From contig CAUYUJ010000192.1 in assembly GCA_963575745.1 (NCBI GenBank), positions 496,001-560,000 on the forward strand: 64,000 nt of DNA. The letters run 5' to 3'. Below the pieces are notes generated by a model, which saw only the letters and a program-made list of their open reading frames with translations, made no database searches and had not been told where the DNA came from. The stretch comes from Prorocentrum cordatum. Taxonomy: Eukaryota. The translations under genes were made by a program, and so were the position numbers. Positions 1 to 64,000 of this stretch are shown piece after piece; within the stretch, counting starts at the first letter, position 1, and the number at the start of each line of letters is the position of its first letter.

Positions 1-360
1 GTTGGCTCCGGGCATTCAAAATCATGCCCAGGAATGGAGTTCTGGGAAGTCGAAGACCACGAAGTGGCCTACAGTTGGCTCCGGGCATTCAAAATGTGGC
101 CCGGGAATGGAGTTCTGGGAAAGCTCGAAGAGCACGAAGTGGCCTACAGTTGGCTCCGGGCATTCAAAATGTGGCCCGGGAATGGAGTTCTGGGAAGTCG
201 AAGAGCACGAAGTGGCCTACAGTTGGCTCCGGGCATTCAAAATGTGGCCCGGGAATGGAGTTCTGGGAAGTCGAAGAGCACGAAGTGGCCTACAGTTGGC
301 TCCAGGCATTCAGAATGTGGCCCGGGAATGGAGTTATGGGAGGTCGAAGAGCACGAAGTG
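1..360. repeat. Tandem satellite, ~73-bp unit (GTTGGCTCCGGGCATTCAAAATGTGGCCCGGGAATGGAGTTCTGGGAAGTCGAAGAGCACGAAGTGGCCTACA), ~5 copies, cut by window start
   Basis: Unit starts at 1, 74, 149, 222 and 295; copies nearly identical. Confidence 0.95.
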
Positions 361-654
361 TGTGACTGTTTGCGAAAAGCGCATTCGGACACGAGTTCGG
401 ACACAGCTCCCCGGATGCCGCCCCGACCCCCCTGTGGAGTCATCTGCTGCTCTCTTTTGACCCCACTAGAAACCTATCAGCAAAAGCTGTTAGGTAAAAA
501 GTAGCCAAACCAAAACTCAAACATAGTCAAGAATGGTCGAGAAGCATCGTCCCCAAACTGTGCTCTGTGCTCTGGCCACCTCTGGATGCTCCCCCTGCAG
601 AGGGGGCATGCTCCACGTCCTGCTGCGCGAGGGAGGGGCCTCAGCGTGCTATTG

Positions 655-829
655 TCGGGAGCGGCAAAGAGGGGGGCGTCCAAGAGGGGGGGGTGCAAAT
701 CATGGCCGGCGGCATGTGCGCGGCCCGGCGGGGGGGGGCAGGGAGGTACTGAAATAAGAAGGGGCGCCATGAAATCTTGGGAAACATCATGGCCCCCCTA
801 GCCATCACCCCCCTCTTTTCCGCCCCCGA
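655..829. mobile_element. MITE family A copy 1 (TCGGG termini, ~20-bp TIR, 5-bp TSD TATTG)
   Basis: TCGGGAGCGGCAAAGAGGGG ... CCCCTCTTTTCCGCCCCCGA; TATTG at 650-654 and 830-834; homologs at 12170 and 52259. Confidence 0.9.
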
Positions 830-1017
830 TATTGCTGAAGTCGGGGAACGAAGAATGGCACGAACACAAACGCTCGAAGGTCCGCGCGGATCTCCTGGAG
901 CGGCGCCTGGGGGCCCCCGGGCGGCGCCTCCGGCGCCGCGGGGGTCGAGCGCCGATCCGAGAAATCCGCGCGGACTTCCGAGTTGTTCTGTTTATGCCAC
1001 TGTTCGTTCCCCTATAA

Positions 1018-1149
1018 CTGGCCATCGCTCGGCCGTCCATTCCCTGTGTTTTTGTTCGGTTTCGTGCGTGGTTTGTTCGCCAAATGGTCGAGGATGCTCC
1101 TCGAAGGTCCTCGCCGAGAAAAAAATGCACACGTCCGAGCGATGCCAAG
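1018..1149. mobile_element. MITE family D (TIR ~CTGGCCATCGCTCGG / CCGAGCGATGCCAAG), possible 4-bp TSD ATAA
   Basis: Terminal inverted repeats; ATAA at 1014-1017 and 1150-1153; homolog at 17574-17706 and a partial copy near 46000-46112. Confidence 0.7.
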
Positions 1150-1179
1150 ATAAAGAGCAGATGCTCAGGCCTGCGGAGA

Positions 1180-1760
1180 AAAGCGGAGCAGCACGCCGAC
1201 GGGCTGCCAGCGGTAGCGTGGAGCCCGCGTCATCCTCCCTCCCAACCTCTGGGGAACAGGACTCCTCCTCCGCCTCCTCCTCCTCCTCCTCGTCCTCCTC
1301 CCTCTTCCTCCTCCTCCTCCTGCCCCTCCTCCTCCTCCTCCTCCTCCTCCTCCTCCTCCTCCTCCTCCCCCCGCCTCCTTCTCCTCCTGACCTCTGGGAA
1401 ACAGGACTCCTGTGCCCACGTCGCGCAGACGGAGCAGTGCAGCGCCATATTGTGCCTGGCGCACCTCCCGCCGCAGACGCAGAGTGTGGCACTGCCCTCT
1501 GGGCGCTCGACACTGGAATGTCCAAGGACGGCAACTCACGTCTGCATAGCGGGCACACTAGAACTGGGCCGTCGTGTTCGCAGCCCCAGCCTCTTCCTCC
1601 TCCTGCTCCTCCTCCCCGAGCCCATATCCCTCCTATGCTCCATCCCCCTCCTCCTTCGGTGGCAACTCCTGGGAACCTCCCATACCATCTCGTCGGCTTT
1701 TGCGAATCCACGCTCATCGACGCCAGTCGACGCCAATCATTGACGCTACATCGACGCTCA
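1180..1760 (+). repeat. Direct repeat copy 1 (partner 10485-10900); carries an extra (CCT)n insert
   Basis: 1390-1680 aligns at high identity with 10550-10840; both copies are followed by ATCGACGC-type repeats. Confidence 0.9.
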
Positions 1761-1851
1761 TCGACGCTAGTCGACGCAAACGTCGGAACTACCTCATCGA
1801 CTCCCATACGCACATCGACGCAAGTCGACGCCACATACGGAATTACCATTA

Positions 1852-2009
1852 TGTCGGGCGTGTACCCCATACAGGCGGATTTTTGGACGAACAATGAAAA
1901 ATACTCCAAGAATGCCAAAAAATTATCAAACAAACAATCGAAACACCTTCCCCAGACTATTGTTCAACTTTTCTTGGAATATTCCTCCTGTAGAGGGACA
2001 CGCCCAACT
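1852..2009. mobile_element. MITE family B (TIR ~(A/T)GTCGGGCGTGTCCCCCTACAGG), TA target duplication, Tc1/mariner-type
   Basis: TA|TGTCGGGCGTGT ... ACACGCCCAACT|TA; homologs at 34701, 44097, 46649 and ~55180-55330. Confidence 0.8.
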
Positions 2010-2761
2010 TAAAATGACCAGGGTACACGAGGCTCCGATGATTTGCTACCGAACCCCACCACGGCGGGGCGGGGAGCCCCAGAGTGCGTATCGAGAGCCC
2101 TCGGCGCGCGGGCGCTCCCGAGGCACAAACAGAAGCTGCTCGAGGCGGCCCAGGGACACGCAAGGACATACACACACAGATCCCAGGATTCTCCATCCTT
2201 TCGCCTCTGTTCTCGGTGTTCGTCTTCCCCCCCACTTCCCGCATGTTCCAGCATCTTCTGGGGCATCGGCGATTCATGGTGTCTGTGTTTTTTCCCTCCT
2301 GAGCTGCTCGAGGCGGCACGGGCACGGGGGAGCGTGTAGCTGCGAGCACGCGGGCAAGCGGGCGGGCGCGCCCCCGTCGGTCCGCGACGGGCCGGCCCTG
2401 CGAGGGCAGCGCAGGCGGGACGGGGCCCAAAGACCAGCTTCATGATTTGCTGTTTACAATTACACAATATGAAACTACTCTCCCACTTCCCCGGATGGCG
2501 TCCCGAAGATATCCGACACCCCCCCGCGTCTTGTTTTTTACACACAAGTTTCCCGGGAAACGGGGTTCCGCTTGTGTTTTCTTTTGTTTTTTCAAAATGC
2601 TGCTCCCGCTGAGGCGCCGGCCTCATTTCTGCTCCCAAATCGTTCCGAATCGTGCTCCCGCTGCAGCGTGGGCCTCATTTTCGGATCGGTGTTTGGCCTC
2701 CGTCGTTCAGGATGGCGTTCTCGCCCCAGCGCGGGCCTCTTTCTCGCGCGCCCATCCGCCC

Positions 2762-3020
2762 GCCACCACCGCGCCGCACCGCCACCACCACCACCACCAC
2801 CACCACCACCACCACCACCACCACCACCACCACCACCACCACCACCCACCACACACCAGCACCACCACCAGCACACCACCACCACCACAACCACCCACCA
2901 CCACCACCACCACCACCACCACCACCACCACCCCACCACCACCACCACCACCACCACCACCACCACCACCACCACCACGCACGCACGCACGCACGCACGC
3001 ACGCGCACCACCACCCACTA
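2762..3020. repeat. (CCA)n microsatellite with a (GCAC)n end
   Basis: Read directly from sequence. Confidence 0.95.
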
Positions 3021-3142
3021 CGCACGCGCGCGCGGAGCCACAGGTCCGCTACGACACGCGTCCGCGGATAGAGAAAATCAGCGCCATGGTAAGGGATGGG
3101 AGGGAGGGGTAGGACGTCAGATATGACGCGAGCGCACCTAGC

Positions 3143-3448
3143 TTGCCCCCCCCCTTCCTCCTCCTCCTCCTCCTCTCCTCCTCCTCCCCCTCCTCCTCCC
3201 CCCTCCCCCTCCCCTCCTCCCTCCTCCCTCCTCCTCCTCCCTCCTCCCTCCTCCCTCCTCCCTCCTCCCCCTCCTCCCTCCTCCTCCTCCTCCCTCCTCC
3301 CTCCTCCCTCCTCCCCTCCCTCCCTCCTCCTCCTCCCTCCCTCCTCCCTCCTCCTCCTCCTCCGCTCCTCCTCCCCTCCCTCGCTCCTCCCTCCTCCTCC
3401 TCCTCCTCCTCCTCCTCCTCCTCCTCCTCCTCCTCCTCCTCCTCCCCC
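3143..3448. repeat. Degenerate (CCT)n polypyrimidine microsatellite, 5' flank of the LINE
   Basis: Read directly; abuts the spliced leader. Confidence 0.95.
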
Positions 3449-3470
3449 TCCGTAGCCATTTTGGCTCAAG
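3449..3470 (+). other. Complete genomic copy of the 22-nt dinoflagellate spliced leader (TCCGTAGCCATTTTGGCTCAAG)
   Basis: Exact match to the DinoSL consensus DCCGTAGCCATTTTGGCTCAAG; followed by ATG rather than an SL-RNA intron, so it is mRNA-derived. Confidence 0.97.
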
Positions 3471-3664
3471 ATGCTTAGTTCCGCAGGGGAACAAGTGGAT
3501 ACCGCTAGTCCGCGGCCAGTTTGCAGTCCTTCCCCTGGTCAGCCCCAGGGCGAGCGCCGAGGTGGTCCGCCCCACCTCGGCGCGTCTCTCGCATTCTCAC
3601 TCGCTCGGGGCCTTTCAGCCTCGTGCATCGTGTTCCTGATCATCGTGTGCCTTGTTTCGGCAGG

Positions 3665-4801
3665 ATGGTGCCGCGCCCAGTCGCCGACAAGACTTGGCTG
3701 TGCAAGACCTGCATCCACGAGCGCACGGGTGAACCATTCTTCAATAAGGCTGACCGCACATCATGCTTCTCTTGCAGGCGGCCCAAGAGCAGTTGTTTCA
3801 AGGCCTACAAGACTTCCACCGCAGACCCGAGTGTGCACGCTGGAGGTCTCAAGGCTGGTGGCAAGAAGGCCGCTAGCGCTGGCTCGGCTCCTTGGGAGGT
3901 TGCCAAGCAGTTGCGACTGGCGCAGGAGACGATTGCCAAGCTCGAGAAGCAGATCCAGGCCAAGCAAGTGCCAGTGCCTGATGCCATGGGCGTGTCGGGG
4001 CCTAAGGCTATGGCAAATGATTTCGGTGAAGGCAAGTTTCGTGCACGTATTTTGGAGTTGGATAAGGAGATCGCAGTTGCCAGCAAAGGTGTTGGCGCAG
4101 CGTGGGATGTCCTCAAGGAGGCGCTCACAAAAGAACGCAGCGAGCTCCAGGATGAAATTAACAAGCACAAGCCTGCAGCCTCACGCATGTTCGTCGTTGG
4201 CAAGCAAATTGAGGCTATGGGCAAGCAGATTGCAAAGGCGGAGAAGGACGTTGACGACCAAAAGGCCGTCATCAAGGAGCTCCAGGATGTGCTGGGGCAG
4301 GCTGAGCAGAAGGTGCTGGACAAGAAGGCCAAACTGCTCGAGCTCCAGACCCAGCACGCTGACCTGGCGCGCCAGAACTATGTCCCACCTGTGCCTAATG
4401 ACGACGGTGAGGCTGGGCAGACTGTTCATGCTCTGGGCCTGGACACAACCAAGTTGGGTGAGGTGTTGCGCGCACTTGGAGCTGGAGACAGGACCGACGC
4501 CATCGCGCACGGTGTGGCTCAAGCACTGCCTCAGATTATCACGAATGCTCGGTTGCAACCAGTGGGCGCGACTCGACACCATGCAGGTCCTGAGCTGCTG
4601 GACAATGAGTCACTTGCTGATGACGAAGCTCCGCTGGTTCCTATCAAGGAAGCAACCGAAGACGCATTGCGGCCGTACCTGGCGGAGGCGGGTCAGGAGG
4701 TCCCCACATCTTTGGAGGAGATGCGTGACGCGGCCAATCGTCTCTGCAAGCTGGAGCAGCATGCCGAGCAGAGGAAAGGGCCAGGCTTCCAGGCCTACTA
4801 G
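3665..4801 (+). CDS. LINE ORF1 protein: N-terminal RanBP2-type zinc finger and long coiled coil
   Basis: WLCKTC-x10-NKADRTSCFSC fits W-x-C-x2-C...N-x6-C-x2-C; heptad-rich K/E/Q/L segments; ATG at 3665 is the second ATG after the SL; TAG at 4799-4801. Confidence 0.85.
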   Translation: MVPRPVADKTWLCKTCIHERTGEPFFNKADRTSCFSCRRPKSSCFKAYKTSTADPSVHAGGLKAGGKKAASAGSAPWEVAKQLRLAQETIAKLEKQIQAKQVPVPDAMGVSGPKAMANDFGEGKFRARILELDKEIAVASKGVGAAWDVLKEALTKERSELQDEINKHKPAASRMFVVGKQIEAMGKQIAKAEKDVDDQKAVIKELQDVLGQAEQKVLDKKAKLLELQTQHADLARQNYVPPVPNDDGEAGQTVHALGLDTTKLGEVLRALGAGDRTDAIAHGVAQALPQIITNARLQPVGATRHHAGPELLDNESLADDEAPLVPIKEATEDALRPYLAEAGQEVPTSLEEMRDAANRLCKLEQHAEQRKGPGFQAY

Positions 4802-4823
4802 GCCAAAGAGGCTAGTCCACGCT

Positions 4824-7800
4824 ATGATGATGTTCACTATACTGGTTAAGATGACGCATTCCGATTCTAAGATCAAGGGGCAGATTGTCACGGTCAATAC
4901 TGATGCAGCTGGCCCCTTGCTACGTTATGTGGAGCAGGCCACAGATGCGGTGATTTTGGTCCAAGAGCACAAGTCAGATGGATCAATGTTGCCCGGCCTG
5001 CAGTACAAGCTGAAGTGCATGGGTGCATGGGTTACCACGGCATATTCTCGGCGGCCAAGCGCACGGCAGCTGACGGGCTCTCAGCGGGGGTTGCTGTCAT
5101 CACGCCGAGCTTTATCACGATCACGGCGCCACCACTGCTCAAAGACCCTGAGATTGTGCCCTCTCGGGCTGCGGCAGCGCAGGTCAACTGGGGCCTCAAG
5201 AGTGGGCTGGTGGTCATATCCCTCTACTTGCAGGATTTCGTGGACCTGAATGACTACAACCTTATGATTCTACACAAGGTGGCGCAATACGTGGGCCGCC
5301 TCAATGCAGCAAATCGGCCTTGGGTCATTGGTGGTGACTTTAATATGAGTGCGAATTTGATTGGAGCTCAGGAGTGGGTGGCGCAGACGAATGCGTTGAT
5401 GATGGTCCCGTCGCACGTCACATGTCGCACCACCAACTCGGCTGAGGGCAAGATTTATGATTATTTTATAGTTCACTCCAAGTTGGCCGCCATCATTGAG
5501 CCACCAGATGTGGAGGCTGCAGGGCTACCCACGCATGCACCTGTGGTTCTTTCGATTCGAGCTGAGCCCAAGAAGATCTGGCTGAGGGTCCCTGTTGAGC
5601 CCAAGCAGTTACCAAAGCTACCCAAGCAAGGTTGTTCGCGATATCCTATGAACTGGGATCATGTGATGGGCACCACTCTACGTGCTCATGACGACGACAA
5701 CGCTCAAGATGGCTTGGGATGCAGTTACCACTGGAGTGGAATTTGAGATACTCAACAGGTACGACGTGGTTGACGATGAGGCTGCTCCGTACAGGGGCAG
5801 AGCTGGCCCGAGGGACACCAAGTTTGTCGAAGAACACTGGACCCCCAAGCGTGAGGCGGGAGGCCTTGGGCCGAACGCCTTAGCTTGGCTGGCTGCGGCC
5901 AGATGGGCGAAACATCTCATGAGAGTACGAGCCTTCTGGATCAAATTGGTGCAGGAAGCTGTGCGTGATGATAGGCGGGCGGGCGAATTTCACCTTCCTG
6001 ATTACAGCTCGCCCTGGACCAGCAGACAGCCATCCTTGGCGCCTGCAGCTGCAGTTCCTATGAGAGAGGAGTCAGAGGCAGGTGGCAACTGGACGACGGT
6101 CACCAGCAGGTCGAGTTCACAGAGGGCACCTACGAGTGGGTCATGCAGCCTACGCCCTATGAATGACGAGACTGCCCCGCGGCGCGTGTCCTCTGCTGAT
6201 CCGCGCATGCCCGCGGCTCTCAGCTCAGTGACCCCGTGCGGTGGGATCGCTGGAGGGCCGATGGCGCCGTGTACTGCAACTACTACCAATGATGTCTCTG
6301 CCCCTGGTAGAGGGCCTACGGGTACTGCTACGGCGACCGCGGCGACTGCGTCAGCCCCGAGGCCACGTGAGGATCCAGGGAATCCTGACAGAACGCAGCC
6401 CAGGAAGCAGCGAGCATCAGCGAGACTGAATCCCATTGACAGATTGGCTCGTTCGCTAGTGGACACAGATCGCTTCTTGCTCAAGATTGTGGGGCAGCAG
6501 AACCACATGTGGAGTCACCTGGGTGAGGAGACTCAGGGATTCTTCCTAGATGGCATCGCCTTGCTAGGGAGAGACGACTCCGAGCAGCAGATATACCGCA
6601 TAGTCGAGCGTGCTGATGAAGTTCACCAGGAGCATAGAAAGGAGGTGGAGGACAGCTGGAAGTCTTGGATCGACATGGCGTTCAAGAAAGGGGCAGGCCC
6701 TGCGCATCGCACGTCTAAGGTCAAGGCTTTGGAGGCAGCAGTGGCGCATACTGACAGAATGCAGCCGTACCAAATGGCCGACAGGGAAATGGATGTCTGG
6801 CATGAGGTATGGTCCTGCCATGGGCAGCGTGAGCCACCATTGCCGAGTGATGCGCATACATGGGAGGATCTTCCCCCGCTTCGGCCAGATGATTTGTCCA
6901 GGGCAGCTCCCGCGTTCACCTGGACGACGGCCACTGGGCCGACGAGGCTGCACCCTCGCGCATTTTTCTTCCTCTCTGATGCTGGCTTGTTGGCGCTCTG
7001 CACACTGTGCCACACATGCGAGAGGATGATGTACTGGCCGTCACAGAGAATTGTCAACGAGATGGTCAGGCTTGCCAAGCCCAATGGAGGCACGCGGCTG
7101 ATCACTTTAGTAGAGAGCATAGTACGTTTGTGGGCGCGAGCAAGGCGCCCGATTTCAAGAACATGGATTGTACAGCATGGGAGCCCTTTCATTTGGGGCA
7201 ACAGGAGGGGACACTCTTCCAGTTATTCCGCGTTTGCGCACAACCTAGAGGCGGAGATTGCTGCTTCTCTGGGAGAGAGTTCAGTCACTGTGTTTCTCGA
7301 TATGTGGAAATGTTTCGAGACAGTGCTGTTCCCTGCATTGTTTGAGGAAGCCAGGTGCCTGGGGTTCCCTCTTCGTTTATTATGGATGTTAATCAACTCG
7401 TATTCCCAGCCAAGGGTTATAAAGGCGTTTGGATGTTGGAGCAAGCAGGTGGTGGTGTACCAGGGCATCCTCGCGGGCTGCACCCACGCCACCACCCTCC
7501 TCACCATCCTCACCTACAGGGCCCTCATGAAGGTGCACCAGATAGCCCCCAACGTGACCCCGAGAGCGCTCGTGGATGACAGCACGTTCCAATGGGTTGG
7601 GCCGTCGGGGACTTCTTCGGCTGAGTTGTTCTTGGGGACCCAGAGCTTCGTCAAGGATTCGGCCAAGTTGGGGCTCCTGCTGCAGGTCAAGAAATCGGGC
7701 TGGGGCTCCAACACTAGGAAGGGGCACCTGGGGTTCCGCAAGTTGGCCTCAAGGATCAACCTCAAAAGCAAGAAGTGGGTCCGAAATCTTGGGCATGAAC

Positions 7801-10040
7801 TTGATGGGCCAGTTCCTGTGAGGAAACAAGCTAAGGCTAGGATGAAGGGCTTGCAGGACAGGCCCCCAAGGCTTATCATGCTCCAGAAGGCGGCGGGCAA
7901 CAGAGTCACCGCTATCTGGAGAACAGGACTTCTTCCAGCTGCTGCGCACGGCGCGACTGTATCTGGAGTCAGCGACCAGGAGCTTGCCCGTTTACGCTCT
8001 GTTGCTGGCATGTTATGTGGCCGTTCGACGGCAGTATCTTCTCTCACTGTATATCTGGCTACGCAGGCTGACGCCAAGTACGACCCAATTTACAATGCCA
8101 CCATGGACCCCCGGAAGGCCTACTGCAGCTTCGTCTGGGACAACAGAGTTTGCCTTGGGAGACTGCAGAGGGCCTGGATGAAGGTGGATGAGGGGCTCAA
8201 GATTAAGGCCTCTTGGACCTCGGCAAGGGGGCCCATTGCTGTGGTATGGATGTCTTTGAGGAGAATAGGATGGGGCATGTATTCCGCCACGGGGATCTAC
8301 AGCGACCTAGGTCACACGTTTGACCTCCTTCAGCTCTGTCCCAAGGACGTGCTGGAGTTGGTCAGGCAAGGCATCGAGCGCTGGCAAGGCATGCGTATAC
8401 TTACACATCATAAGGAGGTATGCTATGGGGATGAGGTCTTATGGATGAGAGCTATGAGGAGATGTATTGGTGCTAAGAAGGCAGTGGTCAGGCACCCACG
8501 TTTTGCTGGCGCGCTGCGTGCACTGTGGTCCGACTCTATTTGGTCACGTTCCAGACTGGCTGCCAAGGGGTACCAGATCTCCCCTGCCTGCATCTACTGC
8601 GCAGCGGAGCAATCGACCATTGGACACGAGTTCTTTCGCTGTCCTAGTTTTTACGATGACCTGCCTGAGGTGCCCGATCTCGACTGGAACACTGATATGC
8701 AGTACACATATGATATGTTAAGGGAGCTCGGACAGAAGGCCCTTGGAGAGCCCGACTGGGATTGTCTGGCAACGGCAGTAGGCATACCCGTGAGCCCTCT
8801 CATCCCACCGTATGTGGAGTTCAAGTTGCAGTACGGCTGCTGGGGTGACTGGGAGTCTGACAGAAGTTCCTGGAGCTCTTTGGTTTTCTCTGATGGTTCG
8901 GGGCTGGCCCCTGCGTGGCCTGAGATACGTCGATGTGGGTGGTCTTTCGTCGTCATGGGGGACAACGGGCTACCTGTTCGTGCGGCATATGGGCCCCTCG
9001 AGGGTCCGATACAAACGGTCGGGAGATCGGAGCGTATGGCTTTCCTCATGGCACTCAGGCTTTTACCTGCTGTGGACCTACTGGTGACAGATCTCCAGAG
9101 TCTGGCAGCTGAAATGGACTCCTGGCACCACGACCAGGAAGATGCGAATTCGACGTACGCAGACATCTGGAGGCACATCTTTCATGCTGCTGACGACAAG
9201 CGTCGGCCCAGAGCTTGCTGGACGCCTGCGCACATCACGATCGAGAGTTACCTGGAGGTACACTTCGGCACCCTCCCGTTTGAATTTCTGCTCGGGAACA
9301 TGTGGGCGGACTTTTTCGCCAGGGAGGGGGCCAACATGCACGCAGTACACAAATCGACGGTCCAAATGTTTGAGGCCAGGCTGAGCCAAGAGAAGTTGAA
9401 TGCTAAGTTCTTCTCCTGGGCGGCTGCTAAGCTCATAACCAGGGACTCCACCAGCAGTAGACCCGAGAGGCTCAAGTTAGGTGGCCCCCCGATTCCTGTA
9501 CAGCATGTAGGATTGCGTGTGCATGAGGTGGTCATCCGCAGTCCTGGGGTCTGGCAGTGCAAGAAATGTTTGGCCACGGCTCGGACCCCAGCCAGTTTGT
9601 TGAAACTCGTTGCGGGAACCAATAATTATGCTAAGTGTGAGCCAACGGAGCAACAAAAGCTCCAGGCCCGCAATGATGTTGTATTGCAGCGTGCATTGCC
9701 TTACAGGAGTGAGGCGGTCAACGTTGCGCTAGGTCTGGCGCAGGATCTCAGCCCACCCGATGACCCTGTCGTTCCTGGTCCGTCGGGGGCTCAGCAGCCG
9801 TGTGCAGACGACATTGTAGAGTTAGATGGCCACCGAATTCTCTCGAATCTCGGTGCAATGGTTTGCACATTGTGTGGGTCGTACCAGCTTAATGCTGGGC
9901 GTGCGGGGCACTCGAAGCTTGGAGGATGCTGCCTGGGCCCTTCCCAGCACCCCCCCACACTGTATAAGCAGAGGCATGCTATTAAGGCCATCAAGGCGGG
10001 TAAGAACCCCAAGAATGGCCAGCCGATCAAACTGTTTTGA
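4824..10040 (+). pseudogene. LINE ORF2 (APE endonuclease - RT - CCHC knuckle - RNase H - Cys/His motifs) with two frameshifts (~5015-5030 and ~5690-5701)
   Basis: APE motifs IVTVN, VILVQEHK (~4960), SAGVAVI, VISLYL, VIGGDFN (~5330), IYDYFIV, THAPV (~5531). RT motifs LAKPNGGTRLITL, FLDMWKCF (~7293), GILAGC, LVDD (7569-7580), RNLG. Knuckle CIYC-x8-H-x4-C (~8589). RNase H FSDGS (~8886), RSERMA, VTD, WTPAH, GNMWAD (~9294). Confidence 0.92.
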
Positions 10041-10100
10041 TGAGTTTCTTTGGCCCGCTCTGTTTTCCGTCACTTTTTCCCCTGGGAATCCACGGTAAAC

Positions 10101-10130
10101 GAGCTGGGCCCACATGATTGGCCCATGCTC
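10101..10130 (+). other. 3' UTR stem-loop of the LINE
   Basis: GAGCTGGGCC pairs with GGCCCA(T)GCTC around a 9-nt loop. Confidence 0.6.
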
Positions 10131-10163
10131 CCGTAGTTGGTTGCATGACAGGTCATCCGAGGC

Positions 10164-10347
10164 GTCCTCCTCCTCCTCCTCCTCCTCCTGCCCCTCCCCC
10201 TCCCCCACCCCCTCCCCCTCCCCCCCCGTCCTCCTCCTCCTCCTCCTCCTCCTCCTCCTCCTCCCCTCCTCCTCTTCTTTTTCCTCCTCCTCCTCCTCCT
10301 CCTCCGCCTCCTCCTCCTCCTCCTCCTCCTCCTCCTCCTCCTCCTCC
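10164..10347. repeat. (TCC)n tail and/or target microsatellite at the LINE 3' end
   Basis: Starts directly after the 3' UTR; no poly(A). Confidence 0.9.
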
Positions 10348-10484
10348 GCGAGGGCGCGGCGGCGGCGCGGGCGGGCCGGCTGGTACATCGCCACCCCGAA
10401 GGCGCCCTGCAGGTCGGCGGCCTCCGACGGCCCCCGGCGGCGGTCGCCAGCCGCCACCACCACCACCACCACCATCACCACCAA

Positions 10485-10900
10485 AAGCGGAGGAGTAACA
10501 CGCCGACGGGCTGCCAACGGTAGCGTGGAGCTCGCGTCATTCTCTTCTGACCTCTGGGAAACAGGACTCCTGTGCCCACGTCGCACAGACGGAACAGTGC
10601 AGCGCCATCTTGTGCCTGGCGCACCTCCTGCCGCAGACGCAGAGTTTGGCATTGCCCTCTGGACGCTCGACACTGGAATGTCCAAGGACGGCAACTCACG
10701 TCTGCATAGCGGGCACACTAGAACTGGGCCGTCGTGTTCGCAGCCCCAGCCTCTTCCTCCTCCTGCTCCTCCTCCCCAAGCACATATCCCTCCTATGCTA
10801 CATCCCCCTCCTCCTTCGGTGGCAACTCCTGGGAGCCTACCGAATCATCGTGTCGGCTCGTGCAAATCGACGCTCATCGACGCCACATCGACACTGAATC
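10485..10900 (+). repeat. Direct repeat copy 2 (partner 1180-1760), lacking the CCT insert
   Basis: Pairwise comparison by eye. Confidence 0.9.
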
Positions 10901-11001
10901 GGCGCTAATCGACGCCAGCCGAAGCGCTAAATCGGCGCTATCTCATCGACTCCAGACGCTAATCGAAGAGGGTAAACCCCAGGATCCCATGATTTGCCAC
11001 A

Positions 11002-11175
11002 GAGGTTGACCCGTCTGATAAGGACACACGACACAGATGCAATGGCCTCGAAGGCCACATTTCGACACTTTGCGAGCGGGACGCGGCCAGCCAAAGCGGC
11101 GGAGGATGGGCCGAAACGGGAAGGATGCCAGGGTGCCTTTGGAACGTCGCTCATCCTTACTATGCGGGTTGACTG
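11002..11175. mobile_element. Short Tc1/mariner-type non-autonomous element (CAGTCAACCCG TIR family)
   Basis: Right end CATCCTTACTATGCGGGTTGACTG|TA; degenerate left TIR near 11002; same TIR at 45118. Confidence 0.55.
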
Positions 11176-11309
11176 TAGGACCTGTGGCAGGCAGGAGGGA
11201 GAGGAGGAGGAGGAGCAGGGATATTGGACTGCGGCGCTGTTGAAACCAATTGCCTGCCAGCAGAAGCAGGGAGGAGGAATGAGGACAGTGAGGGAGTCTG
11301 CACGCAAGG

Positions 11310-11705
11310 AGACCTCCTCCTCCTCCTCATCATCATCCTCATCCTCCCTCCTCCTCCTCCTCCTCCTCCTCCTCCTCCACATCCTTATCCTCATCCTCCT
11401 TCTCCTCATCATCATCATCCTCATCATCCTCATCATCACCAGCATCAGCATCCTCATCATCCTCATCATCCTCATCATCCTCCTCATCATCATCCTCCTC
11501 CTCCTCCTCATCCTCATCCTCATCCTCATCCTCATCCTCATCAGCACCATCAGCACCATCAGCACCATCAGCACCATCAGCACCATCAGCACCATCACCA
11601 TCACCATCACCATCACCATCACCATCACCATCACCATCACCATCACCATCATCGCACCATCACCATCACCATCACCATCACCATCACCATCACCATCACC
11701 ATCAC

Positions 11706-11740
<35 letters not shown>

Positions 11741-11780
11741 GCAGCATCAGCATCAGCATCAGCATCAGCATCAGCATCAG

Positions 11781-11845
<65 letters not shown>
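11310..11845. repeat. Compound trinucleotide microsatellite (CCT/CAT/CAC/CAG)
   Basis: Read directly. Confidence 0.95.
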
Positions 11846-11846
<1 letters not shown>

Positions 11847-12169
11847 GGGAGGGAGGAAGGAGAAGAGCGAGGGAGTCGGCACACAACGAGCTCCTTGAAG
11901 GACTTCGCAAGATTGTGGGGCCATTGAGCTGGACCGAAAAACCCCAGGAGGCTCCAAGGCTCCAAGAGGCCTCCAAGAGGCGCCCAAGAGGCCCCCAGGA
12001 AGCCCCAAGAGGCCCCCAAGAGGCTTTCCAGAGGCCCCGTAGAGGCTCCCAAAAAGCGCACCCCACCAAAGGCTCCCGCGAGCGCCCCGAAGCTGATCCT
12101 GGATGGACGACTGAATGACGCAAAATCAATTGGGATCAAACGGGTTTGTACGGATTCGGCAGCTTGTAT

Positions 12170-12360
12170 TCGGGAGCGGCCAAGAGGGGGGTGTCCAAGG
12201 GGGGGGTGCAAATCATGACCGGCGGCATGTGCGCGGCCCAGCGGAGGGGGCAGGGACGTAATGAAATAAGAAGAGGCGCCATGAGATCTGGGGAAATATC
12301 ATGGCCCCCGCCATGATATCCCCCCCCCCGAGTCATCACCCCCCTCTTTTCTGGCCCCGA
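12170..12360. mobile_element. MITE family A copy 2, 5-bp TSD TGTAT
   Basis: TGTAT|TCGGGAGCGGCCAAGAGGGG ... CCCCTCTTTTCTGGCCCCGA|TGTAT. Confidence 0.9.
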
Positions 12361-13319
12361 TGTATCTGGTTTAAGACAACGAGTATCTCAGCGCCGGTGC
12401 TGAATTATAACCCCCGGGAATGTGCACCCCACAAGAGAGAATGAGGGTTGTTTCCTGCACAAAATCGCGAAGGCCACCTTCTGCATGGTTTCGGTCTGTG
12501 GACTCTGGAGGGCGTTCCACGGCCCTGGAGAACAGGTGTCGGGTATACTCGAAGCGGGACGCTGGCACTCGAAGAGGTGCTGTGATGCCCAGAGGTCCGC
12601 GCCACGAAAGAGACGCGACCTCGGAGGAGAGGCGAGAAGCAGGAGGAGGAGGAGCAGGAGGAGGCGGAAGGCAATATGCGGGATCCATCCCCAGCACTCA
12701 CCCGCGCGCGCGCGCCGCGCGCCCGGCGGGCTGGCCTCGGCACTGCAGCCGCGGCCGCGGTCGGGGGGCGCGGCAATGACGACTGCAGTGTCTTACCCAT
12801 GCTTGTGGAGACGAACCGGCAAGGATGCCGAGACCATGGGCGCGAACAGACGCGGCCGAAAAACGAGTGGGGTACAACGTCCCGCATGGGATACGGTCTC
12901 GACCCGAGGACATCGTTATCATTGGTACGACAGCCCTCGCGAGAGCGTCCAAGCACGAGCTGCGTAACAGGCAACCACGGTGCGAGAAAGAGCTACGTAA
13001 CAGGCAGCCCAAGGACGACCACCACCATTACGACACCAAGTACGCAACCAAGACCGACACCAGGAACGACACGACCGAGCAACCCGAAGAGGTGACTAAA
13101 TACGTCGTCGTGGAGGTACCCATGGACAACGACCGCGCCGCCGACGACAAGTACGACTACGGCCGCGCCGCTTAACTCAGAGTACGACTACGGCAACTTC
13201 TTCGATAGCAACCTGTACTCCTACGCCCCCAGGGCTACTCTAGCTTCACAACGTGGAACACTACGACTTGGCAGCAGGCAACTCCGATTCGGACCTCGGG
13301 GACTACGAAGAGAGCGTGC

Positions 13320-13975
13320 CCTCTGAGCTACTACGGCCACCAGCTGAGCTACCAGGACCACCAGACGACCATCGGCGACGACACGCTGAACTACGAGGAT
13401 CACACGCACGGCTACGAGAGCCACCTGAAGAGCTTCCAGCCCCACATGCCGAGCAACGAGACCCGCCAGTAGAGCCGCGAGAGCCACCAGCTGAACCGCG
13501 AGAGCTTCAAGCTGTGCTGCGAGAGCCACAAGCCGAGCTATGACTGCGCTGCGAGAGCAACCGGCCGAGCCACGAGAGCCAGAAACTGAGCAACGAGGAC
13601 CGCAGGCTGAGCCACGAATGCCATAAGCGGGACTACAAGAAGTACCAGCTGAACCACGAGGGCTGCCTGCTGCGATACGAGGGCCACCACCTGAGCTACC
13701 AGAGACACCAACTGGGCTACGAGGGCAACAGTCGGAGCTACTACAGCCACCGGCAAAGCTTTTACGGCCACCAGCGGACCTTCTAGGACCACAAGCTCGG
13801 GAGGAGGAGGAGGAGGAGGAGGAGGAGGCCACGACGACCACAGGCACAGCTGCTGCAGTAACCAGGAGGAGGCACCAGGGCCCCCTAGTGGACCTCCGAG
13901 GAGCACACGCTGAGCCACGAGGAGAACAGGCACGAGCTGCGAGGACCGCGAGCGAGCAGAGCTACGAGGACCTCC
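13320..13975 (+). repeat. Degenerate 21-bp tandem repeat (~GCTGAGCTACGAGAGCCACCA; reads as AELREPP heptads)
   Basis: Recurring GAGCYACGAG / GCCACCAGCTGA; interrupted by stops and a GGA run. Confidence 0.65.
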
Positions 13976-14300
13976 CCCAAAATAGGCTCCGAGCAGGTGG
14001 GGTCGCGTGTGCTCTCAGAACCCCAAAGCACGTGCTCGAAAGACCACAGCAGCGCTCCCAGAACACAGAAAAACCCGAGGTGCCCAAACAGGACCGGCCT
14101 CGGCAAAGAAGTGCCCCGAGGACACGTCGCGCAGACCACCAGCGGCTCTCATCGCAGCCTCCCCAGACACGTGACGCCCTGACTTCTTCAGGACGGGGCC
14201 CCTGGAAGCCCCGACCCTCTCCCCTGGACCGGCTCCTCATCCCGAACCGTTTTTTGACGGCCCCGAGGCCCGGCGAGGGCCCCTGGAGGCCGAACCCAGA

Positions 14301-14916
14301 CCCCCGACGTCATGATTTTTTCATGACGTCGACCCCCAGAGGTTTGGACCCATTCCCCAGGACCGGCGTTTCCTCCTGAGTCGTTTTTTGACGGTCCCGA
14401 GGCCCGGTAGGGGCCCCCGGGCCCCCGGAGGCCGAAAATATAAAAAAAACTTCCGTCGTGATTTTTTCATGGCTCGAGGGGGTCTGGGGTGGCGAAAAAC
14501 CTCCCGTCCTGATTTCTGTTACGACGCGAACATGTCCAGGTCCGGTGGGCCCGCAGGCAGGCCGAGCCTTCCTCGCCGCTGCTCGATCCGCGCCCTCGGC
14601 ATGCCGCGCCCCAAGGCCCGGCCTGCACGCCGCCAGGATCCGGCGGCCGCCCGGCCGGCACCCGCCCCGAGGGGCCGGGCACCGGGCGGAGGCGTCGGCC
14701 GGAGGGGCCCTCGACCCCCGGGCATCCTGCCGCCGAGGAGCACCCCCAGACCCCCTCGAGCCTAAACAAAAAATCACGGCGGGAGGTTTTTCCAGATCTT
14801 CGGCCTCTCGGGGCCCCTGCCGGGCCTCGGGACCGCCAAAAAACGAGTCAGGAGGAAACACCGGTCCTGGGGAGTGGGTCCAAACCTCTGGGGGTCGACG
14901 TATCATGACGTCGGGG
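14301..14916. mobile_element. Foldback/MITE with ~190-bp inverted arms
   Basis: 14301-14492 is an imperfect reverse complement of 14741-14916 (e.g. GACCCCCAGAGGTTTGGACCCA / TGGGTCCAAACCTCTGGGGGTC). Confidence 0.8.
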
Positions 14917-15243
14917 AACTGGGACGGCGGAAGGTCCGCGCGGCCATGGTCTCGGCCTCGGTGGTCACGAGACAGACTCGGGGCGAGAGGCTGGCTCCGC
15001 GGGAGCGGGAGGACCAGAAGATGCCGAGAGCGCCACTCTTTGGAGCTCTCCCGGGGCCCGTTCTGACCAGAGTTCTGGTGCGAATCCGGCGGCGGCAACG
15101 CGGGCCCATCGGGAGGCCCAAAAAAGCAGAAACGAGGCAGGGGTAGCGGGTACCTTTTCCGCCTCTGAGGGAAGGGGTCCAGAACTCTGAGCAGCCAGAC
15201 AGTGAAAAAACAAAAAACGGCATCGGATGTCTGGGATGGTTCA

Positions 15244-15412
15244 TTTGGACGCCCAAAATGGCTACGGGAAAACATGGGTAATCTGTCCAACAAGAAGGGC
15301 TGTCTAGAGCCGAGCGCGGCGGCTGTTGGGCAGGCGACCTTCTGCCTCGATCGAGCGGGCAACGTTCGCAGCGACACTGACAGCGAGTCCGGTCAAGAAT
15401 GAGCAGGGAACT
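15244..15412. mobile_element. MITE family C, truncated diverged copy
   Basis: Begins TTTGGACGCCCAAAATGG; internal similarity to 56416-56609. Confidence 0.7.
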
Positions 15413-16235
15413 CAGTCAGTCGTTGTACCCCCCTTGGCGGCGTGCACACGGGGGCAGGGGAGGGGGGGAAGGCTTCTTAGAAGGACGCTGCGTCTTAGAA
15501 GGCGCTGGCCCTACATCTACAGACAAGGCCCACGCCTTCTGAGAAGCAGGGGTGATTCTAGGAAGCCTTCCCCCCGTCCCCTACCCCCCTCTGCGCGCCG
15601 CCGACCCATCACTTCGAGCCCACTTCGATCGTACCGATTCCATTGCTATCCTCCTGCCGCTCCTCGTGCACCTGGGCGCATCTCTGGGGCCACGAGGGAG
15701 CGGATCCCCTTGCCTTTCGCGCTCCGCGTGATAGCAACTTGACTACTACACACCAGGCGCCGCGGCAGGCTGCAGGGCGGTCTAGAACGCCCTGGGAGCG
15801 ACTCAATCTCGCAGCTGGGGAAACCGATATATTGCCACTCCCCAGACCGCTCCCGAGGTCCCGTTCTGACAAGACTATCGAGGGGAATCCAGCAGTGGCG
15901 ACGAGGGCCTCGAGGAAAGAAGGAGCGGCACGAAGAGGCCCCACGTGGCGAAGACGAGTGGAAGGGAGCGGCACGTAAGAATCCGAACTCTATACACCGA
16001 CGCCTTTTTCGGGCCCCGCACTGACTCTTGTACAGGAAAGCGGATCCTGGTGTACGCGGGATCCTGCTGTATGCATTGTTCACTGCTTCCCCAGGACAAC
16101 GGGCACCACCCCGACGTCGTCCCCGACCCTCCAAAACTCCTGGGATTGAAGATCAACCCGCCACTGGTGATGTACATGTTCCGATTTCCGAGTATGGGTG
16201 CCACTTCCTCCCCTGAAAATTTCGGGCGCAACCTA

Positions 16236-16569
16236 ACCGACCCCTAGCAAACCATCCCCTTCCGTGACGCCTCCCTCGCCTCTCGATCTTCGCTCCGCCC
16301 GCATACATTCGGCGGCGGTCGAGAGGGGGAAATGAGAAGGAGAAGGCCTTCTCAGAAGGCGGCGGGGCTTCTCAAAGACCCTCGCGCCTTCTGAAACTTT
16401 TTTCTGTCTTCGGGGATGGCTGAGAAAACTTCTCAGAAGGCCGGGGGGCTTCCAAACCGTCTGAGAGGGCATTATCCTTTTCACTTCCCCCTCGCTCGCC
16501 GCCGATACTTACACCTTGAGGCGAGGCGAGGGGGACGTCACGGAAGGGGATGGTATGCTATGGGTCGGT
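16236..16569. mobile_element. MITE with ~50-bp TIR, probable TA target
   Basis: TA|ACCGACCCCTAGCAAACCATCCCCTTCCGTGACG ... CGTCACGGAAGGGGATGGTATGCTATGGGTCGGT|TA. Confidence 0.75.
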
Positions 16570-16899
16570 TAGGCCTCCCCTGAACACCGGGCCCATTTCG
16601 ACCATCCCGAGTCTCGGATGGCCCACCCCGACGTCGTCCGCCACCCTCCGAAAGTCCTGAGATTGAAAATCAGCCCGCCACTGGTGATGTTCAGTGGAGG
16701 CACGACCACAAGAAACCTTCCACAGGAAACCAGACCCTGAGACCCCAGGACGTCCATCGATTTGTGGTGTGGGAAGGTCACGCTTCCCATGGCAAAATCG
16801 TCGGCACCCACCAAACCCACGGCATCCTGGAGGCAGACAGGGTGTTTCTTGGCATGGTGAGCTTTTTTTTGGTTCGGCGCTTCGACATGGGGCGGAAGA

Positions 16900-17340
16900 G
16901 GGGGGAACGGGGGGGGATCTGACTCCGGCCCTCTGCTTAGTGCGACTGTTTGGAACCGTGCGTCCTGTGGGGGAGGCTCCACCTGCTCGAAACAGGCGCC
17001 CCCAAAACAGCCAATAGCTGCTCCACGGCGGGGGGGGAGGGGGGGGGTGGTCCGAGGGCCCGCGCCGATCGGCGCAAGAATGGTTCCAAAAACGATCACC
17101 GTGGATCTCCAGTGCATGTGTTTTTGGAGTCCCGAGACGGTGCGGTGACAGACCGCGCGGTGGCCTCGGAATCTCCCAAGACCTCACCGAGCGGTCCGTC
17201 AGCGCACGGCCTCGGGATCCCGAGGGCCCCTGTCGCCCGAGACATCCTCGGAGAACGACCCGAGCCCCAAAAAACCGTGCGGTGACCCCGAATCCCCACC
17301 GACTCACCGCACGGTGTGGTCACCACCCCGTTTGTGGGCC
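16900..17340 (+). repeat. Dispersed repeat family (other copies ~17970-18180 and ~61000-61520)
   Basis: Shared GGAACCGTGCGT...GGGGGAG...CCACCTGCTCGAA...GCGCC core. Confidence 0.75.
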
Positions 17341-18909
17341 CCCGAGTGTTCCGGGTTCGGCTGCACGCAGGAGTGACCCTGGGCAGGCGCGACCCTCGGT
17401 GCGCGGCTTCTGGAGGGCCGCGGGGAGGCCGAACACGAGCGAGGAAGTCGCTGCTGTCGCACCGCACGCGACGGTCGGGGGGCCCCACTGGGCCGCGCAC
17501 AAAAGGTCACTCCGGCGAAGGGCCACTCCGGCGAAAAGTGGTCAGCGGGTGGGCGCCACTGTTCCTCCCCGCGCTCGCCATCGCTCGGACGTCCATTCCC
17601 TGTGTTTTTGTTTCGGTTTCGTGCGTGGCTCTTTCGCCAGATGATCGAGGATGCTCCTCGATGGTCCTCGCCGAAGGAAAAATGTACACGCCCGAGCGAT
17701 GCCAAGCGCAGGCACCGGGGTCCGACTCGATCCCGCCCCGCGTCGCGCGGTGGCCCCCGCTGGCGGGTGCCACGGGCTCGGCCCGCCTGCCCGGCCCCGC
17801 GGGCCCTGCGCGGGAGCGCCCGCGCGGCAGCGGCGGCCACGGGGGGGGCTCTCTCGGGCGCTCTCGCGCGGCTGCCGCGCGCCGCGCGGCGCGCCCCGCA
17901 GTCTCGTTTTGGACGCCCGAGCTGGACGAGTGGACGTTTTCTCATTCGGCGTCTCGACGTTGGGCGGAAAAGCGGGGGGTCTGGCTCTGGTTGGAACCGT
18001 GGACGTTGCTCAGCGCGGCTGCTTGGAACCGTGCGTGCTCTGGGGGAGACCCCACCTGCTCGAAACAGGCGCCCAAGACAGCCAAGATCTACTCCATGGA
18101 GGGGGGAGGGGGGGGGGTGCGAGAGCCTGCGCCGATCGGCAAAGCAACGATTTTTTGGTAACAAAAAAACATCACAGAGGAAGACGTGGGCACAATGCCG
18201 AACAACAGATGTTTGTGCAGAACCTGCAGCGGCCACCCCTGCGCAAACGGCCTGGTACCTCCAAAGAACAGCGCCCGCGGCGGCGCGGACAGCGAAGCCT
18301 ATGCAGAAGGGACAGAAACTGCTGTTGGGCATTCCACCGATTCTTCCCGTGCCCGCTTGGACGAAGGCGCCCTGGGACACACAAAGGTTTAGATACAAAT
18401 AACATGATTCCCCAGATTTTCCCATATTTCAGGGTTGTTGTCTTCCCCCCCACTTTCCATATTTTCCCATATTTTCTGTGGAATCGACGATTGATTGTGT
18501 CTGTGTTTTTTCCCTTGTGATTGGATGGTCACGACTCACGGGGGTGACGCATCCGCCCCTGCCCCTGACTTCGTGGCGTTGGCGAGCGGGCCCAAAAAAG
18601 TTGGGCCAAGCTCGGGGATTTGCGTTGGGGCGAAGCTCTCTTTCGATGATGGGGTGCGTCCGAGCGGCCCCACGATGGACGATGGGGTGCCCCAGAGCTC
18701 CCCTGGGACGTACAGAGACATACTAATACTACATGTCCTCCTTGGAGGCGCGCGTCTGACCCGAGCATATAGTATACCCATGAGACCGGAGAAAAACCCC
18801 AATACGAGTCTTTTTCCCCACATCCTGAGTGGGGTTCTTGTTTTCCCAGAACACCCTCTCCTTCTCCTCCTCCTCCTCCTCCTCCTCCTCCTCCCGCGTC
18901 CATCTCCTA

Positions 18910-19260
18910 AACCATACCATACGGTACCATTCCGCACATCACCATACCATACCAAGCCATACCATACCAATACCATACCATACCAATACCATACCAAGCC
19001 ATACCAAGCCATAACATACCAATACCATACCATACCAATACCATACCATACCAAGCCCTACCATACCAATACCATACCATACCAATACCATACCAAACCA
19101 TACCAAGCCATACCCTACCAATACAATACCATACCAATACCATACCAAAACCATACCATACCAAAACCATACCAATACCATGCAACACCTGTTATTTATC
19201 AGGTTTCGTGTCAGCTCCCTCCCACCATACCAATACCTTACCAATACCATACCAATACCA
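18910..19260. repeat. (TACCA)n pentanucleotide microsatellite
   Basis: Read directly. Confidence 0.95.
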
Positions 19261-20160
19261 TGCGCCCCTCCCACCCCTCCAGGGAGGCCCCGCCGGAGCG
19301 AGGACGCTATTCGAAAACAGTGTTATTTATTTATCAGGTGTCGTGCCACTCCCACCCCTCCAGGGAAGCCCCGCCTGAGCGAGGACGCTATTCGAAAACA
19401 GTGTTATTTATCAGGTTTCGTGCCACTCCCACCCCTCCAGGGAGGCCCCGCCTGAGCGAGGACGCTATTCGAATACAGTGTTATTTATCAGGTTTCGTGC
19501 CCCTCCCACCCCTCCATGGACGCCCCGCCTGAGCGAGGCCGCTATTCGAAAACAGTGTCATTTATCAGGTTTCGTGCCACTCCCACCCCTCCAAGGAGGC
19601 CCCGCCTGAGCGAGGACGCTATTCGAAAACAGCGTTATTCATCAGGTTTCGTGCCCCTCCCACCCCTCCAGGGAGGCCCCGCCTGAGCGAAGACGCTTTT
19701 CGAAAGCAGTGCTATTTATCAGGTTTCGTGCCCCTCCCACCCCTCCAGGGAGGCCCCGCCTGAGCGAGGCCGCTATTCGAAAACAGTGTCATTTATCAGG
19801 TTTCGTGCCACTCCCACCCCTCCAAGGAGGCCCCGCCTGAGCGAGGACGCTATTCGAAAACAGTGTTATTTATCAGGTTTCGTGCCCCTCCCACCCCTCC
19901 AGGGAGGCCCCGCCTGAGCGAGGCCGCTATTCGAAAACATTATTATGTATCAGGTTTCGTGCCCCTCCCACCCTCCAGGGAGGCCCCGCCTGAGCGAGGA
20001 CACTATTCGAAAACAGTGTTATTTATCAGGTTTCGTGCCCCTCCCACCCCTCCAGGGAGGCCCCGCCTGAGCGAGGAGGGTATTCGCGAACAGTGTTATT
20101 TATCAGGTTTTGTGCCCCTACCACCCCTCCAGGGAGGCCCCGCCTGAGCGAGGGTATTCG
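19260..20160. repeat. Tandem satellite, 77-bp unit (GTGTTATTTATCAGGTTTCGTGCCCCTCCCACCCCTCCAGGGAGGCCCCGCCTGAGCGAGGACGCTATTCGAAAACA), ~12 copies
   Basis: Unit spacing e.g. 19401 to 19478. Confidence 0.95.
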
Positions 20161-22799
20161 CAAACCGTGTGATAGAAAAGGATGGAGAGGGCGACGGCAG
20201 GTCGGCAATTTCATGACAAAATGATCCTTGATTCCGCTATCCCAATAACATCAATTTATGTGGGGAACTCCGTTATCATAATTTGATATTACAAGAGATC
20301 CCTGTATAATTTCCCCTTCCTTGTTCCGCGGGGGCCAGCAATCCGCGGGGGCCAGCGCGTCTTCCCCCCTCTCCCTATCCTGCCAAAGTGCAATGTTGGC
20401 ATTGCGGGCAGCAGGGCCGGACCATGCCCTCAGCTTGGCACAGCGGGGGGGGGGCCAGGCCGGCGCGCCATCGACAATGTGATCTTATCGTCAATAGGGC
20501 GTGCCTTCCGCTCTGCACAACGGGGGGGGGAGGGGGGAAGGCGGGGGCAGTTTCGACAACGTGACATTCATGTCAACACCTCACATATACAGGCGAAAAT
20601 GTGCCCCAACTTCTGGACGGCACTTGCTTTGCCAGTGGGCGGCCCGTCATTCCCGATGGGAACTCTGACGCGCAATAACGTGGCGCACATAGATTGCACC
20701 ACGTCGGTAACACCACATAAACGGCACCACATAGGCTGCACTATATTGATTGCGCCACAGAAATTGCCACGACAAGCATTTGGGTGGTCCACGCTGGCAA
20801 ACGTTCACACTCGCGTGCGCCGCATTCACGCGTGGTCGTTTTGTACGCGCGCCCCGGCGCGTCCCTTTGGTCCGCCCAGTCTATGGTCCAGTGAGTAATA
20901 CCTCGGCAGAAGCTCGGCAAGGCCCCGGCAAGGTCGGGCCAGACATGCCGGACCCCCGGCACAACCCCGAAATCAACCCGGGCGCGGCCTGGCAAACGAC
21001 GAACGCAGCCTTTGGCACGAGCGGGGGGCCTCGCACAGTGCGAACGACAATCTTCGGCACGAGCGGGGGGCCCGGCAAACTGCGAACGGAGTCTTCGGCA
21101 CGAGAGGGGGCCGAACAAACTGCGAACGCGGCCTTCTCGCATTTCCGGCTTGCCGACGCTCCAAAACGGCCCGAGAGGCCCCGCCCCGCCCCCCAAGACC
21201 GCCCCAAGACGGCCCAGGAGGCCCCCAAGAGCGCCCCAGAACGGCCCAAGAGGGTTCCACGACGGCCATAGAGGCGCCCGAGACGGCCCCGAGAGTAGCC
21301 CCAGAGAGGGGGCGCGAACAGGAAAATCCGAGCCCTCCGCTTCGAAAGTCCCCAAGAGGCCCCAAGAGGCCCCGAAGGGACCCCCGAGAAGCCCCGGGAA
21401 ACGCCCAAGATGCCCCATGAGGCGCCCAAGAAGCCCCCGAGAGGCCCAAAGAAGGCCCAATAAGCCCCCATGAGGATTCGAAGCTGCCTCCAATACGCTG
21501 CCGAAAGGCCAACTAAGAGACCCCCAACGAAAGTCCCAAAGGTTCTTGCCCAAGACCCAGGCACGGCGGCGGTTGGGCCGAAGGCCTTGCCATTTTTTCA
21601 AGCGCGCTAACGGTCGCGCAGCGTCAGTCCAGCGTCTGCGCGCGCAGCGCAATGGGCTCCAGCGACATCGCTTAGAAGCAGCACTGCAGAGTCATTTGTG
21701 CATGCGCGGCAAGTTTTGCGAGTTCATGGTAATGATCGGCGCGGCCGTCTGCGCTATCGAACGCGACCGACGACGCCACCTCTTTGTGACATCAGGCTCT
21801 AAGCACCGACGTCACGTCCGCGCGGATCTGCTCGTAGCTGTCGCAGATGGGCCCCGGCGCCCATCGGCACGTAGCGGCGCATGTTTCGCCGTCTTGGAAC
21901 CCGAAGTCATTGGTTCTAGCCGTGCCGTGACCGCATGCTAAATTGGCTTTGTCCACGTTTACATGGAACCTTCTCGACGCCAACTGCTCCAGCGACTCGC
22001 GTTCGTCCGTGGAATGCGAATCCCATTCTCTTTTTATGTTATCCGCCAACTCCTCGCGGGTCTCTAGGCGCGTGACATGTTCCCCCCCCGCAAGCCCCCC
22101 CCCCATCCGGGGACCCCGCGCCGGCATTTCGACCCCCCCCCTCCCCCTGGGCCCCGGGTGGCGCCCGCCCGAACTCCTTCGGGGGGGTCTGGGCCCCCCG
22201 GGCTCGCTCTCGAGCTCCAAGACGGGCCGTCAGCCCTCCCAAAGACGCCCCCAAGACCATCCAAGAGGCCTCCAGGACGACTCACGATGCCGCCCAGACG
22301 CCCCAAGCCGCCTCAAAGGGGCCCCAAGGGGCCTCCATGACGGCCCGAAAGACCTCCAATAAACCCCAAGAGAACTCAGAGAAACCTCCAAAGAGGGCCC
22401 CAAGAGGCCACATTCAATGAATGTCAGCTTGCTCTGGATATGTTTGGCGTTCTCGCCTTTTCGGCTCCCCGACGCTCCAAGACCGCCCCAGAGGCCCCCG
22501 AGCGCGACGCCCCCGCGACGGCCAAAGCGGGCCCCCGGGCGGCGCAAGATCCGCCCAAGACGGTCCAACATGCCGCCGAGACGGGCCCGAGAGGGGCCCC
22601 AGAGGGGGGCGGCGAACCGAGAAATCCAGCCTCCCGCCCCGAGAAGCCTCCAAGAGGTCCCACGACGCCCGGCCGCGGCCCCAAAAAATCATCCAATGGG
22701 CCCCCAAGACGCCCCTGGAGGCTGCAAAAAAGCTCAAAGGAGGCCCCAAGAGGCCCCTGAACGGCCTCCAGTGCGCAAACATCATTGAGTTTCAATGGT

Positions 22800-24190
22800 T
22801 CTGTCCAACGCGCCGTTTGCCCGCGCGTCTGGTCAGGCCCCCGTAGCTCTGAGAAAGCCCTTGGGCCCCCAAAGTCGCCGAAGACGGCCCCGGGTGGCCC
22901 CCCGCCGAACTCCCCCGGGCCCTGGGTGGCTCTCCGCAGACGTGGCGGAAGCCTGTCGAACCGAGCTGTCTTCGCAAACTCTGCGCCTGTCTCAAGGCAG
23001 CGCGCGCCTTCTTGGCCCTCCAGCGAAGAATTTTGGCAGGTTCTGGAACGCCGCCATCGGCAGTCGCAAATTCTGATGCGCTGCGCATGCGTTCGTCGTC
23101 GGCCTTGCGCTTTTTCGCCTCGCTCTCCAGGTCGAGCTCTTGTTTCACGCGTAAGAGGACAGCCGGATCATCAAAGCCGTAGCGGATGATGGCCCTGGCA
23201 CCATGGCGGCGGCCGACATACTTGTGGAGCCACGCCTCGAGCCAAGACCTTGCCATCCTATTGAAGGCCGACGGAGGTGAGGTCCTTCTCAGAGCTTCTT
23301 GGCCGGGTGTTAAAGTGACCCTAGCAATCCACTGCGTTCTCCACCTCGCGCATGCTTGCTCGAACTCCGCGCCAGAGACCTCGCGTCTACCAAGCTCTTG
23401 GGCGCCGGCAGAGTCAGGCCGTGCATCTGGGTTCGCACCCCCTTGCATTGCATTGAATTGAGCCTGGCGCGCTCGCAGCAATGTCTTGAACATCTCTGCC
23501 GCGGCATTGGCAGTTGGCGCGGCCGCAGCCTCGAGCACGATCTCCCCGTCGACGAATACACATTGTTGGGGGGCGCGCCTGGGCCACAGAGTTCGCGCCA
23601 ATATGGCGCGCATATCGTCAGCCTGGTTTTCCACGTCATGGCCGCGACAATCTCTCCAGCAGGCATCGCCATCTTCTTCGCCGTATTCGGGAAGAAACTC
23701 GTATCTGGTGTAGTATATGCCGTCCCACGCATTGCGTTTCTCTGGCGGTCGATCGTTGAGGTCGTCTTCGATCGTGTCGGCCAAGCGTTTTGCAGTACGT
23801 TGTATTTCCACGTCCTCCGCAAATCTGCCAGGCTCTGAAGCACAGGCAGATTCCTTACTCCCTGTAGCCCCTGGAGCCCTAGCTGTGTGTGTTTTGCGGT
23901 GCCGCCAGAGGTCTCTGCGATAACTATAACTACACCCATGTTGTGCGCATCAGAAATGCCTTCGAAGTCTCGTCCGGTTTTTGGACGGTGTTTGAAACGC
24001 TACCAAGTGCTGGGCCATGGCAAGTCTCCGTGGCGCATCAGCGTAGAGCCATAATCCACAAGCTGGATCTCCTCGTCGTTGGTTCCATCGCGCTGGTACT
24101 CCTTAATTTCGTTTTGGAGGTAGGCTGCGCCGAATTTCAAATCGCCGCCCAAGATCCAGCGGACAAGTTCTGTAACGCCGTCGCTGCGAT
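22800..24190 (-). pseudogene. Decayed intronless gene: C-terminal part of an EEP/APE-like endonuclease followed by a DG-x2-YT-x2-EF-x3-YG-x7-W module and a helical region
   Basis: WILGGDLK (~24135-24158), RHGD, ISDAHNMGVVIV (SDAH at 23943-23954) in one frame, with a stop and compensating indels; downstream 339-aa ORF 23811-22792 has protein-like composition. Confidence 0.55.
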
Positions 24191-24231
24191 CTCTGCTCCG
24201 GAGGCCTGCGGCCGGCTCGCCGGGCGAGTGC

Positions 24232-25260
24232 ATGAGCTCCGCGCGGGCGGCGAAGTGGGCCCGCGAGCGCCGGAGACCCCCTCTCCCGCGCGTCAATGAC
24301 GCGGTCAGGTTCACGAAGATGTGGTTGATGGACGATGGCATCATCCTAGAACGCCGCGTCGGCCTGAGGCCGCGGCTCTCCGCGGAAGAGTGCGACGCGG
24401 CGCTGCGCAGGGCTCGGGGCCCGGAAGCGAGTGACCTCGAGAAATCGGGCGAGGAAGGGACCTCTCGTGAGAAACAGCTCGTCTGGGGGTTGTGCCTCGA
24501 CGCGAGCGCGCAGCGCATTCGGCTGCCCGAGCCGAAGTGTGCGAAGGCGGCCGATCTCTTGGCGCTGCCAGAGCTTCGCTATGGGCAGCGACGCGTCCAA
24601 CTTCAGGTCGCGCAAGGGCTTCGAGGCCCTGCCGAAGTCTGGGCCTCTGCCCTACGGACAATTGGGGCTGAACCGACGGTGCTCGACAGGCAGCTGGCTG
24701 GCGGGTCGAAGTCGCCGTGGGCGGCCCCCCGCGGCACCGCAGACGAGGTCGCGCTGGCGCGGGGCCAGCGGGACAGCACGTTCGAGATGTTCAAGGTCCT
24801 CTTCGATGTGCCGGAGACGTGGAGGACCATTTTCGAATGGGGGTTCCGGCAAACGCTGGCGCCCTGGAAGCGCCCGGCGCTGCCTGGCGTGTCGCGGAGG
24901 ACCCGGTGGACGGGCAGGGACGCCACTACCGACACCATCGGGTGCATCGACTAGGGGCTCGCGCTCCGGGGTGAAACGGCCCGCGCGCCGATCTACATGG
25001 CGACTGAGGCCGCGCCGCTGCTTCGCCGGCTTGGGGACGTCCTGGCGCAGCCGGGCGCCGAGGCAGACAGGATGATCGCGCTCGTCGAGCTGCTGGCGTT
25101 CGTGGCGCTCGCCGCGGCCCGCGGCGAAAGCCGGAGCGGCGAGCGCGAAGTGTCAAGCCATGGCTCGGGAAGCGCCGACCCAAGCACCCGCTGGCCCGGC
25201 ACGTGATCAGGGTGATCCAGAGGCTGGAAGTCCCCGACCGCCTGGACGCAGGCTGCAACC
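24232..25260 (+). mobile_element. Fragment of a DIRS/Ngaro-like (YR retrotransposon) pol: RT C-terminal part and RNase H, decayed
   Basis: WLMDDGII (DD at 24331-24336), EK..EEG...QLVWGLCLD...IRLPEPK..KA, WTGRDAT (RNase H xDAx motif), IALVELLAFVAL; stops after 24954. Confidence 0.7.
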
Positions 25261-25419
25261 AAAGCTGACAGAGGGTTTGCTTGCAGTGACCCTGGGGTTT
25301 GCGCGCAGTGACCCCCTTGAAAATACGAGCTATGATGGCTGCGGCAACCCCCCCCTCCCCTCCCCACCCTGGGCGGCGCGCTCGTTGAAGAGTTACAGGG
25401 CGACTGACCTCATCCGGCT

Positions 25420-25895
25420 GCTCCCTCCACTTCCTCCTACTTCCTCCTCCTTCCTCCTCTTCCCCCCCCTCCCCTCCTCCTCCTCCTCCTACTTCTTCCT
25501 ACTTCCTCCTACTTCCTCCTACACTTCCTACTTCCTCCTACTTCCTCCTCCCCCCCCTCCACTTCCTCCTACTTCCTCCTACTTCCTCCTCTTTCCTCCT
25601 CTTCCCCCCCCTCCCCTCCTCCTCCTCCCCCGCCGCATCCTCGTACACCTCCCCCTCCACCGCCCAGTCGTCCTCCCTCTCCCTCCTCAAGTGTGTTCGG
25701 CTCCTCCCTGGCTTCACCACCACTGCCGGCGTCGCCCTTCTCCACCTCCTGCTTCCTCCCCCATCACTCCTCTGCCCTCACCTCCCCCTCCTCCTCCCCC
25801 CCTCCGCCTCCTCAGCCTCCTCCCTCTCATCCTCCGCTCGTCCTCCGCTTTCCTTTCCTCTCCTCTCCCACCTCCTCGACCTCCTCCCCCTCCGC
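25420..25895. repeat. Degenerate (CCT/ACTTCCTCCT)n tract
   Basis: Read directly. Confidence 0.9.
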
Positions 25896-26277
25896 CACTG
25901 GCCGGAAGACCACCAGCCCTCTGAGTGCAGGTAGTCTAGCGAATTGCCGTCCAAGATGGCGCAATAACGCTCCAAGAGGGCCTCAGAGAGCACAAGATGA
26001 TCTCCAATATAGCCCGAGATATCCCAAGATACCTCAACATTGTCTCCGACATGGTCCAAGAGGTTCCGAGACCGCCCCATGGTCCAAGAGGTTCCGAGAC
26101 CGCCCCATAACAGCTCTCGGTAGGCGGAGCTTCCCGAAGAGGCCCCGAAGAGGCCAAAACCCTTCACACGCGTGAAGAACATGATTTGATGCTGCGCCTC
26201 TTGGACGACGACGGCGACAGAGGTGAGGACAGCAACAAAATACTTTCGAAGGTCTATGAGGTCTATCGGGTCCACGA

Positions 26278-26640
26278 GGCCTATTGGGGCTATGGGGCTA
26301 TGGGGCTGTAGGGCTATAGGGCTACAGGGCTATAGGGCTATAGGGCTATAGGGCTATGGGGGCATTGGGCTAGGGCTATTGGGCTATAGGGCTATGGGGC
26401 TGTAGGGCTATAGTGCTATAGGGATGTAGGGCTATAGGGCTACAGGGCTACAGGGCTACAGGGCTACAGGGCTACTGGGCTACTGGGCTATGGAGCTATA
26501 GGGCTATGGGGCTATGGGACTATGGGGCTATGGGGCTATACGGCTATAGGGCTATAGAACTATAGGACTATCGGGCTATAGAGCTGTAGGGCTATAGGGC
26601 TATAGGGCTATTGGGCTATAGGGCTATAAGGCTATGGGGC
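26278..26640. repeat. (GGGCTATA)n 8-9 bp satellite
   Basis: Read directly. Confidence 0.95.
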
Positions 26641-27448
26641 ACCCGGGCACCCCTGGGCACCCCCGGGCACCCGGGCGTGCACCGAAAATCGGCGGCAAAC
26701 CGGACACCCAGGCACCCCCGGGCACCCGGGCACCCGGGCGTGCACCGAAAATCGGCGGCAAACCTAACCTAACCATATGAATCCGCTAGGACCCCTACAG
26801 AGGCAAGCTCTGATTGGGGAATATTGTGGTAGATCGTTTCCCGAGCGGTGTGGCCAGAAAGCGCCCGCCACGACGCATACACCATAAGATTTCTCAGTGC
26901 GCGCGAGGCCCCTGGGGGGGGGGGGGGGGGGCGCGACGCACATTTAGTATAAGTATGTTGGGGTGACGCCGATCCCCTCCCGTTCTAAGCAGCCAAAGTT
27001 TTCGGAGGGAAACTCGGGGATTGGCGCCGCTGCTGCGGCAGCGGGAGAAGTGTCTGAAGTGTCCCTCTGGGCGGCGAGCCCGAAGGGCAAATGATGGGGG
27101 CAGGCCCTCTCGAAGGCGGCGGGGCTTCTCAGAAGCCCTCGCACCTCCTGAGGAGATTCCCGAGCCTTCTCCGAAGACGGAGGCAGGAGGAGGAGGAGGA
27201 GGAGGAGGAGGAGGAGGAGGGGGAGGAGGAGGAGGAGGAGGAGGAGGAGGAGGCGGCCTCTCAGAAGGCGCGAGGGCTTCCGAGAAGCCCCTTATGCGCG
27301 TCGTGAGGAGGCCTGCGCCCTCTCGGTTCCCCCCCCCGAGCTCGCGGGCGACCGTCGGCACGGGCCACGGGCCGCGATCTCGGTTGGAGCCGCTGCGGTC
27401 GTGGCCCCGACTCAGACGTCTGTGCTGTCCGTCAGCGGCACCCAATCC

Positions 27449-27828
27449 TTTGGACGCCCGAAATGGGTACTCCAGACTTCGTAACAAAAGGGAGGGGGTC
27501 TGGACCCTCCAAGACAAGCCATTTCAGACCTCCCCCGCGGGAGAACCCTCCAAAGCATCGTCCCCAGACCCCCCCAGGCCCTCCAAGATAGCCTGGAAGA
27601 GACCCCCCCCGAAATGACCCCCCTCCCTTTATTGCGAAATCTGGAGTATGGAAAGAATGGGTAGCATATGTTGTCCCAAACCAGCAGCGGCCGCTGTTGG
27701 GCAGGCGGCCTTCTGTCTCAAATGGACACAGGCCGCGGCGGCGCGGACAGCGAGCCCTGTTCAAAATGAGCAGGAACTGCTGTTGGGCATTGTGCCCATT
27801 CTTTCCGTGCCCATGTCGGTCGTCCCGA
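27449..27828. mobile_element. MITE family C copy (5-bp flanks AATCC/GATCC), split by a nested MITE
   Basis: TTTGGACGCCCGAAATGGGTA ... GTGCCCATGTCGGTCGTCCCGA; matches 56416-56609 once the insert is removed. Confidence 0.85.
27470..27646. mobile_element. Nested Stowaway-like MITE (CTCC...GGAG ends, TA TSD)
   Basis: TA|CTCCAGACTTCGTAACAAAAGGGAGGGGGTC ... CCCCCTCCCTTTATTGCGAAATCTGGAG|TA; the empty site is visible in the 56416 copy (GGGTACGGAAAG). Confidence 0.92.
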
Positions 27829-28799
27829 GATCCCCGATCCCCACTGCCCTTGCTGATATGTCTGGCGATCTGAACCGAACCTCCGACAAGCGCTCAGCTG
27901 AGGAGAGCACTGGATAGCAATACTCACCCGTTCAGTCAGTACACGTGAGGGTGATGGTCGACTACACGGTGTAGCGCTCTGATCTGGGCGACCCTCCGCG
28001 GTCCGGAGAGCGGAGAAAGCAGGCCGGCGGAAGCGAATCGCGTGCCTGCACCTCGATGGTTGGCCTCTGGTGATCGGCCCGCACAAGAGAGGAAGCCAAA
28101 GCAGTCACGGAAGGACGGAGGCTGCCATCGAATTGCGTGTCGCCCCCGTGGGCGCCAGAGGCGTGCAGAGCCCTGTGACTAAGACAAAGAAGCTCTGGGT
28201 CCCACCAACCATGACTGCTGCAATCGCTCGTCAATCGTTCGTCAAAGCCGCACGACCGAATCAAGCCGCTCGGGAGAGAGGGTGCCTGGCCCGAAAACGC
28301 ATGACCAGGACGCGGCCTTCCCGAGCGGTCTGGCAGGACCCCCGACGGACCTCGAGGCCCTCGGGAAGGCACCACGGTGGGCTGCCGAGATAGCCCCCCA
28401 AAAAACCGAACAATTCAGAAGCCCTGGATAAGAGCCAGACAGGCCCACGCGTGACCCACAAAACTGAAACACACACCCCGATGTCCAGCCGATTGCCTCC
28501 GAGGCGACAGGGGCACCCCACGGTCCAATAGCTCGGCCGACCTTTGGCCCCAGTTTTGAAAAGACACGAAAGTGCATAACTGACTATACCTTGTCGGAGC
28601 TCCGCGCAGGGCGCTAGATTCCCCCCCACCCTGGCGCGCGGAACGCGCCAGTGGGGCTGCGTCGGAGGCGCCTCCTCGGGGGGCCCAGCGCCGATCCAAG
28701 ACATCGAACGCGCGCATCACAAGAGCAAAGGGGGCGGCGGTGTGTAGCCGGAAGCTCCGCGGCCCCGGCCTAGCCCGGGCTTCGCGGCCCCGACCTGGC

Positions 28800-29003
28800 C
28801 CTGGCAAGGTGTCGCGTGGCTGCGCTTCCCAAAAAGGCCACCGCTGATTCAGTAACCAAGCGGGTGGCGAGAAGCTGAGCAGTCTTCAAATGGTCCTCGC
28901 CAACAGGTATGCTTACGTAAGCGTCTTTCTTCCTCATGGCCTTGAAGCGTTCATCCCTCAACAGTGTGAACACGACGCGACCCGAATAACTCGCTTCCCA
29001 TCC
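28800..29003 (-). other. Possible isolated exon of unknown function
   Basis: Minus strand CACCTTTCGCAG|GGA acceptor-like site, then an open frame GWEASYSGRVVFTLLRDERFKAMRKKDAYVSIPVGEDHLKTAQLL in unique sequence; no homology recognised. Confidence 0.25.
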
Positions 29004-30897
29004 CTGCGAAAGGTGAGTATACGAAGGCAGGACGTTACATGTGACGACGCTGTGATGTAGCATGCTGGCCCACACGAAATAATAGACCAGAGCTGATACA
29101 CCGCATCCCACAGAGAATCATAGCGTGGCAGAAACTGGGCTGGCATAGCGTAGCATAGCACGCAACATCATGCAATAGTTACCATGGCGAAGCGGAGCAT
29201 CATTGCAAATCCGCCGACCCCTTGATTGAGGTCCACGGCACGTGGGACTGTTGCCCCTCCCCAGCCACGGTGGGGGCCCCGCACGGCGGGCTTGGAAATA
29301 GGGGGGGGGTATCACAAGCTGTGGCGGCGGCCCTGGCCGGGTCAGAGACTGTCCTGGACGTCCTGCGTGACTTCGGCATGCCTCACGGGGGTTTCTCGAC
29401 GACTCCCCGATGCCACCCGACCGTCCGGACACGGTTTCAACACAGCCGTCGGAGCCTCAAAACGCCACTGGACCCCCCGCGAGGGCCCCAATAAGACAGA
29501 CTGGCACCTTCCGTAGGGAAGGCTGGCATGCGTGGCAAACTCTTTCAGACCCCCTCTCTACCGACCCGAAATAGGCTACGAAAGCGGCGTCCGCGAAGCG
29601 CCACGGACGGTTCCAGCTGGCTCCAACGCGGCCAAAGAGACGCCAAAGGCAGCCCAAGATGACCCCGAGACTGGTTCAAAACTGCCCAAAATGGTCCCAT
29701 GACAGGCCAACACGGGCGTCACCCAGCCCAAGATGGCCCCCACATGGCCCGCAAAGCGCCGCCGACGGCCCGAAGAGGCCCCCTGAACCTCCGCAGGGGC
29801 CATAACATGGCATCCATGATTTTCCGCGAGGGCGCCAACAAACCAACATGTGCCCATTCCATTTCTTTACGGGAAAAATGCGGAGCTTGGCACAGTCGTT
29901 CAAACGCCCTGCCCAGCGACACGAAACGGGCCAAAGGGCCTCCAGGGCGGCCCCACGACGGTTCCTGGGGGCCCCAGGGCGACTCAGAATACGACCGCGC
30001 TAGCGCAACAGGACTCCGAGCCGGGCTCAAACCTGCCCAACATGGCCCAGTGACGGCCTGACATGGGCCCCACCCAACCCACGATGGCCCAAATACGGCA
30101 TGCAAGGCGCCGCGGACGGTCCAGGAAGGCCCCCTTGGGCTCCGTAGAGGCTCCAAGGTGGTTCCCCGAGGACCACCCGAGAAGGCCCCAACAAACCAAA
30201 AATCAGCCGTCGATGGGCCAAGTCATACCTTACTCGTGACATGTTCAGGCCTGCGCGCATGCGGGTCTGCGCGCGCCCACAAACCTGCATGGATGCAAGG
30301 TTGAACCCCCCATAAATGCACGCACGCGGAGATCCAGAGAAACAAAAACAACGGCGATAACGGTGATGCGATGCATGCTGGCAATGATGAAATGGATGAT
30401 GGATGGCGGCGACGATGAGATGGCTGTTTGATGATGCTGGAAACACTGTTCAGTTACGCGCGCAACGTCAGTGGACCACCGACCAATGTCAGCAACAGAC
30501 GGTCCCCGGGCCATGGCTCTCGCCCAAATGCGCCGCGCCGAGGATCAGGCTGATGGTTCGCCACGTTCCTCGCCAGGGTCAGGCGTTCGGGAACTGCCGC
30601 GAGCGCAGGTTCTGTCCCAAATCGTGCCGATAGCTTCAAGTGCCCTCAACTGGCAGAGCCGGCAGTACGATTGCATGCGGCGGCCCACCTTTCACCCCGA
30701 GCCCGAGCTACCGATGCTGTGCAATTGGCCGAGGGCGTCGCTGCCACCTTCCAACTCCTGCTGGGCTCAAGTGGGAACTTTTGCCGCAACTGCGTAGGCT
30801 GCAAGCGCCCTCGCACGGCAGCCGCGCCTCCTCCTCGGAGGTCGCCCACCGACCATTCGCCCCACTCCACCCAATTCCACGCGTCAAACTCTCCTTG

Positions 30898-31500
30898 TCT
30901 GTGCGTGTGTGCGCGTGTGTGCGCGCATGTGTGTGTGTGTGTGTGTGGGTGTGTGGGTGCGGGTACGGGTACGGGTGCGGGTGCGGGTGCGGGTGCGGGT
31001 GCGGGTGCGGGTGCGGGTGCGGGTGCTTGTGCTTGTGCGTGTGCGTGTGCGTGTGCGTGAGCGTGTGCGTGTGCGTGTGCGTGTGCGTGTGCGTGTGCGT
31101 GTGCGCGTGCGCGTGCGCGTGCGCGTGCGTGTGTGTGTGTGTGTGCGTGTGCCGTGTGTGTTTGTTTGTGTGTGTGCGTGTGCGTGTTGCGTGTGGCATG
31201 TGGCGTGTGCGGCGTGTGTGGCGTGTGTGGCATGTGTGGCGTGTGTGGCGTGTGTGGCGTGTGTGTGTTGTCTGTGTTGTGTGTTGTGTGTTGTGTGTGT
31301 GCGTGTGTGCGTGTGTGCGTGTGTCCGTGTGTGCGCGTGTGCGCGTGTGCGTATGCGTGTGCGTGTGCGTGTGGCGGTGTGCGTGTGCGTGTGCGTGTGT
31401 GTGTGTGTGCGCGTGCCTGTGTGTGTGTGCGTGTGAGTGTGTGTGTGTGTGTGTGTGCGTGTGTGTGTGTGTGTGCGCGTGAGTGCGCGGGTGCGCGCGC
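30898..31500. repeat. (GT)n/(GTGC)n/(GGGTGC)n compound microsatellite
   Basis: Read directly. Confidence 0.95.
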
Positions 31501-34500
31501 GGAGGGGTGCTTGCGGCGACCTGCGGAGGGCGGGCGGCGGCGCCTTTGGGTCGCGCGCGTCGACCAGCACGGAGCACGCCGCAGGGTTTAAACGCGCCGC
31601 GGGCGGCGGCGCCGCGGCCCGCGCCCTTCGCTGGCATGGCGGCGGCGCCCCGAACGCCTGGCGCAGGGCGGGCGGCACCTTGGGCCAGACCGCTGCAATC
31701 GACGCTGCGCCGCCGTCTGCGGGCGCCGCGCTGCTGTCGGCCGGGGCCGACGGGCGCTGTGTTGTGGCGCGCGGCTCCGGGCGTTTTCGAGCGGCCGCCG
31801 TCGGGCGGGCTCGGGCGGGCCGGCGCGGGCGGCCCCGGGCGCCCGCCGACATCGGCCTCCGTGGCCGCCCCGCGGCGGTCGACCCCTGCTGCTCCAGACC
31901 TGCCGCCCTGCGGCCCGCCTCTCTCCGCTGCCCCCCCTGCTCGCTGCACGGGCGCCGCGCGGCTGTCGGGCGGGCTCGGGAAAGGCCGCCGCCGGCCGAG
32001 GCTGCGAGAGCTGCCGCGGCCGCGGGGCTGGCCGCCGCCACCGACGGCGGCGGCGGCGGCCTGGAGAGGCCCCCCCAATCGACGGGGAAGTCCAAAGGGC
32101 GCGCGCGGGCCTCGGCGGCGCACGCGAAGACCCACGGGTCGGTCTCTCTCTCCACGCGGGGCATCCGTTCAGAGAATCCGCCCAGCCCACTCCGCCGGGT
32201 GCGACGGAGCGGGTGGAGCGCGCCTGGATGGGCGCGCGCAGTCTCGCACGTTCGACGGCGATGGCCCCCTTCCGAGTCCACGGGTAGAGGGGGGGGGCAA
32301 GTGTCAGGAACGGTTCGAAGCCGTCGCCCTCGCGATCCATTTTGCTCTCTCCTCTCCTTTCAGTGGCGGCAATGGTCGACCGCGCGCGCGCCGCCCCCTT
32401 TGCTTATGCACCAAGTGCCAGGCATATTGTTTGTTTTGCGGGCGTCGCCCCCGCTTCGCCGGGAGCCTCTCGGAGCGCACGGTGAGTTCATTCGGCGCGC
32501 CAATCTGCAGAATCGACCCCCAATGCATCCTACTCCAAAGATTCTGCTCGGCCCGCTGGTAGCGCGCAAACACCTATCCCAAGGAGAACTGGATGGCTGC
32601 GAAACTTTAAATTGCTAGGAACACCAGGCGAATCAACGACGCCGCCCCCGCGCGCCGGTCTGTCACGGCGCAACTCAAACCCGCCCGTCTTCGCGCCCAG
32701 GCCCGCGAGCGCCGTCGACAGGAACGGCGCGCTCGCATTCCACCTGACACCACGCCCTCGCCCGCCGTTCCCCCCCCCCAGCCTGCCGCCGCCATGCATT
32801 TTCAAGCCCGAGTGCGACGGGAAGGGGGCGGGGTGGGTGCGAGGATGAACATGGGGAAATGGGTGGCGGCTAATGCACTGGCGCAGATAGCGTGGTCGGA
32901 GGCACGTCTGGACCCGCCTTGCGGCCGTCTTCCTTGGCACGGGGCCGACGATGGATCCTCGGCCCCGCCCCGCTCTTATTGACTGCGTGGTCGACTGGTT
33001 GATCGGCAGGCGGGCGGGAGAGGGCAATCCCCGCGGCCCCTTTAATCATGGAATCTGCGAGGGGCGCGAGGCCCACGGTGGCCCTCGGTGGCGAAGCCTG
33101 CGGTAGTCCTCGCCCAGGGGGGGCGCGAGGAAAGGGGGCGTCGCCGTTGTGAGAAATCTCCGCGGCTACCTCGCTTCCTAAAATGGGACCCCCGACCGGA
33201 GGAAACCCTTCGAGGAAAGATTTGCCCATCCCCCCTCCCCCCTCCCCCTGGACCTGGACGGGGGTGGTCGCGGGTAGTTGGAGCGTCCAAAAAGGCCCAA
33301 GACGGCTCCAAGAACCCCTCGGAAAGCCTAAGATGACCTCCAAGATGGCTCAAGAGAGCGCAAGATGCCTCAAAATGGTTTTCAAGATGTTCCAAGAAGC
33401 CCCAAGAACGCTTCAAGACTGCTCCCACATGCCTCCAAGACCTCCAATGAGTTCCGCAAGATGCCCCAACCCCTTCGAAAACCTAAGGCAAATCAATGAC
33501 TTGTGCGTTCTCGCCGATTCGCTTCCGATGGCTATCCGAGGCCTCACGATGGCCCCAGTGTGGCCCGAAGAGGCCCCCGGAGAGGCCCGAGAGAGCCCCA
33601 AGAAGGCCCGAAGAGCGCCCAAAGAGCGCCCGGAGAGCGTCCCAAGAAGGGGTCCAGGAAGCGATTGCTGGGGCTCCCGAGGGGTGAGGCTGATTGGAGC
33701 TCCCCTCTTGTTTGATCGATGTCCTCCAACATGGCCCCAGGAGTGCCCCTAAAGCTCCCAAGAGCGCCTCAAGCTGGCCCCAAGAGGCGCCCAGGCAGCC
33801 CCAAGAGGCGCTCCAGAGGCCTCCAAGAGGCTCCCGAGAGGCCACCAAGAGGCCTCAAGATGATCTCCGAGGCACCCAAGACGCTCTCGAAGAAGCCACT
33901 GGGCCCGCCAAGAGGCGCCTTGGATGCCACAAGAGGCCTCCGAAAAACTTCCAAGGGACATCCGAAGAGACTCCGAAATGCATCGATGAGGCCTCTGGCC
34001 CTTCTGCTCGTCCTCCCCTCCTCCTCGTCCGCCTCCTCCTCCTCCTCCTCCTCCTCCTCGTCCCTCCTCCCCCTCCCCCAACTCCTCCTGCTCCTCCGAT
34101 TCCTCCTCCTCCATCCTCCCCTGTTGGGGCATGACGTCATCCCCCGTCCTTTGTTTCTCTGTGCTCCCACACTCCCCTGATCAAAGGAACTCCTCTGGGC
34201 ATCGTTGCTGGAAAGCTAACCGACAAAGAGTGTTTTTTTTAGGATGGGTTTTCTTCGCTAGTGTGGTTTTTTTAGGATGGGCTGGTAGTGATTCGCGAAG
34301 TGTCAACAATTTGAACTTGGCGTTGCCTTGTGCTGGCGCGTGGTGAATGCCGATTGCCCTCGTAGACATTCGCACGCTCGTCCCAGCGCTGAAGCAGGAG
34401 GGGAGGGGGGCGCATCCGCCCCCCGTGACATTGGCAGCACCCTGGGGCGGGCAGAACGACGCGGCAGAACTTCGCGGCAGACGAGCAGGGCAAACGACCC

Positions 34501-34700
34501 AACGCCCAATATTTACATGCTCCCGACGTGCACCGCGCGAAGCCAGAGGAATCCACGCCCGGAAGGAACGTGTTGTCGGAGGCAGGTCGCGGAGTGAAAG
34601 CCCTGTTGCGACAGATGAAGTACATATTGCTGAATTGCGATGCGCCTAAGTGTTTACAGAATTGCTAAAGGGTATAGTATGTAACATTTTGCTATCTTTA

Positions 34701-34882
34701 AGTCGGGCCTGTCCCCCTACAGGGGGATTTTCGACGAACAAACAGACCCCACAAATAATCCAAACATACTCCAAAAATAGTCTGTGGACTATGTGTTGAT
34801 AATTCTTTCACCTTTTTGGAATATTTCTGGGGTATGTCTTATTTTTCGTCGAAAATCCCACTGTAGGGAGACACGCCCGACA
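34701..34882. mobile_element. MITE family B copy, ~38-bp TIR, TA TSD
   Basis: TA|AGTCGGGCCTGTCCCCCTACAGGGGGATTTTCGACGAA ... TTCGTCGAAAATCCCACTGTAGGGAGACACGCCCGACA|TA. Confidence 0.9.
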
Positions 34883-37800
34883 TAATGCTATATCCCCCTA
34901 CCCCCCCACCCCCGAGGCCAAGCCGCTCCTGTCGACCCAACGATGGGGGACCCTTCTGGACTTCAGGAACCTGCAGACGTTTATGGAAAATCGGTCAGTT
35001 TTGCCTCCTGGGTTTCTTGGGAGCTCAAAAAGGGCCTCGAGATGTCTCAAGATGGCCTCGAAAGCCGCCAAGACTGCCACAAAACGCCCAAGACGGCCCC
35101 AAGAGGGTCCATGAGGCTCCCAAAAACAGCCCAGAGCCCCGAGAGGACCCCCAAGAGCGCCTCCAGAAACCCAAATCATAGATGATCCATTTGATGTTAA
35201 CAAGATTTTAGAATCCTCGCCTTGTCTGCTCTCAGGGGGCCATGACGGCCCAAGAAGCCTCCAAGACGGGCCGAAGACGGCCCAAGAGACCCTAAAGGAG
35301 GCCCAAAGACGGCCCAAGAAAGCCCAGATCGCAGCGAAACCCCCAGCACGAGCCCAAAGAACCCGGAGTCCGATGAAGCCCCCACAATCGCTCCACGACG
35401 GCACAAGTGGCTCCCGGGATGGCCTCCTGTAGCCTCAAGGGCCCCCGAGAAGCCCCCGAAGCGCCCCCCAGGGACTCAAAAAGCGCCCCAAGACAGCCAG
35501 AGACGCTCCCAACAGGCCACTAAAGAGTCCCCAAGAGGCCCCCCATATGTATACAAGAAACATCCGAGTACAAAACTCCAACAACGTCCCAAATGTCCGT
35601 ACTCTCCGCGATCCGGACGTGCACCCCGCGAAGCGAGAGGAATAAGCTATTAAACCAAAGCGGAACGAAGCCTAGCATAGCATAGCATAAGGCTGTTATC
35701 CGGGAGAAACCGACATCCTCTACAATAGTCCAGGCGAGGGGCACTGCCCAGATGAATCGCAGGGCGCCCATAGAGCGTCACACCCCGAGTACATGTCCTG
35801 TTGTAGACAACAGGGGTCATCCTGGGCACATTCGAATTATCGAGATTATCAATTGTCATGCCCTCGCTTATGGGCTCAATCTCAGATGTAGCGCGCGTGG
35901 CGTGGCCGCTGAACTTGACAAGCGCCAACAGACCTCAGGCAAACCAAGGTGAGGTCGTATTCCACAGTAGCACGTATTTAGCACATACTCGCGTTGAGAG
36001 GCCAACTGCCACGAAGAACAAAAACAGCTGCTCGAGCAGCCGAAATTATAAAGAGAAAGTGTGCAGCGAACCCTTGTCGTCTCTACAGTGCTCCTCCTGA
36101 GACATCGCCTCCTCGAAATCGTCACCGTCGCCCTCACCGTCGCCCGCGTTCATCTTGTTCCTTTGACGGGCATCGTAGACAAACAATCACTTCGTGGGAA
36201 ATTACTCAAGCCAATCAGCCGGAAGAGACCAATTCACTGCAACTAGATACTTCCATTCCCTACCCTTTGTCCCCGTCCCACAAGACAGATACTGCCTGAC
36301 TAATGTTTGCTCGTTTTCCTTATAAGCAGAGGCGCCAGGTCGGAGGCCTTCCAAGCGAGCTCAAGCAATTGGAGTCGGAACATCGCGCCGCATCGGCGAC
36401 GCCGGCGATGCATCGGCGCTGTCGGCGTGGAAAAGGATCGGGCTCCACATCGAGCCGCATCGCCGAATCACAAGCTATGCGGCGCGATCCTGGCACTCCA
36501 TTTGCTCAGACCCCACCTACGACACCTGGGCAACTGCCCGGACAGCCGATATCTTGGCTTTCCTCCGTGCGGTCGTCCGACGTCCTGACCCTTTTCCCCA
36601 GGGCCCGATTTTTATGCTGAGCCGTTTTGTTGACGACCTTTGCGCCCGGCATGGGCCACCCATCTGGGCCGAAAACTGCGAAACTAATGGGTCTTGTGTT
36701 CGCAGAAGGGTTGTCAGCTACACAACAGAGTGGCTCTACACCTTCGAACAAACTGTTTCCTAGCGCCGCCACACGCGCACATGCCGATTCACAGCGTGTC
36801 GGACTGTCCGCAACCATACCGCCCACCTTTTTGCAACGCAGTCGCGACAAGCGGAACACCGCAAGTATACTTACTACACCGTGCAATTTCATCGGTTCGT
36901 ATACGCCCACCACGAGTATGTGAAATATCCGTTCTGCGTCGAAGAGCGACACATCCCGCGGTGTACCGCATGGCGCCCATAACGGACAAACTCAACCATG
37001 CACGCGTCGCCCACGCAAAACCGAGCAAGTTGCGAGGCCGTCTCAAGAGAAACTTGGCCCAAACCGAACGAAACCAACAAACATTCGGAGATCTTAAGCG
37101 AAGCCGAGCCCAAACCAAGGCCAAACCGAGCAAACGTCAAAGACGTCTCATGCGAAACCGGGGCAAGACCATACCAGGGGCCGAACGAGGCATATTTTGA
37201 GGACGCCGCAGGTGGGGCGCGCGGCCAAACCTTGCCAAGCAGAGACCCCCCAAGGAGCCACGACGATTTCAAAATGGAAAAATGTCCAACATGTTGCTTT
37301 CCTCGCGCTAGACCGCGGGAAATCATCATGGAACGCCCGCGCGCCATCGAATCGCCGCGCGACGCCCGCCCCCACCATTGAATCGCGCCGGGCGAGCCGC
37401 GGAGGCGCGACCAACGCGGCCCCCGAACCAGGCCGCCTCGTGAGCGCCATGGAACTCATCGCCGCGATGATGCTTCATTCCGCAATCGTCGGGCATAGCG
37501 TCCGCGCGAACTTGGGCGCGAGCCGCAGTCGAAGCGCAGGCGGAATCGGCGCGCGCGCGCGCAAAAGTCGAAAAACCAGGCGCTGCCCCGGCCGCGCGGC
37601 CGATAGTTTGCGCGGGAGAAACACCTCCCAAGCTGATTTATGATGGAACGCGCCTGCGCGGGGCCGACGGACCCCAAAAAAGGGCCACTTAGGAAACCCC
37701 GCGCGAAGAAGAAACGCTCGAGCGCGAGCGCCACGTGGGGAATTGGCGGGACGCCGGAGGCGGTTGGGTCTCATGCCCGCGCAGGTTGAGCAAACTCCGG

Positions 37801-39059
37801 TTCTGGGGAGTAGCGCTCGTGGGGCCCACCGCGGGCGCGGGGGCCGCTGGCGCAGACTCTGCCGCAGCCGCGGCGAGGCCCCGGCGCTCTCCCCTGGGGG
37901 CCGCGGCGCGCGGCTGCGCTGGTTCGCGGAGAAGAAGGGCCTGACGGCAAACGTCGGCTTCGAAACCTCAACGGCCGGCCGCAGGCGCGGCGGCACAATC
38001 GCGAGCCCGCCGCGCGAGGCAGCGCAGCCCGCCGCGAGGGCATCCTCTCCAACCGAGCGGGGGTCCCTAGGGCGAAATCGTGTTGCCGAAATTGTGGGCG
38101 AAATCGCGGGCGCAGAATCGCAGGCCTACCCGGTGCGCCAGCGTGCCAAGCAGGCGCGCCCGCGCAACATCAGCGACGTTTAAAGAAAAGAGGAGGAAGC
38201 GGCAGCAGCGGCAGGACAGCAGCAGCGGGAAAAGGAAAAAATGTGAAGCAGCAGCAGCAGGAGAGGAGGAAATGAGGAGTCGTCGAAATTGGCCCGCCCA
38301 TTCGTCGCGCGCCCCACAGCGCGCTGGACATGCTCCTCGGGGGAGACTCGCCGGCCCCACGGGCCAGAGGCGCGCGAAGATCTCCGGCGACTGCCTCGCA
38401 GCAGTTCTACTCCGCGCGCGCGGGGCGGCCCAGAGGGGCACCCGGATGCAAAGTGCCCCGGCCAGGTCGGGCCAGAGATGGTTCTTCTCCTGGGCGCGGC
38501 TTTCAGGCGCCCCCAAGCGATGCAAGAGGGCCCCAAGAGGCGCCCGAGACGGTCCAAGAGGGCTCCGAGTCGTCGAACGTTCGGCCCGCGACACTCACGA
38601 TGGCTTATTCCACACGGGTTACGACGCTTGCAAGACCCCCGAAGAGGCCGCCGCGAGCTGAAACGATACCCGAAAACGCGATTCTGAACTTTGAAGAAAA
38701 TACCAGCAAAGAGACAAGGCGGAAACAGACCAGGGGGCGACACCGCTCGAATGACGCATCGAAGCGAGATTGCGCACAAGCCGCACGCCGAATGCCCAAT
38801 GTCGGGGCGGGTCGGCGACGCAAGAAATTCTGAACAAAGAAAAACCGAAAAGCTTGGAAATCTAACATTTTTTGCTTCGGAAAACAAAAAAAAAAACAGA
38901 ATCGTTGCACCAATCCACTTGGGGGGCGCAGCTTCATGACAACCCAAGTCAAACAAGGCAAAATTCTGGTACGTCTCAAGCAGAATCACACAAAGCAAGC
39001 TACATCATGGCGAAGGACCCAACCATATGCAATTGTGGGTACCGCAATTGTGAATATCT

Positions 39060-40120
39060 TCTTCGGTGAAGCTCCCTATGGGGCCACGGAGCGCAGCACC
39101 GGGTGGGGGGGAACGCATGCGGGCGGTAGCAGTGGGTCCGCCGGTTGGTTTCCCTATGGGGCCACGAAACGATGTACTGGGTGGGGGGGGCGCATGCGGG
39201 CGGTAGCACCGTGGCCTTCGGTGGAGCTCCCTATGGAGCCACGAAACGCAGTACTGGGGGGACGCATGAGGGCGGTAGCTCTGGGGCCGTCGGTGGAGCT
39301 CCCGACGGGGCCACAAAACGCTGTACAGGGTGGGGGGGGGCGCGTGCGGGCGGTAGCAGTGGGATCTTCGGTGGAGCTTCCTATGAGGCCGCGAAACGCC
39401 GCACTGGGTGGGGGGGACTCACGCGGGCGGTAACACCGGGGCCTTCGGTGGAACTTCCGATGGGGCCACGAAGCGCTGTACTGGGTGGGGGGGACGCATG
39501 CGGGCGGTAGCTTGAGCCGTCGGTGGGGCTCCCAATGGTGCCACGAAACGCTGCACCGGGGGGGGGGGGCGCATGCGGGCGGTAGCGGTAGGACCTTCGG
39601 TAGGGCTCCCTAGGCCACGAAACGCTGGGTGAGGGGGACGCGTGCGTGTGGTAGCACTGGGGCCGTCGGTGGAGCTCCCTAAGGGGCCACGAAGCGCTGT
39701 ACTGGGTGGGGGGGACGCAGGCGGGCGGTAGCACTGGGGCCGTCGGTGGAGCTCCCTATGGGGCCACGAAACGCAGTACTGGGTGGGGGGGATGCGGGCT
39801 GTAGACTTGGAGCCTTCGGTGGAGCTCCCTATGGGGCCACGAAGCGCTGTACTGGGTGGAGGGAACGCGTCCGGTAGCACTTGGGCCTTCGGTGAAACTC
39901 CCTGTGGGGCCACAAAACGTGTGAACGGTGTGCCGAAATGGGTGGGGGGGGCGCACGCGGGCGGTTCCAGTGGGGGCTTCGGTGGAGCTCCCTATGGGAC
40001 CACAAAACGCTTCACTGGGTGAGCGAAAATGCCAAATTGGGTGTGTGGGACACTGGGGGCTTCAGTGGAGCTCCCTATAGGGCCACGAAGCGCTGTACTG
40101 GCTGGATGAAAATGCCAAAT
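39060..40120. repeat. Tandem satellite, ~77-bp unit (GGTGGAGCTCCCTATGGGGCCACGAAACGCTGTACTGGGTGGGGGGGACGCATGCGGGCGGTAGCACTGGGGCCTTC)
   Basis: About 13 diverged units. Confidence 0.92.
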
Positions 40121-40124
40121 TCTG

Positions 40125-42824
40125 CGCGCGTGTGTGTGCGTGTGTGTGTGTGTGTGTGTATAAGCGTGTGTGTGTGTGTGTGTGTTTCTGTGTCTGTGTG
40201 TGTGTCTGTGTGTGTGTGTCTGTGTGTCTGTGTGTGTCAGTGTGTGTGTGTGTCTCTGCGTGTGCGTCTGTGTGTGTGTCTGTGTGTGTCTGTGTGTGTG
40301 TCTGTGTGTGTCTGCGTGGGTGTGTCTGTGTGTGTGCGTCTGTGTGTGTCTGCGTGTGTCTGTGTGCGTGTCTGTGTGTCTGCGTGTGTGTCTGTGTGCG
40401 TGTCTGTGTTTGTCTGTGTGTGTGTCCGTGTATGTATGTGTGTGTCTGTGTGTGCGTGCCTGTGTGTGTCTGTGTGTTTGTGTGTGTGTGTCTGTGTGTG
40501 TGTCTGTTTGTGTGCGTGTCTGTGTGTGTATGTGTGTGCGTCTGTGTCTGTGTGTGGCTGTGTGCGTGTGTGTGTGTGCGTGTGTGTGTGTGTCTGTGTG
40601 AGTGTGTGTGCCTGTGTCTGTGCGTGTGTGTCTGTGTGTGTGTCCGTATGTGTGTGAGCCTGTGTGTCTGTGTGCGTGTCTATGTCTGTGTCTGTGTGTG
40701 CGTCTGTATGTGAGTCTGTGTGTCTGTGTGTCTGTGTGTGGCATTGTGTGTGTGTCTGTGTGTGTGTCTATGTGTCTGTGTGTGTGTCTGTGTGTGTCTG
40801 TGTGTGTGCCTGTGTGTGAGCCTGTGTGTGCGTCTGTATGTGTGCCTGTGTGTGTGTCTGTGTGTGTGGCTGTGTGTGTGTCTCTGTGTGTGTCTGTTTG
40901 TGTGTGTCCGCGGCTGTGTTTGTGTCTGTGTGTGTGTCTGTGTGTGTGTCTGTCTGCGTGTGTGCCTGTGTGTGTGTCTGTGTGTGTGTCTGTATGTGTG
41001 TCTGTGTGTGTCTGTCTGTGTGTGTGTCTGTGTATGTCTGTGTGTGTTTGTCTGCGGGTGTGTGTGTGTGTCTGTGTGCCTGTATGTGTCTCTGTGTGTG
41101 TCTGTGTGTCTCTGTGTGTCTGTGTGTGTTTGTGTCTGTGCATTTCTGTGTGTGTGTGTCTCTGTGTCTGTGTGTCTTTGTGTGTGTGTCTGTGTCTGTG
41201 TGTGTCTGTGCCTGTGTGTGTCTGTGTCTCTGTGTGTGTCTGTGTCTGTGCGTCTCTCTGTCTGTGTGCGTCTGTGTCTGCGTGTGTCTGTGTGTGTCTG
41301 TGTCTGTGTGTGTCTGCGCCTGTGTGTGTCTGCGTGTGTGTCTGTGTGTGTGTCTGTGTGTGTGTCTGTGTCTGTGTCTGTGTGTGTGTCTTTGTCTGTG
41401 TGTCTGTGTCTGTGTGGTTGTGCCTGTGTGTGTCTGTGTCTGTGTGTGTCTGTGTCTGTGTGTGTCGGTGTCTGTGTCTGTGTGTGTCTGTGTGTGTGTC
41501 TGTGTGTGTCTGTGTCTGTGTGTGTGTGCCTGTGTGTGTATGTGTCTGTGTGTGTCTGCCTGTGTGTGCCTGTGTGTGTCTGTGTAGTCTCTGTGTGTCT
41601 GTGTGTGTCTGTGTGTGTCTGTGTGTATATGTGTCTGCGTGTGTGTCTGTGTGTCTCAGTGTGTGTCTCTGTGTGTGTCTCTGTGTGTGTCTCTGTGTGT
41701 GTGTCTCTGTGTGTGTGTCTCTGTGTGTCTCTGTGTGTGTGTCTTTGTGTGTGTCTGCCTGTGTGTGTCTGTGTGTGTCTGTGTAGTCTCTGTGTGTCTG
41801 TGTGTGTCTGTGTGTGTGTGTCTGTGTGTGTCTCTGTGTCTGTGTGTGTGTCTGTGTGTCTCAGTGTGTGTCTCTCTGTGTCTCTGTGTGTGTCTCTGTG
41901 TGTGTGTCTCTGTGTGTGTCTCTGTGTGTGTCTCTTTGTGTGTGTCTCTGTGTGTGTCTCTGTGTGTTCCTGTGTGTGTTTCTGAATGTGTCTCTGTGTG
42001 TCTCTCTGTGTGTGCTTCTGTGTGTGTGTCTCTGTGTGTGTGTGTCTCTGTGTGTCTCTGTGCGTCTCTCTGTGTGTCTCTGTGTGTGTCTCTGTGTGTG
42101 TCTTCGTGTGTGTGTCTGTGTGTGTTTCTGTGTGTGTCTCTAAGTGTGTGTCTCTGTGTGTCTCTCTGTGTGTTTCTGTGTGTTGTCTCTGTGTGTTGTC
42201 TCTGTGTGTTGCCTCTGTGTATTGTCTCTGTGTGTTGCCTCTGTGTGTTGTCTCTGTGTTGTCTCTGTGTGTTGTCTCTGTGTGTTGTCTCTGTGTGCTG
42301 TCTCTGTGTGTTGTCTCTTTGTGTGGTGTGTGTGTGTTGTGTGTGTTGTGTGTGCGTGTGTGTGCGTGTGTGTGCGTGTGTGCGTGTGTGTGTGCGTGTG
42401 TGTGCGTGCGTGTGTGCGTGCGTGTGTGTGTGTTTGCGTGTGTGTGCGTGTGTGTGCGTGTGTGTGTGTGAGTGTGTGTGTGTGAGTGTGTGCGTGTGCG
42501 TGTGCGTGTGTGCGCGTGTGTGTGCGTGTGTGTGCGTGTGTGTGCGCGTGTGCGTGTGTGTGCGCGTGTGTGCGCCGGTGTGCGCGTGTGCGCGTGTGCG
42601 CGTGTGCGCGTGTGCGCGTGTGCACGTGTGCGCGTGTGCGCGTGCGCGCGCGTGTGCGCGTGCGCGCGCCGGGCGGCGGGCGGGCGGGCGGGCGGGCGGG
42701 CGGGCGGGCGGGCAGGCGGTCGGGCGTGCGTGCATGCGTGCGTGCGCGCGTGCGCGCGCGCGCGGGCGTGCGTGCGTGCGGGCGGGCGGGCGGGCGGGCG
42801 TGCGGGCGGGCGTGCGTGCGTGCA

Positions 42825-42892
<68 letters not shown>

Positions 42893-42900
42893 TGTGTGTG
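40125..42900. repeat. ~2.8-kb (GT)/(GTCT)/(GTGC) microsatellite expansion
   Basis: Read directly. Confidence 0.97.
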
Positions 42901-42904
42901 GTGG

Positions 42905-43705
42905 TGGGGGGGGAACGCATGCGGACGGTCCCACTGCGGGCTTCGGTGGAGCTCCCCATTGGGTTCAAAGCTGTACTGAGTAAGTAAAAATGCCACATTA
43001 AGTGTGTGAGGCGCATGCGAGCGGTCCCACTGGGAGTTTCGGTGGAGTTCCCTGTGGGGCCACGAAGCGATGCACTGGTTGGGTGAAAATGCCAAATTGG
43101 GTTTCCAGGAAGCACGCGGACGGTCCCACTGAGGGCTTCGGTGCTGTGGTGCCACGAAACGATGTACTGGGTGGGTGAAAGTGCCAAATTGGGTTTCCGA
43201 GACGCATGCGGACGGTCCCTCTGCGGGCTTCGGTGGAGCTCCCTGTGGGGCCACGAAGCGCTGTACTGGGGACACGAAACGCTATACTGGGTGAGTGGAA
43301 ATGCCAAATTGGGCTTCCAGAGCTCCCTATGGGGCCACGAAGCGCTGTACTGGGTGAGTGAAAATGCCAAATTAGGCTTCTAGAACGCATGCGGACGGTC
43401 CCACTGCGGGCTTCGGTGGAGCTCCCTATGGGGCTACGCACGGCGTGCTGGGTGAATGAAAATGCCAAGTTGGGATTCCGAGACGCATGCGGACGGTCCC
43501 TCTGCGGGCTTCGGTGGAGCTCCCTATGGAGCCACGAAACATTGTACCGGGTAGGTGAAAATGCCAAATTGGGCCCCCGAGACGCATGCGGACGATTCCA
43601 CTGCGAGCTTCGGTGGAGCTCCCTGTGGGGCCACCAAACGCTTTACTGGGTAGGTAAAAATGCCAAATTGGGTTTCCGGGACGCATGCGGACGGTCCCAC
43701 TGGGG
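42905..43705. repeat. Continuation of the 39-kb satellite with longer (~92-bp) units containing GAAAATGCCAAATTGGG
   Basis: Same GGAGCTCCCTATGGGGCCACGAA core. Confidence 0.9.
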
Positions 43706-44096
43706 GCCTCGGCGAAGGCCCAGGAGAGATAGAAGAAGGGAAAACCTCATACACATAGAATTTTGGCGCTCCGCGCAGACTTCTTGATCCGCGCCTGGGC
43801 CCCCTCGGCGGTGCCTCCGGCGCCGCCCCTGGCGCGCTTCGCACGCCAAGGAGTTGAGCAGGGACTGACCTTCCCGGCATTCCTGTAGGCCTACCGCGAG
43901 ATGTTCTTAGAACCCCAAAAATGTTCGAATAACAAAAACAATGTTCTTCGAACATAAGCGCGGAGCGCCAAAAGTTTATGTTTGTTGTTGTTTTTCTTCT
44001 AAGTATGCGGCGACGCCGTTCCTGGCCCTGGGCCCACCACGGTCCCAGGGACCGGAACGGCCGGGATCGGTGCACCAGTTGCAGCATATAGCATTA

Positions 44097-44244
44097 GGTC
44101 GGGCGTCCCCCTGCAGGCGGATTTTGGCCGAAAGATTCAAAATAGCTTCTGCACCGAAAATTCAAAAATACTTAACAAAAACGTCCCGCTAACGATTGCT
44201 TTACTATTTTTCAATATCCCCCCTGTAGAGGGACAGGCCCGACT
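44097..44244. mobile_element. MITE family B copy, TA TSD
   Basis: TA|GGTCGGGCGTCCCCCTGCAGG ... CCTGTAGAGGGACAGGCCCGACT|TA. Confidence 0.85.
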
Positions 44245-45117
44245 TAACTATAGCAGCAGGCACCAGCGCCGCCACACACATCGGGCAGGGTAGGGCGCGC
44301 CATGTGCTCTTGCGCAGGGGCACGCAGCATGCAGGCCAGTGCTGGATCGAATCAACCAGCCTCGAGCTCATCCCGACGCCCAAGGCTGCCAAGCCCTAGG
44401 GCGATGGCAACCTTAGGGATGCGCCCTCAGAATCCGAGGGAGTCCCCAGGTCGAGACCCGAACGCCGCACATGGCTCTGGCTGGCCCTGGCCAATGCCGG
44501 CGACTCGAGCCAGGTCGGATCGCATTCGAAACGCGGTCCCAGCACGCGCCGCCGAATCGAGACACATCGAAGCGGATCGTGGGCGGCCCTGCTGGGTGTG
44601 GCGGCGCGCAGAGGATGGTACGGGGGGAGGGGGAAGGCTCCTCAGAGATAGGCTGCTTCTCAGAAGGCGCCGTCCCAAAGGCGGGCCACCTTGGGCCAGG
44701 GGCACTTCTAGGAGTCGAGGCCAGGACGAATATTAAGTCGGGCGAGGTTAAATCGAGAATCTCTGAAATCTGGACGATCTGGAGGATGCCTCGGGCGCCG
44801 CGGCCCTCTCAGAGCGTTCCGGAACGCTCTGAGAGCGTTCGGGAACGCTCTGGAACGGAAATCTCCTCGTCCTAGCCCCGTCCGACTTGGGCCAGGGGCA
44901 CTTTCTAGCAACACCCGAGCTGGATCCTGTTCACCTTCCACCTCTAGAGGAAGAAAAAACGGCATAAACACAAACTTTCGACGGTCTGCGCGGATTTCTT
45001 GGATCTGCACTGGACCCCCCTCCCTGGCGCGCGGAACGCGCCAGGGGCGGCGCCGAAGCGCCGCCGGGGGGGGCCCAGCGCGGATGCAAGAATTCTGCGC
45101 GGAGCGCCAAAAGTTTA

Positions 45118-45647
45118 CAGTCAACCCGTATCATCAGGATGCGCGGTAAGGACGCAAGGGCCTCGGAGGCCCACGTGAACGCTCTTCTCACGAGGCTGGC
45201 CAGCGAAAGTCGCCAAGGAAGGGCCGAGGACACGGGGCTGACCAGTAGACACCACCGCCACTCCCCTCGCCCCCTCCCTCTCCCACGGAGGAGAGGGGAG
45301 GCAACTGGAGGGAAGCATGGAGATGGGGGCGGTGCGGGTCCCTGGGGCCGGCAGACGAGGCAGGGCGCCAGGGCACCCTCGGGTTGTGTTGTTGCTCCCA
45401 TCCTGCTTGAGGACCGCATCCCAGAAATAAGTTCGAGCACCCGGACAAGTGTCAAAAGAGTGCCGACACAGTGTCGAAGCAGTGTCGGGCGAGTGCCTCC
45501 CGGGGCCCGACGCGAGAAAACCCTTGAGGTTCGGTACTTTTTCTTGGCGCTCGGAGTTCTTTCTGGTGATTAAAGGCTCAAGCAGGCTGGAGCATCTCAT
45601 AACCCTCGGGAGGAAGGTTGCCCATCCTCAACTCTGCGGGTTGAGTG
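45118..45647. mobile_element. Non-autonomous Tc1/mariner-type element (~530 bp)
   Basis: TA|CAGTCAACCCGTATCATCAGGATG ... CATCCTCAACTCTGCGGGTTGAGTG; CAGT terminus and TA target. Confidence 0.65.
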
Positions 45648-46648
45648 CGTGTCTGTGCCGTTTCTTCCTCTTCGGAAGCCTCGGCGTCGTCGGCGGCACC
45701 GGCAGCCTCGGCGAGGTCGCGGCCCCGGGGGGCCCGCGGGCGCGCCCCGCCGGGCGCTGCCGCCGCGCCTCGTCGATGCACGGCCGGCTCAGGGAGCGCA
45801 TGGCCTCGACCTCGACGGGGGGCGAGGGCCCCCCCGGCCGTCGCTCGGACGTCGCCGTGGTCGTCGTCGTCGCCGTCGTCGTCGTCGCCGCCGTCGCCGT
45901 CGCGCCGCCGTCGCCACGGCCGTCGTCGTCGTCGTCGTGGACGTCGTCGTGGTCGTCGCCGTCGTGGTCGTCATAGTCGCTCGCAGCTGCCTCTTTCGGC
46001 TCCGTGCACGTGTCTTGGGCTCGAAGATCCAGGATGATCCTGGATGGTCCACGCCGAGACGAGAACAAGCAAAAACAAAACAAATAAAAAGGCACACGTC
46101 CGAGCGATGCCGGGCCCCGGGCAGAGGATCGGGCGCGTGGACGAGCGGGGAGGACGCAGGCACGCGCGCGGTGAGATCGGAAGACTCGCGCGGTGAGACG
46201 GGCAAGCGGGCCAGGTCGTTGCGATAGGGCTACGAGATCTATGCACACAGTCATCGGCCTGACCTAAAGAACGATAAATAAGGAACGAAACCCCTTAGGA
46301 CCTCCCTGGACTGCACAAAGCTCCAAGGGATTCCCAACGGTCCCCAAGAGGGTCCCGAGAGGGCTCCAAGAGGGTTCGTTCCAAGAAGGCCCTAAAACGT
46401 CTTATACAAAGAATCTCTGGTATAGTACTGTGGGGGTCTGTTTGAAGGGCCCTCTTGTGACCTCGTGGGGCACCTCGTCGTCGCAGCTGGGGCTGGGAAC
46501 GAAATCGCTGCTGCGTCAAGTCCGGCTGCGGCGGGAAAGGGAGGTGATGTGCGGGAGGCAATATCAGCAGCCATCTCAGTTCTTGTGCCCCAAAGCGTGT
46601 TAAGGCGCTGGGGCATAAGAAGTCTTCGCCTCGAGCGACTTAGAAGTA

Positions 46649-46794
46649 AGTCGGGCGTGTCCCCCTGCAGAGGGATCTTCGACCAAACATAAAGCACACT
46701 CGAAACGTGCTCCAACATTGACAAAACGTTCTGGAAAAATAGTGCCTCGTCTATCTTTTGATCATTTTTGGATATCCCCTTGTAGAGGAACAGG
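46649..46794. mobile_element. MITE family B copy, right end truncated
   Basis: TA|AGTCGGGCGTGTCCCCCTGCAGAGGGAT ... ATCCCCTTGTAGAGGAACAGG. Confidence 0.75.
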
Positions 46795-49700
46795 TAAAAC
46801 AGGGCTAGGATCGGGATAAATCGCTCCAGAGCGTTCCGGAGCGCTCTCAGAGCGTTCCGGAACGCTCTGGAGCGGCCGCGGCGCCCAATACATCCTCCAA
46901 ACCCGCCGATTCTCAGAGATTTCGAGTTATCCCGATCCGATTTTGTCCCGGTCTTCGCGTCGTTTTGACAGGCCCGACTCAAACTTGGAGCAGCGCTCCT
47001 CGAGGTGGCCCGGGGCCGGCCCCGTCGCCCGACGGGACGCGGGCGGGCGGGCAGGCGCGGGGGCGCACGCGGCCCCGCCGGGGCCTCGCGCGCTTCCGCG
47101 GGCTGCCTCCGGGTTTTTTTTTCCAAGGAGTTCTGGAGAGCTTGCAGGGAGGAGGAGGAGGAGGAGGAGGAGGAGGAGGAGGAGGAGGAGGAGGAGGAGG
47201 AGGAAGAGGAAGAGGAGAGCGCGGAGAAAGAGTAGGAGGGAGGAGGAGGAGAGCGCGGAGAAAGAGTAGGAGGGAGGAGGAAGAGGAAAGGGAGAGAGGA
47301 GCAGGGGAAAGCACGAGGAGGACGCGGAGAGGACGAGTAGGACTGGGAAACAAGGGAGGAAGACCTTGTTATGGGGGAGGCATGAATACATCGACTCATC
47401 ACTATGTCGTTGGCCTAAGTCATGTTCGTGTTCGCTGGTTCTTCTCTGCACATGTCTCTCTCTCTCTCTCTCGCTCTCTCTCTGACACTATGTCTGTTTC
47501 TCTCTCTCTCTCTGTCTCTCTCTTGTTCTCCTGATGTCTCGACACATACGTATACATACACACATATACACATAATCATCCAAACGCAGTATCGGTCACC
47601 CCCGTGATCCGTAGCACCAAAAACATTAACTTAATTCCCGATGGAGTGGAAATCCGAGCGATACCTGTAGCACCAAGAACAATGAAGGAATTCTTCAGAA
47701 GCAGCGGATGTCTGGGAACTTTCAAGAAACTGTCAGGGATCCTGCGAAACTCTGGAGGGATCCTGCAGGAACTGGTGGGAGTCCAGGAACCCTTCAAGGA
47801 CCACTATGGGTTTCTTAAGAATCTTCCCGATTCAATTGCAGGAGCCCTCAAAATCCGAAAAATATGTCAGGAATTATTCAAGAATCATTCGAAGATCTTC
47901 TAGACAATCTGTTGGAACCCGCAGGAATCCGTCATGGATCAACCTGGAACCCTTAGCGGGACGCGGCCGCGCAGGTGAAATTTCAACTAACGATGTGCGC
48001 CTTCGCTGGACGACCTAAGTCCCCAATTGATTGTGAAGGTAAAATGGGCAATAGCGGCGAAGAGGAGGAAAAAGAAGAAACGGAGAACAAGGTGGAGTGC
48101 CTTGTCCGCTACTCGCAAACATATACGTTTTACGCCCGATCCCTGCCCTAGCAAGACACTCAACGCAACACGCACGGAATCGAGAACACGCCGGGCTGAA
48201 ATGTTCCCATTGCGGCCCGACGAAGTCCTGGAGACTCCTGCGGAATTCTGAAAATTCTTGAAGGATGTCTGGTTAATTAACTAACTACTCCTGGGGTTCC
48301 TGAATTTTCCGGGAGATTCCGCTGGATTCCTGCAGGGTTCTTGAAGGATCCCTGCATGATGCCTGAAAGAATCCTGAAGGATTGCTGGTAGTAATTGCTT
48401 CCAGGATCTGCGGACTTCGGCGGGTTCCGTATGTCTTCAATTTCTAAAGAGGGGTCCTGAAAACTCTGGAAGGAGTCATGCGAATTTCAAACGGGTGCCT
48501 GAAGATTCCTGCCAATTTCTGGTAGGGTTCCGAAGGATTCCCGAGGATTCCTTTGGATTCTGAGCGTTTCGTGAAGACCCCAGAATTGCCCTGACGGTCA
48601 GGCAATCTGAGGTACAGGCCGGTCTAGGTTGACTCAGCTGTCTTGGGCGATCTTGGGTAAGCCGTCTTCGACTGTCTCGAGCCGTCTCGAATTGGGCTGT
48701 CTTGGGACCCGAGTGCTCCTCTTATTGCTTTGAGTTGTCGCACGAAGTTCTGTAGCGAGCGGACGCGATGCCTGTGCCACGAACTACACAGCAACCAGGG
48801 CACCTTCCTGGCCACGGATGTCCCCCACCCCACCCCACGCACACATCCTCCTCCCTAAACAATTCAGAATCCTGCAGGTCTGCAAACCCAACCATGAAAT
48901 AAGGCATTGTGACGCTCCCGCGTTCTCTCGCGCGCGTGAAATAAATAATAAATAGCACATGAGCAAGCTAGCATCGAAACTGACTGGTGAAAGACAAGTA
49001 TCCACTCACATTTCGAGGACCCCAACTTGAACTAATGTAGTGGGTCAGATATGGCTCCTTTGTTTCTCGCACGTACAGGTGCGCACGCGCGCGCAATCCA
49101 AAAACCCAACTGGGAATGGCCAACATAGTTTCGAAACCTGAACAGTGGAACGCAACTAGTTTTACTCATGATCGAAGGGCCCCAACGTGAACGCACGCTT
49201 GCGACGCCATGTGTTACTCGCGCGCACATGCGCACGGGCACGTGCGAGCAAGAAGGAAGCGTAGTGTGACACACTATGTAAGTTTCATGTTGAAGGCCTC
49301 ACACTAATGGTGACACACTTGGTTATTCACTACTGCGCTTTCCAAGCAGAGATGCCCATCCCCTACGGGTTTGAAATTGCGCGCGCGAGAACGCGCGCGC
49401 GCAATTAGAAACGCGCCGACTGTCACACTATATCGTATCGTGTTGAGGCCTAAGGCACGAATGAGACAATTGGAGCTTTGTGCGTGACGCGAGGTTTTCT
49501 CATGGCACCGTGAGGTTTCGCATAGTGCACGCAAATGCGCGCGCGGGAGCGCGCGACAACAGCACGAACATTCGCGGCTGGCTACAATCAATCATGCCCT
49601 GCCGAGGCTCTACATCCGGATGGCATGCTGGTTTCTCTCATGCATTTGTCGAACTACAGTTGGTCATCTCCCATTGACTATCTCGTGGGCGCCGCGAGCG

Positions 49701-52258
49701 CGTCCATGGACGTTGTTGGGTTCTGCGTTGTCCACGGTCGATTACGTGTCATGCTGGCGTGGAAACGAACATGAACCCTTACCGGTGACTGTTAAGGCCC
49801 AGTAAGACGAACGGCGCGCTGACCCCACCCTTCGCAACAGGAGGTGCGTCGCGCATTCGTCGCCCGTGCGCCGCCCGTGCGTCGGCCGCCGAAAAGGCCA
49901 GCCGCCCTTTCGAACGCGCGCGTCGCCCTCGCAAAGGGGCAATTCGGTGAGTGCGTCGCCGGCGCGGCGGACACCCGCGGGGCGGATCGCACGCGCGTCG
50001 CCCTCTCCACGGCCGCTGAAAAGGCCGGACGCTCTCGGGAAAAGAAAGTCGCCCACGCTGCGGCCCTCTTGGCGAGAAGAACACGGCCGCTGGGTTACCT
50101 CGGAAGATCAACAAATCCCTCTAACATTACAAATGCAGCGATGCTGCTGAACGCACCCCGGCGTTAGGCCAGCAGGTCCCCGCAGCCGCCGCAACCGCCG
50201 CCAGCGCCAAAACTACCACCGCCACGATCACCACAAACGGATGCGACCGCAACCACGTCCACCGCGACGATTACGACCAACACCATTTACCGCCATCACC
50301 ACCGCCACGACCACCACGCTTCTCGCGACCACCACAACCACCGACACCAGCACGATCACCGACGCGACCACCACCAGCCCGCCCACCACCAGCGGCGCGA
50401 CCGCCGCCAGCGCGACCAAGGCGACGAACGCGACCACGACCATAATCACCAACATGGCCATTACAGAAGCACCCGCCCACTCCGTCCTCCCCCCTATCCC
50501 CCCATCCCCCTGCCGGGCCGCCCTTGCCGCTGCGCCCGCCTCGCGCCCCTGCCCCCCCCCCCCCCCCCCTCCTTTGCTCCTCGTGATCTTCCTCTTCCAC
50601 CGCCAGCGGCGGGGCCGTTCGCGGAAGGCGGGGGCGCCGCTCGCGGCGACGCGCCGCGGCCGTGGAACGGGGGCCGAAAGGGAAAGAGAAAATGAAGAGG
50701 GACACGAGCGGCAAGGGGGGGGGGGGGGGGGACAAACAAAAGACGAGAGGGGGGGGGAGGGACAGACAGAAGGAGGTCGGGGAAGAGAGAGGGAGACGAG
50801 GCAGGAGGGAGGACGAAGGAGGAGGAATGACGAAAGAGGAGGGACGACGAGGAAGAATTAAGGAAATAACAAAGGCAATTGCCGCCCTTCCTGGCGCAAT
50901 GGAGGACGCCGCCGCCGCCACTTGTGAACAGCGCAAGCACGGCGGGCCGACGGCCGTTGCGCATTGCTGTTCGGTGAAACTCTAGGGTCGGGCAAAGTCG
51001 CGACTGCGTCGCGCATGCGTCGCGCGTGCGTCGCGCGCGTGTCGCGCGTGCGCCGCTCGTGCGTCGCGCGTGCGTCGCGCGCGCGTCGCGCGCGTGGCGC
51101 GCGCGTCGCGCGGGTGGATCGTGCGTCGCGCGCTGGCAGGGATGCGTCGCGCACGGGTCGGGGTGCGTCGCGCGCGCGTCGCGCGGGCGTCGCTCGGGTC
51201 GCTCGCGCGTCGCGCGCAGGTCGCGCGCGAATCGCTCGGAGGGCGCCGTGGACTTCTGACGGCATTTGAACTGCGCGGCCCGCTGGCGAAACAATCAAGG
51301 GATGCGCGCGGCAATCGTAGAAATAGCGAGACACGAACGTGAGAACTACGAACGCGAGGAGACCAATAAACGACATGGAGATGCAGCGCGTGCGAACTAA
51401 TCCATTTCAAGCGCACGCCCCGTCAGAATTTGAACATCGGTTCGTCGCTGCAGCAATTTGGCGACGTCTCGCCCGCCGACGCATCGGGGGGGGGGAAAGA
51501 TGGAAGTGGGGCGAGGGAAGGGCGGGCGGAAAAGGGAACGGAAGGGCGAGGGGGGGGGCGCGCGGGGGCGGCGCAGCGGCGGCGGGAGCGATGGAAGGCG
51601 ATCGAAGGGGGGCGGCGGGGGCGAGGGGGGCGAGAAGAAGTCCCAGGAGGGTGGGAGGACAGCGGGGGGCGAGTAGGGAGGCGGACACGACGACAGCCTG
51701 ACGCAAAATAACTGAATACAAATTTCGCAAACGGGACAAAACGCGCAGCGCGTTGGACGGGGCGAAGAGGAAGGAAGAGGGGGGGGGCAGGAGGATTGGC
51801 GCGAAACGACATGGGGGTGCGGGGCGCTATGCGACGGGGCGAAGTGGCGCCGCGTCGCGCGATGTGACGTCACCCCCGCCGTGGCGCGACACGCGCCGCC
51901 CCCAATCAACGCGAGGCGTCTTCGCCCTCAGCAACGGTTGGCGCCCCCGAAAATGCGCGCCAGCATCCTCTTGCGCCGAATTGAAAACAGAACGCGTTGG
52001 TGGACCGTCGAACTAGAGTGCGCCGCGACCGCCAAAACGGCTGCTGGTGCACCGGCGTCGAAAACCTACAGATCGCCAGAGAAATTCCGAAATCGCGCCA
52101 TGTCGCCCACGCACTCTGGGGGGCCGGGATTCGGGGCAGAGACGCAAACCAGGGCCGGTGCACGGGCGACGCTCGGGCGACGCACTGAACGAAACTTGGG
52201 GGGGGGGGTCGCTTGACTGGGCCTCAACACCGGTGACCGAACGGATCTCGGGTGACAC

Positions 52259-52450
52259 TCGGGAGCGGCCAAGAGGGGGGTGTCCAAGAGGGGGGGGTGC
52301 AAATCATGGCCGGCGGCGCGTGCGCGGCCCAGCGGGGGGGCCGGGGACCTGATGGAATGAGAAGGCGCCGTGAAATCTGGGGAAGTATCATGGCCCGCGC
52401 GATGATATCCACCCACCCCTAGTCATCAAACCCCTCTTTGCCGCCCCCGA
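52259..52450. mobile_element. MITE family A copy 3 (TSD decayed: GACAC/GAAAA)
   Basis: TCGGGAGCGGCCAAGAGGGG ... CCCCTCTTTGCCGCCCCCGA. Confidence 0.85.
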
Positions 52451-52959
52451 GAAAACGAACATGAACCCTTGCTGGTGACCGAACGCAGCTCGGGTGACAG
52501 GCGCGCCCACCGCGTGTCCCAGAATCAGAATAGGGGCAAGCGCGCGCGCGCGGGGTGCCGACGCTGGGAGCGGCGGGGGGCGCTTGCACAGTCCAGTCAT
52601 CCTTCCCTCATCCTCGTGCTGCTAGCCGCGTCCTCCTCCGCATCGTCTGCATCGCCATCGCCATCGCCATCACCAGAATCATCAGCACCAATGTACCGCT
52701 CGCGGTTAGCAATATCTGCAGACTTCGTTACGCCATGGCGTTCACGGATAGAAGATGCAAGTCGTCTGCCCCGTGTATTACTCCCTGTGTGAAACATGTT
52801 GTTCGTTCAAAACATGCTGCGCTTCCTATAGAGTCACTTGCATATCCTGCGCACCAGGTTGAATCGCCAAATCCAAACAAGTTCCAATTGCACAATGGTA
52901 AGTTTCAAATTACACCTGAGAACACCCAATCAGTGGATGATTTGAAAGTTAATACAATG

Positions 52960-53325
52960 GATCTTGAGATCGATTGTGAGATCGATTGCGAGATCGATGC
53001 TGGAATCGATAGCGACGACGATTATGAGGTCGATCGTGAGACCGAAAGTGAAATCGATTCAATGAGATCGATAGTGGGATCGATCGCGAGATCGCTCATG
53101 CGATCTCTAGCGAGATCGCTTGTAAGATCGGTAATGAGATCGATTGTAGAATCGGTGGTAAAATCAATAGAAAAATGGGTAATGAAATCGATGGTGAGAC
53201 ATATCTATAAAACAAATCTAACACAAACCCGGGAACCCGGGAACCGCGCCGCCCTCCGAACCCGGAACCGGGAACCCGGAACCGGGAACCCGGGAACCTG
53301 GAACTGGGAACCCGGGAACCCAGCG
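52960..53325. repeat. Degenerate 12-bp GAGATCGAT-type repeats followed by (GGGAACCC)n
   Basis: Read directly. Confidence 0.8.
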
Positions 53326-55676
53326 TGCGACCAACATCGGCGGAAAACTTTCGCAAAATCCTTCAACTTCCGCGAGGACGTGTAAGTAAGAATCCTCAGG
53401 GAGCCCCCAGAACCCTGACGAATCCTGCTGGCATCCCGTACGGACCTCCAAGAGTTCAGCATGAATCCACAAGAACTCTTCGGAAATCATTCTGACATCC
53501 TCAGGCATCTTCGGGAACCCCCAAGAAATTTCAAGAATCCTCGAGAATCCCGCAAGAAACCTGCAAGAATCCGATTGAAATCTGGTTGGGGTCTTGATGT
53601 GATCCTATTCTGATATCGGTGGGATCCCGCACTGAGTGAGGGTTCCGGTGGGGGAATACCACTTCCAAGGGCGGGTCAAAATGAAGTTTCGCCGAAACGG
53701 GAGGAGGGTTCGATCATGTGGTTCGGCATGTATATATATATAAATATGTTATAAGGTGTATATAAATCCACACAGCATATGTAATGCGCCATGCGCTCTG
53801 TTTCCGAACATGCAAAAGCATACGTTATGTTCCTTCCACGACCTATCACCAACCTTCCTCGAACTTCCGCCGCATGAATCAACATGGCTTTTGCCGCCTC
53901 CTCGAAATTTCACCCAACTTGCCCCAACTTCCGCCCATACAAATAGCGACGCATTTGCTTGCGTACCACATTCTTCGACACTCGCATAAAACACCCGTAA
54001 CCGGAACGGAATATACCCGTGCAGCGTCTGCACCCTGCACGCGTACAACTGCACAAGCTGAAACCCCAAACCAACACACATACTACATGCCCACAACCTT
54101 TTTTTTTACAAAAAAAAATGCAACAGTGCAGCCGTGCACCCTACAACCTGCATTGGGCCAATACTCAACCATGTGACCTGAAACGTGCAAGTTCGAGCCA
54201 CCACAAAGAAAAACACTTGCCCCAACTCTGTATAGTCTGCAACGTCACATCGCTCGGTGATGGAAGGAGCCTCCAAGACATGTGGAATTACATGGGCAAG
54301 TGTTTTGTTTGGTCGTCAACCCCGCCGCCAAATATGTGGTTTGTGCAAAAGTGCCAGGGATGAGGTAAAACCAATGTCGGGAATGCACTGGATGATGTTG
54401 CTGTCGCGTGGTCTGGCGTCGACGAGACATGTTAAACAGCCATGTGGTCTGTGTGACTCGAATAGCTCGGTACACCAGGTAACGCCGAACCAACATATGA
54501 AATCACACGGGGCAATATACGAAACACGTCCGAAACACGTCCTGCAAGCAAGAGGCGGCAACAATCAAACTTGGCAGCGGGAGTAGCCACAACAGAGCCT
54601 CAGGCACCGCGTCGCGTAACCTCGCGATCCGCTGAAAGGAGCCAGGCAGGGAGACACCGATGAAGGGGCCAAGGGACACACACATAACCAGACACAAGTT
54701 CTAGGTTCCCTCATGGTTTTCATATTCACGGGATGTTCGTTTTCCCCTTCCACTGCCTACATGTGTAAGATGTTCGTGGGAGTCTACGTGTCGTTTTGCC
54801 TGTGTCTGTGTATCCCGCCTAAACCGAACTTCGCGCACCGCACGTGCTCAGGACTGTGCGAAGCGCATGCCTCTTCGCAGCCTCGCGCCGCCCCCTGGAG
54901 AAGGCCAGCTGTCCGACCCGGCCCGCACGCGCGCGCAGCCCTGTCACCTCTGCGGCCCCGCGGGGGACCTCGGAGCGGTAGACTGGCGATCGGCCCCCGA
55001 TCTGGACCCCCCCGCACGTTCCTGGGGCAGGCTGAGGTAAAGGCTGCAAAGAGGTAGGCGTGCTGAAGGCCTTGCCTCTGCCGACGCGCCAATGGCGCAA
55101 AGCCCCTAATCAATTAAATAAGTAAGCCGAAAGAAGCAGGGGCACCCGGGCCCAGATCGGCCAGGCATCGGCGATCGGCTCCTGCAGGCGGATCTCGGAA
55201 GGAAAACCATGAAGAAAACCACAAGACAAAAGCAAGCATAGTTAGATGTGGTTGTTCAAACAGAAACCGTCACCAAACCATGCTGTAACTACGTGTTGAA
55301 TGCTCCTCCTGTAGAAGGAGATGCCTGACTTAACATTACGGGTCGATAAGCGTCTCGGCGTTGAACAAACCTCCCTGTAATAAACCACCCCTTGGCGAAA
55401 ACGGCCCAGGACCAAAACCGACGGACCCGGACGCGCAAAAATGACGGCCGCGACGCCCTCTCGCGAACCGAAAACGGCCACTTCGCTAATCGACGTGTCA
55501 GGAAAGGAGGTCCATCAACCTCTGAGCGTCGCCCCCCGCCCCGGGAGCTAGCCCCCCCGCTGCCGCCGCTCCAGACCGCGCCGCGCGCCGCCCTCCGAGG
55601 CCGCGCCGAGCCGAGGCCCCCACGATCGGCCCCAGTATGGACTCGTTGCTCCTCCTCCGCGGCAGGGACCCCGACT

Positions 55677-55859
55677 TCGCCAGGCTCTGGCCAGTGATGG
55701 GCCTGTTTTCCACCACCACCACCACAAGTTGGATGGGGGGGAAGGACGTGGAGGACGAGGAGGAGGAGGTGGAGGAGGAGGAAGAGGAGGACCCCCTCCC
55801 CCTCCAACTCATGGTGGTGGTGGTGGAAAACACGCCCATCATTCGCCAGGCCCTGGCCA
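55677..55859. mobile_element. Hairpin MITE with ~55-bp TIRs
   Basis: GCCAGGCTCTGGCCAGTGATGGGCCTGTTTTCCACCACC ... GGTGGTGGAAAACACGCCCATCATTCGCCAGGCCCTGGC. Confidence 0.75.
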
Positions 55860-56415
55860 GGACTCGCTGAAAGTCCCAGGACGGGCTGGCTAGGTGCGAG
55901 CTCGGGTTCGACAGGGAGGGGCCTCTTCACGGCGCTCCGAGTCGATGGCCCCCGGCACGCGAGTCGGCGCTCCAGCGTGTGCCCGTCCGCCGAGGCCCGT
56001 GGGCACGACGCGAGCGGACACGCGCTGGGCTGACACGAACGCTCTGAGTGCTGCCGATCCGGCAGCGACACACCGTACACGGCAGGTTACGTGCGGCCTC
56101 GGCGTGCGCAGAGGGTTCTGGACACCGCGCCGATCGTTTTCGACCTTGAATCGATCGCGGCCCCGCTGGTTCCAGGTTGCATGCCGTCGGGCGCAGCGGC
56201 GATGCCGTGTCCCTCGGCGCTTCCGCGACGCAGAATTCAACCTGGAACGCCCTCGCTGGCGTCGCCGGCGCGCCAGCGCCGCACGGGCCTGCCGTACCCT
56301 TGGACGTTCAGACGCCCAGCACGGCCCGCCCCGACGGAGCCTGGGTGGGGGGGGAGAACACCGCGCAGACATTCATGGCCAGAGGTCAATGAGGATTTCT
56401 CGTGTCGGCCCTGGA

Positions 56416-56609
56416 TTTGGACGCCCGAAATGGGTACGGAAAGAATGGGTACAATCCCCAAGAGCAAATGTTGTCCCAAACCATCAGCGGCCGCTGTTGG
56501 GCAGGCGGCCTCCTGTCTCGAATGGACAAAGGCCGCGGCGGCGCGGACAGCGAGTCCTGTTCAATGGGCATTGTGCCCATTCTTTCCGTGCCCATTTCGT
56601 TCGTGCAGA
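56416..56609. mobile_element. MITE family C intact copy, ~40-bp TIR, 5-bp TSD CTGGA
   Basis: CTGGA|TTTGGACGCCCGAAATGGGTACGGAAAGAATGGGTACAAT ... ATTGTGCCCATTCTTTCCGTGCCCATTTCGTTCGTGCAGA|CTGGA. Confidence 0.9.
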
Positions 56610-57342
56610 CTGGACCCCTGTCCCCAGACCCCTGCCCCTGGCGCGCGGAGCGCGCGGGGGCCTGGGCTGACCCAAGAAATGCGCGCTCGGCTCCGAGAAC
56701 TTCTGCCCACCGGAGCCGTCCCCTGTACGCCCGTCGCGGGGAAATGGGCGCTGGGCGACTCGCCCTCGCCGTGTTCCCTGAGATCCTGCGTCACACAAAA
56801 AAAATGCGGCATCGCAGAGAACAGACAGAAGCATTCCTGGACCAGACCCTTGGCCCGAGACCCAGGCTCTCTGCGGCGTGTCTCAAGCCTGATCGAACCG
56901 CGAGGATTCAGGGGGCCTGCGCTCGGGCAGAACCGCCTGGTGTGAACAAAAACTGCGATGCCAAGATCTCAGGGCAGGAGAGCCCAGAATCGAATCGATA
57001 AGTCGCAGCCCACATCGGAGTCCGAAATCGAATCGAATCGCAATCGGAAGCCCTCGGCAGCGAATCGCATCGAATCGGAGGAATCGAAGTGGCCCCTGCA
57101 GGATGCCAACCCTCGCTGCCGAACCGATTTTTTGACGGTTCCGGGAGAGCGTTTCTTTATGCTCGGCGATGACGGGCGTCATGGGGGGCGGGGGGGGCGG
57201 GGAGGGGTATGACGTAACGCCCCCCCCCGCCGTGTGGTTCCGGCACCACAGCCGCGCCCGCGCGCACGACGCGACGAGCGACGAGCGACGAGCGACGAGC
57301 GACGAGCGACGACGACGACGACGAGGACGACGCGAGCAAAAT

Positions 57343-58358
57343 GGAGGTGGCCATACGCCCCACTGCGCCTTTGTACACATCGCTCGCGTGCACCACAACG
57401 CGCGCGAACACCACAACACCTGCGTACACCGCAAGAACCGTGTGCAACGCAGCGCTTGTGTACACCACAGTGCTTGCGTACAGTACAGCGCCGGTGTACA
57501 CGTTTACACCACAGCAACCATGTGCAACAGAGCGCCTGTGTACACCACAATGCTTGCGTGCACCGCAGCGCCTGTGCACGCCACAGCGCCTGTCTACACC
57601 ACATCCGCGTGCAACGCAGCGCGACTGTACACCAGTGCCTGCGTGCAGGACAGTGCTGATAATCGAACGACGTTGTTCCCTCTTCCCTCCTCTTCCACCT
57701 CCACATCCACCTCCACCTCCTCCTCCTCCTCTTCCTCCTCCTCCTCCTCCTACTCCTCCTGTTCCTCCTCCTTACCGCCTGTCGTGCGGGGCGGCGCTAC
57801 AGAGCACGTGCGCAATTCAGCGCGCAGTGCACCGCATAATGGTCTATTGAATCTGTCCACTTGGTTCTCGCACGGCCAATTTCGCTGGAGCCTCCTGGAG
57901 GCAGATGGGAGAAGTTAGGGTGATGCGGGCGGACTCGGGGGAACTCGTAGATTCCAGCGGCGCTCCTTTGTCCATAAGGATTCCTTTGTATTGCTGTTTG
58001 TGGAATCCACAAGCGCTCCATTTTGTCATACGGATTCCTTCTAACATTCGATATGCAAGTGTGGCGCTGTGTTGCACACGGTTGCTGTGGTGCACATAGG
58101 CACCGTGGTGTACTCAGGCACTCCAATGCACGCAGGCATTATGGTGTGCACTGGTGCTGTGTTGCACACGGCTGATGTGGTGTACGCAGGCGCTGCGGTG
58201 TACACAACAGCTGTTGTGCCCGCGGGCACGGTGGCACAAACTGACGCTGTGTTGCACGCGGCTGCCGTGGTGTACATAGGCGGTGTGGTGTACACAGGCG
58301 CTGTGGTGCACGCAGGCACTGTCGTGTACACAGGCACTGTGGTGCAGATCGCCACCTA
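57343..58358. mobile_element. Foldback element: oppositely oriented arrays of an 18-bp unit (GTGTACACCACAGCGCCT) around a ~400-bp core
   Basis: Array 57370-57655 is the reverse complement of array 58060-58350; ends GAGGTGGC / GCCACCT. Confidence 0.8.
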
Positions 58359-58539
58359 CATGCTTGTGCTACCCGTCCTCCGTCATTCCTAGGCATTCCC
58401 AGGCGCCGCCGGCGCGAAACATGATGTCATCGACCCCCTCCACACCCCCTCAGATGATTGCCGCGTTCGGCCCGGAACAAATAACAGGCTCCAGCCGCGT
58501 CCGTGCGCACGACGACGATGAGCGACGAGCCACGAGTGA

Positions 58540-58612
<73 letters not shown>

Positions 58613-61600
58613 TGCGGACCAGACTCCTGTGCGGATTCTTACGCGGACACCTACGTGGATATCCCAGCGTGCACGGCGGCAGAGCCGGGAGCGCACTGGG
58701 GGGGGGAAGCGTTGCGTCACTAGGTGGGGGCTGGGGGGGAGGGGGCCATGACGCCCGTCATGCCCCAAGCAGTCCTCCTCCTCCTCCTCCAAAGAACTGG
58801 TCTCTGGGGGCACGGGGAGGGCCCCGGGAGGGCCCGCGGGCGGCACGCGCAGGGCGGCGCCCCAGCAGAGGGACCCGTGCAGGGCCAGCCAGCATCTCAG
58901 GGCCCCCTCAGCCTGTGGCGCTGCTCGCCAGAGGGAGGAGGAGGAGGAGGAGGGAGGAGGAGGGAGGAGGAGGAGGAGGAGGAGGAGGAGGAGGAGGAGG
59001 AGGATAGGAGGAGGAGGAGGAGGAGGATAGGAGGAGGACTCCACCTAGAGAAAGGGAAGGATAGAGAATGGTTCGACGCACGGCTGCAGCCTTCTAAGCC
59101 GCGCCACTGTCCTGGATTAATAACAAAAAATCATCATTTTTTAGGCAGCCCTGAGAATCGAGTCGGGTCATCGGACGGAATCGAAACGCGCGCTGGGTCA
59201 GGCCGCATCGACACGGAGCTGGAACCGAAGCGGATCGGCCGCGCCAGCGTGAACGACGACGCCATGCAAACATCGGGCCGAGCCAGACCGCCAGAGTATC
59301 GAAATCGAATCGTAGGAAGCATCTCCTGGGAGGCCCTCGCAAGAACAAGTGCTGGGCAATCAGACCCGTTTCAGGAGTCAATAGGCATGAAGCCGAATTG
59401 GGCTGGATGTCGCCCAGAATTCAGCCAGGCTCAACTGGAGTGAGCGGGGTTAGATGGAACCAAAGGGGATTATGCTGGATTCGGCTGGTTTTCGACCAGT
59501 TATGTCCGCGCTGATGCTGAATCTACCCTTCCAAAAAAAGGAACCCAAACGAATCGATCGAGCTGGCAGGAATCGATCTCTGATCGGACCGGTCGGACTG
59601 GAATGGGCCCTGCGGCCGCGGAGGCCCACACGGGAGCGTCCTCATGTCGCGGCGCTTCTCCGCGAGCTTGCGCTCCCTCCGCCGCTTGGCGGACTTGCTC
59701 AGGGGTGCCTTGTCCAGATGGCCGGGGGGCGCGAGCGAGGGCGCCGGCTGTGTGCAGGGGGCCCCAAGACCTGCTGTCTGGGCACGCCTGCGCAGGGCTT
59801 GGGAGCAAGCGCCTGGGCGCGACGTGGCCTTGGTCAGCCGCACCCCGTCGCACCAAGATGAATCCCCCGAGCTCGGAGGAGGAGGAAGAGGAGCAGGAGG
59901 AGGGGGAGGAGGAGGAGGGGGAGGAGGAGGGGGAAGAGGAGGAGGAGGGCAGGATGACCTCAAGACCTGCTGTCGCAGGTGGCTCGGAAAGGGGCGGCTC
60001 CTGCGCTGCTCCCTCGGGCCCCTGGGGCCCTCACGGGCCGATCCGCCCCGAGGAGTGCTCGCGGAGAAGGCCTGCTCGGGGGCCCTGGCCGAGCTTTGCT
60101 ACGACCCCGTGCTTCTGCTCGTGACGTCGAATCTCGGCGGCGAACGAACAACACACGCACCCACACCCCTAGGGGCGTCGAAGGGACGGCGACGGGCCGT
60201 GGGTGTTGGTGCGCGTTGCCGGACCCCCGGGGGAGACTCCCGTCCGTCCGACCACACGCACCCGTAGCCCTCTCCGTCCCCCCTGCGGGTACACCCATCG
60301 GTCGGACGAGGCAGGCAGAAGCATGAAGCAGGAAGGCGTCAGAAGCAGATTGGGCCTCCGCCCGCCCTCTGAAGGAGGACGGAACAGGTGAAGCCACTTG
60401 ATCATTGGAGCAGGAATGCGCTCAAAAGCAGACTGGAGTCTGGGACTCCAAAAGTACCTACTTTCAACGACCGATGGGTAGTATGGGTGTGTGTATTGTT
60501 CGTTCGCCATCTCAGGGGAGCAGGATGAGAACAGACTCGCATAAGGACTGACCAAGAATATCTCGGGGGGCTGGCGGGTCTGCAGGATGCCTCGGCCGCC
60601 GCGGCGGCTCCCAGAGCGCTCCGGAACGCTCTGACAGGGGCGCTCCGCAGCGCTCTGGATCGAAAAGGTCCTCATCCTAGGTCTGCCTGCATCGGCCCCG
60701 TCCCTCGGTCCAGCTCTCGGAAACCGAGAATCACGAGATACACGCCGCCCTCATTTTTTGCAGGACGCTGGACCCAGACCCCCGAGGTCGTGCTTTTCTC
60801 GCAACGTCGACCCCTGGAGGTCTCGACGCATTCCCTCGGACCGGCTTTTCGCCGAGAGTTGTCGGTTCTGGGGCCCAGCGAGGGCCCCAAGGTGCATGAA
60901 ATAGCAACAGCAACAGCAACAGCAACAACAACAACAATCAATGTTTAAGACTGTTCGCTCTTATGTGCTCGCGGGCCATTCAAAACGTATATCCCAAACC
61001 CTCGATACCCGCCCTCTTCGTCTTCGATCGTACGTCCCAAGACCGTGACCACGGAAACACCAAAGAACTCACCGCACGGCTTTGGGACCGTGCAGGCCCA
61101 AGCCAACTGAGGCGTCCTCGAAGAACGATCCGAGTCCCAAAAACTATGGTGAACATTTTCTTATTCGGCGTTTCGCCATTTGGCGGAAGGGGGGAGGAGA
61201 GAAGGAGGGGTCTGGCTCCGGACCCCTGCTTAGTGCGACTGTTCGGAACCGTGCGTCCTACGGGGGAGGCTCCACCTGCTCGAAGCAAGCGCCAAAAGCA
61301 AACAAGATCTACTCCATGGCGGAGGGGGGACGGGGGGGTGCGAGGGCCCGCGCCGAACGGCAAAACAACGAATAAAAAAACGCTCATATGCGGTGACATC
61401 GAGCCCCCACTGCTTGACCACACGGTGTGGTCACCGCACCGCTCGGGGGCATCCGAGCGTCGGTCCGGCGCTGACGGGCTCTCGCTCGCGCCCCACGGGG
61501 ATGGCCGTCGTCCGCGGTCAAGCCCGGGATGAACTCGGGGATGTCCACGCGGGCGTCGAACCTGCTCACCGAGGGGGAACTTTCGGGGGGACCAGCTCAG

Positions 61601-62039
61601 GGGGGGAAACATCGACGTGGAATTGGCAGTGCAGATCGGCGATAGGCCCCCGAGGGCGAAGGCGCCGGTTGCTGGGCGGGGTGACTTATATCGGGTCCCC
61701 GTCGGCGATGAATGGGAGCAAAGGGTCGATGCATCCACCCTGAGCCTGTCATCCCCTAACGCTGCTCCTGATCCACGGCGGGTTCGCAACGCGATGGCGT
61801 CGGCGCCAACTCCCGACACCGCGTGGGTCCCTGAGATCCGGGCGTCGCATTTTTTTCACCGCGTGGGCCCTTGATTCGGGCCCCGGGGCCCTCACGGATC
61901 GATCTGGCTCGACAAGTGCACCAGAAAAAATTAGGGCCCGGGGCTCTGGTCGAGCTTTAAACGTATGAGCGAAGCGCTTCCGTTCGCCCTCAAACCTCGG
62001 AAGTTACTCCTGGGCCTCGTCTGCGAGTAAACTGCAGGA

Positions 62040-62340
62040 GTCTCAGGCGGGAACCACCTTCCTACGGGGCCCGCACTTCATGTTGGTGATCCGAACGGGT
62101 CATCGGTAAACTCTAACAGGCATCGCACTTGAGCACCCCAAGGGGGCAATCGTGAGGATCTCTCAGGCGGGGGCCCCGTTTGTGAGTGAATTGCGAAAAG
62201 GTTTCGAGCGAGAGCTCCCTCCCTATGGGGCCCGCACTTCATGTTGGAAATCCGAGCGGGTCATCGGAAACTCTACCAGACATAACACTTGAGCACCCCA
62301 AGGGGCAAAATCGTGAGAATGTCTCAAGCGGGGGCCTCGT
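62040..62340 (+). repeat. ~130-bp repeat units (CCCTATGGGGCCCGCACTTCATGTTGG...CACTTGAGCACCCCAAG), continued at 63690-64000
   Basis: Several homologous units on both sides of intervening satellites. Confidence 0.75.
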
Positions 62341-63090
62341 CTGTGTGAATCCCACCAGCCCTTTGGGCGTGAGTGGTTTAGGGAGCTCTCTCTGTCCTCA
62401 ACCCCCCTTCTTCCCCTTCGGGGAGGGGTTTACCCCTCCCCCTACCCCCTCCCCCTGGGCCTGGAGAGGGGGTCCGGCGGGTCGTCAGGGGGGTCGATTT
62501 CGACTCCTGGGAGGGCTAAAAACGACACCCCTCACGAGGATTCTGGCCCCGACGGGGGGAAGCAAAAAAACCCTCTCCTCTTCTTTGAAGCCAAAATCAT
62601 TGATTTTACTACGGTTTTGGCCCCATTTTGGCCTTCTGAGGGGGCAGCGCTAATTACAGCTCCCCTCTTCCTTCAGAGCAAAATCATTGATTCTCCGAAG
62701 GTTTTCGGCTCATTTTGCCCTTCTGAGGCGGCAGCGCTCATGGAAGCTTCCCTCTTCTTTGATCCATCCCCTCCACGATGGCCCCAAGAAGCGCCCAGGA
62801 GGTACCAAGAGGCCCCAAGATGGCCCCAAGAGGCCCCCAGGAGGCCCCCAAGAGGCCTCCAAGAGGCCCCCAAGATGCCCCCAAGAGGTCCCCAAGAGGC
62901 CCCAAGAGGCTCCCCCGAGGCACCCAAGACGCTCCTGGAAGCCCCTGGGGCCGCCAAGAGGCCCCCAAGACGCCCCAACCGGCCTCCAAGAGGCTCCCAA
63001 GAGGCCCGAAGAGGCTCCCCCAAGGCACCCAAGACGCTCCTAGAAGCCCCTGGGGCCGCCAAGAGGCCCCCAAGACGCCCCAAAAGGACG

Positions 63091-63470
63091 AGGGGCCCGA
63101 ACGACTCACACCACGAAGAGCCCGAACGACTCACACCAGAAGGAGGGGCCCGAACGACTCACACCAGGACGAGGCGCCCGAACGACTCACACCACGAGGA
63201 GCCCGAACGACTCACACCACGACGAGGGCCCCGAACGACTCACACCACGAGGAGCCCGAACGAGTCACACCAGGAGGAGGGGCCCGAACGACTCACACCA
63301 GGACGAGGGGCCCGAACAACTCACACCACGAGAAGCCCGAACGACTCACACCAGGACGAAGAGCCCGAACGACTCACACCACGAAGAGCCCGAACGACTC
63401 ACACCAGGAAGAAGGGCCCGAACGACTCACACCAGGACGAGAACCCCCAAACGACTCAAACCACGAGGAG
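63091..63470. repeat. Minisatellite, 27-30 bp unit (GCCCGAACGACTCACACCA(C/G)GA..), ~13 copies
   Basis: Read directly. Confidence 0.95.
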
Positions 63471-64000
63471 CGCTTTCTCTCCCTCCTCCTCCGCCTCGTC
63501 CTTCTCCCGCTCCCACCACAAGGAGGATGTACAAGGAGGCGGGAGGAAGGAGGAACAGGGGAGATATGCGGGAGCAGGCGGAAACACGCCTGAAAAACAC
63601 GACTCTCGGCATGCTTCGCAAGAGTTGCTGTTTTGAGATGGGCTGGTGGGGATACGCGAAGCGTAAAGAATTGCAAGGACGTTCATGCTGGAACCCCCTC
63701 CCTATGGGGCTCGCACTTAATGTTGGTACTCCGAGCGGGACGTAAGCAAATTCTACCAGGCATAACACTTGAGCACCCCAAGAAGCAAATCGTGAGGATG
63801 TCTCAAGCGGGGGTCTCCTCCCTACCTATGGGGCCCGCACTTCATGCTGGTAATTGGGTTCCTCCGGCCTGAATCTGCCCTCCCTATAGGGACCCCAACC
63901 TCCATGTTGAAATCCGAGCGATGTCATCCAAATTTTGCAACTGCATCACTTTTTGGCTCCCCAGGCTTGAATCTGGAGGAAGTCTCGAGAGGGAACCTTG

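What the first reader, a model, noticed from the sequence alone, without database searches (positions are those of the whole stretch)
3449..10163. LINE retrotransposon whose 5' end is a complete spliced leader: possible trans-splicing-dependent life cycle
Seen: the element begins exactly with the 22-nt DinoSL, with microsatellite upstream and no SL-RNA gene context. Known: dinoflagellate mRNAs get the SL by trans-splicing, and SL-bearing retrogenes exist. Other LINEs make their 5' ends with internal promoters or self-cleaving ribozymes, and SLACS/CRE/NeSL elements insert into SL-RNA genes. Inference: the parent transcript was trans-spliced and reverse-transcribed to its very 5' end. Recycled retrogenes often show stacked 15-nt relic SLs, but here there is one intact SL. 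That fits re-splicing at the SL's terminal AG each cycle, which would regenerate an identical capped 5' end from read-through transcription without an element promoter.
Basis: partly seen in the sequence, partly recalled or inferred. Interest (0 to 1): 0.9.

Follow-up and report, generated by a model that had tools for sequence, protein, structure and literature searches.

The report
Dinoflagellate LINE starting with spliced leader
A dead copy of a dinoflagellate jumping gene (a LINE) begins with the short leader that these cells splice onto every mRNA, and related copies share that start, so the family seems to copy itself from fully processed mRNA, though how a new copy gets expressed is still unknown.

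Summary
An exact DinoSL sits at 3449-3470 and is the only one in 64 kb. It directly abuts a 6.7-kb non-LTR retrotransposon with a 5'UTR, ORF1 (3665-4801) and ORF2 (4824-10040: APE, RT, zinc finger, RNase H), then a 123-nt 3'UTR and no poly(A).

New points:
- This copy is dead. It has an 8-nt tandem duplication at 5013-5028 and one extra base near 5699.
- The (TCC)n beside it is probably not a random flank. A relative with 57% identical ORF2 ends in a homologous 3'UTR plus (TCC)n. Integration into (TCC)n would leave a pyrimidine tract upstream of a full-length copy.
- It is not a one-off. Contigs from three studies show the same leader|ATGC junction on diverged 5'UTR variants.
- No ribozyme or SL-RNA gene context was found.

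The leader came from a trans-spliced template RNA copied to its 5' end; this is a strong inference. Regeneration by re-splicing at the leader's last AG is plausible but untested: no RNA data and no full-length sister copies could be obtained. One intact leader does not by itself discriminate between models. None of my four literature searches found a paper stating that a LINE starts with the DinoSL.

Verdict: new variant of a known kind, interest 0.62.

The parts
3156..3448 (+). Upstream imperfect (TCC)n tract. It is a pure pyrimidine run on the element's sense strand and is probably the target microsatellite.
   Evidence: TRF rows 3156-3451; sequence read. A relative also abuts (TCC)n at its 3' end.
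3449..3470 (+). DinoSL spliced leader encoded in DNA. 21 nt are certain; the first T is ambiguous with the repeat.
   Evidence: The consensus sequence is quoted in PMC7245778 (passage).
3471..3664 (+). 5'UTR. An ATG directly abuts the leader (3471). The next ATG is the ORF1 start (3665; sequence read). A 12-bp hairpin lies at about 3555-3582. The first 49 nt or so are shared with other contigs.
   Evidence: sequence; fold, z -2.29; loose ends behind 3474, 3482, 3517-3520, 3581, 3594.
3665..4801 (+). ORF1, 378 aa, with an N-terminal CX2CX17CX2C zinc-finger-like motif and a coiled coil. The stop codon is conserved in a copy that is 97% identical.
   Evidence: only weak coiled-coil families; zinc-finger region matches P0031 and P0020; P0161, 287/296 identical, same C-terminus.
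4824..10040 (+). ORF2: APE endonuclease (~4870-5640), RT (~7077-7700), zf-RVT-like (~8496-8645), RNase H (~8880-9330) and a C-terminal Cys/His motif (~9830-10010). It is read in three frames because of two frameshifts.
   Evidence: (invariant columns).
5013..5028 (+). 8-nt tandem duplication (GTGCATGG twice) that shifts ORF2 out of frame.
   Evidence: One X2 contig lacks 8 nt at 5015 (5.53 of 9.56 depth); no X1 contig does (0 of 43.1) (table 4).
5695..5703 (+). One extra base relative to most family contigs; this is the second frameshift.
   Evidence: table 4: 'left out 1' at 5699 in X1 (57 of 68.3 depth) and X2 (4.27 of 4.27). Frames.
10041..10163 (+). 3'UTR without poly(A). The last ~45 nt (10119-10163) are conserved in a distant relative.
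   Evidence: alignment to L120.
10165..10347 (+). (TCC)n tract at the 3' end: the element's tail and/or the rest of the target microsatellite.
   Evidence: L120 has (TCC)n at the same position relative to its 3'UTR.

Best explanation
What it is (shown): a decayed full-length copy of a multi-copy dinoflagellate non-LTR retrotransposon. Its layout is ORF1 (zinc finger plus coiled coil), then ORF2 (APE-RT-zinc finger-RNase H), a short conserved 3'UTR, no poly(A), and a (TCC)n tail or target.

How the leader got there (strong inference, about 0.85): the RNA that templated this copy was a mature, SL-trans-spliced transcript, and the reverse transcriptase copied it to its first base. The leader|ATGC head is inherited within the family rather than being an accident of this locus (supported, about 0.75).

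How the family most likely propagates (inferred, about 0.4 for the full chain):
1. The (UCC)n end of the RNA pairs with a nicked (TCC)n/(GGA)n microsatellite.
2. A full-length daughter therefore lands with a long pyrimidine tract just upstream on its sense strand, followed by the encoded leader with its two AGs.
3. The copy is transcribed by read-through from neighbouring transcription.
4. The host trans-splicing machinery uses the pyrimidine tract and the AG at the end of the encoded leader. It replaces the leader with a fresh capped one and regenerates an identical 5' end, so no element promoter or ribozyme is needed.
For: - Exact leader abutting the LINE, unique in the window.
- LINE domains. 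The family is large: 3818 clusters at E<=1e-3.
- The family is multi-copy in four public runs: 856, 117, 130 and 445 contigs laid at >=85% identity.
- The same leader|ATGC junction occurs on diverged 5'UTR variants. Loose ends behind 3474 (3 contigs, X4) and 3482 (1, X1) continue as recognisable homologues of 3479-3506 (21/26 identical). Contigs with a 1-nt deletion at 3474 occur in X2 and X4 (table 4).
- Six contigs have unlike sequence directly before 3449/3450 (X1 3, X2 1, X4 2, table 7).
- An internally deleted form joins 3516 to 9543 (table 5c).
- No Rfam ribozyme or other RNA family at E<=1 in 3000-10600.
- The 3'UTR end plus (TCC)n is conserved in L120, whose ORF2 is 57% identical.
- The upstream tract is about 296 nt of pure pyrimidine.
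- Diverged subfamilies that keep one leader at one junction are easiest to explain if leader-bearing copies are themselves sources and are re-spliced at the terminal AG.
Against: - No RNA evidence at all.
- No complete sister copy was seen, so the share of full-length copies that carry the leader is unknown.
- Depth over 3595-3660 is low (X1 18.3 from one contig, X2 0, X4 4.82, X6 0) against 55-350 in the body. Either most copies differ there or they are truncated.
- The 6 'before 3449/3450' contigs could be other leader-tagged retrocopies, because the aligner lays matches as short as about 26 nt.
- The first AG after the pyrimidine tract is at leader positions 6-7, the site that published relics imply is commonly used (PMC12014239, passages). 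That would give leader plus a 15-nt relic, not a clean leader.
- The (TCC)n trait rests on two members only.
- Only 1 of the 19 TCC/GGA tracts in the window follows the 3'UTR motif.
- This copy is dead, so it says nothing about expression.
Confidence: 0.42

Rival explanations
1. Internal promoter or initiator. Sequences in the 5'UTR (or the T-rich core of the leader itself) direct RNA polymerase II to start at or near the first base of the encoded leader, as internal promoters do in other LINEs. The leader is then a fossil of one ancient trans-splicing event. It is kept because it is the transcript's +1 region, perhaps also because a leader-like 5' end helps translation.
For: - The head (leader plus about 49 nt) is shared by several otherwise different contigs and by an internal-deletion derivative, as expected for a functional 5' module.
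- The 5'UTR is moderately structured (z -2.29).
- Song et al. 2017 propose that the T-rich motifs of DNA-encoded leaders act as promoter elements (PMC5585692, passages).
- Giant-virus contigs encode the leader directly behind their own promoters, so a DNA-encoded leader at a transcript start can evidently be useful.
Against: - No promoter assay or transcription start data exist.
- A transcribed leader would lack the modified cap of the true SL RNA.
- The model does not explain why the family sits behind a pyrimidine tract.
Confidence: 0.22
2. Master-copy model. A few source elements have no encoded leader but carry a conserved AG acceptor just before ATGC. All leader-bearing copies, this one included, are dead-on-arrival daughters that never serve as sources.
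For: - One intact leader is exactly what a first-generation copy looks like.
- This copy is broken.
- LINE families are often driven by few masters (general knowledge).
Against: - A master LINE is itself a product of retrotransposition and so should carry the leader if it is full-length.
- The junction is shared by 5'UTR variants about 20% diverged. That would require several leaderless masters, all keeping the same acceptor position.
Confidence: 0.2
3. One-off event. A single LINE transcript happened to be trans-spliced, and the leader is private to this locus or to segmental duplicates of it.
For: Only one copy lies in the window, and no complete sister copy could be fetched.
Against: Leader|ATGC junctions occur on diverged UTR variants in runs of three studies, and unlike flanks lie before the leader.
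Confidence: 0.05
4. Site-specific insertion into an SL-RNA gene (as in SLACS, CZAR, CRE or NeSL), so that the leader would be the 5' half of a disrupted host gene.
For: Such elements exist in other trans-splicing organisms (recalled, not from a call).
Against: - The whole leader is present and is followed by the element.
- The 3' flank is (TCC)n, not the rest of an SL-RNA gene.
- The upstream sequence is microsatellite.
- No RNA gene was detected.
- The endonuclease is APE-type, not restriction-like.
Confidence: 0.01

Closest known systems
SymbioLINE elements of Symbiodinium (de Mendoza et al. 2018, PMC5890265; passages read)
   Same: Both are dinoflagellate LINEs with Exo_endo_phos, RVT_1 and RNase H in ORF2, conserved 5' and 3' UTRs, and no poly(A) tail.
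   Different: ORF1 there is a DNA methyltransferase; here it is a zinc finger plus coiled coil. That paper's main text has no occurrence of 'spliced leader', 'splice leader' or 'DinoSL'; its supplements were not read. Sequence relatedness to SymbioLINE was not tested here.
DinoSL-tagged retrogenes, i.e. recycled cDNAs (PMC12014239, PMC5585692, PMC6050394, PMC7245778; passages)
   Same: Both have a DNA-encoded leader at the 5' end, left by reverse transcription of a trans-spliced mRNA. Song et al. found the GO term 'RNA-dependent DNA replication' enriched among leader-tagged genes, so leader-tagged RT genes were implicitly seen before.
   Different: Here the tagged unit is the autonomous retrotransposon itself. 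It has no poly(A) and has its own 3' tail and target. The leader is heritable across subfamilies, with no relic stack seen at this copy.
L1Tc/ingi of trypanosomes (Pr77 internal promoter plus HDV-like ribozyme; PMC3383444, PMC1874656, PMC3185411; titles and abstract starts only, search listing)
   Same: Both are LINEs in a host where mRNAs are made by polycistronic transcription and SL trans-splicing, and both must solve the problem of defining their own 5' end.
   Different: L1Tc uses its own promoter and ribozyme and gives unspliced transcripts. Here no ribozyme was found and the 5' end is the host leader itself.
SLACS, CZAR, CRE and NeSL elements (recalled, not from a call)
   Same: Both associate a non-LTR element with spliced-leader sequence.
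   Different: Those insert into SL-RNA genes using a restriction-like endonuclease. This element has an APE endonuclease and lies in a (TCC)n microsatellite.
LINEs with microsatellite tails or targets, for example I factor with (TAA)n and R1-clade elements that target repeats (recalled)
   Same: Both have a short tandem repeat instead of poly(A) at the 3' end, and insertion into the same repeat is likely.
   Different: Here the repeat is all-pyrimidine on the sense strand. In a trans-splicing host it could therefore double as a splice-acceptor tract.

Membership tests
APE-type non-LTR retrotransposon (LINE) | Reverse transcriptase of the non-LTR type | tested here: met
   RVT_1 at 29.8 bits against a cut-off of 29.6. 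The family profile hits L1 ORF2p at 1.2e-09 and R2 at 1.5e-09.
APE-type non-LTR retrotransposon (LINE) | Apurinic-endonuclease-like domain N-terminal to the RT | tested here: met
   Exo_endo_phos is weak on the single sequence (0.0086). The family profile hits ExoIII at 7.8e-07 and APE1. The APE region aligns to many relatives.
APE-type non-LTR retrotransposon (LINE) | No long terminal repeats | tested here: met
   Self-BLAST of the element against the window gives only the self hit.
APE-type non-LTR retrotransposon (LINE) | Target-site duplication | tested here: inconclusive
   Both flanks are (TCC)n, so no duplication can be delimited.
SymbioLINE-like dinoflagellate LINE | APE-RT-RNase H ORF2, conserved UTRs, no poly(A) | tested here: met
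   RNase H is supported by the profile (2lsn 1.5e-05) and by the invariant DGSG...E...D columns. There is no poly(A). The 3'UTR end is conserved with L120.
SymbioLINE-like dinoflagellate LINE | DNMT encoded in ORF1 | tested here: not met
   ORF1 has no Pfam DNMT hit, only weak coiled-coil families.
L1 clade | RT groups with L1 references in a phylogeny | not tested
   No reference set of LINE clades could be brought in. The PDB profile hits to L1 and R2 are equally weak. The Atlas tool was unreachable.
SL-RNA-gene-specific elements (SLACS/CRE/NeSL) | Insertion inside an SL-RNA gene, with a restriction-like endonuclease | tested here: not met
   The flanks are microsatellite, no RNA gene was detected, and the endonuclease is APE-type.
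DinoSL-tagged processed retrocopy | Leader at the 5' end in genomic DNA | tested here: met
DinoSL-tagged processed retrocopy | Poly(A) remnant at the 3' end | tested here: not met
   The 3' end runs into (TCC)n and no A-run is present.

The most novel reading that the evidence does not exclude
A LINE family that has handed its whole 5'-end problem to the host. It integrates into (TCC)n repeats, which supply a pyrimidine tract. It carries the spliced leader in DNA, whose last AG serves as the acceptor. Each round it is re-capped by trans-splicing of read-through RNA, so it needs no promoter or ribozyme.

There is a possible further twist. The AUG that abuts the leader (3471) opens a reading frame with no stop for 598 codons. 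That frame runs across the 5'UTR and all of ORF1, and it is the frame of ORF2. Without this copy's two frameshifts, one ORF would run from the leader to the end of ORF2. An AUG only 22 nt from the cap would be read leakily, which could set a low ORF2 : high ORF1 ratio.
Probability: 0.25. Interest if true: 0.85.

Novelty: new variant of a known kind. Interest (0 to 1): 0.62.

Why it matters
Every LINE must recreate its own 5' end at each generation. The known solutions are internal promoters and self-cleaving ribozymes.

Dinoflagellates have huge genomes shaped by retroposition, little known promoter biology, and universal trans-splicing. Which element supplies the reverse transcriptase, and how that element is expressed, are open questions in the retrogene papers read here (PMC5585692, PMC6050394, PMC12014239).

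A LINE family whose inherited 5' end is the host leader gives a concrete, countable system for three purposes:
- testing whether trans-splicing can replace a promoter;
- asking which AG of an encoded leader is used;
- identifying a candidate source of the reverse transcriptase behind leader-tagged retrogenes.

If the family simply uses an internal promoter, the finding reduces to an expected by-product of universal trans-splicing.

Tried and rejected
- **Whole genome:** none is held for this window, so the proposed census of 5' junctions could not be run.
- **Other copies in the window:** none by blastn or tblastn.
- **Earlier notes of this scan:** nothing on this genome or on look-alike sequence.
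- **RNA evidence:** no RNA holder was listed. Of the four runs laid, X1, X2 and X4 are listed as 'DNA?' (a guess) and X6 as '?'.
- **JGI metagenome contigs:**
  - ORF1 query: 240 pattern matches, 0 relatives.
  - A 6-sequence alignment gave 3 partial loci, none reaching the 5' end.
- **IMG/VR viral contigs:**
  - ORF1: 13 pattern matches, 0 relatives.
  - ORF2 alignment: 43 pattern matches, 0 relatives.
  - Leader+UTR pattern: 0 stretches.
  - The plain leader gave 119 stretches. None encodes a relative of this LINE by tblastn, even at E<=1.
- **GTDB genome contigs with the leader+UTR pattern:** 25 hits, all on records titled as bacterial genomes or MAGs and about the number I reckoned for chance (~28, rough). 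None was inspected or run against the LINE ORFs.
- **Protein database:**
  - The frame-0 translation (P0003) gave no hit among proteins of 325-1036 aa.
  - ORF1 gave one hit, a 97%-identical fragment without its 5' end.
- **Solved structures:** the single ORF2 sequence gave no hit at E<=1.
- **Neighbouring genes:** 36 large ORFs of the window were sent to Pfam. Two gave sub-threshold hits of no use, so the direction of neighbouring transcription is unknown.
- **Diverging contig ends:** consensus sequences were compared with the window, with no meaningful match.
- **Tools not answering:** The taxa of relatives and a named-clade placement are therefore missing.
- **Rejected reading:** insertion into an SL-RNA gene.
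- **Literature:** four full-text searches and passages from 12 papers gave no statement that a LINE's 5' end is the DinoSL. Supplements were not read.
Full report
**Observation.** One search shows T + CCGTAGCCATTTTGGCTCAAG at 3449-3470, followed at once by ATG (3471).
- The 21 fixed bases are an exact match to the dinoflagellate spliced leader as quoted in PMC7245778 (passage).
- It is the only match in 64 kb even with 3 mismatches; shuffles give 0.01.
- No separate 15-nt relic exists with up to 2 mismatches.
- The first T fits the leader's variable first position but could also be the last base of the upstream repeat.
- Upstream is an imperfect (TCC)n tract at 3156-3451. Downstream of the element is another at 10165-10347.
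- No Rfam family reaches threshold in the window. None reaches E<=1 near the 5' end apart from three irrelevant weak hits. There is no tRNA.
- The leader is followed by ATGC, not by the GT of an SL-RNA intron.

**Anatomy.**
- ORF1 (3665-4801, 378 aa) starts with a CX2CX17CX2C motif followed by coiled coil. Its zinc-finger region matches the N-termini of relatives P0031 and P0020.
- ORF2 starts 22 nt after the ORF1 stop, at ATGATGATG (4824). It carries an APE endonuclease, RT (RVT_1, 29.8 bits against a cut-off of 29.6), a zf-RVT-like motif (below cut-off), RNase H and a C-terminal Cys/His motif.
- A profile of 18 family members hits L1 ORF2p (1.2e-09), R2 (1.5e-09), ExoIII (7.8e-07) and an RNase H (1.5e-05) among solved structures. 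The single sequence hit nothing.
- ORF2 is broken twice:
  - An 8-nt tandem duplication lies at 5013-5028. One X2 contig lacks these 8 nt; no X1 contig does.
  - One extra base lies near 5699. Most family contigs lack it: X1 57 of 68.3 depth, X2 4.27 of 4.27.
- The copy is therefore dead.
- There are no LTRs and no poly(A).

**The family.**
- The RT-RNase H part finds 3818 clusters at E<=1e-3 and 281 at E<=1e-30 among 1.84 billion representatives.
- Named hits are unnamed proteins of Prorocentrum cordatum at 31-37% identity. The source species itself is not identified.
- A 97%-identical ORF1 fragment ends at the same stop codon, so the two-ORF layout is not private to this copy.
- Some relatives (P0011, P0020, P0024, P0026, P0031) have the zinc-finger/coiled-coil part in frame with the APE. 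Their sources could not be looked up, so gene-model artefacts cannot be excluded.
- The closest described elements are the SymbioLINEs (PMC5890265, passages): APE-RT-RNase H, conserved UTRs, no poly(A). Those carry a DNMT as ORF1, and that paper's main text does not mention a spliced leader.

**Is the leader a one-off?** No genome is held, so I laid the contigs of four public runs from four studies on 3440-10170 at >=85% identity.
- The element is multi-copy in all four: 856, 117, 130 and 445 contigs laid.
- The very high depth of the first bin is just the leader, which is shared with everything else.
- The informative part is the set of contigs that must contain the leader because they match only up to 3474 or 3482.
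  - Three such contigs occur in X4 and one in X1. Their continuation is a recognisable but diverged homologue of the 5'UTR: 21 of 26 identical for the X4 consensus, and the GGATACCGCT motif for X1.
  - Two more contigs (X2, X4) span the junction with a 1-nt deletion at 3474.
- At least six contigs from three studies therefore join the leader to variants of this UTR at the same ATGC.
- Six contigs have unlike sequence directly before 3449/3450 (X1 3, X2 1, X4 2). The X2 one reads CTCCTCCT.
- One X1 contig joins 3516 to 9543 with a 10-nt filler, which is an internally deleted derivative that keeps the head.
- Several contigs in X2, X4 and X6 share the stretch up to 3517-3520 and then run into other sequence.

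Caveats:
- The aligner lays matches as short as about 26 nt, so the 'before' contigs may be unrelated leader-tagged retrocopies.
- 110 loose ends and 841 variant sites were not shown.
- Depth over 3595-3660 is low (X1 one contig, X2 and X6 none).
- The fraction of full-length copies that carry the leader is unknown.

All other attempts to fetch sister copies failed.

**The microsatellite is probably part of the system.**
- L120 is a metagenome contig whose ORF2 is 57% identical. It ends in a 3'UTR whose last ~45 nt align with 10119-10163, and it runs straight into (TCC)n at the same point.
- This is two members only, but they are distant ones.
- A (UCC)n RNA end priming on a nicked (TCC)n/(GGA)n repeat would leave (TCC)n both behind and in front of a full-length insert, as seen here.
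- On the sense strand that places about 296 nt of pure pyrimidine immediately before the leader. From general splicing knowledge, this is the context of a 3' splice site. I found nothing on acceptor tracts in dinoflagellates.
- Against a pure 'tail' reading: of 19 TCC/GGA tracts of 18 nt or more in the window, only this element's tract follows the 3'UTR motif.

**Mechanism.**
- What I take as near-certain is that the template RNA of this copy, or of an ancestor, was trans-spliced and was copied to its 5' end.
- Template switching onto SL RNA would have copied the SL intron and would not give a fixed junction.
- Insertion into an SL-RNA gene is excluded by both flanks and by the APE endonuclease.
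- The better argument is the shared junction on diverged UTR variants. If leader-bearing copies are themselves sources, their precursors must be spliced at the last AG of the encoded leader, or else started at its first base. Otherwise relics would pile up.
- Against this, the first AG after the pyrimidine tract is at leader positions 6-7, the site that published relics imply is commonly used (PMC12014239, passages).
- My probabilities: the re-splicing cycle about 0.4, an internal promoter about 0.2, a leaderless-master model about 0.2.

**An unexplained extra.**
- The ATG that abuts the leader opens frame 0, which has no stop from 3456 to 5249 (598 codons). It runs across the UTR and all of ORF1, and it is the frame in which ORF2 starts.
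- Stops expected in that frame of ORF1:
  - 9.0 by codon-order shuffle; 0 of 20,000 shuffles were stop-free.
  - 3.1 by synonymous shuffle; P = 0.007.
  - ORF2 itself has 43 such stops in 1451 codons.
- The leader-adjacent ATG and the spacing to the GATACCG motif are kept in the two variant UTR consensus sequences seen.
- An X6 variant lacks 63 nt, a multiple of three, between 3594 and the ORF1 start.
- Against a coding role: the translation is low-complexity, no such protein of 325-1036 aa is in the database, and ORF2 has its own ATGs just after the ORF1 stop.
- This was noticed after the fact and is only suggestive.

**Known or new.**
- Leader-tagged retrogenes are well known.
- Song et al. 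even found 'RNA-dependent DNA replication' enriched among them (PMC5585692, passages), so leader-tagged RT genes were implicitly seen.
- In four full-text searches and passages of 12 papers I found no statement that a LINE's own 5' end is the DinoSL, nor any proposal that trans-splicing replaces a LINE promoter. Supplements were not read.
- In a host where every mRNA is trans-spliced the bare observation is expected. The heritable head and the pyrimidine-repeat target or tail are what make it worth following.
- I rate it a new variant of a known kind, with interest 0.62.

Noticed in passing
L001-L119 (IMG/VR contigs, mostly giant-virus MAGs; e.g. L011, L020, L024, L051, L106): The exact DinoSL is DNA-encoded many times per contig in AT-rich giant-virus MAG contigs. 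Each copy lies directly behind a conserved AT-rich motif and in front of a different gene start. This looks like viral promoter-plus-leader cassettes, i.e. leader mimicry without trans-splicing.
   Followed up: partly
L067 (IMG/VR contig, 5319 nt), minus strand: The contig begins with the DinoSL and encodes a 788-aa ORF with a viral RdRP_1 domain (E 4.9e-07). It is either a leader-tagged transcript or endogenous copy of a dinoflagellate RNA virus, or the virus itself.
   Followed up: partly
Proteins P0044, P0046, P0062, P0080, P0084, P0095, P0109, P0112, P0128, P0138, P0139, P0149: 12 of the 22 N-termini printed for relatives of ORF2 carry a 2A-like motif (R[IV]GEA.NPGP or close) upstream of the APE domain. 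2A-like peptides in LINEs are known from other clades (recalled). The window's element has none.
   Followed up: no
window 3456-5249, frame 0: A stop-free frame of 598 codons starts at the leader-adjacent ATG, overlaps all of ORF1 and is continuous with ORF2's frame. P = 0.007 by synonymous shuffle.
   Followed up: partly
window 3470->8504 and 3516->9543 (contigs of run X1): One contig joins the leader directly to 8504, although the skipped part does not end in AG. Another joins 3516 to 9543 with a 10-nt filler. These look like short derivatives that keep the leader head and the 3' end.
   Followed up: no
window 3555-3582: A 12-bp GC-rich hairpin lies in the 5'UTR. The whole 5'UTR folds with z = -2.29.
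   Followed up: no
window 40001-44000: Base composition is extremely skewed here (GC skew +0.47, AT skew -0.87 in 40001-42000), with long overlapping open frames on both strands and no Pfam hit.
   Followed up: no
window 1-360 and 2747-3004: A 73-nt tandem repeat (4.9 copies) lies at the window start. A long (CAC)n/(CACG)n tract lies just upstream of the (TCC)n tract.
   Followed up: no
L047, L049, L084 (GC-rich IMG/VR contigs): These are leader-bearing GC-rich contigs with long ORFs that have no Pfam match. L047 and L084 share similar sequence right after the leader. They may be other leader-headed repeats of dinoflagellates.
   Followed up: partly

What the first reader, a model, noticed from the sequence alone, without database searches (positions are those of the whole stretch)
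3471..4853. First AUG after the SL opens the ORF2 frame and stays open across all of ORF1 (possible dual coding)
Seen: ATG at 3471 (SL+1) starts a stop-free frame to 5249 that is the frame of the APE N-terminus (IVTVN...QEHK). It overlaps the whole of ORF1 in the +1 frame. The ORF1 ATG (3665) is the next ATG. In ORF1, Leu or Val before A-starting codons uses CTC/GTC, which avoids TGA in that frame. Inference: ORF2 could be made from the cap-proximal AUG as a protein extended by ~450 aa, with ORF1 made by leaky scanning; a +1 frameshift is another option. Either would be an unusual way to translate a bicistronic LINE RNA. High GC makes chance openness possible.
Basis: partly seen in the sequence, partly recalled or inferred. 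Interest (0 to 1): 0.7.

Follow-up and report, generated by a model that had tools for sequence, protein, structure and literature searches.

The report
LINE RT frame kept open across ORF1
In a dinoflagellate jumping gene, the reading frame of the reverse-transcriptase gene has no stop codons across the whole upstream gene, and a distant relative shows the same, which suggests an unusual way of translating two overlapping genes from one RNA.

Summary
A complete 22-nt dinoflagellate spliced-leader relic (3449-3470) is followed directly by ATG 3471. That frame is stop-free to 5249, covers all of ORF1 (3665-4801) in the +1 phase, and is the ORF2 (endonuclease/RT) frame. The next ATG is the ORF1 start.

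In the window alone the statistics depend on the null:
- P(no stop) is 0.008-0.009 by synonymous permutation.
- It is 5e-5 by codon-order shuffle.
- It is 0.087 once ORF1's general lack of xTA codons is allowed for.

The decisive evidence is an independent, distantly related SL-capped LINE (L013/L143). Its ORF2 frame has no stop across ORF1 (9.6 expected; 0 of 20000 permutations) or across a second upstream ORF (5.4 expected; 6 of 20000). The other off-frames there carry 4 and 26 stops. In 42 control SL-tagged genes, 0 of 84 off-frames are stop-free.

The open frame is therefore very probably selected. How it is used is inferred only. The best guess is initiation at a 5'-proximal AUG in the ORF2 frame, with ORF1 read from its own AUG.

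Points against: one TAG in L013, 1-nt indels in sister leaders, and no expression data.

The parts
3150..3448 (.). (CCT)n-type pyrimidine microsatellite directly upstream of the element. It is the insertion-site repeat, and a similar repeat follows the 3' end.
   Evidence: sequence read
3449..3470 (+). Complete 22-nt dinoflagellate spliced-leader relic (T + CCGTAGCCATTTTGGCTCAAG). It marks the 5' end of a retro-copied, trans-spliced LINE mRNA.
   Evidence: exact match, the only one in the window; SL sequence as given in PMC2606063 (abstract)
3471..3473 (+). First ATG of the RNA, directly after the SL, in the ORF2 frame. Context ctcaagATGc (A at -3).
3471..4823 (+). Stop-free ORF2-frame stretch of 451 codons ahead of the ORF2 ATG cluster. 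It covers the 194-nt leader, all of ORF1 (+1 phase) and the 22-nt spacer. Its codon composition is that of an ordinary off-frame.
3554..3583 (+). 12-bp G+C-rich hairpin in the leader, between the two ATGs.
   Evidence: -31.6 kcal/mol for 3546-3592
3665..4801 (+). ORF1, 378 aa. It has an N-terminal zinc-ribbon-like motif (similar to the RanBP-type finger of L013 ORF1) and a Lys/Glu/Ala/Gln-rich middle part that I read by eye as coiled-coil-like (not tested). It is the true coding frame.
   Evidence: sister protein P0001, 97% identical
4824..4853 (+). ATGATGATG cluster (4824-4832) and ATG 4851 in the ORF2 frame, starting 23 nt after the ORF1 stop. This is the conventional ORF2 start.
4824..10040 (+). 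ORF2 (endonuclease, reverse transcriptase, zinc-binding region, RNase H-like end). In this copy it is split over three frame segments.
   Evidence: (RVT_1 29.8 bits, zf-RVT, weak Exo_endo_phos)
5015..5030 (+). 8-bp tandem duplication (GTGCATGG twice), private to this copy. It shifts ORF2 out of frame.
   Evidence: (8 bases left out at 5015 in one X2 contig); P0003
5699..5699 (+). One extra base relative to sister contigs. It returns the reading to the original frame.
   Evidence: left out in X1 and X2 contigs
10041..10348 (+). 3' untranslated region followed by a (CCT)n-type tail or target repeat.

Best explanation
The element is a retro-copied, spliced-leader-capped LINE of a dinoflagellate. 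Selection keeps the ORF2 reading frame free of stop codons over everything upstream of ORF2: the leader, ORF1 and, in a relative, a second upstream ORF. The most likely reason is that ORF2 is reached by ribosomes that start at a 5'-proximal AUG in the ORF2 frame and read straight through, which would make an ORF2 protein with a long, sequence-unconstrained N-terminal extension. ORF1 is read in its own frame from the neighbouring AUG. In the window the ORF2-frame AUG comes first (SL+1) and ORF1 would need leaky scanning. In the relative the ORF1 AUG comes first and the ORF2-frame AUG follows 5 nt later. Shown: the open frame, its frame-specific excess over chance, its recurrence in a distant family, and its absence in control genes. 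Inferred: that it is translated, where translation starts, and the rationale, which is that SL-capped mRNAs are read from the 5' end, so overlapping frames are a way to express two proteins from one RNA.
For: Window element:
- 0 stops in the +1 frame of ORF1, against a mean of 3.1 by synonymous permutation. P(0) is 0.0089 (20000 shuffles) and 0.0080 (3000 shuffles).
- Other nulls expect more stops: 9.1 by codon-order shuffle (P 5e-5), 10.6 with ORF2 codon usage (0 of 20000), and 8.2 with a context-aware ORF2 model (0 of 5000).
- The +2 frame is normal: 24 stops against 25.4 expected.
- xTG followed by A occurs 0 of 39 times, while other NNG codons are followed by A 25 of 104 times (Fisher 2.9e-4).

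Independent relative L013/L143 (SL relic, RanBP-type zinc-ribbon ORF1, Exo_endo_phos + RVT_1 + RNase_H ORF2, about 25% identity to the window's ORF2):
- Up to the ORF2 stop at 8966, the ORF2 frame has 3 stops (161, 203, 1355). The other two frames have 53 and 59 over the 9096-nt contig.
- Across ORF1 it has 0 stops against 9.64 expected (0 of 20000 permutations).
- Across ORFx it has 0 stops against 5.41 expected (6 of 20000).
- The other off-frame of each ORF carries 4 and 26 stops.
- ORF2's own off-frames match expectation (16 vs 15.3; 32 vs 30.3).
- The phase differs between the upstream ORFs (+2 for ORF1, +1 for ORFx, +1 in the window) but is always the ORF2 frame.

Controls and further points:
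- In 42 other SL-tagged ORFs of 300 codons or more, 0 of 84 off-frames are stop-free (minimum 4 stops). That compares with 3 of 3 for the ORF2 frame in the LINEs (Fisher 8.5e-6).
- GC-phase and codon-model tests show that ORF1 and ORFx are the coding frames and the open frame is ordinary off-frame sequence. The two open-frame products are unrelated, so the constraint is on openness, not on sequence.
- The two starts are consecutive ATGs in both elements: 3471 then 3665 in the window; 231 then 236 (gccATGg) in L013.
- In 106 of 130 SL sites the first ATG after the SL opens an ORF of 100 codons or more. One SL+1 ATG (L124) opens a 526-codon ORF.
- In the other relatives the ORF2 frame is open far upstream of the endonuclease, limited only by contig ends: L142 is one 2369-codon frame, and L154 is open for 260 codons or more.
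- None of the 34 best-supported sister-copy substitutions that I evaluated makes a stop in this frame. Within ORF1 the 18 substitutions are 12 synonymous and 6 not.
Against: - L013 has a TAG at 1355-1357 in the ORF2 frame, 12 nt after the ORF1 stop. In that copy a ribosome starting at ATG 236 could not reach ORF2. No read-through structure follows the TAG (z = +1.1).
- Sister contigs of the window's family carry 1-nt deletions in the leader: 3526/3527 with 3555 or 3561 in X1 and X2, 3595 in X4, and 3474 in three runs. If these are the only indels in those copies, the SL-adjacent ATG leaves the ORF2 frame. Contigs were too short to phase, and 2 indel rows and 402 substitution rows were not shown.
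- Part of the window's signal is ordinary codon usage. ORF1 has 0 xTA codons of 84 T2 codons, and they are missing even where no stop would result (0 of 35 before C/T, 6.9 expected; P 4.7e-4). With xTA and AGA excluded, P(0) rises to 0.087.
- ORF2 has its own ATG cluster 23 nt after the ORF1 stop, as in conventional LINEs.
- The first AUG has A at -3, so ORF1 would get fewer ribosomes than ORF2. That is the reverse of what is known for L1 (recalled).
- No RNA, ribosome-profiling or peptide evidence exists, only two full-length elements were available, and the window copy itself is broken.
Confidence: 0.4

Rival explanations
1. Frameshift route. Ribosomes translating the ORF just upstream of ORF2 slip into the ORF2 frame (+1 in both elements). 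This could happen at a programmed site or at low frequency anywhere along the ORF, giving rare ORF1-ORF2 (or ORFx-ORF2) fusion proteins, as gag-pol does. An open frame over the whole upstream ORF would let any slip be productive.
For: ORF2 is +1 relative to the ORF directly upstream in both elements: window ORF1 and L013 ORFx. It would give a low ORF2:ORF1 ratio, as expected for LINEs (recalled). The TAG at 1355 in L013 does not block the ORFx-to-ORF2 path.
Against: No Ty1, Ty3 or antizyme-type +1 motif in frame, and no X XXY YYZ heptamer, in window ORF1, L013 ORF1 or L013 ORFx (motifs recalled from memory). A programmed site needs only a short overlap, not 378-687 open codons. It does not explain why the ORF2 frame is also open over L013 ORF1 (+2 phase, 9.6 stops expected) or over the leader.
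Confidence: 0.2
2. The open frames encode separate overlapping products, or serve only to protect the RNA. One version is an extra Arg/Gly/Ser-rich protein overprinted on ORF1 (in L013: ATG 236 to TAG 1355, coextensive with ORF1). The other is that the frame is kept open so that ribosomes starting in the wrong frame do not terminate early and trigger RNA decay. In both versions ORF2 is started conventionally near its own ATGs.
For: In L013 the overlapping ORF starts 5 nt after the ORF1 ATG and ends 12 nt after the ORF1 stop. The window has an ATG cluster at the conventional ORF2 start. The sister protein P0002 was called from an ORF2-frame ATG at about 4728.
Against: The open-frame products of the two elements share no similarity. 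They look like plain off-frame sequence and change freely between sister copies (15 of 18 substitutions alter the residue). A separate ORF1-overlapping protein does not explain the open frame over ORFx and the spacers in L013, or why the frame is always that of ORF2.
Confidence: 0.15
3. Chance plus composition. High G+C, TpA depletion and ORF1's own codon usage (no xTA codons) make an open +1 frame fairly likely, and the relative is a second coincidence.
For: - The window is poor in stop triplets (1.9-2.1% against 3.1% expected; TA observed/expected 0.55). It has 95 stop-free runs of 200 codons or more.
- Conditional on ORF1's lack of xTA and AGA, P(0) is 0.087.
- ORF2's own +1 frame also has fewer stops than permutation predicts (42 vs 58.3).
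- The finding was picked post hoc from a very large scan.
Against: - L013 was found by homology, not by its frames. It still gives 0 of 20000 and 6 of 20000 permutations, in exactly the ORF2 frame, with normal counts in all other off-frames.
- 0 of 84 control off-frames are open, including genes of G+C 0.54-0.68.
- The other very long open runs examined in the window are mostly simple repeats or very G+C-rich stretches.
Confidence: 0.08

Closest known systems
Bicistronic APE-type LINEs (L1-like; SART1 with UAAUG stop-start coupling)
   Same: ORF1 (nucleic-acid-binding type, here with a zinc ribbon) lies upstream of an ORF2 with endonuclease, reverse transcriptase and RNase H. A short spacer and ATGs sit at the ORF2 start, and the 3' tail is a simple repeat. 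How ORF2 starts is an open question for most families (PMC3894237, passages read).
   Different: Here the ORF2 frame is stop-free over the whole of ORF1 and the leader and has an AUG at the 5' end. The 5' end is a trans-spliced leader. I found no report of this layout for any LINE (searches: listings and abstracts).
Tymovirus-type overlapping ORFs started from closely spaced AUGs (replicase polyprotein and an overlapping protein); recalled from memory, not checked in a paper here
   Same: Two long ORFs in different frames start at consecutive AUGs near the 5' end. The longer one carries the polymerase. In L013 the two AUGs are 5 nt apart and the second has the better context.
   Different: That is an RNA virus, not a retrotransposon. 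Here the overlapped part of the polymerase frame shows no sequence conservation. In the window the AUGs are 194 nt apart and the polymerase-frame AUG comes first.
Gag-pol expression by +1 frameshift (Ty1, Ty3) or stop read-through (MuLV); recalled
   Same: The downstream polymerase ORF is in the +1 frame of the upstream structural ORF. In L013 a single UAG separates an upstream ORF from the polymerase frame.
   Different: No known shift heptamer and no structure after the UAG. The overlap is hundreds of codons rather than a few.
DinoSL-tagged retrogenes of dinoflagellates
   Same: A DNA-encoded spliced-leader relic at the 5' end shows retro-copying of a mature mRNA (PMC5585692 passages; PMC6050394 and PMC12014239 abstracts).
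   Different: Here the tagged RNA is the LINE itself, presumably the source of the reverse transcriptase, not a passenger gene.
SymbioLINE-Dnmt elements of Symbiodinium (PMC5890265, passages read)
   Same: They are dinoflagellate LINEs with an unusual ORF1 upstream of the RT ORF. L013's extra ORFx shows the same kind of modular gain.
   Different: No DNMT domain here. The passages read in that paper report no frame overlap.

Membership tests
APE-type non-LTR retrotransposon (LINE) | Reverse transcriptase domain in ORF2 | tested here: met
   RVT_1 at 29.8 bits against a cut-off of 29.6. It aligns with L013 and L142 ORF2, which score RVT_1 at 2e-11.
APE-type non-LTR retrotransposon (LINE) | N-terminal apurinic-type endonuclease (Exo_endo_phos) | tested here: inconclusive
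   The window segment 5027-5743 scores 16.3 bits, below the 24.5 cut-off. The N-terminal piece aligns to the start of L013's Pfam-confirmed domain (E 0.006). There is no PDB sequence hit for the 63-aa piece.
APE-type non-LTR retrotransposon (LINE) | Upstream ORF1 and a simple-repeat or A-rich 3' tail | tested here: met
   ORF1 runs 3665-4801. A (CCT)n-type repeat follows the 3' UTR and also flanks the 5' end. Target-site duplication was not resolved.
DinoSL-tagged retrocopy | Full 22-nt DCCGTAGCCATTTTGGCTCAAG at the 5' boundary of the copy | tested here: met
   Exact match at 3449/3450-3470, the only one in the window.
Dual-coding ORF pair expressed by leaky scanning | Overlap free of stops beyond chance, specific to one frame | tested here: met
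   window; L013; controls.
Dual-coding ORF pair expressed by leaky scanning | The two starts are consecutive AUGs, the first in the weaker context | tested here: inconclusive
   The AUGs are consecutive in both elements. In L013 the second AUG has the better context. In the window both have A at -3 and only the second has G at +4. The rules for dinoflagellates are unknown.
Dual-coding ORF pair expressed by leaky scanning | Both frames are translated | not testable with these tools
   No RNA holder was listed. No ribosome-profiling or peptide data were available.
Programmed +1 ribosomal frameshift (Ty1/Ty3/antizyme type) | In-frame shift heptamer near the end of the upstream ORF | tested here: not met
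   None in window ORF1, L013 ORF1 or L013 ORFx (motifs recalled).
Stop-codon read-through (MuLV type), considered for L013 only | Stable structure about 8 nt after the UAG | tested here: not met
   Folding of L143:1355-1454 gave z = +1.11, and 172 of 200 shuffles folded at least as well.

The most novel reading that the evidence does not exclude
Dinoflagellate spliced-leader-capped LINEs express their reverse transcriptase as a giant protein started at the 5'-most AUGs of the RNA. ORF1, and further ORFs where present, are overprinted in other frames inside a sequence-free but stop-free N-terminal extension. This would be a virus-like dual-coding solution, forced by strictly 5'-end-dependent translation of trans-spliced mRNAs. 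It would answer, for this lineage, the long-standing question of how ORF2 of a bicistronic LINE RNA is translated.
Probability: 0.35. Interest if true: 0.85.

Novelty: new variant of a known kind. Interest (0 to 1): 0.72.

Why it matters
How ORF2 is translated from a bicistronic LINE RNA is unsettled for most families. A stop-free ORF2 frame laid over entire upstream genes, seen in two distant families, gives a concrete and testable alternative: initiation or frame change far upstream. It bears on how organisms that cap every mRNA by trans-splicing can express two proteins from one RNA. It also gives annotators a simple computable signature, frame-specific stop depletion, for finding such elements in the very large, LINE-rich dinoflagellate genomes. 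These LINEs presumably supply the reverse transcriptase behind the many DinoSL-tagged retrogenes.

Tried and rejected
- No whole genome is held for the window. Sister copies could not be fetched as DNA.
- Metagenome scans found nothing: ORF1 protein and the SL+leader pattern.
- Viral-contig scans with ORF1 and with the ORF2 alignment confirmed no relative.
- Protein searches:
  - ORF1 gave one sister fragment (P0001).
  - The open-frame product gave no hit among shorter proteins.
  - The endonuclease piece gave no hit among longer proteins.
  - The all-length representative search gave only P0002 touching the open frame (query residues 421-451), plus ORF2 N-termini. P0006 and P0009 are repeat proteins that I take for spurious.
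- No RNA holder was listed for the stretch.
- Rfam gave two sub-threshold matches on the leader hairpin only.
- A Pfam scan of 134 other window ORFs found no host gene, only two hits below cut-off. A host codon-usage control from this window was therefore impossible.
- The window's leader is not found in any fetched locus.
- Earlier-findings look-ups returned nothing.
- More LINE copies were sought in 16 genomes holding SL loci (G001-G016) and in a 401-genome family sample around G002 (G002 plus 400 others). Only G001, G002 and G003 had matches, and only L013/L143 has a complete 5' end.
- The read-through structure after L013's TAG was not supported.
- Known frameshift heptamers were not found.
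- Atlas look-alikes for L013 ORFx were uninformative (best score 0.80, model pLDDT 0.34).
- The idea that the first ~70 nt is a known small RNA was not supported by Rfam.
Full report
OBSERVATION. The window (G+C 0.61) holds one exact dinoflagellate spliced-leader (DinoSL) core at 3450-3470. T at 3449 completes the 22-nt leader. ATG 3471 follows directly. Its frame (position mod 3 = 0) is open from 3456 to the stop at 5247-5249, and the stop just upstream is the TAG inside the leader. No other ATG in any frame lies before 3665, the start of ORF1 (3665-4801, 378 aa). The open frame is +1 to ORF1. It runs on into an ATGATGATG cluster (4824-4832), ATG 4851 and the sequence ...GQIVTVN...ILVQEHK. 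That sequence aligns to the beginning of the Pfam-confirmed endonuclease of a relative.

THE ELEMENT. It is a LINE. ORF2 carries RVT_1 (29.8 bits against a cut-off of 29.6), a zinc-binding RT-associated region and a weak endonuclease match. ORF1 has an N-terminal zinc-ribbon-like motif. A (CCT)n-type repeat lies on both sides. The full leader at the 5' end shows that a mature trans-spliced LINE mRNA was copied. This copy is dead. An 8-bp tandem duplication (5015-5030) and one extra base at 5699 split ORF2 over three frame segments. One contig of run X2 lacks the 8 bases, and X1 and X2 contigs lack the base at 5699. The sister protein P0003 reads straight across the junction. In intact copies ORF2 is therefore a single frame, the frame of ATG 3471.

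CHANCE, WINDOW ALONE. ORF1 has 0 stops in the +1 frame and 24 in the +2 frame. The nulls give these results:
- Synonymous permutation within ORF1: 3.1 stops expected, P(0) 0.0089 (20000 shuffles) and 0.0080 (3000 shuffles). The +2 frame is as expected (25.4).
- Shuffling codon order: 9.1 expected, P(0) 5e-5.
- ORF1's protein recoded with ORF2's codon usage: 10.6 expected, 0 of 20000 stop-free.
- A model that also keeps ORF2's dependence on the next base: 8.2 expected, 0 of 5000.

Two cautions apply.
- ORF2 itself has fewer +1 stops than permutation predicts (42 vs 58.3, P 0.0003).
- ORF1 has no xTA codon at all: 0 of 84 codons with T at position 2, against 60 of 448 in ORF2. They are missing even before C/T, where no stop would arise (0 of 35, 6.9 expected, P 4.7e-4). 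This is a general codon-usage trait of ORF1. AGA is also absent (0 of 19 Arg codons, against 27 of 125 in ORF2).

With xTA and AGA excluded, the model expects 2.06 stops and P(0) is 0.087. What remains specific is TGA. None of 39 xTG codons is followed by A, while 25 of 104 other G-ending codons are (Fisher 2.9e-4). Taken alone the window is suggestive, not decisive. The leader adds little, because 65 open codons have a probability of about 0.18-0.30 at local stop frequencies.

SISTER COPIES. No sister DNA could be fetched. Contigs of four public runs laid on 3445-5800 show many copies.
- Of 442 substitution rows, 40 were displayed. I evaluated the 34 that lie at 3598-4995 and dropped the 6 rows at 5095-5676.
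- None of the 34 makes a stop in the open frame.
- Within ORF1, 12 of 18 are synonymous for ORF1, while 15 of 18 change the open-frame residue. ORF1 is therefore under purifying selection, and the open frame is not constrained in sequence.
- Against the hypothesis, some contigs have 1-nt deletions in the leader: 3526/3527 together with 3555 or 3561, 3595, and 3474. If uncompensated, these shift ATG 3471 out of the ORF2 frame. For the two-deletion form, the ATG would fall into the ORF1 frame with no stop in between.
- One loose end suggests a variant with an in-phase 63-nt deletion.
- Contigs are too short to phase, and 2 indel rows were hidden.
- The first ~70 nt have far higher depth, and other sequences follow them in at least about 25 contigs. 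The SL-adjacent ATG is thus part of a widely shared 5' head.

INDEPENDENT TEST. Scanning public collections for the DinoSL core gave 138 loci, 1.55 Mb in total. tblastn with the window's ORF2 hit one of them, L013 (whole contig L143, 9096 nt, G+C 0.70), filed in a bacterial MAG but plainly dinoflagellate-like.
- Layout: SL relic at 117-137; ORF1 at 231-1343 with a RanBP-type zinc ribbon (1.4e-7); a second ORF of unknown function, ORFx, at 1696-3756; and ORF2 with Exo_endo_phos, RVT_1 and RNase_H, ending at 8966. It is about 25% identical to the window's ORF2. The ORF1 proteins share only the zinc ribbon.
- The three ORFs lie in three different frames, each with the coding G+C phase and codon signature.
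- Before its end at 8966 the ORF2 frame has only three stops (161, 203, 1355). The other two frames have 53 and 59 over the contig.
- Over ORF1 the ORF2 frame is the +2 phase: 0 stops, 9.64 expected, 0 of 20000 permutations. T-ending codons are followed by AA/AG/GA 0 of 63 times, against 26 of 98 in ORFx and 41 of 320 in ORF2.
- Over ORFx it is the +1 phase: 0 stops, 5.41 expected, 6 of 20000 permutations. xTG is followed by A 0 of 74 times, against 2 of 25 in ORF1 and 13 of 149 in ORF2.
- The other off-frames carry 4 and 26 stops. ORF2's own off-frames match expectation.
- As controls I took the 42 other SL-tagged ORFs of 300 codons or more (43 examined, including L013 ORF1). In these, 0 of 84 off-frames are stop-free, and the minimum is 4 stops, also at G+C 0.54-0.68.
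- Three of three ORF2-frame overlaps are open, against 0 of 87 other off-frames (Fisher 8.5e-6).

Because L013 was found by homology and not by its frames, this is a real replication. I put the probability that the open frame is maintained by selection at about 0.85.

MECHANISM. Only reading by ribosomes can make an absolute frame matter across ORFs that lie in different phases. The simplest model has ribosomes start at a 5'-proximal AUG in the ORF2 frame and read through into ORF2, while ORF1 is read from the neighbouring AUG.
- In the window the first AUG (SL+1, A at -3) is in the ORF2 frame, and the next one (A at -3, G at +4) starts ORF1.
- In L013 the first AUG (231) starts ORF1, and the second (236, gccATGg) is in the ORF2 frame.
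- After a DinoSL relic, the first ATG opens an ORF of 100 codons or more in 106 of 130 sites. One SL+1 ATG opens a 526-codon ORF in very A+T-rich DNA. 5'-end scanning and use of an AUG right behind the leader are therefore plausible.
- In two further relatives the ORF2 frame is open far upstream of the endonuclease. L142 is one 2369-codon frame whose first 600 nt code in that same frame. L154 is open for 260 codons or more. Both are limited by contig ends.

The main difficulties are these.
- The TAG at 1355 in L013 could be a private mutation, a leaky stop or a true ORF end. No structure follows it.
- Some sister contigs carry leader indels.
- The window has a conventional ATG cluster at the ORF2 start.
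- The expected excess of ORF2 over ORF1 is awkward.

The rivals are a frame change from the ORF just upstream (no known motif), separate overlapping products or protection from early termination, and chance. They are scored in the report sections.

COMPARISON AND NOVELTY. The element is a member of the APE-type LINEs and of the DinoSL-tagged retrocopies. What is new is the stop-free polymerase frame laid over whole upstream genes, with a 5'-proximal AUG. Functionally it resembles the overlapping ORFs of some RNA viruses that start at neighbouring AUGs (recalled, not checked). My literature searches (listings and abstracts, with passages of PMC3894237, PMC5585692 and PMC5890265) found no description of this in LINEs or in dinoflagellates. 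Those searches cover open-access papers and bioRxiv only, and I read no supplements.

VERDICT. The open frame is very probably selected, and the replication is the key result. The mechanism is inferred (0.4 for 5'-proximal initiation). Interest is high, because it makes the question of ORF2 translation testable in a new system.

Noticed in passing
window 3447-3519: The leader's first ~70 nt (SL plus about 50 nt) have summed contig depth of about 2700 in X1 and 2250 in X6, against 20-60 just downstream. At least about 25 contigs diverge into several different sequences at 3516-3520. This looks like a 5' head shared with other elements or transcripts. No Rfam family matches it.
   Followed up: partly
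window 3150-3448 and 10166-10348: (CCT)n-type repeats flank the element on both sides. Either the LINE has a (CCT)n tail and targets the same microsatellite, or it inserted into one. The upstream pyrimidine tract plus the AG of the relic would make a good trans-splice acceptor.
   Followed up: no
window 3665-4801 versus 4824-10040: ORF1 and ORF2 of one element use codons differently. ORF1 has no xTA codon (0 of 84, against 60 of 448), no AGA (0 of 19 Arg codons, against 27 of 125), and few GGG and CCC, while A-ending codons after C are not avoided.
   Followed up: partly
window 5700-10040: ORF2's own +1 frame has fewer stops than synonymous permutation predicts (42 vs 58.3, P 0.0003). xTA is rarer before A/G (23 of 247) than before C/T (35 of 178). 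This is unexplained. L013's ORF2 shows no such deficit.
   Followed up: no
window 3554-3583: A perfect 12-bp G+C stem with a 6-nt loop lies in the leader between the two ATGs (-31.6 kcal/mol for 3546-3592). Sister contigs have 1-nt deletions inside it (3555, 3561).
   Followed up: partly
window 4728-4730 (sister copies): Most sister contigs read T at 4729. This is silent in ORF1 and creates an ATG in the ORF2 frame 74 nt before the ORF1 stop. A public gene call (P0002) starts there.
   Followed up: partly
L143 1696-3756 and 3757-4807; L142 600-1650: The relative has a third, 686-aa ORF of unknown function between ORF1 and ORF2 (no Pfam family; Atlas model pLDDT 0.34). It also has tandem peptide-like repeats just upstream of the endonuclease, and L142 has similar repeats.
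   Followed up: partly
L001-L138: Exact DinoSL cores occur in 20 stretches of bacterial MAG contigs and 119 stretches of IMG/VR contigs, many in a few giant-virus MAG bins. They are usually followed within about 50 nt by a long ORF. This suggests dinoflagellate contigs, or retro-copied host genes, inside these bins.
   Followed up: no
window 39900-43400 and 30600-32600: Very long stop-free runs on both strands (up to 899 codons) are made of CA/GT-type microsatellite-like repeats or 72% G+C sequence. They are not genes by composition.
   Followed up: partly
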